Program-made: the position numbers and the translations under genes
Notes under the pieces: model-generated
The model's database searches: none
Told to the model about the DNA's origin: nothing
Seen by the model: the letters and a program-made list of their open reading frames with translations, nothing else
DNA from: Macrostomum lignano
Lineage: Eukaryota
Direction of reading: 5' to 3'
Assembly: GCA_002269645.1 (NCBI GenBank)
Contig: NIVC01000571.1
Span: 186,001-250,000 of the forward strand
Length of the DNA: 64,000 nt
Shown: in pieces, positions 1-64,000 of the stretch
Layout of the letters: the number at the start of each line of letters is the position of its first letter
How positions within the stretch are numbered: the stretch's first letter is position 1

Positions 1-1192
1 AAAATCCTACGCACAAGATTATGGTATAACTATAGAGCCAATCAATGGCGGGAGTCGGAGCAAGTGAGTAAACCCAGGCCGGAGAGCAGCTGATTCTTAT
101 AAAACCGCAACTCGTAAATAAGGTGTAAATAGTATAACAAATGTAAGTGACACAATTAAGTTGTCTGCGGCAAAAAAATTGTTTTTTTCTAAGATCCTGT
201 CTATTTGTCATTTGTATAATTAATAAGTTACTATTGTCTCTGATATATTCTGACATACGATATTTAATACAAATTTGTTAATCTCCTATTAATACCTATA
301 TACTTATTTTTATCACCTACGGGATCAATTAAATCGCTATACATCAAGTTCATACAATGCTTGTTTTTTAATTCCCTACTTAAATACTTTTTGCTTCCTT
401 AGTCGTTAAAGCTCGTTCGAAGTTTCGTAGAAAACTTTAGGCGCTCTTTCAAATGGGTATCGGTAATTCGGTTTACTAGTCATTTCGTCATCTGCCATTT
501 TGTCATCTGGGGTGTCTGGGATGATCACCTCGACTAGGGTCAGTTTGTCATCTTAATTAGCATGCACTACCTTAAGAGAGTCATTTCGTCATCCACCAAT
601 CATATTAGTTCTAACTTCCAAGTGAATTAATGTGGCAATTAAACATATTTACTAATTTTACTTGGAATCCTAATGATCCCAGTCATTTTGTCATCTCGAT
701 TGATAAAACCTGTCGATCGATCGGTTCTGCTTGCCGCAGCTTATAGTTAATAAAAACAAAAAATAGCTTTACACTAACTCGCATCTCACACAGATTGATT
801 GGTTGATGACGAAGTATCCAGCATAACTAAATATTTGGTCACTTCGTCATATAATTTTTAAGCTACTTTGTTTCTGGTCACTTCGTCATCTAATATGACG
901 AAATGGAATATGACCAGTGACTAGTAAGAATCCAGTCCATTTCGGCGACAAACATTTCAGCAACAGGTCAATTTGATGACAGTTTTTAAATAGTATTTTG
1001 AATGTATTCTTATCTCATAGCAACAAAAAAATTCAGAACTTACACACATTTACAACATTTGTTAAAATGTTATTAAAATGAATTATAGTGTAAAACTTTA
1101 CATTAAACTTTACAAGCTTTGTTAAAACTATGTTAAAACAATTTTTAATGTAAAACTTAATCAATGCGTTGACAGTATAATAAAACCTAGAC

Positions 1193-3591
1193 CAGTGTTG
1201 GGCAAGTTACTCAAAAAAAGTAACTTGCGTTACTGTAACTTAAGTTACCAATTTTTAAAAGGTAACTTACGTTAGCCTAGTAACTTTAGACAAAAATCTG
1301 GTAACTTTTAAGTTACTGTCCGTTACTCACTTCCGTTACCCATGTTATTAACAAAAATTTTCAGCTTTTTTTCACATTGCACATTTTTTCACATTGTTGT
1401 TACCGAAATTTGCCATTGGGCATTGGGATTAACCGATTAACAGACAGAGACAGGAATTGGCGACACGATGTGAGGCAAGTAGAAGGACCAATGGGCAATG
1501 GCAATCAATAATTAAAATTATAAATGATAAAATAAACGAATATCAATAATTCAATAGAGTAAAATAAATAGAACTGTATAAAATGGTGTAGTGTACTGCA
1601 GTGCCAGTGGAGGGACTTGTGGAGGCTACAGATGAATTTCTTTCTTTGGTTGTTTGTTTGAATCAAACTTGAAAAATTTTAGTAACGAAAATGAAAGGCG
1701 ACAATATTTTACCGAAATTAACAAAGTAAAACATGTTTCAAGTATTTCTTCATTAATTAAGCGCAATACCATATGATACTATTCACTTAATTTTGAATTT
1801 AGGAATGATACTATTCACTATTCACTATTCACTAATGATACTATGGTGCTGTATATGATACTATTCACTTAATTTTGAATTTAGGAATGATACTATTCAC
1901 TATTCACTATTCACTAATGATACTATGGTGCTGTATATGATACTATTCACTTAATTTTGAATTTAGGAATGAAACTATTCACTATTCACTATTCACTAAT
2001 GATACTATGGTGCTGTATATGATACTATTCACTTAATTTTGAATTTAGGAATGATACTATTCACTATTCACTATTCACTAATGATACTATGGTGCTGTAT
2101 ATGATACTATTCACTTAATTTTGAATTTAGGAATGATACTATTCACTATTCACTATTCACTAATGATACTATGGTGCTGTATATGATACTATTCACTTAA
2201 TTTTGAATTTAGGAATGAAACTATTCACTATTCACTATTCACTAATGATACTATGGTGCTGTATATGATACTATTCACTTAATTTTGAATTTAGGAATGA
2301 TACTATTCACTATTCACTATTCACTAATGATACTATGGCGCTGTATATGATACTATTCACTTAATTTTGAATTTAGGAATGATACTATTCACTATTCACT
2401 ATTCACTAATGATACTATGGCGCTGTATATGATACTATTCACTTAATTTTGAATTTAGGAATGATACTATTCACTATTCACTATTCACTAATGATACTAT
2501 GGTGCTGTATATGATACTATTCACTTAATTTTGAATTTAGGAATGAAACTATTCACTATTCACTATTCACTAATGATACTATGGTGCTGTATATGATACT
2601 ATTCACTTAATTTTGAATTTAGGAATGATACTATTCACTATTCACTATTCACTAATGATACTATGGTGCTGTATATGATACTATTCACTTAATTTTGAAT
2701 TTAGGAATGAAACTATTCACTATTCACTATTCACTAATGATACTATGGTGCTGTATATGATACTATTCACTTAATTTTGAATTTAGGAATGATACTATTC
2801 ACTATTCACTATTCACTAATGATACTATGGTGCTGTATATGATACTATTCACTTAATTTTGAATTTAGGAATGATACTATTCACTATTCACTATTCACTA
2901 ATGATACTATGGTGCTGTATATGATACTATTCACTTAATTTTGAATTTAGGAATGATACTATTCACTATTCACTATTCACTAATGATACTATGGTGCTGT
3001 ATATGATACTATTCACTTAATTTTGAATTTAGGAATGATACTATTCACTATTCACTATTCACTAATGATACTATGGCGCTGTATATGATACTATTCACTT
3101 AATTTTGAATTTAGGAATGATACTATTCACTATTCACTATTCACTAATGATACTATGGTGCTGTATATGATACTATTCACTTAATTTTGAATTTAGGAAT
3201 GATACTATTCACTATTCACTATTCACTAATGATACTATGGCGCTGTATATGATACTATTCACTTAATTTTGAATTTAGGAATGATACTATTCACTATTCA
3301 CTATTCACTAATGATACTATGGCGCTGTATATGATACTATTCACTTAATTTTGAATTTAGGAATGAAAAATGCAAAAACATGTGACAACCGGCGTAATAG
3401 CTAAGCATTTCAGTTTTAAATTTAAATATTGCGATTGTTGCAAAGTAACTGTAACGGACTTCTGAAATTTGAGTAACTTACCGTTACTCCGTTACCAAAA
3501 TAGGAAAGTAACTTGCGTAAGGAACGCTTCACGAAAAAGTAACTTGCGTTACCATTTGCAAGTTACTCGGTAACGGAAGTGCCCAACACTG
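1193..3591. mobile_element. Non-autonomous hAT-type DNA transposon (~2.4 kb) carrying an internal tandem array
   Basis: Perfect 12-bp TIRs CAGTGTTGGGCA (1193-1204) / TGCCCAACACTG (3580-3591). Perfect 8-bp target-site duplication ACCTAGAC (1185-1192, 3592-3599). Many GTTAC/GTAAC subterminal motifs at both ends. No transposase ORF. Confidence 0.92.
1771..3366. repeat. 82-bp tandem array, ~19.5 near-identical copies, inside the hAT element
   Basis: AGGAATGA recurs at 1801, 1883 and onward (period 82). The unit contains an internal (CTATTCA)3. Only two variant sites are evident (AATGAtACT/AATGAaACT, GGtGCT/GGcGCT). Confidence 0.95.
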
Positions 3592-5498
3592 ACCTAGACA
3601 CTGATGAATGCTTGGACACCAAAAGTACAGTAAAATGAATGAATTACAAGAAGAAATTAATGTTCTTAAGAAACAAGAAAAAAGCTTGTAGAGGACTTTA
3701 AATGTTAATCCATTGAATTACAATTTGTGTATGATGTTTACTCTTCCATGGCCACAGGGGCATTCATGCCATTGCATGCAAGCAGCAATGCCTTAAGAGT
3801 TCTGGTGCCAGCTTCGTACTCCGCCCAGAGGAAGATACTTGTTATTTTTCTATTAGGCCTGTATTTGTTGCCAAAATGATTGTTGCCGAATTGCTTGTTG
3901 ATAAAATGGGTGTCGCCAAAATGGATAGGTTACCACTAGTAATTCATGGCCTGGCCTGTCCCAGGTGGCCCCTATTTAACTGATGTAAATCTATTTTAGT
4001 AAATTAGTAAAAAAAATACTGACCAGAATGCCACATATTTTTAAAGTCAATTATGAGTTTACTATGTTGTAAAATATTGATTGTCAATTTAATGAATTTC
4101 TGATACTCTATTCTTTAAATTAAGTTAAAAACTAAAGTAACAATGCTGTGGTCCTAGGCTAGGCTGGGCTGCAAAATACCAAGACCTCTTTTAAATACTA
4201 TATTATTGCAAAGCTCTTGCAATAATCTACTCTTAAATTTTAATTAAATACACTGATGTATACTAGCTAAACAGGCTTCTTGCCTAAGATAAACTTACTA
4301 CTACTATTACTACTAATACTACTACTACTGCTATAACTATAATATTTATGCATTTATATCCTTCTATAGTTGTAGCCCCCTAGGCACTCTTTCTAGTTTC
4401 AGATTTCCTAGTTATGATTAACTTGACGTAATATAGTATAGCTACTACTACAGGCCAGGCATACAGTCTAAAATTTTTTATTTGTATATCTGTTATAGAA
4501 CATAAACCTGACTATCTATTGCAGCTATCTATGTAGTGGCTATCTATATAGTGACCTTATCTACTACCTAGGCTAGGCCTATTCGATCAAATTTCATATA
4601 TGTCATGATATGAGCATATATAGGTCTATGCATATTCTAGTCTCAAGTCTAGATGTCAAGGCTTATGGGAGAATACAACAGCTACCAGACAAAGAGTTAG
4701 ACATTTTGGCAAAAGCTAAATATGAGTATGAGATTAAGAATAAGTCTTGATTTAACAAACAATTTATATAATTTTTCATTTATTCCAAAGTTAAAATAGA
4801 CTATATAAATAAAATCACAAAGATGATCATTTTTTACTTAAATACTATAATGAAAATAAAAGTCTGCAGCCATGCACTTCATTAGAGCAGTTAGAAAATG
4901 TATCAATTTTCAATTCAATAAGTCAATATAAAATATATTAATATTGTATAATAAAGAGGTTATAAAGTAATTAGACTATTGAAGTATCAAGCAGCAGCTG
5001 CTTCTTTATTTTGTTAAAATAATCTATTTTGAAGAATTCTGCAAACTAATTTTTGGACTGTATTATATGGACTTAGACCCAAACCAATATCCAATCTAGA
5101 ACTTTTTATTGATTTTAATACTTTAAATTTCAAGTTTGCTTAAAGTCCATAAAATGGATAGCCCATTCCATAAATTAGCAAATATCAAAATGACAATTAG
5201 TCCAGGTCCAAGCTGAGGCCATAAATTAGTTATACTGGAAAATTTTCCAAAATGGCCTAACATTGTCTTGAAGTGACTATTGCCAAAACATCTTGTCGCC
5301 AAAGTGTCTATCACCAAAATGTCTTGTCGCCAAGGTGACTGGTAGCCATTGCAATGATTTCAGCTTGGGCAAATTGCTAAGATAACAAGGCTTAAGTAGA
5401 ATTGCTAAGATGGTCAGACTTAGGCCTTGGGGGATTTCTCATTGTTAAGATAAGATGGCAAGGCTTATGCTTGCCTATGGAGAATTGCTAGGCCTAGG

Positions 5499-5888
5499 CT
5501 GGTTTTACAGGCCATTTGGGGTTTTTTGGCCCCTTGAAAATCTCATTAGCAACTGGATTTTTGGTACAAGGTATCAGAGGCCAATCTGGCAACTCCATTT
5601 TCCCTGTGCCAGTTGCAAATTTCAAAGAATGATTTTGTAAGTATAATAAAAGTGCCATATGAATCAATATGATAGAATTGTTATTTTGTTATTGTTTGCA
5701 GCATAGATAGCACTCTTAATAGTTGAAAAAACAAATTTCTGCTTCTCAAATGTAGCCTTGGAAATATCTATCCTCAAGAGTTTTGCTAGTTTCTAGTTGC
5801 CAATAAGCAACTAAAAATAGCCATTGGCAACTGGATTTTAAGCCCCAAGGCCAGCTGGCAATTGTATTTCCAATCTTAAAAAACCTAG
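5499..5888 (+). mobile_element. ~380-bp MITE family A, copy 1
   Basis: Aligns by eye along its length with the inverted copy at 7434-7814 and the split copy at 36103-38505. Ends CTGGTTTT / AAAAAACCTAG. TSD not clean for this copy. Confidence 0.75.
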
Positions 5889-6224
5889 CCAGGCACCTAA
5901 AGTTAAATATATCTAGGCTTAAGGAAACACTAAAATATCAAGGCTTAAAAAATGGATAAATTGCTAAGAAATCAAAGTTTATAAGGAGAATTGCTAAGAT
6001 GTCAAACCTAGAGATTGGACAATAGGCCTATTGCATTTTTGGGGTTTCTGAGACAGTCTTAAGAATTAACCCTTCAAACTTATGTTGTTAAGACTAGTCT
6101 TAATGCTTTTGAGAAATGACTAACAGAGAATTGAGATTTGATCAAAATTAAGCCTAATTAGTATCTAGTAGGCCTAAACCTATTTTATAATTTACATAAT
6201 TTTATCAGGTGCTAATGTCGTAGA

Positions 6225-6790
6225 GGAGACTTCCTTCTTAATAATATCCCACTGCTATTACCAAAGTTGTGCTAGGCCTTTCAGCTCTCTCTAGAAAATC
6301 CCACCGCTGAGTCACCAAAGTTGTGGTAAGGGGTTTTCTTGTAGAATATTAGATCCCACTGCTGCCACCAAAGTTGTCATAGGGGAGACTTACTTCTTAA
6401 TAATATCCCACTGCTGTTACCAAAGTTGTGCTAGGCCTTTCAGCTCTCTCTAGAAAATCCCACCACTGCCACCAAGTTGTAACAGGCATTTTGGCTCTCT
6501 ATAAAATTCCACCGTTATGCTACCAAAGTTGTAACAGGGCTTTTTCTTCTGTCCTCCAACTAACTTCACTAACTGCCACCAAGTTTTTACAGGGGTTATT
6601 CCTATAGTTATCCTGATTATACTTGTTTTTACTCCCTAACTATTTCTTAGAATTTCATTTAAATATTTCTAGGTAGCGTTCTTAGTAGCATTTCTGGTAG
6701 CGTTCTAGTAGCTTATGGCTTGCTTTCTGGTAGTGTTCTGGTAGCTTATGGCTTGCTTTCTGGTAGCATTCTGGTAGCTTATGGCCTGAG
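6225..6790. repeat. Degenerate local direct repeats
   Basis: An ~80-bp block (GGAGACTT..CTTAATAATATCCCACTGCT..ACCAAAGTTGTGCTAGGCCTTTCAGCTCTCTCTAGAAAATCCCACC) occurs at ~6225 and ~6385, with further CCACT..CCAAAGTTGT partial units. TTCTGGTAGC..CT.GTAGCTTATGGC occurs three times at ~6690-6790. Confidence 0.7.
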
Positions 6791-7433
6791 CGGTCTATAG
6801 TACTGGTATATGTATTAGTGAATAGTCCTAATCGGGCGTTACTGAGACTAGAGGGTCACGGTGCCTCTCGTAATACTTCTGCAAATTATTCCCCGATTCC
6901 CTTTTCTTAGCAAATCTCTTCGAATTGTTTCTTTTGTTTGTTTTGTTTCTCTTCGACTTTGCAAATGAATAAGTCACTATTCAACTCGAAAGACTTTACA
7001 AGGTTTAGATTGAACTGCTTATTTTGTTTGCAATCTTGCTCACAGGTAAAAGACAGTTGGTTTATTTGCTACAAAATTGCTTCTATATATAGTGGTTTCT
7101 CCCCATACAATTAAAACAAAAAAAATAATTCCCCAATTTATTTCGCGCAGTGAAACAAAATATTCGGTACAGTAAAACAAAATATTTATCTAGTATTTCG
7201 CACGAGTTTGGTTTCTAAGAAAACATACCTTTATTGCTCAAAATTCGTACAGTATTGAAGCACTACTACACTAACCAATTTGGCAATAATGCTAATATTA
7301 TTATTTGTTAAATGTGTTAAATAAGATATACAATGATGATAGTAGAAAAAAATTAATATATGATAGGCCCTATTGAGCTTGTTAATATTAGTAACTTGAT
7401 ATATATTAAATATAAATATTATAATATTACAAT

Positions 7434-7814
7434 CTAGGTTTTTTAAGGTTGGAAATCCAGTTGCTAGCTGGCCCTTGGGGCTCAAAATCCAGTTGCCAAT
7501 GGCTATTTTTGGTTGCCCATTAGCATTTGCTACTAGCCAAATTCTTGAGGATAGATATTTTCAAGGCTATGTTTAAAAAACAGAAATTTGTTCTTTTAAC
7601 TCTAAGATTGCTATCTATATTGCAAATAATAACAAACTAACAATTCCATCATATTGATTCATATGGCACTTTTATTATATTTACAAAATCAATTTTTGAA
7701 ATTGGCAACTGGTACAGGGAAAATGAAGTTGCCAGATTGGCCTCTGATAACAAAAATTTAGTTGCCAAAGAGATTTTCAAGGGGCCAAAAATCCCATATG
7801 GCCCAAAAACCCAG
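7434..7814 (-). mobile_element. ~380-bp MITE family A, copy 2 (inverted), hAT-like
   Basis: Reverse complement of 5499-5888. Short TIR CTAGGTTTTT / AAAAACCCAG. 8-bp TSD ATTACAAT (7426-7433) / ATTATAAT (7815-7822), 7/8 match. Confidence 0.8.
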
Positions 7815-8499
7815 ATTATAATTATAGTTACTTAAAGTCACATAGTTACAAATCTTGACTTTTTGGAAATCTTGAAACTGAGATTGAGATTGAAAAAAGT
7901 GCCAAGATCTTGACAATTAGGATTAAAATTGAGATCTTGTTTGACCCTTAGTCAAAGCTTGAAAGTGATAATTAAGATGGCAAGGCTTATGAGAGAATTA
8001 TTGAGATATCAAAACTTAGGGGATAGGAATTGCAACATTCCTTTGGTTTATGATCACCTCAAACAAAGACAATCACTACTTAAAATAGTTGTAAGACATA
8101 AAAACTGACAAAGGTGAAAGTATGTTGAGTATATTGAGCATGTTATATTTAATGATGCATTATTTTGATTATAAAAGGGGTTGCAAACATAAAAAATGAT
8201 GCAAGTGAATAAATTAAGGTCGCCTAAAAAAGGTTAAGAACCACTGATCTAAACTGCACCAGATACCCCCCTTTCCTATACCTAATTGTGCTAGCTTTCT
8301 AGAGTATATCTGCACTACTAAGGGCTCATGCTAGACATTATTTTCAATAATGGCCATTTGCCATAATAGAAAGGCATAGCAAAAAGAAATGATTAATAAT
8401 AAAAGATTATTACACTTAACACTAGTTACACTAGGCCTGTTTGCTATCCATGAAATATTTGCTAGACTTGCTAGGGTTGCTATCTAATCTATTCTAGGG

Positions 8500-8890
8500 A
8501 TATTTGCTATTAGGGAATATTTACTATTTGGGGTGCATACTATCAAAAGAGATACTTTGCTATTTAGAAATACTTGCTATTTGGAATGTGCTTGCTATCT
8601 AATTTGCTTGCGATTAGTAAAGATGCTTTGCTATTTAGGGATGCTTGCTATTTGGGAGTTGCTTGCTATTTAAGGACGCTTGCTATTTACAAGATGTTTG
8701 CTAATAAGGAGATGCTTGCTATTTAGTTAAAGGATGCTTGCTATCTAGGAGATGCTTTAATAGATTTTTGCTATTTGGGATTGCTTGCTTTTGGGAGATG
8801 CTTGCTATTTGGGGGATATTTGTTGTCTGGGAGATGTTTTCTATTTAGGAAAAGTGCCCACTATTTTTATGAAGGCTTGCTATTTTTGTT
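8500..8890. repeat. Degenerate ~19-20-bp tandem array (GATGCTTGCTATTT core)
   Basis: TTGCTATTT or close variants recur about every 20 bp. Confidence 0.7.
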
Positions 8891-10696
8891 GTATCCTTGT
8901 GTTTTTGAAAAAAAAGAGATTTATAATAAACATCTTTGTCTAACAATTTTACTTGAATAAGGTAATAATTTTTCTTCTTCACTTATTGGCCACCTTAAAT
9001 GGGGACTTTAGATTGCTGAGATATCAGGTAGGCTTTCTGGGGGAATGGCTAAAATGGTAAGGCTTATTAAAAATGCTCAAAGTTCAAGGTTCACTGGAAG
9101 AATTGCTAAGATTTCAAGGCTTACTAGGGGGTTTCTAAGATGTTAAGGCTTAGTGGGAGAATTGTTGAGATATCAAGGCTTAACAAGGGGAATTACTAAG
9201 ATATCAAGCTTGAGGTCTAAAGCTACTTACATATAGTTTTTTTCATTTTTTTAATTCTGAACAATTTTATTTAAGTAAAGGTGATTTACTAAACTAAATT
9301 AAGAATGCTTTTAATTTTTTTCATTTTAAAGGATTCTCATAAATAATTTTCATTCTTTGCTTATTGGGCATCCTAAAAGGGGGCACTAGATTGCTTGTAG
9401 AATCTAAGACTATACAAAAACTTAAGTATCAATTTATATAAATTATCTTAATAACTTTTTTTAATTAGATGTATGGATTATACAAAGCATTTAATTCAAA
9501 TAATAAAGAAGTAATAGCAAATTATTTTTAAGACGAAAGGAAAGAAGTCTATTATAGTTAAGTTAACACTATTTATCTAACCTCACCTTTTATGATTTTT
9601 AGCTATTTGCCAAAGATCAAAGTCAAATAGTAGTTACAAGGGTAATACTTTAGATAAGAAGGACATTAAAGACTGCCATCAAAAACCAAAAGAAAATAAT
9701 TTCTAAGAATGCTTGCTATAGACCTATTTTTTTGATAAATTAAATTAAGTGTGTAAATCATTAATTGTATACCTTATGTATTGAGGAACTTTTGGTTTTT
9801 AATTGCAATTTATACTGAGTTTTTCTAGGGTAACTCTTAAGTTTTTGGGGTTTAGGACTAAAGCAATAGATTTTTCACTTTAAGTGCACATTGTGTAAAT
9901 AGAATATATAGAAGGCTAAAGTCAAAATTAATATTTTAATTTTTAATGCAAATGGAGCTCTTAAGTCCTTAAGGTTAGATACTCTAGTAACAGAGCCATG
10001 TGCACATTGCACATATAAAGTGATAAAGGCTAAATTTAAGGTTAATGTTTAAATTCTCACTTCAAAAAGAGCTCCTAAGTCCCTAGATTTAGGAACTCAC
10101 AATAAAAATTTATAGTACTATGTGCACATTGTAATCTATTAATCTATATAACCCCTATTAATCTAGGTAATAGGGGTTAAAGTTATAAATATATTTTTTC
10201 AATACAAAGGCCTAAAGTAGTCCTTAATCTCTATAGTCAAGGACTCAAGCAATATATTTTCTATGCCACATATGCATTTTTGGTTAGTATAGTAAGGGTT
10301 GAAGTTAGGATAAATGTAATATTAGCCATTCTTCTTATGCAATAAGAAGCATTCTTCTTGTGCATTCTTCTTGTGTATTCTTATGTGATATATTAAAATT
10401 ATACTATTGCCATTGGATTTAGTATCATTAAAAGTTATTGGAAGTTATTAGAAATCAATTAACTATAGGTAGATAAGATAGAACCATTATAGATAGACTA
10501 TGAGAAAAATTATGACTATAAATATAGTAAAGCTATAGAAAGCAAGGCAAATGCACTTATTAACAATAAAGAGCTAGCATTAGTCAAAGCTGGCATTAAT
10601 ATATAAGAGCAAGCAAGCAATACTATGTTTATTTCATAGCCTCATCATACAAAGAAAAAGTATGCTCAGAGTCCCATCCTAACCTAATCAACCCTA

Positions 10697-10956
10697 AGAC
10701 TCTTCACATTACCAATTCCAGAACCAGAATCAGTTCGGATCTTCCAAGAAAAACAGCAGTATAACTATTTAACTCTGTTGATATTTGACTGCCTTTAACA
10801 GCCTTACTTTGCAAAATTTTTAACTTTCTTCTTGGCAATTTTCATTCAATAATTAAGAGTTTATAGCAGGTATATCCCACTAGTTAAGGAGACAAAAAAT
10901 TATACTTTACAAATTGGTTCTGGTTCTAGAACCAGAACAAGCAATATGAAGAGCCT
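10697..10956 (-). mobile_element. ~260-bp MITE family B, copy 1
   Basis: Reverse complement of 59831-60102. Degenerate TIR AGACTCTTCACAT / ATATGAAGAGCCT. Flanks CCCTA (10692-10696) / CCCTT (10957-10961), a 4/5 match consistent with a 5-bp TSD. Confidence 0.75.
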
Positions 10957-11439
10957 CCCTTACTAGCCAATCATAAAGCAGAGTTAGCCAATCATTGCTT
11001 CATAAATAGAGCCAATTATTTTGGAGGCTAAAAAACAATAAAAATAGGGCTTAAGCTAATTGGCTTAGGTGTACTTATCATATATGTAAGGGTGATTCAA
11101 ATGAACAAAAACAAAGAATGAAATATATTGGATGACTCAACAAACCTTGTAGGTAAAATGCATTTGTAGTTCAAGAGTGCCCAGTACAATAGTAGTTCTA
11201 AATGAACATTGACTGCAAAAACCAATGTGTTTCAACCCACTAGGGCCATGATCAAGGTATATTATTTATCAATCAACCAAACACTTAATATAAATAAACA
11301 ATTGTACTATATAGTGTCAAATTGAAAATGGAAGATAAAAAATATACAAAAGAACATAAAAAACTGAGGGTTGAAGTTAAGCAAGAAGAGAGAGTGAGAG
11401 AAGGAAAAATAAAATGTACATGCAAAGAACTGGTCAATC

Positions 11440-12080
11440 TCAAAACACCCTAAGAAGGTGACCCGCACCACTATGCAACAGCTGCACATAGAGGCTTGGG
11501 TTTTGAGCCTTGAAATGCAGTGCTTGCAGAATGCCAAGCTTGAATTCAGAATTGGAACAATCAATAATCTTAAAAGCTCAATCTGTTCTCTGTCACAGCA
11601 GCTCTTGCACTCCAGAAGGTGGTCCTAGATTGCAGATTTCTTTAGCCAATGCTTCCTAACATTGGTGCCTTTTGGTTTTTCCCATGTATAAGATATTCTG
11701 ATCATCAGAACAACAAAATTTATACATAACACCTGCAGCCAAAGCATGAGGAACATAGGACTTGAGCTTGCTAACAAATTGACCCACATTGACTAAATGC
11801 AAAAACAATCCTAATTAATACAAGGATTGAAATATATCCTCAAAGTGTAGTGTTCCACGAACGTAGTGTTCCACTATTTCCAAAAATATCTCTCAAGTTT
11901 CTTTTTCAACAAGTTAGATAGGATACCATTGAAAGACAAGATCATTATAGGGTCATCCAGCTTTTCACCATGATTCTGCTGCAACCTGCTAGTAACCTGC
12001 TAGTAAAACAACTAATGAAATTGTTAGGGTATCCATTCATGCTGAAAATCCTCTAATCAAATTGTTCACCTCTTTATCAA
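11440..12080 (-). mobile_element. Decayed Penelope-like retroelement fragment (RT C-terminus/linker + GIY-YIG endonuclease)
   Basis: Minus-strand pieces across stops and frameshifts: FDKEVNNL / IFSMNGYPNNFI (NGYP motif), FNGILSNLLKKKLERYF, IRIVF, then KSYVPHALAAGVMYKFCC..IYTWE..KSAI*DHLLECKSC. This is the order seen in Penelope-like elements. Confidence 0.8.
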
Positions 12081-13557
12081 ATGTGGATTCACCTCTTTAT
12101 CAAAGGAAAAATTGTAGTCAATGTTGATTTTAAGCTTTATTTATTTGCTATTAATTAAGCGAGCAACTCTACCACAATAGTAGTTCTATCTGGCATGTAC
12201 CAATTGATACAAATTACACATGACTTGGTTAACTTAGTCAATCCAAACAGTCATGATTGCTTACCTTTTAGGCTTTTTTGTTATATATTTTAATTGTTTA
12301 AACAATGTTATCAAGTATAAAAGATAGAGAATTGGGTCATTACTAGTCATTAATTTTACCAGAGTAAGCAAGTAGCTCCTAGGTTCCTACTTGTACTTTT
12401 ATTACTCGACCTTTCAAGTATTGTATCGTAAAATATATTTCATAGATTGTATTGAATTCACTTACATTATAGATGAAAAAATTAGTATCAATAGTTATAG
12501 TATTTTAAATGCACTTTTGAACAGTTTTTAAAGAATTCGATATTAAAAATATGTTGACTTTCTATTAAGTAAAAGTAATTTGATGGCAACTGTTTTGTGT
12601 AGTATTGATATGATCTGCCTCAGACTGAATAGTTGATATATACTATTAGATATAAATTAGTATATGGATTTATTTATTCATAAATATCTATTCTGTTGTG
12701 ATTAAAATAAAGACATAAACATTTTGATTTAAACTCATATATAACACAATGGACCATATTGACTAAATAGATTATGATCTTTAAATTGTTTTTATTAGAC
12801 TTGATACTGAAATTTTTACTGAAATGGCAATCTAATTTCATTTATTTCAAAATAATTTGCATTTTCTCATTTACCTACTATAGCTTTATTAGATAAGCTT
12901 TTATTTATAAGCATTGGTATCTTTGAAAGTAGTATAGTTAGCACATCAGTTCTAATACAAACCAAAACTGTCTAACAATAATTTATTTAAGGCTTTCAAT
13001 TGAATACAGGCATAGTTATGGCATAGCAATAAAGCAAAGACAAGCTGCTATGCCTGTATAGCAGCCATCTTTTAATTTTTGCTCAACTATGATTTCATCA
13101 ATACTATTTAATAAACAGTGGTGTTGTAAATAAATTTTCTTTGAAAACATTTCATTCATACCAAAGCACAAGTGCAAGGATATTGTCAATGGCCTCCTAA
13201 TGTTGAGACAATGGTTAAAATGGGATTTTATTGTAGCTAGTTACTGGGCATAAAACTGACTGCTTCAGTACAATGCAGCACACATTGTTTTTAAATTGCA
13301 ATGAACAACAATAAAAGTTTATATACTGGGGTCAATGAGTGTTATATACTGGGATGCATGCTCGCAATATCGATAGGAAATGGTGTGAATTTTAGTCATA
13401 TAGTTTTTGTGCATATTTACTTGAAAATACTTGTTGGTCGTGATTTTTTATGCTTTTATAATACTACTAAATAAAGTACCGACTTCAGAGGTTTAAGTTT
13501 TTTGTGTCAGAAAATAGTAGAACATAAAAGCCGACCAACTCAGTATTGTCCAGATGC

Positions 13558-15222
13558 CTATGCCAGCTCAGCGTCTGCTGCAGATGCTGCTTGCAGTTGC
13601 TGATTCTCCTTCCGCCTCACACTGAACAGTTGAATGAAAAGCTCAAAGAATTCAAAGGTGCTGATAATGGACACGCCCAGCCACAGGCCGAGGATACCGC
13701 CGATGTCGGAGGCCAAATTTCGGGCCAGATAGGCCCAGTTCTCGCGCACAATGTTGCCCATTGTGGAGTGACTGTACACTGTGAGCTTGGCGAACCGCTG
13801 CAGCGCGTACGGGTCATTTTTAAGGTGCTCCATGATCTCTTCCAGCACTTCAGTACTGTCGCCCCTGCTCCTTGCCTCGTGCATTGTCCTCTGAGTCGCC
13901 TCCCATAGCGCCTGGCGCGTCTCGTTGGCATCATTTGGCCATTTGTTCTGCATCACCCGCATCTCGTAGCGAGTGTTGTTACACTTCAGAGGGCAGTAGC
14001 TGTCTTTTTTCGTTTTCTTAGCCGATACTTGTTTGTGAATTTCATTGATGGCGTTGTCGTGGCACTCTTGTTTCTCCCTAACTGAGCTACTGTCGTTCGA
14101 TTTTGCGCCCCTACTTTGCTTGAGTCTCTCCTCGTTGATGTGGTGACAGAATGTGATGTTGTGGCGGGTGATGTTCCTAAACTTAGCCGGCAGAGGCAGG
14201 ATTTCGGAAACGCAGCGGCAGCTCTCGTTCAAAAAGTTTTGATACAAATTGACCTGGCAGTCCCTGACGCTGTACCTGTATTGAGTGACCTTTCCGTATC
14301 TATCCACGAATTCTAATGGCTGCAGGCTTTCCTCTTCAGCGCATTTTCTCAGCACCACCTCTTCAGTGTAGCCTAGTTGTACGTAGGTGCACGCATGCTC
14401 TTGTACATAAAATCCTTCGAGCATCTCCGGTCGCGTCCCTTTTTCGTGTATGACAGCTCGGAAGCCTTTGGAGTATCTCAGTGAATCTTCCTCGCTGATG
14501 AAGTTCATCATATCTCCGACATACATGATCACACTGAGGCCGCCGTCTCTTTCGCCTCCCACCAGCAGATGCCGCTCCCTTGGCGAAAATGTAAAGCAAC
14601 TGAAGTAGTTTGGATCAATGTACTCCGTGAAGTTTATGTATGAGCAGATTGTTCCGGCAAAATCACAGTGTAGAATCATCTCCTGGCTCTGTTTCGTGAT
14701 GTTCACCTCGTGCAGATACGACTTTAGCGAGTTCAGCAAGTCGCCGTTTATCTCGCTGTCACTTTCGTTGTTTGGATCCCAGAAGCTGCGTATGTCAGAC
14801 ACTAGCTCCTTTATAGGCTTGTTGAGACTTCTAATTTTTGGATTGCGTTCGTAACGCCGCAGACTAAAGTGGCTGGTGGCGCAGATGCTGATGTCGGGGA
14901 ACACAAAATTGGTGCTGTAGACACTTATCTCAGTGTTCACTGGCCCTTCGTTAAATCGGCTAAAGAGCGAGATCAAATGAGCGCTGAAGCCCGAAAATGC
15001 AGTTATAATTATGAGCAGCCACACGATCCTGTGAAGAATGCTGGAGCCTTGAAAGATTTTATGAAACCCATGCGCTGATGTGCTCTCGCAGAACTGCTTT
15101 AGCAGCTTCTTTGACGGGCTTTCCCCAAAGCCGTCTCGCCGCATCTTCTCCACCATCTTAGAGAGCTTGTTCGGTCTCGAGTTGCCTGCTGATTGTCTTT
15201 TTTCTGACGAATTGGTTGCCAT
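13558..15222 (-). CDS. DEG/ENaC/ASIC-family amiloride-sensitive cation channel subunit, single exon, 554 aa
   Basis: Pre-TM1 TSAHGF (HG motif), TM1 IVWLLIIITAFSGF, post-TM1 FPDISIC, C.F.G..C and FSCFTF, Cys-rich thumb, TM2 LASDIGGILGLWLGVSII (GxS filter). ATG at 15220-15222 and uninterrupted ORF. Confidence 0.95.
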   Translation of the reverse strand: MATNSSEKRQSAGNSRPNKLSKMVEKMRRDGFGESPSKKLLKQFCESTSAHGFHKIFQGSSILHRIVWLLIIITAFSGFSAHLISLFSRFNEGPVNTEISVYSTNFVFPDISICATSHFSLRRYERNPKIRSLNKPIKELVSDIRSFWDPNNESDSEINGDLLNSLKSYLHEVNITKQSQEMILHCDFAGTICSYINFTEYIDPNYFSCFTFSPRERHLLVGGERDGGLSVIMYVGDMMNFISEEDSLRYSKGFRAVIHEKGTRPEMLEGFYVQEHACTYVQLGYTEEVVLRKCAEEESLQPLEFVDRYGKVTQYRYSVRDCQVNLYQNFLNESCRCVSEILPLPAKFRNITRHNITFCHHINEERLKQSRGAKSNDSSSVREKQECHDNAINEIHKQVSAKKTKKDSYCPLKCNNTRYEMRVMQNKWPNDANETRQALWEATQRTMHEARSRGDSTEVLEEIMEHLKNDPYALQRFAKLTVYSHSTMGNIVRENWAYLARNLASDIGGILGLWLGVSIISTFEFFELFIQLFSVRRKENQQLQAASAADAELA

Positions 15223-17035
15223 TAGCTGGTTATCTTGACTACTTGACCAGTGGTTTGGTTTGCTTTGTAAAAGTGAGTTTCAGACTCTACAAAGCCTGGC
15301 TTTACCTGTCTGTTCAGATTTTATCAGAGTTCTTGTCCACCTCTTGTCTTCCATTCCACGCAGCTATTGCCCACTCATCCCAGCCAATCTTATGCACTTT
15401 GGTCGGCCACTGACCCAGTTTTCCCTGGTTGGCTGGGACGAGCCCCGGCTGTTCATGATGCCCCAGCTGCATTGGAATCGAGAATTGGGACTCCCGGAAG
15501 TCAAGCCCTGCGGGGTTCCGGGAGAACAAATGCATTTCTACCTTTCCTCCTCCCATTGCAAAGGAGAGATAACTGGCAGTTCGTTAATTTTGCTTGTTTG
15601 CTTCGTGGGAGATAAAAATAGTTTATAAATTGCTCTTATTTTTGCCCAGAAAGAAATGAACTTTTGAATAAGCCGAGAAAATTAACAAATTAGGCTTTGC
15701 CAGATTATACCTTATATTGCAGTTGATTTGGGCTTTGGTTTTATTTTTGTAGCATTTTGAATTGACTGTCAAAATATCTCGTGCTGTTAGTCTCGGCTTT
15801 TTAAAAAGAAAAATCAAACACATTGTTTGCTTAACATCAAGCGCGCTGCAGATCTGTAGAAAACTGGGCTGCTGTCTCCATTCATGTGGAGTTGTCACGC
15901 GCGGTTTTGACATTTTACTGCAAACTTCTTGAATTTGATTGCTGTTGCTCCGAATGCTTTTGCTAGTTTCGATTGCTACCATCGCGGGTGTTTCTATCTA
16001 CAGACGTTATGATCTTTGCCAGCAGTAGTTGTACTTCTGTTGCTGTTTTACAGGTGTTTTTCTAATATTTAAGTCTGTCAGAAGCAATCAAGCAAATCCG
16101 CCACCCTAGTGTTTTGTCCAACTGTCAAAGTCGTTGATAGCCAGACGTGTCACGAGCCTAGCAATGGGCTGCGTTGCATCAACTGGCACCGCTTGCTTAT
16201 GTATACCGGTAGAACAGACAAATTTGCAATTGCAAAAATTCTTAAAGGGAATGTCTGGGTTTGCTTTGTGTAAGCCTCCGATTAAGTTAAAATGTCAGTC
16301 TGTACTGCCTGGGATCTGCGACCTTAATAGTTTGAAGCATTGGATAGACATTCTAAGCACTACTGTCACTTTTTTGCTACCTCTGTACTAGTGGCAGTCA
16401 GCGCCAGACGCCTCTTGTTTTGCAGCAGCACCCTCTTGCATCGCAATAAATGTGCTGCGGCAGCCTCTGCTGATACCGGATGCTAGGGGAGTTTCCTGGA
16501 AATGGTTTCAATTATCTATCTACCGTTTCTGATTAATGCATTGGTGTCTGACCCAAAGGCTAAAATAACTCTTGGAAAATCGCAATCGTTGGTTAAAAAC
16601 GGGAGTTGGCAAAGCGCACCGTTAAAGCAATTTAATATCTTAGCAGAATTCCGAAGTGTCGTAATATAAACTAGAGTGTACGACGGTGACCTTGGACGCT
16701 TCTGCAATTACGATGCTGATAAAAATTCGTAATTCCCTCAAATCGAATAGTGTGCAGCTCAAAAAAAGAAATGGATCGGTCCTAGTGCATTCAGTTAAGT
16801 ATAGCATTAATTAGGCTAAGAGAAACTAAATAAGGACAATTATTAAAGCGGGCGTTTGCGTTCTTGAAAAATTCATGCGCATTTGTTTTACTTGAAATAA
16901 AGTCAAGACAAAACTTTATTTTGGTTCAAAAGCACGAAAAACTTTACCGGCTAAAAAGCCTGCTTTATATTAAACTATTTGTTATTGATCGGCATACTCA
17001 CCGCACCCCCCAACCCGCGCTAGCAAGTACATGCA

Positions 17036-17057
17036 GCGAGAGAGAGAGAGAGAGAGA
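17036..17057. repeat. (GA)n microsatellite
   Basis: Run of GAGAGA. Confidence 0.8.
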
Positions 17058-17105
17058 GCAAAACAACTCTACCTAGCCCCGCCCCCAGCGCGCACGTAGG
17101 CCAAG

Positions 17106-18081
17106 CTATCACATTATCATACAGTCTAGCCAACAAGTGAGTCAAAATAATGGAGATTTTACCATAGACAATTGACAATCAGGGTGCAATAATGCGCCAA
17201 AAATGCACGCTGGCGGCTTTCAGCGTGCAATAATGCAACAACACAAACTTTATATTTTACGAAAAGCAAACGTAGCAAATAGTTGAACATTTTTAACGAG
17301 CTCTTCGTCTAGTAGTCAGTGCTCTAGTAGTAACTCGAAAACTCAGTAACTCACTCAGTACTCATCAGTACTCACTGATCACCGAATTTGAAGTTGCAAT
17401 TGCTGAAACTACCACTCAGATGAATATGTAGCTCCGGTCGAACAGTATCGGCCGAAGATGCTTGAACGTCAACCTTGACATTTTGGACTGACGTCGTCAT
17501 TCCAACACTTGCCACCCGCTTTGGGACCTCGGAGATAGACGTAGCATCCCCCGCCGAATCCATATCGCCAGATGGTCCGACGATAGCCACAGACTTATCG
17601 TTGGTCGCAGAAGAGGAACTGGCTCCATACAGCGATGCTGACAACACGTCGGACATCTTGCCCTCGTCCTCCTCATCTCCTCGTCCTGTCTGTCGACAAT
17701 CGCTTGCAGTTCAGTTGTGGAACCTCCAACATCCGGAATTGATTCCGAGTCTTCACCCTCCACCAAGGGAATCAGATTGAACAGTTCTTCCAGAGTAGGT
17801 AGGAGCGGCTCATCATCGAACATCGTCCGCTCGATCAACGAATTTCTGTCCATGAGCTCTACATGCTTCTCGATTTCCGCCGTAGTCAAGCCGGTTATGC
17901 AATTGTCCGGGAATTGAGACAGATGAATCATGTTTTCAAATGAACGCACACTGAGACGAACAAATATCGCGCTGTAGTGGAGAGAAAGATATTCCTTGCC
18001 TCCCTCAACCCTGTTCTTTGCAAATTGCCATAGACAAAAATGAATAGCCACTGTTGGCTAGTCTATATGATAATGTGATAG
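17106..18081. mobile_element. Putative ~980-bp inverted-repeat-bounded element of unknown class
   Basis: CTATCACATTATCATAcAGtCTAGCCAACA (17106-17135) matches the reverse complement at 18052-18081 in 28/30 positions. AAG flanks both sides (possible 3-bp TSD). Confidence 0.5.
17372..17931 (-). pseudogene. Frameshifted ORF for an acidic, Ser-rich ~186-aa protein ending LSGSFSNCNFKFGDQ
   Basis: ORFs 17497-18051 and 17372-17656 join into one protein-like frame (...IVDRQDEE[D]EEDEGKMSDVLSASLY...) if one base is restored near 17675, inside a GAG/GAT/GAC run. Function unknown. Confidence 0.5.
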
Positions 18082-20097
18082 AAGCACGGCTTGCGCGTGC
18101 AACAACGCCATAGACACTCGTGGTCCTAGGCGTTGTTGCACTTGCAAGCCGTGCACTATCTTTCCATTGTTTAGCAATTTGACGATCATTATTCACATTT
18201 TTAATGCAGAACAATCCACTACTACAAACAATGCATTGTCTGTAGGATCGTCAAACAGAAAAACAATGCAAAGAATCAGCGGTCGCAGCACGTGACAACG
18301 ATTTGTCTATGGCTCGCGCCTACCGGCGCTCGCCAGACAATCGTTGTCACGCACTGGGACCGCTGATTATTTATCCATTACTACTCTACGTAAAAGTGCA
18401 GCGCATCCTCTATGGGAAAAAAGGGTCCAAGATAGCTGCGGTTTATCTTTGAAGGGGTGGTTACGGACTAGGGAAAGCGTAGGAGCGGTTGTATACAAAT
18501 GCTTGTAAAAGCAGATACCCAGATAGCGCTGTGTCTTATCCAGCTGAGGGTAAAGACTGACCCGACCTCCCACTGCCAAATGACCGGGCGATCGCTGGAG
18601 AGATTTCTGCGCACACTTTTGGGAACAAGAAAGGTTTGCAATTGAAGAGAAGGAATGGGAGAGGCTTGGAGCGGAAAAGCTGCTGATCTGCGGGTGTATC
18701 ATCATGGAGCCGGGAATAGCTAAGGCGCTAGTGCGTTTTTACGTACCCTATGCAGCGTAACTACAAAGAAATCTGGTCATTTCGTGTTCAGCGCGCTTGT
18801 ATTTTTGGAAGCTGCATTGGCTTTAGAGATTTGATTTATAAGTTGAACTACTTGCAAGGAGGCGGTTATTCATTGTGCTTACAGCAATAAAGCGCAGAGC
18901 GAATGACTTGCTTTATTTTTCTAGCTTGTAACGAAGTAAATTTACCAAATGATATAGTAATTACATGCATGTAGGCGCCCATAGCTGCTTTCTCTTGGAT
19001 AAAACACACGTGACATATTTCTGTCATGTGTTCGCTTCTGATTGCTTGGCCTTGGAACTAGCTTCAACGAATTGTCCTTTCGCCGATTTTCCATGGCATA
19101 TCTATCCCAGCAATCCTCGGCTGATTCATCTTAGGCTCGATTAACCCGTAGCCTTTCTTCGCCGGCTCTTTCGATGTAAACTTAAAAAATTTTCTTCAAA
19201 GAATCTTCTCTACCCCCCCCCCGACGCAGGCAGCTGGGCGGGATGGAGTGTATTGGCTCTGGTTCGGCCTGTTAGGCAGTCAGTTGTCGTTCCTACCCTC
19301 TCTTCTGCCTGCTTGATCTCGATGACATTTTCGATATCGATATCGGCTAGCCTTCACAAATCCTTCCGGACCAGCTGCCTTTTTTCCTCTCGATTTCTCT
19401 TCTGGCAGCAATATACAGGAAATCTTGGGGTATCCAACCGCCCTGTCTCAGTTTCTTGAACGCACCTCTCTTTTTCTGCCTCATTTTCCGCACCTGCTGG
19501 TTCGCATTTATTACCGCGTTTGCTGCGGCGGCACTAAATGTTTTGCGGTAGTACGAATTTTTTTGCTTTCGGCAGCAAATACAAGCGTAATTATATTGGG
19601 GGGAAGGGCGCGAACATCTGTTCGTATTTGCTGGCAGAAGCACCCTCAGGTGCCGGGCGGAACCCTTTTTTGCCTCGCATCTTCCAGTTGTCCGCCACTT
19701 GCTTTTCATCTCACTGCGCACAGACAGGAATTTGTTAGAATCGTCTTGCCGTGCGCTGTCTGTTCGAGCCGTTACATCATTGGCTTTAAATATGGCAATT
19801 TAAGCCATATTTGTCTAGCGAATCTGGAGCCTTGCTGCGTCCGTGTTATTTTAGTAAACCTCTGGGGCCCCACAAGCACCCGTAAGAACTATGTCTGGGT
19901 TTCAATTGCATAAGTACCTAGCTCTTGAAGTTTTGTATTATTGGAACTTTGCAGACTGTTTGAATCCCAAGGCGCTTCTTCCGAATTCCGGCCTAATCTA
20001 CGCAGCCTTGCTCTCTCGCTGGCTTTGCCAATTAGACACGCTGCTTAATGTACTGCGCTGCATAACTTTTCAAACTTTTCGGTTGAAAAAGCCTTAG

Positions 20098-20205
20098 GTT
20101 CGCAGCTCCTGCTGGGACTTCGCTTGGGGTCTCAGTAGATGATTGCCTGTCGGAAAGTCGCTGGAATGAACTGGGCCGGTCCAATTTCTCTGTGCTCCAC
20201 GAGCC
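20098..20205 (+). CDS. Putative upstream exon of the nucleotidyltransferase gene
   Basis: Acceptor CCTTAG at 20092-20097. The exon reads FAAPAGTSLGVSVDDCLSESRWNELGRSNFSVLHEP in the same frame as the main ORF. A weak donor GTGACG at 20206 would join in phase 2 to the AG at 20630-20631. Confidence 0.4.
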
Positions 20206-20631
20206 GTGACGCATATATACATGTCGCGGATTGGATTAGTTTGAATTATATTTTAATGTATCAAAACTTAAGAAACTCTGTTAGATAAAATGGAATTTGC
20301 CCGGTTCTTAGTACAGTTTTTTAGACATAAAGGCCAAGCTGTATTGTACCAGATAATGAACTGCAGTGCCCATCTAAGCAGACTACCGATCATTACTTAT
20401 CGTAAACTCGCGAAAGGCGCGTTCTGAATTTTTCATCCACTGACCGAATCGACCCATTAAACCCACACGCTGCCTCTAGCCCTAACGCAGGAGTTGAGGT
20501 TTTTTATAGCCTTAGTAGTTTTTAATATTACCGCATAATTTATGAATCAGTATAGTTAGTATGGGATTAAGACTTCATTGAGCCCTGCACCCTGCGCCTT
20601 TCCAGGAGCCAGTCTGTCTGGCGCACTGCAG

Positions 20632-22120
20632 TCCGGCCTGGGCCTTCGCTCTCGCAAAGTGCGACTCCCCCGATCGAGTTCGGCACGCACTCGCCGACCG
20701 CGTCTGGGGTTTTCCGCCACGCCGCCAGGGCGTCGAGCAGCCTGTCGATCTGCTGGCGAGTCTGGCGCGCGGCCAGGGCGGCTCCCCTAGTGCTGATCGG
20801 CGGCCGCTTGTCCTACTGATCAGCGCCTCAGGCAGTCGAGGCATTTGTGCGGCCGCCCTGCTGTCCGATAATGCTTTTGAAGAAGCCGCTGAGCCGTCTG
20901 CGGACACCTCCGGCCGGCTCTGGTGCCGCTTCCGCCTGGCCGATGTACTGCCAGACGTCGGGGTCTCCGACGACGCCGATTTGCCTCTGCTGGTGACGCC
21001 GTTCGGCGACGCGGTCGATACAGACGGTCGGCCGCTCGGCGAGTGCCGCAACCTGGCTGCGGTGAATGGCGTTTGCGGTTGCCGTCTGGTGCAGCGCCTG
21101 GCCGCCGACTTGGCCGACGCGCGGGCCGCCGCAGCGCCCGCACCGAGCCAGCTCGGCCGAATCGCTGGCGAGCGGAGCGGCGCCGAGCCTGACGAGCTGG
21201 CGGTCGCCGCCCGGTTGGCGCGCCGGCTTGGCCGCAGTCACGGCCGCGCCCTGCTGGCCTGTCCGGCCGGCAGCCGACGCTACAATCTGCACGGCCCAGC
21301 CAGCGACCACGACCTGGCCGTGGTCTACCGGGCGCCGCTCCGCTCGCTGCTCGGCCTGCCGGGTCTCCGACCAGCCGACAGCCTGCAGTCAAGCGGCCCG
21401 GCGGACCCCATCGACTGCCGGGCCACCGAGCTGGGCAGGTTCCTTGAACTGCTGCTGGCGGGGGACCCCAAGGCTGTGGAGTGTCTGTTCCTGCGGCAGG
21501 AGGACCTGCACTTCGGCCGGCCTGCCGACCGGCTCCGTCTTGCCTGGCTGTTTGAGTCAAAGCGGCGTTTCCTGACGCCCCGCCTGCTGAGGGCCTACCG
21601 CAGCGAGCTGGAGGGCGCCAAAGGACTGCGCAAGCTGGACAGGCTGAGGGCGCAGTGGCTGTCCACGGCTAACGAGGGAGTGGCAGGCGCAGCCGTAGAC
21701 GGTGTGACCCCAGGTTCGGTCGAGGAAGCAGCGGGCGGAGCGAAAGCTACCGCCCTGGGCGCGAGGCTGCGCAAGCTGTACTGCATTCTGCTCCGGCTGG
21801 CGGACTGCTGTGCGCACGCGGCCTCCGGCGAGCTGCCGGTCCGATTCGAGGCCGGGTCAGAGCGGCACCGCCTCCTCAGCTGGATCCGGTTCGGGCCGCC
21901 TGCGGCGCTCAGCCAGGCGGACGAGCTGCGCATGCGGGACGCCCTGCGCGATCGGCTGGCGGCTGCGTCGTCTGCGGCTGCCGCTGCAGAGGCGGCGGAA
22001 GCACCGGAGACGCTGGCGCGGCTGCAGGCGGAGGCCAACGACTGGCTGATTGAGCACCGGCTCGCCTGCCACGCTGATGGCGATGAGCGGCTGCTGGCCA
22101 GCGAGCTGGAGGGCGACTGA
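20632..22120 (+). CDS. RlaP-like / PF10127-type Pol-beta-superfamily nucleotidyltransferase, main exon (frame open from 20582; true start lies in upstream exons)
   Basis: LLACPAGSRRYNLHGPASDHDLAVVYRAP (GS at 21269-21274, DxD at 21305-21313), then TELGRFLELLLAGDPKAVECL, RRFLT..Y, KLYCILLRL, GELPVRF..R..LLSWIRFG and NDWLIEHR. This is the motif order of prokaryotic GSRAYG..SDxD nucleotidyltransferases. The track start at 20981 is a TTG, and the frame has no upstream stop until 20579. Confidence 0.85.
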
Positions 22121-22260
22121 TGGCCTTTTTTGGGCACATAGCAATTCATTCCATTCTGCTTTTTAATCATGTCTGTAGCGGCCAGGAAGCTGACACAGTT
22201 TCTCTTTGCTGCTTTACGACAGGGGCCACGTGAGGGGCTGGCAGGTTAGCCCTATTGTCT

Positions 22261-22830
22261 CTAACCTGACAGATTGCTCCACTCTTACCTGACAGACTCG
22301 TCTCTTACCTGACAGATTTGCCTCTTACCTGACAGACTCGTCTCTTACCTGACAGATTTGCCTCTTACCTGACAGATTTGCCTCTTACCTGACAGATTTG
22401 CCTCTTACCTGACAGATTTGCCTCTTACCTGACAGATTTGCCTCTTACCTGACAGATTTGCCTCTTACCTGACAGATTTGCCTCTAACCTGACAGATTCG
22501 CCTCTTACCTGACAGATTTGCCTCTTACCTGACAGATTCGCCTCTTACCTGACAGATTTGCCTCTTACCTGACAGATTTGCCTCTTACCTGACAGATTTG
22601 CCTCTTACCTGACAGATTTGCCTCTTACCTGACAGATTCGCCTCTTACCTGACAGATTCGCCTCTTACCTGACAGATTTGCCTCTTACCTGACAGATTCG
22701 CCTCTTACCTGACAGATTCGCCTCTTCCCTGACAGATTCGCCTCTTCCCTGACAGATTCGCCTCTTCCCTGACAGATTCGCCTCTTCCCTGACAGATTCG
22801 CCTCTTACCTAACAGATTCGCCTCTTCCCT
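22261..22830. repeat. 20-bp minisatellite (CCTCTTACCTGACAGATTTG), ~28 copies
   Basis: Period 20 is directly visible, with ATTTG-to-ATTCG and TTAC-to-TTCC variants polarised to the right end. Confidence 0.95.
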
Positions 22831-23610
22831 TTAGTCCCAAACGTCCCTTAGTGCGCAGGTAACAACCTGTGCGGCCAGAGAGGACGAGTCCATTCATCCC
22901 AAGCCGCAGCTGTTTGCTTGTTTGCCTGAATTGTCAGCTTAGGCTCGATAGTGGTTCGGGATTTACGGGGAGACTCCCTGGCGCTGTCGCCCATTCATTT
23001 CATTCCATGCGAGTTTTTACTAACCTGGCGACATTCGCCCAGCTTCTCTTAGCTGCCTCATCGCTGTTGCTAAGCGAAGTCTGGCTGGATATTTTGTATA
23101 TTCCCGGGCACCACTTCGCTGCTAAATGCCAGCCCGCTTCGGCAATTTCGCCAAATCCTTGCACAGTTTTGGTCAATCAGCGTCTGCTTTGCCGCTGTTC
23201 CGACTTCCAGCTTCCAGTCAGTTTGTTGCACCTCCTCGCTTCTTTCGGCACCACCGCAGCGGCGCCGCCCCAACTTTGCCCGGATATAAAAACTGCCCAG
23301 TTAAGTCCGGGGAGCCATCAGGTGCAGTCAGCGCCTCCCTGATTGACGCCGTCCTGTTTTGATCGTCTGCGCCGGTGCTACCGTGTGGCTTTCCTCAGTT
23401 ATGCAGTCAGCAGACAGGCGCACTTTTGCACTGCCTGCCCTTCTTTGATTACCGATGCGATTCACTGTTTGCCTGCTAATGCGTATTGCTGAGCCATTCA
23501 TCCAGATAGATTTACTGACGTCACTGCGCACTTCAGCCTCGTCTGTACTAGCTTTTTCATTTGGCTAATTGCCGTTTTTAATACCTGTAGGGTCACAGTA
23601 ACTCTTAATA

Positions 23611-24346
23611 CAGTGACACAGCAGCTTATCAGTGACAGCAGCTTATCAGTGACACAGCAGCTAATCAGTGACACAGCAGCTTATCAGTGACACAGTAGCT
23701 TATCAGTGACACAGCAGCTTATCAGTGACACAGTAGCTTATCAGTGACACAGTAGCTTATCAGTGACACAGTAGCTTATCAGTGACACAGTAGCTTATCA
23801 GTGACACAGTAGCTTATCAGTGACACAGTAGCTTATCAGTGACACAGTAGCTTATCAGTGACACAGTAGCTTATCAGTGACACAATAGCTTATCAGTGAC
23901 ACAGCAGCTTATCAGTGACACAGTAGCTTATCAGTGACACAGCAGCTTATCAGTGACACAGTAGCTTATCAGTGACACAGCAGCTTATCAGTGACACAAT
24001 AGCTTATCAGTGACACAGTAGCTTATAAGTGACACAGTAGCTTATCAGTGACACAGTAGCATCAGTGACACAGCAGCTTATCAGTGACACTGTAGTTTAT
24101 CAGTGACACAGTAGCTTATCAGTGACACAGCAGCTTATCAGTTACACAGTAGCTTATCAGTGACACAATAGCTTATCAGTGACACAGCAGCTTATCAGTG
24201 ACACAGTAGCATCAGTGACACAATAGCCTATCAGTGACACAGCAGCTTATCAGTGACACAGTAGCTTATCAGTGACAGCAGCTTATCAGTGACAGCAGCT
24301 TATCAGTGACACAATGGCTTATCAGTGACACAGCAGCATCAGTGAC
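23611..24346. repeat. 19-bp minisatellite (CAGTGACACAGTAGCTTAT), ~39 copies, ending ~70 bp upstream of the GET3 ATG
   Basis: Period 19 (23761, 23780). It probably lies in a 5-prime UTR intron or outron, since an acceptor-like CTCCGATTGCAG ends at 24392. Confidence 0.95.
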
Positions 24347-24414
24347 CTGACCCGGTACCTGCAAGGCCATCATTCCCACTCTCCGATTGCAGCGCAGCCA
24401 ACCACAGCCCAGCA

Positions 24415-25446
24415 ATGACCGCAACAGCAGCAGAAGCCGGCCTGGAGCCCATGGACCCGACGCTGAGCAGCCTGGTGCACCAGAGCCAGAATATGAAGTG
24501 GATCTTTGTCGGAGGCAAAGGCGGCGTAGGCAAGACGTCCACCTCGTGCTCGTTGGCGGTGCAGCTGTCCCGCGTGCGGCCCTCCGTGCTGCTGCTGTCC
24601 ACCGACCCCGCCCACAACATCTCTGACGCCTTCGACCAGAAGTTCTCCAAGACGCCCACCCTGGTGAAGGGCTTCAGCAACCTGTACGCCATGGAGGTCG
24701 ACCCCTCCGTCGGGCTGTCCGGCCTGCCCGACGAGCTGGTGAATGACGACTCTGGCGCGCTGCGCAGCCTCGTGTCGGAGCTGATGTCCGCGCTGCCCGG
24801 CATCGACGAGTTCATGTCCTACTCGGAGGTGCTGCGCCTCGTCGAGGACATGGACTTTAGCGTTATCGTGTTCGACACCGCACCCACCGGGCACACGCTC
24901 CGCCTGCTGTCCTTCCCGTCCACCATGGAGGCCTCCATGGGCAAGCTGGTCCGCTTCAAGAACCAGCTGGCGCCCCTGGTCGGCCAGCTGGGCTCCGTGC
25001 TCGGCCTCGGCAACATGCGGGCCGAGGAGCTCGGCCGCCAGCTGGAGGACCGCCTGCCGCTGGTGCGCCGCGTCAACGAGGAGTTTCGCAACCCGCAGCG
25101 GACCACCTTCGTGTGCGTCTGCATCGCCGAGTTCCTGTCGCTGTACGAGACGGAGCGGCTGGTACAGGAGCTCACCAAGCTCGGCATCGACGCGCAGAAC
25201 CTTGTGGTCAACCAGCTGCTGTTCCCCAGCCCCAGCAGGCCGCCCTGCGCCCTCTGCTCCTCCAGGCACAAAATCCAGCAGAAGTACGTGGCCCAGATGG
25301 AGGACCTGTACGAGGACTTCCACATCGTGAAGATGCCGCTGCTGGAGCGCGAGATCCGCGGGCTGGCCATGCTGGAGTACTTCTCCCAGTTCCTGCTGGC
25401 GCCCTACAGCCCCGAGACCGCGCCGCCGCTGCCCAAGCAGCTCTGA
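24415..25446 (+). CDS. GET3: GET3/TRC40/ASNA1 ATPase (tail-anchored protein targeting), single coding exon, 343 aa
   Basis: [16 protein letters not shown]-loop, [44 protein letters not shown] and the CxxC motif PCALC. Confidence 0.98.
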
Positions 25447-25707
25447 GTGCTGAATTGCTGCCCGAGTTCACTGCTAGATGGCCTTTCATGGCCTCTGTTT
25501 TGGTAGTCTTCATTGTTTTCTTTAGTCTTGTTGTTTGTCTTCTTCCTACTCCTGTGGGATGCTCTGTCCCCTCCTCTACCTGTCCTCGAGCCCCGCTCTC
25601 CTCCATTGCACACCCGGCCGGAGCAGCTGGTGCGCGCCATCATTCAGTCCGGGCTGGCGTCTCGCGTAGCTGAAACGGCATTTCATTTCTGATCTGGTCT
25701 TCGCTTC

Positions 25708-26205
25708 AGCCTGTGACTTCCCCGCCACTGCATCCCCAGGTGGTTACTCAGGCCTGTGACTTCCCCGCCACAGTGCATCCCCAGGTGTTTACTCAGGCCT
25801 ATGACTTCCCCGCCCCAGTGCATCCCCAGGTGTTTACTCAGGCCTGTGACTTCCCCGCCCCAGTGCATCCCCAGGTGGTTACTCAGGCCTGCGACTTCCC
25901 CGCCCCAGTGCATCCCCAGGTGTTTACTCAGGCCTGCGACTTCCCCGCCCCAGTGCATCCCCAGGTGGTTACTCAGGCCTGTGACTTCCCCGCTTCCAGT
26001 GCATCCCCAGGGTTACTCAGGCCTGCGACTTCCCCGCCCCAGTGCATCCCCAGGTGTTTACTCAGGCCTGCGACTTCCCCGCCCCAGTGCATCCCCAGGT
26101 GGTTACTCGGGATTGCGACTTCCCCGCCCCAGTGCATCCCCAGGTGTTTACTCAGGCCTGTGACTTCCCCGCCTCAGTGCATCCCCAGGTGGTTACTCAG
26201 GTCTG
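25708..26205. repeat. 45-bp minisatellite, ~11 copies, downstream of GET3
   Basis: Unit GTGACTTCCCCGCCCCAGTGCATCCCCAGGTGGTTACTCAGGCCT. It gives the 15-aa periodic pseudo-ORFs in the track. Confidence 0.95.
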
Positions 26206-28891
26206 TGCGGCGCCAGCCAGCATTGAATCCAGACTGCATCATTCAGTATATTTGGTTTGTTGTATAACCGCTGCTTGCTTTGCACTGCTTGCATATTCCT
26301 GTTAGCTGCTACATCGATCAACTTGTCGGCGATGCAATCCACCTGTTCTTTACCTGGTGTTACTGCCGCGTTTTTGCTCTGTTTCATCTGGATCCAACTG
26401 CTAGTGAGAAGATCTTGTTTTTTGATATGCGAATTAAATTTTAACCAACACTAATTCCAATTTAAAATGAAAATCCCCACCGGTTTATTGTTTCGCCTCG
26501 TTTTGCCCCTCCATGTCGGTGGCTGTCCTGTTTGAGCTGCCGCAGTTTTCGTTTGTTTTTGTTCATCATTTGCGTGGTTTTTTGGGGCTTTTACTCTTAT
26601 TTACTAGCTGTGTCGGATCTTACTGTTAACCTAATCATCTATAACTGATGCGCTAACGATGGCAAGCAATATATAATTATCGGTCCATCTGTGCTTTGAG
26701 TTCATTTATTTTGCAAGCCAGCAAAGCGTTTTGGTTTCAGTTGGTAATGCTAGATTTCACTCTGAAAAGTTTCACTTTGGAGCTGGGCTGACGCCGTCAG
26801 CAGCCGCGCTCCCATCAGGCGCAAGTTGTGTTGCTGCCTGATGCTGGCCTCCGCTGCCTCTTCTTTTCTTGTATTTTCTTTGCTACCTGGTGGCTGCCGG
26901 CCTTCCAGTGTTGCCAGTGTTTCTTCCAGTCAGAACGTGTTCCGCTGTCAGCCAGCCTCACTGCCGCTGCCTCTGACGTGCGGCCGCGTGGGCGGCTAGC
27001 GTTTGATGGAGCGCCGAGTGCGACGAGGTTGAAAATTAGCGATTGCCAACGGCTGCCTCGAACCTTGCTGTCATCTTCACCAGCTTCCTGGCCGGTCCGT
27101 CAGCGCTTCGCGTTAATTAATCGTTCAGATGACCTCAAGAGTCAAGAAGTCTCCAATGCGGAGGTGACGTCTCTTCAGTGAAGTTCAAGTAGATCAAGTT
27201 TTTGTAAACACGCGATTGCCAACGGCGCGTTTTCTGTGCCTCTGGTTTGTTTGCACTTGTGGAGTCTTCGGCTTTGCGAACTTCTGTCTGGCCCGACTTG
27301 CGCAATAAAAATAATATCGAACTTTCTTTTACTTGCATGTATTTTTACGGACGCAAGACAGTCGCGCGCCCCAGGGTCTGCGCGCGGCGAGACAGCCAGC
27401 CTCCCCATAGTGATGCATTGACCAGGTGGGGTGCAGCATCGACTTCTGCGCCTTTTCTGCCTCTGCCAGACATTGCAGACCGCTGCCTTAATGACGACAG
27501 CATGCCTTGGCAAGGCCAAGGTTCCTATTTCTACTCCCTTCGTACTTGTGTTTGCCAATATCTGACTCTGGCTTCGCCGCTATTGAAAGCTTTCAACAAC
27601 AGGTGCCACTGCGAGCTTCTGTCGGTTGGTTTAACAATGCCAAACTCCTTGTCTTCTTGAGGTTTCAAAGCTGCTGTCAAACATTTCCGCCTTGTTCCAT
27701 TTCGGAATTTTTTCGCATCAATCGGGAATGCCGGCACTCACGAGCGAAAACTGAAATATTACTACAGAATTACTTCAATACATAATGCTTTGCAACTGCC
27801 GGTAACATTTGCGTTAAATTAATGCTTCATCAACGTTCTGATTCCTCTAAGAGCAGCCGGTTTGACCCAGGTTGGCGTCGCTTGCATTTGATTGCCCTGT
27901 ATCAGTTTAATTTGGGTGACGCTCGAATTTAATGCTTGCTCGGCCCGCCTGCCTGACACACCGTCCATAGATTTTATCAATTCTTCAAAGCGACCTCGGG
28001 CAGTAAACCGTTCCATCCTCGGTCTATCGGCATTCAGCTTATTTAGATTCGCGTCTTGGTTCTCTCTACTACCGAACAGCGTCACTTCGGAAGCAGTGTT
28101 GTTACACTTTTCTATATTTTTATAATCCCTTTAAATGCTAAGCCTCGATGTGGCAGAAGCGGTTTTCATTGCTTCCGTTACCTACAGCTGTGACATTTTC
28201 ATTCGGCTGCCGCTGTCGAAGCGCCCGGGTGAAAACAATCTGTGCCGCTGCAGTGTTGATTGTTGTATGGAATTATTTAGCACGCGACAGCTTGGAAATC
28301 GCGGCGTCGCCCTTCCACCCGTCCTCAGCTGCCCAGTCTTGCCGAAGCCTTTAGGGTGTCATTTATACACCCCAAGGTAGCGCAGCCTGCGCATCGACTA
28401 CCTGTCTGTCAGCCAGACTGCAAGTGGATCGAAGGTTCCGATTGCTTTTCTTATTGCTGTTTTATTTTCAGCAGCTGGAGAAAGCAGCGCAACAGCTTCT
28501 TGTGCAATTCCTTGCCTGCCTGCTACCTTCGGGATGTAGGGGAGAAAGAGAGACAGAGAAGGTTCGCTGCTGCCCTCACTTTTGCTACCAGAATCTTGTG
28601 TCTCTATCCTCGTTCCGGAAAGGTATGCCACAGCTGCATGCACGGTTTTCAAGAAGCTTCATGCAGTTATTAGTTCGCAGAAGTACTGCGTTTGTGGAGG
28701 CTTGTGATTTTTGGACTATTTTTTGGATTGATTGGAAGGAAGGCCTAAGAAGGATTAAGAAAGTCGACTACTACGAGTACATTCTTTAAACTCAGTGAGG
28801 GGGCCCTTGACTCACCGCTCCGGCAGGTGAATTTCTGCGTGCGTTCATCTGTGAGATTAATCTCCAACCCGCCTCCCGCAGCGCAGTCCAC

Positions 28892-31800
28892 ATGGGTTCG
28901 CTGCTGTCAACCTCTAGTTCGCCCCGCGCCCAGACCGAGCAGAGCTGGGCCACCTTTCCGCCTAAGACTGGCGTACTGTTTACCGGGCATTTCTACCTTG
29001 GCGGCGACAAATTCGAATCAGTTGCCCGCGAGTCCTTCATCTTCGGCGAGCCGGCCGACCTGCAGTTCGTCAACAGCCAGCCGCTGCCCTACCAGCTGCC
29101 AGTTGGCCGACCCGCCGGGCACAGCCGGCCGCTGCAGGCGGTCGTCAGTCTGCGCAAAGAGACGGCGCGGTTCGTCAAGGCCGATTCCGGCGCGGAGCCG
29201 CTGCCACATCAGTCCTTTCACGTGGAGCTGGTGCTGGACTGTCTGGTGGACTGCGAGGTCTCCGTCTGGCTGTTTGTCCGCCAGTCCTTCAACGGCCAGC
29301 GGCTGGTTCTGGAGGCGCAGCATCCTTTGTACCCGGGGCCCGAGCGGCAACGCTTCTCCCGAGGCCTCGGCTGGGTGAGCGGCTCTGTGATAGAGCTTGG
29401 GGATCACAGAGCTTGGGGACACTGCTTAATGTACTTTAGGTTAAAGGGGTGGGGTGTGAAGAGTTTGGAGGAAGATGGAGTCTTGGAGAGGAAATTGAGA
29501 CTACAAAAGGGAGATGGAGTCTGGGAGATGCAGTTCGGTAGTGATAAGTCGAACCCCCGCCCGCACCCGTAGGTGTTTTCCTGCACCGAGCTCACCCTGC
29601 GGCCTACCGTATTCGACGACGCGTCGGACAGCTGCCAGGACGCCTTCCCTCTCGCGGTGCTGTGCGAGTCGCTGGAGTCCGGCCCCGCCAACCAGCAGCT
29701 GCTGCTGTGCTCGGCCGAGCGGCTGGCTGCCGACTCCGCCTACTCGCTGAAGGTGCTCAGGCAAATCACGGTACGTACTGGCTTGCTTAGACTGCAATTT
29801 TAGGCTGGCCTTATTTTTACCTCCGCATCCGGTGACGCCCTCCAGGTGACCCCTGTCCACATCATCATCCAGCCATGCTATCCAGGTGACCCCTGTCCAC
29901 ATCATCATCCAGCCATGCTATCCAGGTGTCTCCTGTCTATCTGATCATCCCGCCATGCTATCCAGGTGTCCCCTGTCCACATCATCATCCAGCCATGCTA
30001 TCCAGGTGACACCTGTCCACATCATCATCCAGCCATGCTATCCAGGTGACCCCTGTCCACATCATCATCCAGCCATGCTATCCAGGTGACCCCTGTCCAC
30101 ATCATCATCCAGCCATGCTATCCAGGTGACCCCTGTCCACATCATCATCCAGCCATGCTATCCAGGTGACCCCTGTCCACATCATCATCCAGCCATGCTA
30201 TCCAGGTGACCCCTGTCCACATCATCATCCAGCCATGCTATCCAGGTGACCCCTGTCCACATCATCATCCAGCCATGCTATCCAGGTGACCCCTGTCTAC
30301 ATCATCATCCAGCTATGCTATCCAGGTGACCCCTGTCCACATCATCATCCCGCCATGCTATCCAGGTGACCCCTGTCCACATCATCATCCAGCCATGTTA
30401 TCCAGGTGTCTCCTGTCTATCTGATCATCCCGCCATGCTATCCAGGTGTCCCCTGTCCACATCATCATCCAGCCATGCTATCCAGGTGTCTCCTGTCCAC
30501 ATCATCATCCAGCCATGCTATCCAGGTGACCCCTGTCTACATCATCATCCAGCTATGCTATCCAGGTGACCCCTGTCCACATCATCATCCCGCCATGCTA
30601 TCCAGGTGACCCCTGTCCACATCATCATCCAGCCATGCTATCCAGGTGTCTCCTGTCTATCTGATCATCCAGCCATGCTATCCAGGTGTCCCCTGTCCAC
30701 ATCATCATCCAGCCATGCTATCCAGGTGACCCCTGTCCACATCATCATCCAGCCATGCTATCCAGGTGACCCCTGTCCACATCATCATCCAGCCATGCTA
30801 TCCAGGTGACCCCTGTCCACATCATCATCCAGCCATGTTATCCAGGTGTCTCCTGTCTATCTGATCATCCCGCCATGCTATCCAGGTGTCCCCTGTCCAC
30901 ATCATCATCCAGCCATGCTATCCAGGTGTCTCCTGTCTATCTGATCATCCCGCCATGCTATCCAGGTGACCCCTGTCCACATCATCATCCAGCCATGCTA
31001 TCCAGGTGACCCCTGTCCACATCATCATCCAGCCATGCTATCCAGGTGACCCCTGTCCACATCATCATCCAGCCATGTTATCCAGGTGTCTCCTGTCTAT
31101 CTGATCATCCCGCCATGCTATCCAGGTGTCCCCTGTCCACATCATCATCCAGCCATGCTATCCAGGTGTCTCCTGTCTATCTGATCATCCAGCCATGCTA
31201 TCCAGGTGTCTCCTGTCTATCTGATCATCCCGCCATGCTATCCAGGTGACCCCTGTCCACATCATCATCCAGCCATGCTATCCAGGTGTCCCCTGTCCAC
31301 ATCATCATCCAGCCATGCTATCCAGGTGTCTCCTGTCTATCTGATCATCCAGCCATGCTATCCAGGTGTCTCCTGTCCACATCATCATCCAGCCATGCTA
31401 TCCAGGTGTCTCCTGTCCACATCATCATCCAGCCATGCTATCCAGGTGTCCCCTGTCCACATCATCATCCAGCCATGCTATCCAGGTGTCTCCTGTCTAT
31501 CTGATCATCCAGCCATGCTATCCAGGTGTCTCCTGTCTATCTGATCATCCAGCCATGCTATCCAGGTGTCCCCTGTCTATCTGATCATCCAGCCATGCTA
31601 TCCAGGTGTCTCCTGTCCACCTGATCATCCAGCCATACTATCGAGGTGTCCCCTGTCCACCATATTATCCAGCCACGCTATCCAGGTGCCCCCTGTCCAC
31701 CATATTCTCCAGCCATGCTATCCAGGTGTCCCCTGTCCACCATATTATCCCGCCATGCTATCCAGGTGTCCCCTGTCTACCTGATCATCCGGCCATGCTA

Positions 31801-33532
31801 TCCAGGTGTCCCCTGTCTACTTAGCTTATCTGTTTTATGCAAAAATGCCAAGCACTTTCTAGGCCAGCCTCATTCCAGCGAGTATTGCCCAGATTGGATC
31901 GTGAAGTTTTGAAACTCCATAATTTCTCTGTGCATGGAAAGCTTGCCCTGGGGCCAACGCACTTTGGCCACCAATTTGCATGCAAATTACCGTCTGCCTG
32001 CCCCGAGAACGCCTTGAAATACTGGGCGGCCCAATTGTCATTTTGTGCATCAAGTTTTTCGGACATGTGAAGTAGACTGGGGGCTTTAGTTAATACCCAG
32101 ATACCGTCTGTACCCCACTCGGCAGGTAATCGACGGCCTGCCGCTTGTCGTTCACGACATTTACGGCATCTCCGACCGCGAGGGTGGCGGCAGCGGCTCG
32201 CAGGCCGCCGCTCCGGCCGCTGCCGACTCACTGATGGATCCGGGCGATGCGGACTGCGTTGTGTGTATGGTGAAGGCCAGGGACACCGTCATCCTGCCCT
32301 GCCGCCACCTCTGCCTGTGCGACAGCTGTGCCGACTCGCTGAGGTGAGAGTTCGGGTAGACTGTGCAGAGTGGAGTAGGTTAGGGTAAGCTGTGTGCAGT
32401 GTGGAGTAGGTTAGGGTAGACTGTGTGCAGAGTGGAGTAGGTTAGGGTAGGCTGTGTGCAGAGTGGAGTAGGTTTGGGTAGGCTGTGTGCAGTGTGGCGT
32501 AGGTTAGGGTAGGCTGTGCAGAGTGGAGTAGGTTTGGGTAGGCTGTGTGCAGTGTGGAGTAGGTTTGGGTAGGCTGTGTGCAGTGTGGAGTAGGTTTGGG
32601 TAGACTGTGTGCAGTGTGGAGTAGGTTTGGGTAGGCTGTGTGCAGTGTGGCGTAGGTTTGGGTAGGCTGTGTGCAGTGTGGAGTAGGTTTGGGTAGGCTG
32701 TGTGCAGAGTGGAGTAGTTTAGGGTAGGCTGTGTGCAGAGTGGAGTAGGTTAGGGTAGACTGTGCAGTGTGCAGTAGGTTTGGGTATGCATGCAGAGTGG
32801 AGTAGACTGGGTGCACTGTTCCCAGGGGGAGTCCGCAAGCGAAGGTCTCTGCCCCCCCCCAGGTACCAGGCCAGCTGCTGCCCGATCTGCCGAGCGCCGT
32901 TCCGCGCGCTGCTGCAGCTGACGGTGCAGGCCGGCGGCGGCGCCGACCAGGCCGCGGTGCCCATACTGGAATTCGTGACCGCCCAGCGCCAGCCGGAGTC
33001 CTCGGCCTCGGTTTCCGCCGGGGCGTCGTCGTCGACCTCCGGTGCGCAGGCGGCGTCGGCGCGGCGGCCTGCGACCGCCCAGCAGGCCTGGGCCTCGCCA
33101 GACAAGCAGGCCGCCCAACCGCCGCAGCTGCCGGCCGCTCGGCGGGACAGCGGCAGCAGCAACAGCAGCGGCGAGGTCGACGACCGGCACTGCTGGGCGG
33201 ACTCCGAGTCGGATGAGCCGTCCGCCGCAGCCGCCGACGCGGCAACCGCGGGCCCCGGAGACTCGGCGGTCATCGCCTTCCCCATGGCCGAACTGGACCG
33301 TAGCGCCGCCGCCGCCGCCACCACCGCCGGGCTGCTGCTGGTTGACGGCGACGCGGATCGGGGCTCGAGCTCGTGTTGCTCGTCGACGGAAAGCGCCAAC
33401 AGCCAGCGGCAGCTGCTGGCAGCCGCGGCAGCCCCGGGCGAGCCGGCGGCCGACTCCGGCAGCGCAGGCTCCGCCATCATCATCGCCGGCCGCGGGGGCG
33501 ATGATGAGTCGGACGAGTCGGACTTCAGCTGA
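28892..33532 (+). CDS. MGRN1: Mahogunin/RNF157-family RING E3 ubiquitin ligase, 4 exons, 522 aa
   Basis: Exons 28892-29374, 29573-29770, 32126-32343 and 32863-33532, all GT-AG and phase-consistent (1569 nt). Features: N-myristoylation-type MGSLLS start, FTGHFYLGGDKFE..FIFGEPADLQF, DIYGI, and RING CVVC..VILPCRHLCLCDSCADSLR/YQASCCPICRAPFRALL. MGRN1 versus RNF157 orthology cannot be separated. Confidence 0.95.
29841..31820. repeat. 40-bp minisatellite, ~49 copies, MGRN1 intron 2
   Basis: Unit TCCAGGTGACCCCTGTCCACATCATCATCCAGCCATGCTA, with interspersed variant units that diverge toward the right end. Confidence 0.97.
32356..32812. repeat. ~31-bp G-rich minisatellite, MGRN1 intron 3
   Basis: Unit AGAGTGGAGTAGGTTAGGGTAGGCTGTGTGC (period 31 at 32401/32432). 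Confidence 0.93.
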
Positions 33533-34101
33533 GCTGCTGGAGTCCTGAGAGCGCTGCCTCAGTGGCTCGGATTGGACCATGAGTTCTCTTGAAGACGGCC
33601 AGACTGCCTTCAATCAACTGGCGCTAATTTATAAGGCCATTCCTCTGCTTCACCTGTGCTAATTCTTTGCTTATTGCAGAGCCTTCACAGTGTGCTAATC
33701 TTTCATTCTCAATAGATGCTAGTCATAGAATATGCTAAGGTCACTGTATCCACTGTCAAGGCTGGACAAACTCAAATTCTGTCGGGTGTTAATATTTTAT
33801 CGCTGTACAAAATTGCTGGTTTAATTGCGCATGCCGCGGTTTTGTAATCAAATCATGCTTTTCTATTAATGACCTCTAAGCTGTTTTGATTATTACTAAA
33901 ATTCTGCTAATCCCAGAAAATAAATTGTGTAAAATAAATATTATTTTTAGTAGAAGATTCAGACCAGTTTTATCAATGCACTGTGCACATGAAAAAAATT
34001 AGCGTTGCATGTCACCTCTCTTGTCAATTTAATTGTTCCGATGGACGATTGCGTCCTAGCCATGAGTATCAAAGTATCGAAGACCTGCGCTAGGTGTCAT
34101 A

Positions 34102-35374
34102 CGGGGGGTGTTCAATATATGCAGTGAGCACACTCGGTTGATATGTGATGAATAACATCAGGACACGGTCCTGTTGTTAGCTTGCACAAAAAAACATAGA
34201 GGCTTTACTGCATACCCAGACATCAATTTCGTTTCAAAGCCACCAACTGGCTTGCCGAATTTCTTCGAGGACGAGCGTCGCTTGAAGACCGAAAGTCGAG
34301 CTGGAAGGTCATCAAGCTCGAAACTGATGCAAACGTGGCTGAAGCGCAGACAGGGGCGTTGCCATGGATTTTATGGTGAGGTGGGACCAAGCCAACAATT
34401 CATGTACATGTACATTACTAAATTCCTACCTGTGCATTATTTTTATAGAATCGGTCAAGGACTTCTAGTCTTCTAGACTTCTAGTCTTGGAATCGGTGTT
34501 GTCAGCACTAAATTTAGCGCCCCGGGCACTCATTTTGGCGCTGCAGGCCCTCATTTTAGCGCCGCAGGCGCTATGTTTTGTCACCCTGCAGCAAAATTAT
34601 TGATTTCCATAATGGGGTCACAAGGTGGGGTGGGGGGACAAAAGTAGATGTCCCCCAGATCTTTTACTGGGGGGGGGGCATGGCCTCCATGTCTCCGCCA
34701 TTGTTGGCGACTGCATGATCACTAAAGATCCACGATCAACAGTGCAACAGTTGCCACTGCAGGTCGTAGAGGTCCATGCAGTAGCAGTACTCCGCTGGTG
34801 GTGTACAGTAAGCAGTATTTGTCAACTGGTATAGTGCATGCTTGCAGATGTACGTATGTGATGGTTATGCTCCTCGGGTGATGCCAAAGCTGCTGCTGAG
34901 AGATGCCCAGAGACGCGACATCGAGGAGATCCTACTCTACCAGCAGGACAATGCCCCGGCCCACACAGCTCCTCTCGATCGATCAGCTTGCTTCAGCATC
35001 CGATCCACCTTACAGCCTTAACCTGGCCCGTGTGATTTCTTTTAATTGTCTTTCCGCGGGCCAAACGTCTGCTCAAGGGAGTTCGATTTGAGTCGCCAGA
35101 ACAAGGACCACTAGAGGTTACTGTAACTTCTATTTACTTCTAGTAGTCCTTGCGCCAGAACTGGCTGCTGGGGCCGCATTCTCCGTAGCATCCTGTTTGA
35201 CATCTCGCCTCAGTCAGAGTGGGGTAGCGGCTTTTCTATGTGGTTTGAGAGGATGAGGAAGCGCATCAATGCAGCTGGGTATTACTTAGAAAGTGCTAAC
35301 ATTTATTTTTTCATTTAACATTTATTTAACTGTTTCTGTGTTCCCGGAAATACATGTGTATTGAACACTCGTCG
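34102..35374 (+). mobile_element. Decayed mariner (Tc1/mariner) transposon, ~1.27 kb
   Basis: Degenerate TIRs CGGGGGGTGTTCAATA (34102, preceded by TA) / TATTGAACACTCGTCG (ending 35374). Transposase relics in order: FLRGRASLED..SRAGR (HTH linker), YQQDNAPAHTA, PPYSLNLA/CDFF and KRINAAGYYLES. Frameshifted throughout. Confidence 0.85.
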
Positions 35375-35676
35375 ACAGTATGCAAACTGTCGTTTAAAAG
35401 AAGGCCCAAATTTTTTATTCATTTTCGTGTTTTATTTTCAAACTTACTGACTACACAGTTAAGTCAAAATACAATTCGTAGAGAAGTGATACTCAGTCTT
35501 ATTAAATGAGTTTGTTAAATCGAGTTGACACAACCGTACTAATTCAGACGATAATTTTCCATAAAGTGTTTACAAATCGCCCGATATTATACATTTAATT
35601 CCTCGACTCTGACGGTCATCTAGTTCGAAAGATTGTTATATTTGCGTAAAGCAGACTTATTTTAGTTCTGTTGATC

Positions 35677-38600
35677 ATGCAACATACAAAGTGTTTGTAC
35701 TATATTTTACTCTCTGCTGCTCTACTGCAATTTGAATCAGCATATTGTAAGTCAGCGTGCCATAACAGTTAGTTTGAATTTTTATCCATAGGCCTACTGT
35801 AATATTTTAACATAAATCGTCAAATTTAAATAGCAAGCTTTTTATTTGTTTTAATGTTACAAAAATATTTAATGTATTTTTATTGACTTCAAATGCTTTA
35901 TGGCTTTAAATTAATAAAAAGATACTTTTTTACTTTGAATTTAAATTAAAGGCTAAAAAATATAGGCTTGTTAATTTAAGAGTCTATCCAATACTATTGT
36001 AGTGTTTATTTAATAAATATTCCAATTTATAATTCTTTCAGTGGTGAATTCAAGATTCACTGCTGAAGTAACCCTTTTATAAAATATTCAAATAATTTTA
36101 GACTGGGTTTTTAGGCTATATGGGATTTTTTGGCCCCTTGAAAATCTCATTGGAAACTGGATTTTTGGTATCATAGGCCAATTTGGCAACTTCATTTTCC
36201 CCATGCCAGTTGTAGGGACTCCAGTGAGGTTACCGTAAAGCTGATAATTACACGAAAAATCGTAAAATAATGTTTTTTTAAAAATGAAATTGCCATGCAT
36301 AGAAAATGTTTATAGTAAAAACAAAATATACATGTTAAAGAAGAGTTTCTATTCTTTTTAATGAGATAAAGAAACAAAAAATATATACATTGTATGCCGA
36401 GTAATGTCCCACTGAACTTCGTCTTTTTTTTAATACACTCGTTTTGTTGCCAAAAAAAGTGACTTTCGAAAGTTCGTTTTTTTGTTGGAAAGCAAATATT
36501 TTAACAAAATATAACTATTTATTGATACAAACAACTATATTTACAAACATTTTTTGACATTTTGAGCACAAATTTTTTTTCTTTTCTCCCTATTTAGACA
36601 GTATAAAAAAATTAAAGTTGAATAAAAATCGTACCCGTATTTCCGAAGCTTAGTAAAACCCGGAAATGAATGCTACTCCGTAATATGATTACATTAAAAA
36701 AAACCGCACATGTCTATCTACATCCGCCAAAAAGTTATTGAAGCCTGTTTTTTGCCTATCTCTTCAGTGTAAAATAGACGGATAAAACAGAAAATTTAAA
36801 TTTTTTTTCTAGCAGTAATTTCCGAAGACTATTCTTCTACTGCATTTAATAGAGGAACTTATAGGAATTCTTCACAGCACTTTTATATCTTTCCACATAC
36901 ATCCGCCGAGGAGCAGCAGCAATGTTTGCTTTTTAGTAGCGATACTACTTACATACTACTTATATAAAAAGTGGCTTATTATGGCTTTTCTTAACCAAAA
37001 AGAAGACGTTTTACCATTGCAAATTAGTTTTGAAGGCAAAATAATACAAATAAATGTATGCTTTAGCTTATTGAGCTATAGCAATTGCAATCCCAATAAA
37101 TGACCCCTTGAATGCACGTAACCTTGGTCTGCAATTCAAACTCCCATAAAAATGAACTGAATTTCATAAGAAATTGTGTTTTTTCCATTTGTAAGTTTAA
37201 TATTAATAAGCAACTTCACAATATACAATTTTAAGTACAATATATTTTTAAATACTTCTTTACACTTGTTTACAGAAATGTTCATCGGTAACTTTATTCA
37301 CAATATACAATTTTACAATAAGGATAGGCTCAATCAAAAAATATACAAGACAATAGTATCAACAATTATTTACCTATATGTTTTACAGTTAAAAAGCAAA
37401 GCAGACAATATACATTATGTGTGTAAAGACAATAAGCATTAAATATATGCTAACTTCAGTCTTTAGTTGCAGCTACTCAACAAGCAATAATATTGGAAAA
37501 AAAAGAACAAGAGCTTTTAAATAAACCAAAGTACACAAAAAAAACATTTTCATATGTTTTTCATTAAAAAAACAAATCAAACTTTATATATATTCATTAG
37601 TCTAAAAAATATAATCATTCAAAGTTGAAAAATGTGCAATTTTAAGATATGCTATCAAGTTCCAGTAGCAAAAAAGTCACAAAATTGGTGAATTTTTTAA
37701 CCTTTGTCAATATATAGGAAAAATTGGTATAAAAATATATACTTTTATATGTTGTGGAGTAAACAAATAAAAAAGATTTTAGAAAAAGCAATTAACTTTT
37801 AAATAATAGTCATTTGAAATTTTAATTTTGCTCTATTTTTGATATGCATTTTTCACTTTTTAAAAATTCAAATGCAAACCCCAAGAAAGATACATTAGAA
37901 AGAATAAAAACAATTTGTTAATCTTACGTAGAACTGCTTGGTCTTTAAAATGATACCAGACTCAATATTGTATGTTGAATAGCAAAAAAGATATGACAAC
38001 AAAAAGTGAAAAATTTTGTTTTCGTACATCTAGTGGCAACAATCTATATAATGTATTTTTCCTATCTAAAAAACGTAATTTTTTGGGCACAAAAAATGCT
38101 ATAACTTTTTTATTACTCAACCAAATTTAATAAGTGAAGCCATTTTGTGATGCTGTTATTGTCCTCTATCAGATACATATCTGAAAATATATAAATTTTA
38201 AAGTTTCAAAATCTCACTGGAGTCCCTACCAGTTGCCAATTTCAAAAAATGATTTTGTAAATGTAATAAAAGTGCCATATGAATTGATATGATAGAATTG
38301 TTATCTTGTTATTGTTTGTAGCATAGATAGCAATTTTAGAGTTAAAAGAACAAATTTCTGCTTTTCAAGCATAGCCTTGGAAATACCCATCCTTGAGAAT
38401 TTGGCTAGTTGCCAATGGGCAATAGAAAATAGCTATTGGTAACTGGATTTTGAGCCTCAAAGTCAATGGCTAATTGGCAACTGGATTTCCAACCTTAAAA
38501 ACCAGGTTTTAGACCAATAATGCAATATAACAATTAAGTAGAGAAAACTCAAAATCAACATTTTAGTTTTGCCAATGAATTTCAACCACAATCAGTCGAT

Positions 38601-40553
38601 TTCTCTACTTAATTGTTGTTAAGCGAGCAACCCTTCGCAATATCTTTGATACAAAAAACTACTGAAAGTAACTTATTGTGTTGAAACTGAAAGCAGATAT
38701 GAGTATTCTATAATTTATCATACTAGCCACAACAGCAGATTTCAATATATTTATAGTAGATTCACACATTAAGTAGGAGTCGAAAAGTTGAACAATGCTA
38801 TAACTGGGGCTGTGGAGCCAAACAGAAAGATTATCCTATAGCCAGCAGACCATGTAATGCCTAAAGTTAAGCACATATTTAAAGTACATAACGTCCTTTA
38901 AAATGATTCTCCACCTCAACCTGACTGCCAGGCTCCCTGTACGACTTTGTCACCTGCGGCTCTGTGGTGAAGCTGCTCAACATGGACCACAGCGTCCGGC
39001 TGCACTCGCACGAAGTGAAGTACGGCTCTGGCTCCGGCCAGCAGTCTGTGACTGGCGTGGAGTCCAGCGGGGACAGCAACTCCTACTGGAGGGTCCGCGC
39101 CCGCACCGGGGTTGACTGCACCCGCGGCTACCCCGTCAAGTGCGGCAGCACCCTGCGCCTCACCCACGTGGCCACCGGCCGCAACCTGCATAGCCACGTG
39201 TACAGCTCGCCTATCACCAACCTGCAGGAGGTGAGCGACTGCCTGCTGTCAGCACCCTCATCTAACTGCTGTCAGCACCTTCATCTAACTGCTGTCAGCA
39301 CCCTCATCTAACTGCTGTCAGCACCTTCATCTAACTGCTGTCAGCACCCTCATCTAACTGCTGTCAGCACCCTCATCTAACTGCTGTCAGCACCCTCATC
39401 TAACTGCTGTCAGCACCCTCATCTAACTGCTGTCAGCACCCTCATCTAACTGCTGTCAGCACCCTCATCTAACTGCTGTCAGCACCCTCATCTAACTGCT
39501 ATCAGCACCCTCATCTAACTAACTGTCAGCACCCTCATCTAACTGCTGTCAGCACCCTCATCTAACTGCTGTCAGCACCCTCATCTAACTAACTGTCAGC
39601 ACCCTCATCTAACTGCTGTCAGCACCCTCATCTAACTAACTGTCAGCACCCTCATCTAACTGCTGTCAGCACCCTCATCTAACTAACTGTCAGCACCCTC
39701 ATCTAACTGCTGTCAGCACCCTCATCTAACTAACTGTCAGCACCCTCATCTAACTTCTGTCAGCACCCTCATCTAACTGCTGTCAGCACCCTCATCTAAC
39801 TGCTGTCAGCACCATCATCTAACTAACTGTCAGCACCATCATCTAACTGCTGTCAGCACCCTCATCTAACTGCTGTCAGCACCCTCATCTAACTGCTGTC
39901 AGCACCCTCATCTAACTGCTGTCAGCACCCTCATCTAACTGCTGTCAGCACCCTCATCTAACTGCTGTCAGCACCCTCATCTAACTGCTGTCAGCACCCT
40001 CATCTAACTAACTGTCAGCACCCTCATCTAACTAACTGTCAGCACCCTCATCTAACTGCTGTCAGCACCCTCATCTAACTAACTGTCAGCACCCTCATCT
40101 AACTGCTATCAGCACCCTCATCTAACTAATTGTCAGCACCCTCATCTAACTAACTGTCAGCACCCTCATTTATCAGATCAGGCACTGAGCATCCCCCACC
40201 TCTCCCACCCGCACGCATTTCAGGTCTCCGCCTACGGTGAAAACGGCGAAGGCGACCTCGGCGACGACTGGAAGCTGCTGTGCGACAGCGGCGACTCTGC
40301 CGACGGCGGCCTGTGGCGCCGGGACGGCCGAGTGCGCCTGCGGCACGCGGTCACGGAGCAGTACCTGCACGTGGCCGGCCAGCGCTTCGGCCGCCCCATC
40401 GCCGGCCAGGCGGAGGTCAGCGCCGTTGCCTCGCCGCGGCCCGGCAGCCACTGGACGGTGGCCGAGGGCATCTTCGTCAAGCCGAACGAGTCGCCCGCCG
40501 GAGCGGCGGCCAGCAGCGCCCAGAGCGGCTCGCACGACTCCAGCGAGCTGTGA
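35677..40553 (+). CDS. SDF2: Stromal cell-derived factor 2 / SDF2L1 (signal peptide + three MIR motifs), 3 exons, 232 aa
   Basis: Exon 1 is 35677-35746 (signal peptide MQHTKCLYYILLSAALLQFESAY, donor GTAAGT, phase 1). Exon 2 is 38932-39230 (VTCGSVVKLLN..VRLHSHEVKYGSGSGQQSVTG..NSYW..LRLTHVATGRNLHSH). Exon 3 is 40224-40553 (VSAYGENGEGDLGDDW..VRLRH..YL..GRPIAGQAEV..W..AEGIF). Total 699 nt, in frame. Confidence 0.95.
36103..38505 (+). mobile_element. MITE family A, copy 3, split by a nested insertion (SDF2 intron 1)
   Basis: 36103-36212 plus 38229-38505 reconstitute the ~380-bp family A sequence. 8-bp TSD ATTTTAGA (36095-36102) / GTTTTAGA (38506-38513). Confidence 0.85.
36213..38228. mobile_element. 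2016-bp non-autonomous TIR element with 7-bp TSD, nested in MITE A
   Basis: Perfect 16-bp TIR TAGGGACTCCAGTGAG (36213-36228) / CTCACTGGAGTCCCTA (38213-38228). CCAGTTG is duplicated (36206-36212, 38229-38235), while uninterrupted copies 1 and 2 have it once. AT-rich interior with no transposase ORF. Confidence 0.92.
39244..40168. repeat. 23-bp minisatellite, ~40 copies, SDF2 intron 2
   Basis: Unit CTGTCAGCACCCTCATCTAACTG fills almost the entire intron. Confidence 0.97.
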
Positions 40554-41227
40554 GGCCTCGGAAAGCTCGGCAATGTCAATCATCATGCACTACTTTTAGT
40601 AGTTTGTCAGCAAATGCGCTGCGTTGCTGGCTGCTAGTTGGCTGTTGAATCATGTCGTGCAGTTTTGATTGCAGTTCCCAGTAGGCTTACATGTTTCCCT
40701 TGTAATTTCTGCTCTGTTTTTCCTCTTTTCATTTCCCTCTGACTGATCGATAAAAATTAGTGTTATTTAATTTGCCCGCAGCGTACATTTGTGTACATTG
40801 TGCCCGTGCGTGATTTTGCCTAGCCTAAACTTACTTCACAATTATTGTTTCCACACCCAAAGTGCCACACAGTCTGTTGTCTCGCTCGCGGCCGGCTATT
40901 TTGCTTTTGCTTGTCGATTTTCTTTTTCTACGCGGTTTCTGTCATATCGCGACGTGGCTTCGTTTTCTCCGACATCGCAAATTTTGGCCCTCCCTGCAGC
41001 TGCTTTGATTCTGTCTGAAGCTTTGCAACCCCATCTCTAACTGCGTATTCGATTCTCAGATTTTCTGCTTCTAATAGCGACATCACAAGCAATAAAAAGC
41101 AATGACTAACTGTTGCAGAATCTGCTTTCAGCTGACTGGACTGTCAGTTTGTCTCAAAAAACGCATGCTGTCTAATCAACAGTTTCACGGTGGCTATTTT
41201 TTGCGTTCTGGTTCCTTTTTGCACTCT

Positions 41228-42011
41228 AAACTCTGCAGGCAGTTGCTAGTGCTCTAGAGATGTACTTTAAACTCTGCAGACAGTTGCTAGGGCTCTAGAG
41301 ATGTACTTTAAACTCTGCAGACAGTTGCTAGTGCTCTAAAGATGTACTTTAAACTCTGCAGACAGTTGCTAGTGCTCTAGAGATGTACATTAAACTCTGC
41401 AGACAGTTGCTAGTGCTCTAGAGATGTACTTTAAACTCTGCAGACAGTTGCTAGTGCTCTAGAGATGTACTTTAAACTCTGCAGACAGTCGCTAGTGCTC
41501 TAGAGATGTACTTTAAACTCTGCAGACAGTTGCTAGTGCTCTAGAGATGTACTTTAAACTCTGCAGACAGTTGCTAGTGCTCTAGAGATGTACTTTAAAC
41601 TCTGCAGACAGTTGCTAGTGCTCTAGAGATGTACTTTAAACTCTGCAGACAGTTGCTAGTGCTCTAGAGATGTACTTTAAACTCTGCAGACAGTTGCTAG
41701 TGCTCTAGAGATGTACTTTAAACTCTGCAGACAGTTGCTAGTGCTCTAGAGATGTACTTTAAACTCTGCAGACAGTTGCTAGTGCTCTAGAGATGTACTT
41801 TAAACTCTGCAGACAGTTGCTAGTGCTCTAGAGATGTACTTTAAACTCTGCAGACAGTTGCTAGGGCTCTAGAGATGTACTTTAAACTCTGCAGACAGTT
41901 GCTAGTGCTCTAGAGATGTACTTTAAACTCTGCAGACAGTTGCTAGTGCTCTAGAGATGTACATTAAACTCTGCAGACAGTTGCTAGTGCTCTAGAGATG
42001 TACTTTAAACT
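41228..42011. repeat. 41-bp minisatellite, ~19 copies, intergenic
   Basis: Unit AAACTCTGCAGACAGTTGCTAGTGCTCTAGAGATGTACTTT (period 41 at 41761/41802). Confidence 0.96.
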
Positions 42012-42254
42012 AGAATGACAGAATAACCTGAGACTGTAGCGAAAATTGCAAAATTCTTTCTCACCGCGACTGTTTATTTTATAGTCTGTGGCCAAACCAC
42101 CCGAAGGGCCTGCAACGAGTACGAGCGTAGTTGCGGTAAGGATTAAATTGTTATTTAACTGTTGTCTTATTCGCAGTCAGTGCATTTTGTGTGTGGATTT
42201 TCGTTAAGAAACAGATTTGCCAATTCAAACTCATAATCGCTTTTATCGGACACG

Positions 42255-43353
42255 ATGCAGTCCAGGCTCCTGACCGCGGCCTTCATCGTCCTGTCCTGTT
42301 GCTGTGCTGATGTGCTCAACCAGCCGCCGAATCTCCAGTTTGAGTCGCTGTGTAAGACGAATGGGACTATTGGGTTGGAGGTATACCGCTGTACATGTAG
42401 TGTGACTGATGTCTGTCACAGCAGCAGCTGTGTGTGACTGATGCCTGTCACAGCAGCTGTGTGTGACTGAGGTCTGTCACAGCAGCAGTTGTGTGTGACT
42501 GAGGCCTGTCACAGCAGCAGTTGTGTGTGTGACTGATGTCTTGTCACAGCAGCAGCTGTGTGACTGATGCCTGTCACAGCAGCAGCTGTGTGAATCCAAG
42601 CTTATCTCAGTGAATCCCCACCCCCCAGTGCTGTCCGAGAGCGGCTTCGTGAAGGCGCGGTCGGTGTTCTGCCTGCCGGAGAGGTTCATCCGCACGGAGC
42701 CGGCCGCCGGGCCGTACCTGGAGCTGGGCGCCAAGGAGGCCTGCGCCCGCACCTGCTGGCATCGCCCCGACTGCCGCGGCTTCCGTCTGGGCCAGCTGCC
42801 GCCGCTCGGCGTCGTTTGCAAATTCTTCACCTTCGACAGCTGCTCGGAGGAGCTCATCGACACCGACTGCCTGTCCAACGAGGTCATCTGGCTGCGCTGG
42901 AGGCCACGGGCGGACATGAGCCGGCAGTCGCCGCTGTGCCCCATCAGCTTCCAGAGCTACCAGCAGGGCACCGCTCGCTTCCGGCTGGTGTCCGTGGCGG
43001 GTCAGCCTGACGGCTGGCTGGCCGGCCTGCACCGCTGCCGCCACCCGGACGGCATGGTGAAGTTCGCGGACGCGGACACTGTGGAGGAGGCGACCTACCT
43101 GAAGTCGCTGCTGCAGCAAAGCCAGGTGAAGGCGGCCTACCTGAGCGGCTACTTCGGCTTCCAGGAAGGGCAGCTGCGGTGGCTGTGGCAGCCGTGCGGG
43201 GAGGCCATCACGGACTCGGTGCTGCAGTCTGGCCTCGTGACGATGTGGCACAACTTCACCGTGGTGGCCGACCAAGACTGGGACGGCACCGAAGTGAACT
43301 TTGCCATCTGCGAGTGCACCGACCCGTTCCAGGTGCTCGCTGACGAGGCCTGA
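42255..43353 (+). CDS. Secreted protein with PAN/apple-like and degenerate C-type-lectin-like domains, 2 exons, ~273 aa
   Basis: Exon 1 is 42255-42351 (signal peptide MQSRLLTAAFIVLSCCCA, donor GTAAGA, phase 1). Exon 2 is 42629-43353 (an alternative in-frame acceptor lies 18 nt upstream). CARTCWHRPDCRGF..CKFF is PAN-like. CPISF..W..GLHRC..GMVKFADADTVEEATYL..AYLSG..WLW..AICEC is CTLD-like. Domain names are from motif memory. Confidence 0.7.
42405..42595. repeat. ~28-30-bp minisatellite in the intron of the PAN/lectin gene
   Basis: Repeats of GTGTGACTGA(T/G)GCCTGTCACAGCAGCAG. Confidence 0.85.
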
Positions 43354-43479
43354 CAGCCTGCCGCAGGCGTTGTTGGTGGTTGGTGGCGATCTAGCAATGC
43401 TCGAACTGCTGCTGGCGTTTCAAATGTCATTAATAACTGGAAAACTCTGATGATTTTCCTCCGTTTGTTTCGTCTTTGA

Positions 43480-43800
43480 TAATCTACTGGGGGATTAGCG
43501 GAGCTGATAATCTACATGGGATTAGCGGAGCTATATAATAATCTACCTGGGATTAGCACAGCTGATAATCTACATACCTGGAATTAGCGGAGCTGATAAT
43601 CTGCCTGGGATTAGCAAGCAGAAATCCTACCTGGGATTAGCGGAGCTGATAATCTACCTGGGATTAGCGGATCTGATAATCTACCTGGGATTAGCAAGCT
43701 GATAATCTACCTGGGATTTGCGGAGCTGATAATCTACCTGGAATTACCGCAGCTGATAGTCTACCTGTGAGCGGTGCTAATAGTCTACCTGTAAGCGGAG
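43480..43800. repeat. ~27-bp degenerate minisatellite between convergent genes
   Basis: Repeats of CTACCTGGGATTAGCGGAGCTGATAAT. Confidence 0.85.
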
Positions 43801-44037
43801 CTGCCACAAACATTCCAATTTGATGATTTGAAAACTCAAATTTTGCGCAATTTATTAAGAAAAGCACGAGTACAAAGAGAGTTAGAAAATACAAGAGTCA
43901 TGTCTATGTAATCAATCGCTTTATTATGCATGAATTTTTCTGCTCTTAGTTCTCAGTTTCTTGGAATCCTGGCGCCAGCCGCAGTCCTCATGGAGCGCCT
44001 CCACTTGAGATTCCCTCCGTCGCGTCGGTTCGGCCGG

Positions 44038-46556
44038 TCAGCAGCCGCAGCGGGACTTCTGCGGTGAGTCGTCAGCGGCCGCCGTTGAGCTCTGCCGCGA
44101 CGGCTCGCGTTGAAGCTGGAAGCTGCGGTGCTGGTCTGGAAGCTGTAGCGTGTTCCGCCGGAACTGCCGGCAGGCCGCACCGATGCGGTCTCGGAGGAGG
44201 TCAATGCCCTGACCTGAGGGGGGGGGGTGGGTCAGTGATCGAGTGCTGCGGTGGGTCAGGGGTCGAGTGCTGCAGTGGGTCAAAGATCGAGTGCTGCGGT
44301 GGGTCAGGGGTCGAGTGCTGCAGTGGGTCAAAGATCGAGTACTGCGGTGGGTCGGAGATCGAGTGCTGCAGTGGGTCGGGGATCGAGTGCTGCAGTGGGT
44401 CGGGGATCGAGTGCTGCAGTGGGTCGGGGATCGAGTGCTGCAGTGGGTCGGGGATCGAGTGCTGCAGTGGGTCGGGGATTGAGTGCTGCGGTGGGTCGGG
44501 GATCGAGTGCTGCAGTGGGTCAGGGAACGAGTGCTGCAGTGGGTCGAAGATCAAGTGCTGCAGTGGGTCGGGGATTGAGTGCTGCGGTGGGTCGGGGATC
44601 GAGTGCTGCAGTGGGTCAGGGAACGAGTGCTGCAGTGGGTCGAAGATCAAGTGCTGCAGTGGGTCGGGGATCGAGTGCTGCAGTGGGTCGGGGATCGAGT
44701 GCTGCAGTGGGTCGGGGATCGAGTGCTGCAGTGGGTCGGGGATCGAGTGCTGCAGTGGGTCGGGGATCGAGTGCTGCAGTGGGTCGGGGATCGAGTGCTG
44801 CAGTGGGTCGGGGATCGAGTGCTGCAGTGGGTCGGGGATCGAGTGCTGCAGTGGGTCGGGGATCGAGTGCTGCAGTGGGTCGGGGATCGAGTGCTGCAGT
44901 GGGTCGGGGATCGAGTGCTGCAGTGGGTCGGGGATCGAGTGCTGCAGTGGGTCGGGGATCGAGTGCTGCAGTGGGTCGGGGATCGAGTGCTGCAGTGGGT
45001 CGGGGATCGAGTGCTGCAGTGGGTCGGGGATCGAGTGCTGCAGTGGGTCGGGGATCGAGTGCTGCAGTGGGTCGGGGATTTAATGCTCACCCGTCTTAGT
45101 CGAGGTCACCACACTGTAGCAGCACCCCAGCCGCTGCTGGTAGGACTCAATGGAGCTCAGCAGAATCCCGTCAGCGTCTGGTGAGTCTCCCTTGTTGAAC
45201 ACCAGGATCATCTGGGCTGCGGGCACATAGAGGGTTCCGGCATTGGGAGTAATCATTTGAGCACTTGGTTTCCCCTGCTGAGCACTGGCTTCCCCTGCTG
45301 AGCACTGGCTTCCCCTGCTGAGCACTGGCTTCCCCTGCTGAGCACTGGCTTCCCCTGCTGAGCACTGGCTTCCCCTGCTGAGCACTAGCTGGCTTCCCCT
45401 GCTGAGCACTGGCTTCCCCTGCTGAGCACTGGCTTCCCGTGCTGAGCACTGGGCAGCCCTGGCCCTCCCCCACCTGCACCATCGGATGCTGGGCAGCCCT
45501 GGCCCTCCCCCACCTGCACCATCGGATGCTGGGCAGCCCTGGCCCTCCCCCACCTGCACCATCGGATGCTGGGCAGCCCTGGCCCTCCCCCACCTGCACC
45601 ATCGGATGCTGGGCAGCCCTGGCCCTCCCCCACCTGCACCATCGGATGCTGGGCAGCCCTGGCCCTCCCCCACCTGGCCAACGCACCTCGTGGGGCGTAG
45701 AATCCAGCGCTGTCCCGCCAGTTCTGCAGGCTCTGCACCGAGCGGGCATCAGAGGCGTCGGCAACCAACAGCACGCAGGCGGCGTCACGGTAGTAGCTGA
45801 CAGTCAGCGACTTGTTCTCAAAGCGCTCCATGTCGCAGGTGTCCATGAGCTGGATCTGCGGGATCCGGGATGTGCTGGGAGGTCAAAAAATATTCACAGC
45901 CCTTGAAAGGTCAAAAGGACAATGTACACAGGCACGCACTCATGTACACGATCACGCAGGGTGTACAGCAGCTCTGACACTCTAATCGTCAGGCATGCAC
46001 ATTCTCTGATCCTGGGGGGGGGGTTCGGCATCGCGGGTTTGAATCGCACAATGACAACCCGGCCAACCTCTAGCTCACCCATGCGAACCTACAGCTCACC
46101 CCTGCGAACCTACAGCTCACCTCTGCGAACCTACAGCTCACCCCCGCGAACCTACAGCTCACCCATGCGAACCTACAGCTCACCCATGCGAACCTACAGC
46201 TCACCCCCGCGAACCTACAGCTCACCCCCGCGAACCTACAGCTCACCCATGCGAACCAACAGCTCACCCCTGCGAACCTACAGCTCACCCCCGCGAACCT
46301 ACAGCTCACCCCTGCGAACCTACAGCTCACCCCTGCGAACCTACAGCTCACCCCTGCGAACCTACAGCTCACTCAGCACTCCCAGCCAGCTCACTCTGGT
46401 TCCATTCTGCAGCCGCAGCACTGCGGAGCCCCTGTTAGTCCCGGGCGCAGTGCCGGTGAGCCGGTGGAACAGGCTGGTTTTGCCCACCCCGAAGTTGCCG
46501 GCGAGCACGGCGGTGTCGCGCCGCACCGGGATGGTGTCCGCCTGGTCCGCCGCCAT
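44038..46556 (-). CDS. Divergent Rab-like small GTPase, 4 exons, 210 aa, C-terminal CxC
   Basis: Exons 46556-46395, 45855-45687, 45216-45091 and 44213-44038, all GT-AG and phase-consistent (633 nt). G1 GNFGVGKT, G3 region IQLMDTCDMERF..SYYRDAACVLLVAD, G4 FNKGD, G5 TSTKTGQGI, ending SRCGC*. Confidence 0.88.
44236..45080. repeat. 24-bp minisatellite, ~35 copies, Rab intron 3
   Basis: Unit GATCGAGTGCTGCAGTGGGTCGGG. Confidence 0.97.
45260..45675. repeat. Two abutting minisatellites (20-bp then 40-bp) in Rab intron 2
   Basis: AGCACTGGCTTCCCCTGCTG at ~45260-45450, then CTGGGCAGCCCTGGCCCTCCCCCACCTGCACCATCGGATG at ~45450-45675. Confidence 0.93.
46070..46372. repeat. 21-bp minisatellite, ~14 copies, Rab intron 1
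   Basis: Unit CGAACCTACAGCTCACCCCTG, which reads CAGGGGTGAGCTGTAGGTTCG on the gene strand. Confidence 0.95.
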
Positions 46557-47149
46557 GGAGCCGAATGAAGCGAGAGGCCCGCAGTGGTTTTGGCACAGCT
46601 GTGGCTCTCCTTTGCTGCAGGGTTTGCTGCTGCGGAGCAATCTGTGCTGCAGATCTCGCGTCAGTTTATCTGCTTTTCATGCGGCCCTTTATCAGCTGGC
46701 CTGTGCCCCTGGCTTTGGCAGGGCAAGTGTTTCTGCCACATTTTGTGATAACACTTCGGAGCCAGCCGAGGACCGCTAAATTAGCCAGATTTTGGATTGG
46801 AAACCAACTGGCAGTCCTCGCTTAGGCAAATTAGCAGCCTCCGTTCTTCCGTGACTTCCGTGATTTATACTTGGGAACATTTAACCCGGAGTGAAGGTGA
46901 ACTCGGGGGATCGGAGTGAACTTGAAGGTTCCCGAGTGAACTGAGGATCAGGAGTGAACTTGAAGGGTCCCTTCAAAATTTGTCAAGGTTTTAACCTGTT
47001 AAATATACATGTATACATACTTAAATTGCAACTGATCCAGTTATGAGTATTTAAAATTAAGCTGCAATGAAAAAACCGGTCTTTGAAAAATTTGCTTTTC
47101 CTACGAGTGGTACGGTAACTTCTATTTGTCCTTGAAGTAAACTCGGAGG

Positions 47150-48110
47150 ATCGGGAATGGACTCAGAGGATGAAGAGTGAACTCAGAGGATCTGGAGTGA
47201 ACTCAGAGGATCTGGAGTGAACTCAGAGGATCTGGAGTGAACTGAGAGGATCTGGAGTGAACTTAGAGGATCTGGAGTGAACTGAGAGTATCTGGAGTGA
47301 ACTCGGAGGATCTGGAGTGAACTTAAAGGATCTGGAGTGAACTGAGAGGATCTGGAGTGAACTCAGAGGATGAAGAGTGAACTGAGAGTATCTGGAGTGA
47401 ACTCAGAGGATCTGGAGTGAACTGAGGGGATCTGGAGTGAACTCAGAGGATCTGGAGTGAACTAAGGGGATCTGGAGTGAACTCAGAGGATCTGGAGTGA
47501 ACTCAGAGGATCTGGAGTGAACTGAGAGGATCTGGAGTGAACTGAGAGGATCTGGAGTGAACTTAGAGGATCTGGTGTGAACTGAGAGTATCTGGAGTGA
47601 ACTCAGAGGATCTGGAGTGAACTTAAAGGATCTGGAGTGAACTGAGAGGATCTGGAGTGAACTGAGAGGATCTGGAGTGAACTCAGAGGATGAAGAGTGA
47701 ACTGAGAGTATCTGGAGTGAACTCAGAGGATCTGGAGTGAACTTATATGATCTGGAGGGAACTCAGAGGATCTGGGGTGAACTTATATGATCTGGAGTGA
47801 ACTCAGAGGATCTGGAGTGAACTCAGAGGATCTGGAGTGAACTTAGAGGATCTTGAGTGAACTTTGAGGATCTGGAGTGAACTGAGAGGATCTGGAGTGA
47901 ACTGAGAGGATCTGGAGTGAACTGAGGGGATCTGGAGTGAACTCAGAGGATCTGGAGTGAACTGAGAGGATCTGGAGTGAACTGAGAGGATCTGGAGTGA
48001 ACTGAGAGGATCTGGAGTGAACTGAGAGGATCTGGAGTGAACTGAGATGATCTGGGGTGAACTCAGGGGATCTGGAGTGAACTCAGAGCGAACTCCGAAG
48101 ATCTGGAGTG
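47150..48110. repeat. 20-bp minisatellite, ~47 copies, intergenic
   Basis: Unit TCTGGAGTGAACTCAGAGGA with many variants. Related units also occur at ~46890-46970. Confidence 0.95.
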
Positions 48111-48424
48111 TGATTCCTGTAAATCTTACAAATAGGTCAGCTTAATGTTACATATGCTTTAAATTTTATTATTTAGTGTGGAAGCGAAGGCTGTGAATAA
48201 TAAAGGTTTATTCGATACAAGGCAAAAATTTATTTGTTGTGGAAAAAACCTAAATTGGCATGTAATCATAAAGATATTTATAGATTTGTTAGTCCGCCGT
48301 AGATACGAGCTAGCTCAATTTTAGTACAATGGTCGTTCGTAAATTATCAATCGGTGATGGGACTAAAGCAGCTTCAGATGTCTCGCAAGCTGATTGGCCG
48401 GTGCACCCATCTGTAGTTTGGGTC

Positions 48425-49733
48425 TCAGGCGTTCGGCTTGCGGTCGCACTCGCACTGCTCCTGCAATGCAGAGGGTGGGGGTCCTGGATCTTGGCTGTGA
48501 CCTTGTAGGTTTTTGAACCAAGGTTAGCAAAGTTCTGCTGAAACTGGCTCTCTATCTTATGCGGGGGCGGAGACCCGAGATTTACTGAACAAATCTCTTG
48601 CAGCATTGCGCCTTGCCAGAGGGAAGGGCTGGCGCCCCTGGTGCTGGCGCCCCTGGTGCTGGCGCCCCTGGTGCTGGCGCCCCTGGTGCTGGCGCCCCTG
48701 GTGCTGGCGCCCCTGGTGCTGGCGCCCCTGGTGCTGGCGCCCCTGGTGCTGGCGCCCCTGGTGCTGGCGCCCCTGGTGCTGGCGCCCCTGGTGCTGGCGC
48801 CCCTGGTGCTGGCGCCCCTGGTGCTGGCGCCCCTGGTGCTGGCGCCCCTGGTGCTGGCGCCCCTGGTGCTGGCGCCCCTGGTGCTGGCGCCCCTGGTGCT
48901 GGCGCCCCTGGTGCTGGCGCCCCTGGTGCTGGCGCCCCTGGTGCTGGCGCCTCTGGTGCTAAAGCCCCTGGTGCTAAAGCCCCTGGTGCTAAAGCCCCTG
49001 GTGCTAAAGCCCCTGGTGCTAAAGCCCCTGGTGCTGGCGCCCCTGGTGCTAAAGCCCCTGGTGCTGGCGCCCCTGGTGCTAAAGCCCCTGGTGCTAAAAC
49101 AGCCCGGTCTCCCTCAAATACGCTCTGCGCTGACCCGGTGGATCTCGTAGATGCAGTTGCGCATCCGGCCGCCGCAGAACTCGTCCCGGTTGCCGTTGCA
49201 GCGCCGGTTGCACTCGCGCTCGCTCTTGCGCCCGTACAGGCCGTAGGTGTTGCCGCAGAAGCAGAGGCGGCCGTTCTGCAGTCCGAAGTAGCGGTAGCGC
49301 AGGCGGTCGCACTGCCGGTAGCAGAACTCCACCGACATGCGGCTGTGCGCCACGTAGCTGCTCAGGTCGCGCCGGGTTGTGTCGCCGTAGCAGCCGATGT
49401 AGGTGTACTTCTCGTTCGGCCCTGCGTGGGGGCGGGTAGAGTCGCAGCAAGCTACTCAACTACCGTGCTGAGCACAGCAATAAACTACCCACTGCCGTGC
49501 TGAGCACAGCAATAAACTATTCAACTAATATGCTGAGCACAGCAATAAGCTACTCATTGTCGTGCTGAGCACAGCAATAAACTAATCAACTACTGCTGAG
49601 CACAGCAAAAGCTACTCACTACCGTGCTGAGCACAGCAATAAGCTACTCACTGCCGTGCTGAGCAGTGCAGCAGCCGATACAGCACAGGAGAGCCGCAGC
49701 TGCCAGCAGGTTGAAGGCGGCCATCTTGGACAT
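48425..49733 (-). CDS. Small secreted single-WSC-domain protein, 3 exons, ~131-134 aa
   Basis: Exon 1 is 49733 (or 49724)-49652 (signal peptide MAAFNLLAAAALLCCIGCCTA, donor GTGAGT). Exon 2 is 49421-49135 (YIGCYGD..MSVEFCYRQC..YFGLQNGRLCFCGN..ECNRRCNGNRDEFCGG..IY, canonical WSC). A putative exon 3 at 48460-48425 reads EQCECDRKPNA*. Without that splice the frame stops at 49114. AATAAA on the minus strand near 48210. Confidence 0.85.
48622..49098. repeat. 15-bp minisatellite, ~32 copies, putative WSC intron 2
   Basis: Unit GGCGCCCCTGGTGCT switching to AAAGCCCCTGGTGCT at the right end. Confidence 0.97.
49448..49665. repeat. ~31-bp repeat, ~7 copies, WSC intron 1
   Basis: GTGCTGAGCACAGCAATAA(A/G)CTA repeats. 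The unit includes the end of exon 1 and its donor. Confidence 0.9.
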
Positions 49734-50668
49734 GTTAAACTCGAGCTGCGTCTTGGAGTTCGGATTCGAGCTGCGGGCCTGCAGCTCGCGACTGTATTTA
49801 GGGCAGAAGTGCTGCAGATTAGATAATGCTGCCTCGTACACTGGTTTCCATGGCAACCAGTTTAATTCACATTTTAGATATTGTCAGCATTAGGCAGATC
49901 GGCAGATAGTGCAGACTGACACAGCAGGCAGAGCACAGCGGGCTATCAGTTTCCATTCACCCGCGCCATCAGAGATAAGCGCGCAGAGCGGCGTCCTCAG
50001 GTCTGACCGACTGCTCACACAACTGACAACCGAGGCGAACCACTCGCCTAGTGATAACCGGACTCAGGTCTAACTGGGTCACCTCGGAGAACTGGGGCAG
50101 TCCTGAGTCTCGTGTGTGACACTCTTATTCAGTGCCTGTGCCAGTGACTCTCAGTCTCAGTGCACCTGTGCAGGTGTGACACTCGCTGTTCAGTGCCTGT
50201 GCCAGTGACTCTCAGTGCACCTGTGCAGGTGTGACACTCGCTGTTCAGTGCCTGTGCCAGGGACTCTCAGTGCACCTGTGCAGGTCTGACACTCGCTATT
50301 CAGTGCGATTCAGTGTGGGAAACAGACCAAAACTTAAACGGAAATTGAAATTTTGAAATGAAAAATTCCAAAACGAAATTCACGTTGCTTCAGCTGATTT
50401 TTTTCAGAAGCGAAAATTCAAATCACAGCCATCCACAGGAAGAAACTGTATTGGAATGTATGAATTAAATCCAAAAGTGCAAAAATAAATATTCATTTGC
50501 AAGATGAGGCGCCCGCAGCCGGGCCTGGCAAAGACGGCATCGGAATGCGCTGCGCTAGAGCTGTGGAGCTGGGCAAATTGGCGAAAATATTGACAGACTG
50601 CATGACGGAATAAAATAGGATTTGCTTTGCTTTGAACCTCAGCCTCCTTTGGGAACTGGGATACTGAC

Positions 50669-51030
<362 letters not shown>

Positions 51031-51524
51031 ATTGCACCAGATGAAATAGCAGCTGTGGCCGCCCCAAAGCTGAAATGACGCAAACTTTTAGCAGGCAAGC
51101 CGGCAGCCGCACACAGAAGAGCATGTGCTGCATTGCAGTGCTTCTACTGGATTTGTTAGAAGTGCAAAAAACGGCAAATGGCAAAATTTAAAACAATAAA
51201 TGGAGCAGTGAGTCACTCTAGGAAAACGCTTGGCCTCGGACCAGCCTCACAGAGTGCCTACTGAGATGAAATTGTTGAATCCACCCGACTCTCAGATTGC
51301 TCACTGTGCAGCTGGTCAGAGGGAATGGTGGCACAGGCAAATCAATAAATTCAGAGTATTTGTAGAAAGCAAAAATTCTGGAGAATTCAGTCAACCGGAG
51401 GGTTGGTGGTAAATTGCAGTTGCTACAATCTTGTTATATTGGCTGGCTGCTAGCCTGGGTCTTGGGAGACTCGAGTGTGGTGGACAGATTTGACACTGAT
51501 GATTTTGGAACCTGTTTTGTCTAT

Positions 51525-52053
51525 GGCCCAACATCCAAGCCAAGTTTATGGCCCAACATCCAGGCCAAGTTTATGGCCTAACAACTTAGCCAAGTCTATG
51601 GCCTAACAACTTAGCCAAGTCTATGGCCTAACAACTTAGCCAAGTCTATGGCCTAACAACTTAGCCAAGTCTATGGCCCAATGCCGTAGCCAAGTCTATG
51701 GCCCAACACCCTAGCCAAGTCTATGGCCAAATTCTCTAGTTAAGTCTATGGCCCAACACCCTAGCCAAGTCTATGGCCCAATACCCTAGTTAAGTCTATG
51801 GCACAATGCCCTAGTTAAGTCTATGGCACAATGCCCTAGTTAAGTCTATGGCCCAATGTCCTAGCCAAGTCTATGGCCCATCACCCTAGCCAAGTCTATG
51901 GCCCAACAATCTAGCCAAGTCTATGGCCCAACAACATAGCCAAGTCTATGGCCCAAGCTTTAGCCAAGTCTATGGCCCAAGCTTTAGCCAAGTCTATGGC
52001 CCAAGCTTTAGCCAAGTCTATGGCCCAACACCCCTAGCCAAGTCTATGGCCCA
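51525..52053. repeat. 24-25-bp minisatellite downstream of the kinase stop
   Basis: Constant AGCCAAGTCTATGGCC core with a variable 8-9-bp remainder. Confidence 0.93.
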
Positions 52054-52170
52054 ATCAGTTCCAACAGCCAGCCAATGAAGCTGACAAGACAAGCAACTAA
52101 AATTAGAAGCAAAAACACTGATGAAGGAGAGCTGGACAGTGCGGATGCAGCAAGACCTGGCAAAGCAATC

Positions 52171-56426
<4,256 letters not shown>

Positions 56427-56869
56427 GGCGGTGCAGGCCGGAGGTTGAGGGCTGGGAGACTCAGGCAGAGCTCACAGATTTGCTGCAATGCATTTGGGGT
56501 CGTCCTGGGTTCATTCCACTCCGGGCCTCTGCAGCTTGTTGATTTCAGTCATGATTTAGGCATGTTTTAGATTGTTTACTTTGCAAATGTATGATTTTCA
56601 TGGGGGGTAATTATTCTTTTTTCTTGTGAAATATATAAAACAGCTGGGAATAATGATATAGAAATCGCTTTTTTTCCTTTGTCTCATCTTTCCCGTAAAA
56701 CTGTAATAAACAATCATTAATTTAATTATTTTTAAGGATACAAATGCCAATAGTACTTTTAGCATAATAAGCATTGCCAATTTTCGCTATTTCTACAAAA
56801 GATTAAATATAGACATTTTATAGGCCAATACTGTAAATGTTTGATAATAATTTTTGATTTTACAGTAGC

Positions 56870-58360
56870 CCTTGGCCCGGATCACAGCCCGCCAGTTGAA
56901 GTCGAAGTGGGCGCAGGATGGTGGACGGGCGCTGCAGCTTGGCCCGATCGTACAGGGCCTCGGTCCCTCGTCTCTCGTCAGCTCGAAAGGCCGCATGGAG
57001 CAGCCCTTAGTGCGCCGAGCCTAGCTGCCGCTCCAGCGTAGCCGTCAGCGTCCACGTCTCGGCGTTGTAGAGCAGAGCGATTTCCGACCACCGCCTGTCA
57101 CAGCCGAGCCCTCTGGCAGTCGGGCAGCGCTTCGGACTGGAGGACGGCCCGGATCGATCGAAAGGCCGCCCAGGCAAGTCCTCTGCGCCGCCGGAGGTCA
57201 TCCTCCACGTGGGGCTCCAGACCACCGCGGTAGGTGAACCGCTGGCAGCGTGCGAGCTTTGTCGTCTGCCCGTCTGCGCCGCGGCACGTCAGGTCCGCTG
57301 GGATGGCGGCCGGCACAGTCAGCAGCTCGGTCTTCAGCGTGTTGACAACCAGACCGACGCTCGATGCCACATCGACCAGCCTGTCGATCTGGCGCTGGGC
57401 GCCTTCAACGGACGAGGACAGGAGGGCGAGGTCGTCGGCGTAGCCAAGCACGCTCAGGCGCTTTTCACTGTGACGGCGACCGATGAGTCTGCGCAACAAG
57501 AAGCCGTAGCTAGCCGAGGGGAGTGCGGTCCGAAGCACCCAGTCCAGGAGCAGCACGAAGAGGAACGGCGCTCGCGTGTCGCCCTGCAGAACTCCTGATG
57601 AAGTATCGAACAGGTCAGACAGGCCGTCCGCCGTCACCACAGCAGCTCGAGTACGAGCTATCGCAATACAGCGACATGATAGCGTCGATTAGCTGCTGCG
57701 GGACCCGGTAGGCTCGAAGGACGAAGAGCAGTGCGGCTCTCAGCACCGAGTCAAACGCTTTCGAAAGTCAACGAAGACAATGATCAGCGTAGACTGGCGG
57801 ATGCGCGCCATCCTCAATGACACGGCGGAGTGCGAGGATCTGTGTCACTGTACCGCGTTGCGGTTGCGGCTACTGCGTTGCGGCCGGAATCCCTTCTGCT
57901 CATACTGCAGGTACGGGTCCAGCACCGACTGCAGAAGATCGCAGTGCTTTGCGGTGCAGGACATCAGTGAGGTCCCGCGGTGGTCTTTTGGCATTTTCCC
58001 TGCCTTCTTTGGGATTGGCACGATGTGTGCAATGGTCCACTTGGTGGGCGCAGGAGTGCCGGCGAGCACGCGGTTCATGATGCCTGTGACCTGGGAGGTC
58101 ACATAGCAGAGCTGCAGCACTCGACCGGGACTTCGCCAGGGCCAAGTGCCTTGCTGTTTGGTGTTTTTAGAGCGAACAGCACAACGTCCTCTGCGGTAAC
58201 TGGTCTGGTGCAGAAGTCCTCCTCAGCTGGGAGTGGCATGTCCAGTGAGAGCACAAAGCTGGCAGGCAGCAGCAATGTGGGAACATTCAGGATGCTAGCA
58301 AAGAAGTCATGAAATTCATTCCTGCACTCCTCCAGGGTGTCACTGGCCACATTCAGTGCA
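56870..58360 (-). mobile_element. Decayed RTE-type non-LTR retrotransposon fragment (RT domain)
   Basis: Frameshifted pieces: FCTRPVTAEDV..KALGPGEVP, WTIAHIVPIPKK..DHRG.SL, QKGFRP.R, SGVLQGDTRAPFLF, LGYADD. Homologous to the 60851-62520 copy. Boundaries approximate. Confidence 0.88.
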
Positions 58361-58744
58361 ATGCACTTTTTGCGCCCTATCAGAGTCTAGATGGCAGTCT
58401 GCACTGCACAGCTCTTCTCTCAGGGCTGGCTGCAGTGATGGACCTAATGGCATTGTCAAATGTGGGCTGCCAGTTTCTGTGAAGTTGCTCAATGTTGAGC
58501 AGCGCCTGCCTGATAGTTAGGTCACTCTGAAGGACAGCAAGCAAATTCTGCATTGGCCACATCAGCAAACTATCTACTCTGTAGCTTAGTTCTAATAGCA
58601 ATGCTGATGTCAGAATACTCTGCCTTATACTGATCTCTAAGTATGCTAACAAAGGTGCCTGCAAATTGACACTTTGCAAGGATGTACAACAGGGGATAAT
58701 AGCTACTATATGAGAAATATTTATACTTAAATATTACCCTAATA

Positions 58745-58860
58745 TCTCTATATATAAAAATCAAAACTCTGTATGTGTGTCTGTCTATGGACAATTTTCT
58801 TCGCTATGGACTCCCAAACCTCTCAACCAAATTACCTAGATCCATCCATTGGGTGACATA
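58745..58860 (+). mobile_element. Possible Helitron-like 5-prime end
   Basis: A/TCTCTATATATAAAAA followed by CTGTATGTGTGTCTGTCT resembles non-autonomous Helitron 5-prime termini. No convincing 3-prime hairpin-CTAG was located. Confidence 0.3.
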
Positions 58861-59830
58861 GATCTACCAAGTTGTGTGTGTTCCAAAATATGTTATGTAT
58901 TTACCATATCGGCATATGTTAAATAATAATTTTAGCCTATAATATATAATTATAATGTCTAATCTGAATATCTACTCTGCATTAAAAGTAAAGCTGAAAT
59001 CTACTAGGCCTACCAAATGGCCTGTCTACTTTGCATTTATATAAGTAAGTGGTAATAGGGCCCTAATAGCCTGCTTTAAGCTACCCTTTGAAGCTTCTAA
59101 CAAACCTAACCTATAGATATTTCAAAAAATAAATAGTTAATTAATATTCATTCAAAAAATGCACTGAATCATTTGAACAATAACAGAATTAAAAAAAACT
59201 ATTTTTCACTTCTAGGATTGGATGGCTTTATTGTTGTTATCAAATTTTCTGACATGTCAATCAATCTAATATGCTTGTAGTGACCTTCGCGAAAGTTCGA
59301 TGCATTTGAATTATTTAATTTCTAGAAATTTCCCCGTATAGTTCAAATTAAATTATCGAAATTTCTCTCACAGTAACTAATTTTAATACTTGCATTTATA
59401 ATTATTTAATGTATAATTTATTTCAGTAAAGCAGTACTACAATTAATGCAAATCTTATAGGAAAAAAAATTAATATTTGTTTTGTTATAATGCTTAAAAT
59501 TTTCTAGAAGTTTCCGGCGATGCGCCTGATGGCTATAAATATACGGTGCCCACAGCGGATAATCTTTACTTCCTTACTTCTTCTCGATACTTCTTACATT
59601 TGATTAAATAAAATGAGAACCACCGCCTAGCTATTTTTCTTTTCTTTTATTTACTTTAAATCCTTACATGCTAATCTAATACGCTCGTATGCTAAATTGA
59701 ACTATACTAAATCTCAGGTTTGTATGCTTGCTTGAGCCTTGTCCATAATGCTCTAGTCACAATATACTAAAATGCACTAAATGACCGAATAATGAAGAAA
59801 TTTAGTCCGGTGGGTGGTTCAGCTACACAG

Positions 59831-60102
59831 AGGCTTTTCATATTGCTTGTTCTAATTCTGGTTCTAGAACCAGAACCAATTTGTAAAGTATAACTTTTTG
59901 TCTCCTTAACTAGAGGGATATACTTGCTATAAACTCTTAATTATTGATTAAAATCGCCAAGAAGAAAGTGAAAAATTTTGCAAAGTGAGGCTGTTAGGGC
60001 AGTCAAATATAAACAGAGTTAAATATATACTGCTGTTTTTCTTGGAAGATCCGAATCGATTCTGGTTCTGGATTTTGGAATATCCCGGTATATGAAAAGC
60101 CT
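59831..60102 (+). mobile_element. 272-bp MITE family B, copy 2
   Basis: Perfect 13-bp TIR AGGCTTTTCATAT (59831-59843) / ATATGAAAAGCCT (60090-60102). Perfect 5-bp TSD CACAG (59826-59830, 60103-60107). Confidence 0.88.
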
Positions 60103-60850
60103 CACAGAAGAATCGTTTTAAATATCGAATATTACGGGACTCTTTGCTTCAACAAAAAATGTTTCAAAAGCACTAAAATAAGCATAAAAATTAATTAAAA
60201 TATCTACAGTAATTGTCTAAATTATTAGTTGTCTAAATTGTTGTTATGCTTTACTGAACGATATGATACAATTTGAACGAACTTTTGTGAACTTTCAGAC
60301 TTTCTCAACTGGACTGGACTAGCGGACTATGGTCCGGTCCACCTCGAGCCTACCAAATCCAAACCAAGGACTACTAGAATAGATAACATTCCATTGGTCC
60401 GTGATCCGAACTTAACTGAACCAATCAAATGTGAAGTAAAAGTTGTAGCTGCATGGAGCACTGTATAGTATATTTCGTTTTTTGCGTATTGAAGGTTGAT
60501 ATACAGTAGTCAGTAGTAGTTTGTTATGTTTATCTCCCTGTTTTTATACTAACTGTTATACTGTTTTCATACTGCTTTGTGCTGCGCTGCCCTGTTGTTG
60601 TGCCATGCTGTCCGGTGTCGCTCTGTGTCATGCTCTGATGTGCTGGTCTCTGCTCTGCTATGCTGTTGTTGTCCTGTGCTGTACTGTGCGGTGCTGTTTT
60701 CTGCTGTTATCTTTCTTTTATTTCCCTTTCCTGTTCTCTAGTCCCCGTCTCCTCTTCCTCTGCGCCTCCTCTGTTGATAAGTTCTTAAGTGTTTTAATTT
60801 CATTACCTGTACTCTATACATGTATTTTAATATCTGTATATTTTGCAATA

Positions 60851-62520
60851 CAGATACATGTATTTGCCATTGTCAACGCGCCGCCCCCTCCGCTTCCAGA
60901 AAATCTGAGGCTGCCGCCGGAGACGCTGTTGCCGGCAGAAGAGAGCTTCAACGTTGCCCCAGTCAGCACAGCCGACGTTGTGAAGTTCGCTCGGCAGTCG
61001 CCGGGCGGCAAAGCGCTTGGTCCGGACGAGGTGCCCACCGAGGCGCTGCGGATCCACTGCGTGGCCACTGAGGTCGCCAGAGTGATGAACTGCGTGCTTT
61101 CCGGTGAGGTGGCGCCAAACGAATGGACCACGGCGCACATCGTCGCCATTCCAAAGAAGCCGGGCACCACCAAGCTCGAGGAGCATCGAGGCATCTGCCT
61201 ACAGTCCTGCGCCGCGAAGCTGTTCAACCGCATGCTGCTATCGCGGTTACAGCCTGTGCTGGACCCGTACCTGCGGCCTAAGCAGAACGGATTCCGGCCC
61301 CATCGCGGCACAGTGACGCAGATCCTGGCTCTTCGGCGAGTCATCGAGGAGGCGCGCATCCGCCAGTTGACCCTGATCCTGATCTTCGTCGATTTCAGGA
61401 AGGCCTTCGACTCGGTCGTGAGGGACGCGCTCCCAGAGGTGCTCCGTGCGTACAACGTGCCAGAGCTGCTGATTTCTGCTGTCATGGCGCTGTACCACGG
61501 CACGACGGCTGCTGTCTCAACACCGGACGGCCTATCGGATTTCTTCGAGACATCCTCCGGGGTGCTCCAGGGAGATACGCTAGCGCCGTTCCTATTTATT
61601 CTGGTGCTTGACTGGGTGCTACGGACTGCTCTGCCTTCCAACGATGACGGCTTCCTGCTGCGGCGACGCGTGGGTCGACGCCAACCGGAGAGACGGCTCA
61701 GCGTGCTTGGCTACGCCGATGACCTCGCCCTGCTGTCCTCGGCCGTCGAGGGCGCCCAACGACAGCTGGATAGGCTGGTTGCCGTTGCGGCGAGCGTCGG
61801 CCTGGTGGTCAACACGCAGAAGACCGTCGTGCTATGCGTGCCGGACGACACCGAGGCTGCAATCTTTTGCCGAGGCGCTGACGGACAGGCGAGTGAGCTT
61901 CCAAGATGTCAGCAGTTCGTCTACCTCGGCGGTCTGGTTCCCGACGTCCGCGGGGATCTGCGGCGTCGCCGAGGACTTGCCTGGGCTGCTTTTCGTTCTA
62001 TAAGGTCAGTCCTGCAGTCCGAAGCCCTACCGGACCGCCAGAGGGCGGCGCTGTTCCAGGCGGTGATCGAGACCGTCCTGTTATACAACGCCGAGACCTG
62101 GACGCTGACAGACCCGCTCGAGGCTCAAGTCGACGCGGCGCACGCTGGTCTGCTGCGCGCCGCCTTCAAGATCGGCAACGAGCGAGTCACCAACACGGCG
62201 CTCTATCATCGCGCCGGCCTGGCCCGTCCTAGCGATCTGCTGCGCCGTCGGCGACTCCAGCTGGCAGGCCACGTCATCCGCGCCGAGGCCTACTGTCCGG
62301 AGCCGGTGCAGGAGGTGCTGCTACTTACGTTGCAGGCACCCTACCGGCGGGGACAGGCGAGGACTCGGCGCTACGTCGACTGTCTGCTGGCTGACGCCGG
62401 CGCCCCGGACTCTGCCGGCGGTGCGGCCTTTGTTCGCGCCCAAGCTTCGAAGCGCGCCATCTGACGCTGCTTTTGCGAACTGACAGCGTACTCTGTTGTT
62501 GTTGTTGTTGTTGTTGTTGT
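60851..62520 (+). mobile_element. 5-prime-truncated young RTE-type LINE with intact RT ORF (stop at 62464)
   Basis: RT motifs ALGPDEVP, IPKK..HRGICL, QNGFRP.R, FVDFRKAFDS, GVLQGDTLAPFLF, GYADD, YLG and YNAETW. (GTT)9 tail at 62495-62521. 12-bp TSD TATTTTGCAATA (60839-60850, 62521-62532). Confidence 0.95.
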
Positions 62521-63169
62521 TATTTTGCAATATTTAATGCCTGCTGCTATTATTGTGTTTGTTTCAATCTATCACCTGGCTTCTGTTCTGCTATGACTAT
62601 GATAAGTAACTCCGGCGCCTCAGCCTAAGTAAAAAGGCTCTTACGCCACTAGAAATAATTTAGATTCCAGATTGGGAGATTGGCTTCTGTTCTGCTTTGC
62701 ACCTTAGTTCTATTTATTTTACTTTGTGCGCTCTGCGTCCCTGCCCCTCACCGAGCTGCTAATTCCCCGAGCTGCTAATTCCCCTTTAGCCCCTTCTCTC
62801 GACCCCCCCCCACTTGTTGTTAAAACTTCTGCCTTCCAATCATTAAGTCCCTGGCACTGCGTCCATTGCTCTCTCGATTCTCCCACACCCTGGCCCTAGC
62901 CCCTTCTATCCCTTCTGCCTCTGGCACGTTGCATTTTTCTCCAATTCCTTAAGTCCCTCGGCCGGCTGCCATTGTTATCCTGTCTCTCCTGGTTGTTTCA
63001 CTAAGTCCCTTTTATTCCCTCTCCTATTCGGGGCCCTTTGCATTTTTGTCCCGCCCCCTAAGTCCCTGGTCTTTGCTCTACCGACTCTGCCTTTCTCCCT
63101 TCCTTTAGTCCCTTTAGTCCCTTTATTCCCTCGCCTTGTTACGCCCATGCGTCCCAGCTTTTGTGCACT

Positions 63170-63622
63170 CTTTCCATTTGCCTAGTCCTGCCTCTCTTTC
63201 CATTTGCCTAGTCCTGCCTCTCTTTCCATTTGCCTAGTCCTGCCTCTCTTTCCATTTGCCTAGTCCTGCCTCTCTTTCCATTTGCCTAGTCCTGCCTCTC
63301 TTTCCATTTGCCTAGTCCTGCCTCTCTTTCCATTTGCCTAGTCCTGCCTCTCTTTCCATTTGCCTAGTCCTGCCTCTCTTTCCATTTGCCTAGTCCTGCC
63401 TCTCTTTCCATTTGCCTAGTCCTGCCTCTCTTTCCATTTGCCTAGTCCTGCCTCTCTTTCCATTTGCCTAGTCCTGCCTCTCTTTCCATTTGCCTAGTCC
63501 TGCCTCTCTTTCCATTTGCCTAGTCCTGCCTCTCTTTCCATTTGCCTAGTCCTGCCTCTCTTTCCATTTGCCTAGTCCTGCCTCTCTTTCCATTTGCCTA
63601 GTCCTGCCTCTCTTCCCATTTG
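63170..63622. repeat. 26-bp pyrimidine-rich minisatellite, ~17 copies
   Basis: Unit TTTCCATTTGCCTAGTCCTGCCTCTC. Confidence 0.95.
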
Positions 63623-63877
63623 CAATGTGCCCCCTTCCCATTGGCTGTCCTCTCTTTCCCTCTCTCCTCTCTCCCCTATTCCTGTCTGTCGCCATTGGCT
63701 ATTGTACCCTTCGCCTCTGAATTGTTGCACCCTCCCCAGTCTGTATTGTATATTAAACTGATTCAATCTAATTTCTCTTTACAGTTTTGCTCCTGACGAA
63801 GGTTGTTTAAACCAAAACGTATTGAGCACCCTAAATCCCCTAAATCTTCTCCATCTTAGTCATTTTTTATTTGACCT

Positions 63878-64000
63878 CTGACGCCTGCTTTCCGCAGGGA
63901 ATACTAACCCTGCCTAACCCTAATCCTCTGATGCCTGCTTTCGGCAAGGAATACTGACCCTGCCTAACCCTAACCCTGACGCCTGCTTTCGGCAAGGAAT
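63878..64000. repeat. Start of a ~50-bp tandem repeat running off the window edge
   Basis: CTGA(C/T)GCCTGCTTTC..CA.GGAATACT.ACCCTGCCTAACCCTAA repeated 2-3 times. Confidence 0.7.

Follow-up and report, generated by a model that had tools for sequence, protein, structure and literature searches.

A probable single-exon gene of Macrostomum lignano encoding a divergent YTH domain fused to a RlaP-type nucleotidyltransferase

We analyzed a 64,000-nucleotide stretch of Macrostomum lignano DNA (referred to here as the window) and found an intact, probably single-exon gene, whose 505-aa product would consist of a divergent YTH domain, a linker, and a RlaP-type nucleotidyltransferase (NTase) followed by a helical domain. 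A preliminary description of the DNA had presented the locus as a prokaryote- or phage-type gene in an animal chromosome. However, its nearest relatives are eukaryotic two-domain proteins, ten of which are spiralian. Judged by sequence, the Macrostomum protein belongs to an uncharacterized eukaryotic YTH-RlaP family with members in several spiralian phyla, a choanoflagellate, and diverse protists. Residues are numbered from the Glu codon at position 20606 (residue 1), and the features of the locus are listed in Table 1.

RESULTS

The gene lies between host genes and has an uninterrupted reading frame

The window is base-for-base identical to part of the 533-kb M. lignano contig NIVC01000571.1, which carries host genes on either side of the locus. 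Contamination and misassembly were excluded on this ground, as far as an assembly can show, and the earlier view that the gene is contiguous with GET3 on an animal chromosome and is not a contaminant was borne out. The YTH-RlaP gene, of which the window holds one copy only, is located between a DEG/ENaC channel gene and GET3, both likewise without introns; a 111-aa open reading frame (ORF) and a RING-finger gene are also found nearby. RNA ligases and other repair genes were absent from the larger ORFs of the window and from the nearby called genes, neither RtcA nor RtcB was detected as a neighbor, and an Rfam scan of the window gave no match. The minisatellites said to flank the gene were found on its downstream side, but TRF (score ≥80) detected no repeat between positions 9208 and 22259.

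The frame remains open for 512 codons, for which the chance probability at the base composition of the gene is ~1e-4. Its product is 99% identical to BOX15_Mlig012231g4 and could be aligned end to end with 13 YTH-RlaP homologues. The GC content of the gene is 71%, with values of 0.79, 0.56, and 0.79 at the first, second, and third codon positions (GC1, GC2, and GC3), respectively. The GC3 value is within the host range (0.94 for GET3 and 0.63 for the channel gene), in line with the previous statement that the codons are GC-rich like those of host genes, but GC1 and GC2 are unusually high. Gly, Ala, Arg, and Pro together make up 41% of the NTase domain, a proportion that could reflect relaxed constraint.

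Table 1. Features of the YTH-RlaP locus, in positions of the window
Feature	Position	Strand	Remarks
YTH-RlaP open frame	20582-22120	+	512 codons, uninterrupted
Predicted SL trans-splice acceptor TTCCAG	20600-20605	+	Preceded by a pyrimidine-rich tract; fits [T/C]TNCAG
YTH-RlaP single coding exon (most likely extent)	20606-22120	+	504 codons and stop; frame continuous
Divergent YTH domain (by sequence)	20636-21130	+	Residues ~11-175; W34 at 20705-20707, W106 at 20921-20923
10-nt "intron" of the public gene model	20692-20701	+	Lacks GT..AG ends
Ala/Pro-rich linker	21131-21190	+	Residues 176-195; variable among homologues
RlaP NTase core	21191-21640	+	Residues 196-345; PF10127 and PHROG 388 matches
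NTase motif G222-S223-R-R-Y226-N...S233-D234-H-D236	21269-21313	+	
G222-S223	21269-21274	+	
S233-D234-x-D236	21302-21313	+	
D270-C-R-A-T-E275	21413-21430	+	D270 codon at 21413-21415
F279-LELLLAGDPKAVEC-L294	21440-21487	+	
C-terminal helical RlaP-type domain	21641-22117	+	Residues 346-504; all-helical in the AF2 model
Stop codon of the YTH-RlaP frame	22118-22120	+	
Minisatellite	22259-22830		Downstream of the YTH-RlaP gene
GET3	24415-25446		2.3 kb downstream of the YTH-RlaP gene

The start codon is most likely supplied by a spliced leader

The last in-frame stop upstream of the YTH-RlaP frame is at positions 20579-20581, and no ATG occurs in the frame before codon ~445. The sequence at this end of the frame reads ccctgcgcctTTCCAG up to a predicted trans-splice acceptor and GAG directly after it, and the acceptor conforms to the motif reported for M. 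lignano (PMC8629364). The spliced leader (SL) of M. lignano ends in ATG at its 3' end, and AUGs of spliced leaders are known as initiators in flatworms (PMC9851317). Because the frame begins exactly at the acceptor, the leader would donate an in-frame start. Trans-splicing at 20605/20606 most likely yields the YTH-RlaP mRNA, with the 3'-terminal AUG of the leader acting as the start codon, and the coding exon would begin at 20606 rather than at 20632, where the preliminary description had placed it. That description had remarked on neither the missing start codon nor the N-terminal third of the protein, although the YTH domain lay inside its coordinates. An SL RNA gene was looked for in the window, and none was found.

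The public gene model differs from this structure. The GenBank coding sequence starts at 20608, 2 nt past the acceptor, and the public protein consists of 28 aa read in another frame, a skip of 10 nt, and then the main frame. The 28 aa align with no homologue, whereas the continuous frame aligns and carries the invariant K18. The 10-nt "intron" is probably an annotation artefact, and the public model appears to be mis-framed because initiation would depend on the leader. An upstream cis-spliced exon bearing an ATG was also considered and is less likely, since the public model, said to be transcript-based, begins at the acceptor.

The C-terminal part resembles RlaP nucleotidyltransferases

The NTase motifs listed in the preliminary description were all present in the single open frame, and its assignment of the protein to the RlaP family (PF10127) was upheld. 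The Pfam profile matched with 29.5 bits against a gathering cut-off of 23 (E = 7.7e-7), over residues 208-303 of the 512-aa frame and profile positions 5-97 of 249, and PHROG 388 ("nucleotidyltransferase") matched at an E value of 1.4e-12. Strongly conserved family columns were kept at 30 of 43 positions, every catalytic one included. G222-S223, D234-x-D236, and D270 are invariant in the 14 aligned family members, and the invariant residues kept in the Macrostomum protein are G222, S223, R225, Y226, N227, S233, D234, D236, D270, E275, D287, and E292. The region after the core has the invariant K390, R397, W480, and R485 in common with homologues whose own Pfam match spans RlaP profile positions 19-248. 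A Foldseek comparison of the AlphaFold2 (AF2) model, of the kind proposed earlier, covered whole phage NTases of 230-320 aa with TMt values up to 0.68 and E values down to 7e-10. A search of PDB sequences with the single protein and with a family profile found YTH domains only and no solved NTase relative, the PfRlaP structure being apparently outside the copy searched; the NCBIfam scan of the protein gave no match. On these sequence and profile matches, we assign the C-terminal part to the RlaP-type NTases of the Pol-beta superfamily.

A signaling role like that of cGAS or OAS, which had also been suggested, found no backing. The Pfam scan of the Macrostomum protein showed no Mab21 or OAS family, matches to NTP_transf_2 or MTPAP-like families were sub-threshold only, and PADLOC gave no match for either the Macrostomum protein or its Lineus homologue.

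The N-terminal third is a divergent YTH domain

The Pfam YTH profile (PF04146) did not match the Macrostomum protein at E ≤ 1, although all 10 homologues tested matched it (1e-13 to 7e-22). We built an HMM from the YTH domains of 28 homologues, leaving out the Macrostomum sequence so that the test would not be circular. This HMM scored 31.6 bits over residues 15-174 of the Macrostomum protein, compared with 8.3 bits for the best of 1,000 shuffles. The family profile also matched solved YTH structures (5zuu at 3.7e-15 and YTHDF1 at 6e-13). When the AF2 model was compared with the PDB, each of the 50 best matches was a YTH domain (probability 1.0, TMt 0.5-0.71), a fold match that is not fully independent because the model was computed with an alignment of YTH-bearing homologues. 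With this alignment the mean pLDDT was 79, falling below 50 over residues 178-193 in the linker, whereas single-sequence AlphaFold gave 37. Taken by profile and fold, the first ~175 residues are a divergent, PUA-like YTH domain of the modified-adenine reader type.

The divergence of this domain affects sites of ligand contact. Strongly conserved YTH columns are kept at 11 of 22 positions; FSVN is changed to ISAS, GWHGYA is changed to GICAAA, and the "V.W" strand has D in place of its W. The aromatic cage of YTHDF1, which we take to be W411, W465, and W470 around the methyl group, could be compared at two positions: W34 aligns with W411 and W106 with W470. W465 corresponds to a place within a variable insert, leaving the third cage residue with no alignable counterpart. 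At the position of YTHDF1 D401, which presumably hydrogen-bonds the base, the YTH-RlaP family has Ser and the Macrostomum protein has Arg. Because of this Arg and of the third cage residue that could not be located, ligand binding may be altered or lost.

Such changes raise the question of a decaying or re-purposed copy, in which the NTase would work while the YTH domain serves as a generic RNA-binding module or scaffold that does not recognize the base, or in which the gene as a whole is on its way to becoming a pseudogene. The YTH domain keeps just half of its conserved columns versus 70% in the NTase core, the frame has its first ATG no earlier than codon ~445, the shift toward GC-rich codons is extreme at positions 1 and 2, and the sequence sits on a very long branch and is 21-29% identical to its relatives. 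By contrast, a frame of this length would rarely stay open by chance, all catalytic and most structural NTase residues are kept, and so are both alignable cage tryptophans. The predicted in-frame SL acceptor would account for the absent ATG, and the public gene model is said to derive from a transcriptome-based annotation. We regard decay or re-purposing as quite unlikely, and an intact gene remains our preferred reading.

The closest relatives are eukaryotic YTH-RlaP proteins

Word-indexed homologue searches, run with the entire protein, with its NTase core, and with the alignment of 14 sequences, returned, among the matches listed, the gene itself only; low-complexity words probably crowded the candidates. 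An exhaustive HMMER scan of 1.84 billion protein representatives found the relatives, with 163 matches at E ≤ 1e-3, of which 25 had E ≤ 1e-10. The best of them are YTH+RlaP proteins of 450-1,000 aa that are eukaryotic, not bacterial. As judged from the organism names of 30 of the best 150 representatives, the animals with this fusion, besides Macrostomum, are seven molluscs, Lingula, Owenia, and Lineus, and the other organisms are a choanoflagellate, amoebozoans, a dinoflagellate, a hemimastigote, and a stramenopile. In all, five or more animal phyla have the fusion, as do choanoflagellates and several supergroups of protists. The ten spiralian relatives are on chromosome-scale contigs. The Lineus and Owenia genes, each ~4 kb, lie between ordinary animal genes, and that of Lineus has at least seven exons; both features favor a long stay in animal genomes.

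These results bear on the origin of the gene, for which the preliminary description had offered horizontal transfer or patchy retention. The headline of that description, that the flatworm took up an RlaP gene directly and recently from a bacterium or phage, would be in keeping with several observations: the RlaP family is overwhelmingly bacterial and phage-borne (PMC12776372), as that description had said, the NTase core fits PHROG 388 and phage NTase folds, a protein from a phage-like contig is 42% identical over the core, and the gene is intronless and GC-rich. Yet we consider this origin very improbable. The N-terminal YTH domain is arranged as in ~40 eukaryotic homologues with the same YTH-then-RlaP order, and the YTH-less proteins of 230-280 aa that are typical of bacteria and phages score lower (63 bits for the best phage-type match versus 94 bits for the best animal match, Biomphalaria). 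All 13 top-scoring representatives with a named organism are eukaryotic, the predicted trans-splice acceptor of the locus is of the host type, an SL-donated start would be needed, and the locus lies between host genes on the 533-kb contig. The presence of the same fusion in molluscs, annelids, brachiopods, and nemerteans, as well as in a choanoflagellate and several protists, strongly disfavors a recent import from bacteria or phages. As had been anticipated for a broad presence in animals, this distribution counts against recent transfer and leaves the family call intact; patchy retention had rightly been offered as the other option.

Transfer from a protist is a separate matter. The Macrostomum gene might not be an orthologue of the spiralian YTH-RlaP genes and might instead have been gained, already fused, from a GC-rich protist (prey or symbiont). 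Neighbor-joining (NJ) trees of the RlaP domain were built with Kimura distances and then with Dayhoff-6 recoding (100 bootstraps each), and the position of the Macrostomum sequence was unstable in both. It grouped with spiralians in 0-1 of 100 bootstraps, and its partners were long-branched protist sequences, Platysulcus and P0051 among them. An HMM built from protist members scored 155 bits on the Macrostomum protein and one built from spiralian members 103 bits, but the protist HMM is the most diverse profile and these scores are confounded by profile diversity. By pairwise score and recoded p-distance, the nearest sequences are instead spiralian (Biomphalaria, Lineus, Mizuhopecten, and Lingula), and long-branch and composition artefacts are to be expected for a compositional outlier. 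Distance trees do not settle between vertical descent and protist transfer because of the 71% GC content and the 41% Gly, Ala, Arg, and Pro. No synteny with Lineus or Owenia was observed, and the Macrostomum gene lacks introns, unlike that of Lineus; however, GET3 and the channel gene are also intronless, M. lignano being intron-poor. Furthermore, most protist members have a second RlaP module, degenerate in several of them, that is absent in Macrostomum, and the predicted trans-splice acceptor is of the host type. We judge acquisition from a protist unlikely, with somewhat more than a slight chance of being correct.

DISCUSSION

The recognition of the N-terminal third as a YTH domain changes the functional inference for this protein. 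YTH domains are the main m6A readers. The most likely function is that of an RNA 3'-end NTase steered by a reader of modified adenine. The YTH module would bind RNA, family-wide probably at N6-methylated or otherwise N6-modified adenines, and would place the RlaP module at the 3'-OH end of an RNA. There, the RlaP module would add one or a few nucleotides by means of a two-metal site formed by D234, D236, and D270, and particular RNAs would thereby be tailed or repaired at the 3' end under guidance from the reader. Whereas the data show the integrity of the gene, the identity of its two domains, the kept catalytic residues, and the range of taxa, the start codon, the activity, the YTH ligand, and the biological role are inferred. 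The proposed activity draws on bacterial RlaP, which adds one or two NMPs to RNA 3'-OH ends, the only RlaP biochemistry known and described for two Pseudomonas enzymes only (PMC12776372).

We tentatively propose, as a possibility worth pursuing rather than as the expected outcome, that YTH-RlaP proteins are unrecognized eukaryotic epitranscriptome effectors, in which a reader of N6-modified adenine is fused to a 3'-end NTase, and that the family is ancient in eukaryotes, persists in spiralian animals and many protists, and was lost from the standard model animals. If so, direct tailing or repair would act on RNAs that bear the mark, or on fragments of cleaved tRNA or rRNA with N6-modified adenines, and the loss from standard model animals would explain why the family has gone unstudied. 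Burroughs and Aravind reportedly named RlaP in 2016; no description of a YTH-RlaP or YTH-NTase fusion was found in the literature searched, which excluded that paper. The hypothesis is directly testable because M. lignano is a tractable animal, with RNAi, transgenesis, and a genome browser. The fusion would tie the reading of an RNA mark directly to chemistry at the RNA 3' end, at a time when the first biochemistry of RlaP, nucleotide addition to damaged RNA ends, is recent and bacterial. The locus provides no case of the capture of a bacterial or phage gene by an animal, and it would be a clean example of a flatworm gene that depends on an SL-supplied start codon.

Comparison with known systems

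RlaP owes its name to a genomic association with RNA ligase and RNA-repair genes. One phage homologue has an RNA ligase 5 kb away, and operon-type linkage of this kind is not expected in an animal genome. The bacterial and phage proteins (e.g., PfRlaP of Pseudomonas fluorescens and T4 NrdC.11; PMC12776372) share with the Macrostomum protein the Pol-beta core G-S...S-D-x-D with its third Asp, the helical domain after the core, and a conserved W...R in the last helix. By analogy, the chemistry would also be alike, namely NMP addition to RNA 3'-OH ends. In contrast to these proteins, the Macrostomum protein has a fused N-terminal YTH domain and is encoded in a eukaryotic chromosome, and it is ~35-42% identical to phage members, a value that refers to the core alone.

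The eukaryotic YTH-RlaP proteins, including those of Biomphalaria (XP_013065749), Lineus (XP_064635683), Lingula (XP_013409525), Owenia (CAH1787254), and Balamuthia (KAL6069548), bear the database label "YTH domain-containing protein" or "uncharacterized protein". They have the same domain order as the Macrostomum protein, a similar length, and the same invariant residues in both modules. The Macrostomum protein, being only 21-29% identical to them, is far richer in Ala and Arg, as its gene is in GC, and its YTH module is much more divergent; the gene also has no introns and would depend on an SL-donated AUG.

The canonical m6A readers (YTHDF1-3, YTHDC1/2, and plant and apicomplexan CPSF30-YTH) match the N-terminal domain of the family by profile and fold. 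The best structural and sequence match is CPSF30-YTH, in which a reader domain is likewise linked to the processing of RNA 3' ends. Canonical readers contact the base with Asp or Asn at the position that differs in the YTH-RlaP family, and they recruit their effectors through low-complexity regions, a helicase, or zinc fingers, the effector not being a covalently fused NTase. Finally, TUTases, TENT/PAP-associated enzymes, and cGAS/OAS have in common with YTH-RlaP the Pol-beta superfamily and its two-metal chemistry. YTH-RlaP is a different family, lacking PAP-associated, Mab21, and OAS1_C domains, but the non-templated addition of nucleotides to RNA 3' ends by TUT and TENT enzymes is the kind of reaction that we propose for YTH-RlaP.

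An RlaP-family gene with a divergent N-terminal YTH domain

The preliminary description had placed an RlaP-type (PF10127) nucleotidyltransferase (NTase) at this locus, and all of the motifs it listed were found in a single forward open frame (see table; residues are numbered from the Glu codon at 20606). At the local base composition, so long a frame would stay open by chance with a probability of ~1e-4. In Pfam, residues 208-303 of the 512-codon frame scored 29.5 bits against RlaP (E=7.7e-7), for which the curated threshold is 23 bits, and NTP_transf_2 matched below threshold. PHROG 388 ("nucleotidyltransferase") matched at 1.4e-12, and profile scans with NCBIfam and PADLOC gave zero matches. 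The C-terminal half of the protein is helical. Profile, motifs, and fold agree with the earlier family assignment and place the gene in the RlaP family. The ligase neighborhood that also characterizes this family was not seen among the larger ORFs of the window or the called genes nearby, but such linkage would not be expected in an animal.

Features in the window and on the phage-like contig L002
Feature	Position	Strand	Remark
82-bp satellite	1771-3366		99%-identical, 19.5 copies
DEG/ENaC amiloride-sensitive sodium channel gene	13558-15222	-	intronless full-length 554-aa ORF; Pfam ASC E=5e-66
Open frame of the YTH-RlaP gene	20582 to stop codon 22118-22120	+	holds all motifs
G222-S223-R-R-Y-N...S233-D234-H-D236	21269-21313	+	NTase motif
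D270-CRAT-E275	21413-21430	+	downstream motif
F279-LELLLAGDPKAVEC-L294	21440-21487	+	downstream motif
111-aa ORF		+	neighbor of the YTH-RlaP gene
TTGCAG	24387-24392		trans-splice-type acceptor upstream of GET3
GET3/ArsA	24415-25446	+	neighbor of the YTH-RlaP gene
RING-finger gene			neighbor of the YTH-RlaP gene
Minisatellite	29841-31817		40-mer, 49 copies
Minisatellite	47136-48088		
Minisatellite	53419-54410		
(AGAC)90 run	50671-51031		
Reverse-transcriptase ORF	57098-57640	-	RVT_1 5e-9
Reverse-transcriptase ORF	60521-62464	+	RVT_1 9e-29
L002 (metagenomic contig)	1075-2214 and 6001-6702		RNA ligase and P0018 (RlaP homologue) region

The N-terminal third was not detected directly by the Pfam YTH model. 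An HMM of 28 homologue YTH domains, built without the Macrostomum sequence, scored residues 15-174 at 31.6 bits, compared with 8.3 for the best of 1000 shuffles, and the protein could be aligned over its full length with 13 YTH-RlaP homologues. Among solved structures, the family profile matched Arabidopsis CPSF30-YTH (3.7e-15) and YTHDF1 (6e-13), as well as YTHDF2/3 and YTHDC1/2. AlphaFold gave a pLDDT of 37 without an alignment and 79 with one; the top 50 PDB matches of the alignment-based model were all YTH domains (TMt 0.5-0.71), and its C-terminal two-thirds matched phage and giant-virus nucleotidyltransferases in a viral library (E down to 7e-10, TMt up to 0.68). Together, these profile and model comparisons identify the N-terminal third as a YTH domain. 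Strongly conserved columns were kept at 11/22 positions in YTH, 30/43 in the NTase core, and 9/14 in the helical domain, and the YTH module is clearly the more eroded part. Two aromatic-cage tryptophans are retained, W34 and W106, which correspond to W411 and W470 of YTHDF1 when mapped through the family profile match. The third cage position falls within a variable insert and is not alignable, and the place of the base-contacting Asp/Asn is taken by Ser in the YTH-RlaP family and by Arg in Macrostomum.

A start codon probably supplied by trans-splicing

No ATG occurs in the frame until approximately codon 445. The sequence cctgcgcctTTCCAG, followed directly by GAG, is located 18 bases past the last in-frame stop and would place the exon start at 20606, in frame. 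Its TTCCAG matches the M. lignano trans-splice acceptor motif [T/C]TNCAG, which receives a 35-nt spliced leader (SL) ending in ...TTGCATG (PMC8629364). A passage in PMC9851317, citing Cheng et al. 2006, describes SL AUGs as initiators in flatworms. The public model of the gene (BOX15_Mlig012231g4) starts its CDS at 20608, 2 bases past the predicted junction, reads 28 residues in a different frame, and then skips 10 nt without GT..AG ends (20692-20701) into the main frame. These 28 residues matched no homologue; the first YTH strand, including the invariant Lys18, is encoded by the continuous frame. From the missing early ATG, the acceptor motif, the public CDS start, and the continuous-frame homology, we infer that the gene consists of the SL AUG plus 504 codons and that the public model is misframed at its 5' end. 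An SL-donated AUG at 20606 would make the 10-nt gap unnecessary.

GET3 also has a trans-splice-type acceptor upstream; the gene's own ATG lies 22 nt past this acceptor, so that an AUG from the leader would not be in frame. The YTH-RlaP gene, the 111-aa ORF, and GET3 are all on the forward strand, ~1 kb apart, and may form an operon-like unit. The 580 nt past the YTH-RlaP stop (22118-22700) lack a canonical poly(A) signal (AATAAA, ATTAAA, or close variants); a 20-mer minisatellite begins 139 nt past the stop codon.

The gene lies in the host genome

The window is base-for-base identical to the 533-kb contig NIVC01000571.1 of GCA_002269645.1, and the encoded protein shares 99% identity with [quoted passage not shown]. 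The gene has 71% GC (GC1 0.79, GC2 0.56, GC3 0.79) between flanks of 45-50%, and GC3 is 0.94 in GET3 and 0.63 in the channel gene; GC-rich exons set in lower-GC, minisatellite-rich DNA are the rule throughout the window. Given this identity, the host neighbors including GET3, and the usual GC pattern, contamination is not a reasonable explanation, as the preliminary description had held.

Composition shifts sharply along the window, from ~31-34% GC at 1-13000, where the 82-bp satellite lies, to 42-64% at 14000-64000, where minisatellites with units of 15-45 bp are dense. The two RVT_1 ORFs point to retroelement copies toward the 3' end of the window.

Relatives and origin of the gene

Word-indexed searches with the protein, its NTase core, and a 14-sequence alignment found, within a limit of 8000 candidates, no match beyond the gene itself. 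When all 1.84 billion representative proteins were scanned with HMMER, 163 matched at E<=1e-3; the best relatives have 450-1000 aa and match at approximately residues 200-360, the same place as in M. lignano. Organism names were known for 30 relatives, and the top-scoring among these were eukaryotic. They comprised molluscs (Biomphalaria, Pomacea, Elysia, Mytilus, Mizuhopecten, Gigantopelta, and Lottia), other spiralians (the brachiopod Lingula, the annelid Owenia, and the nemertean Lineus), the choanoflagellate Salpingoeca kvevrii, the protists Spironema (hemimastigote), Tripos (dinoflagellate), and Platysulcus (stramenopile), the amoebozoans Balamuthia and Stenamoeba, and the heterolobosean Pharyngomonas (NTase only). 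In Pfam, an N-terminal YTH (PF04146, 1e-13 to 7e-22) followed by RlaP was found in 10/10 relatives tested, and several carry the UniProt name "YTH domain-containing protein". The animal genes sit on chromosome-scale contigs: that of Lineus (3.96 kb, at least 7 exons) is flanked by acetyl-CoA synthetase and an oxysterol-binding-protein gene, and that of Owenia (4.3 kb) by LMF1 and a RasGAP/VPS9 gene. Phage-type RlaP proteins ranked lower, with 63 bits for P0018 (233 aa) versus 94 for the best animal match. In the Biomphalaria glabrata proteins P0002, P0152, and P0154, the NTase segment (~214-386) is repeated at 386-530 in some models and single in 476-aa isoforms; the repeat was probably introduced by duplication during annotation or assembly.

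The M. lignano gene thus belongs to a eukaryotic YTH-RlaP sub-family. Because the fusion is shared, eukaryotes rank higher, and the processing signal is of host type, a recent bacterial or phage transfer is disfavored, and a direct prokaryotic or phage origin is very improbable; the preliminary description had offered horizontal transfer as one option. A protist origin, which we consider unlikely, would agree with neighbor-joining trees (plain and Dayhoff-6 recoded, 100 bootstraps each), where Macrostomum joined spiralians in 0-1/100 and grouped with protist long branches instead, and with a score of 155 bits from a protist-group HMM versus 103 from a spiralian one. However, the nearest neighbors by pairwise score and recoded p-distance are spiralian, and the Macrostomum domain is a compositional outlier (41% Gly/Ala/Arg/Pro versus 12-34% in others). 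Since this composition is combined with a very long branch, the protist placements are not trustworthy. Vertical descent from a spiralian gene, with fast evolution, is the reading we favor as fairly probable. That the gene lacks introns says little about its origin, because GET3 and the channel gene are likewise intronless and the splice-site counts in PMC8629364 imply, by our arithmetic, only ~1-2 introns per gene in this genome.

Database entries for the sub-family carry no description beyond "uncharacterized" or "YTH domain-containing", and the RlaP preprint says no more than that "a small number" of the family's members come from eukaryotes (PMC12776372). Our literature search returned no paper joining YTH with PF10127 or an NTase; the paper naming RlaP lay outside that search, and an earlier mention is possible. 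The interest of the gene lies in the fusion and its phyletic pattern rather than in horizontal transfer.

Predicted activity and comparison with known RlaP systems

The only biochemistry for the family comes from two Pseudomonas enzymes, which extend RNA 3'-OH ends by one or two NMPs and act preferentially on a cleaved-tRNA mimic at its broken end; in the RlaP structure, the NTase and helical domains together form an RNA-binding cleft (PMC12776372). Because the whole catalytic set is kept in Macrostomum, non-templated nucleotide addition at RNA 3' ends is, by analogy, the most likely activity. The fused YTH module would select the RNA substrate for the RlaP module, across the family probably RNA with N6-methyl or other N6-modified adenine; ligand binding may have changed or been lost in Macrostomum, where the pocket is altered. 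Nothing supports a second-messenger function of the cGAS/OAS type, a role of the kind that the preliminary description had raised as a possibility.

Many protist relatives (P0003, P0031, P0067, P0039, P0021, P0005, P0053, and P0072) contain two RlaP modules, as YTH-RlaP-RlaP or RlaP-RlaP, and the second, often degenerate, may reflect a pseudo-dimeric arrangement. Unlike these, the animal YTH-RlaP proteins have no second module. The closest YTH-less RlaP, P0018, is encoded on the phage-like contig L002, where an RNA ligase (PF09414) lies 5 kb upstream of it. Small same-strand genes are tightly packed on this contig, and an RNA ligase near RlaP is the classical context of the family.
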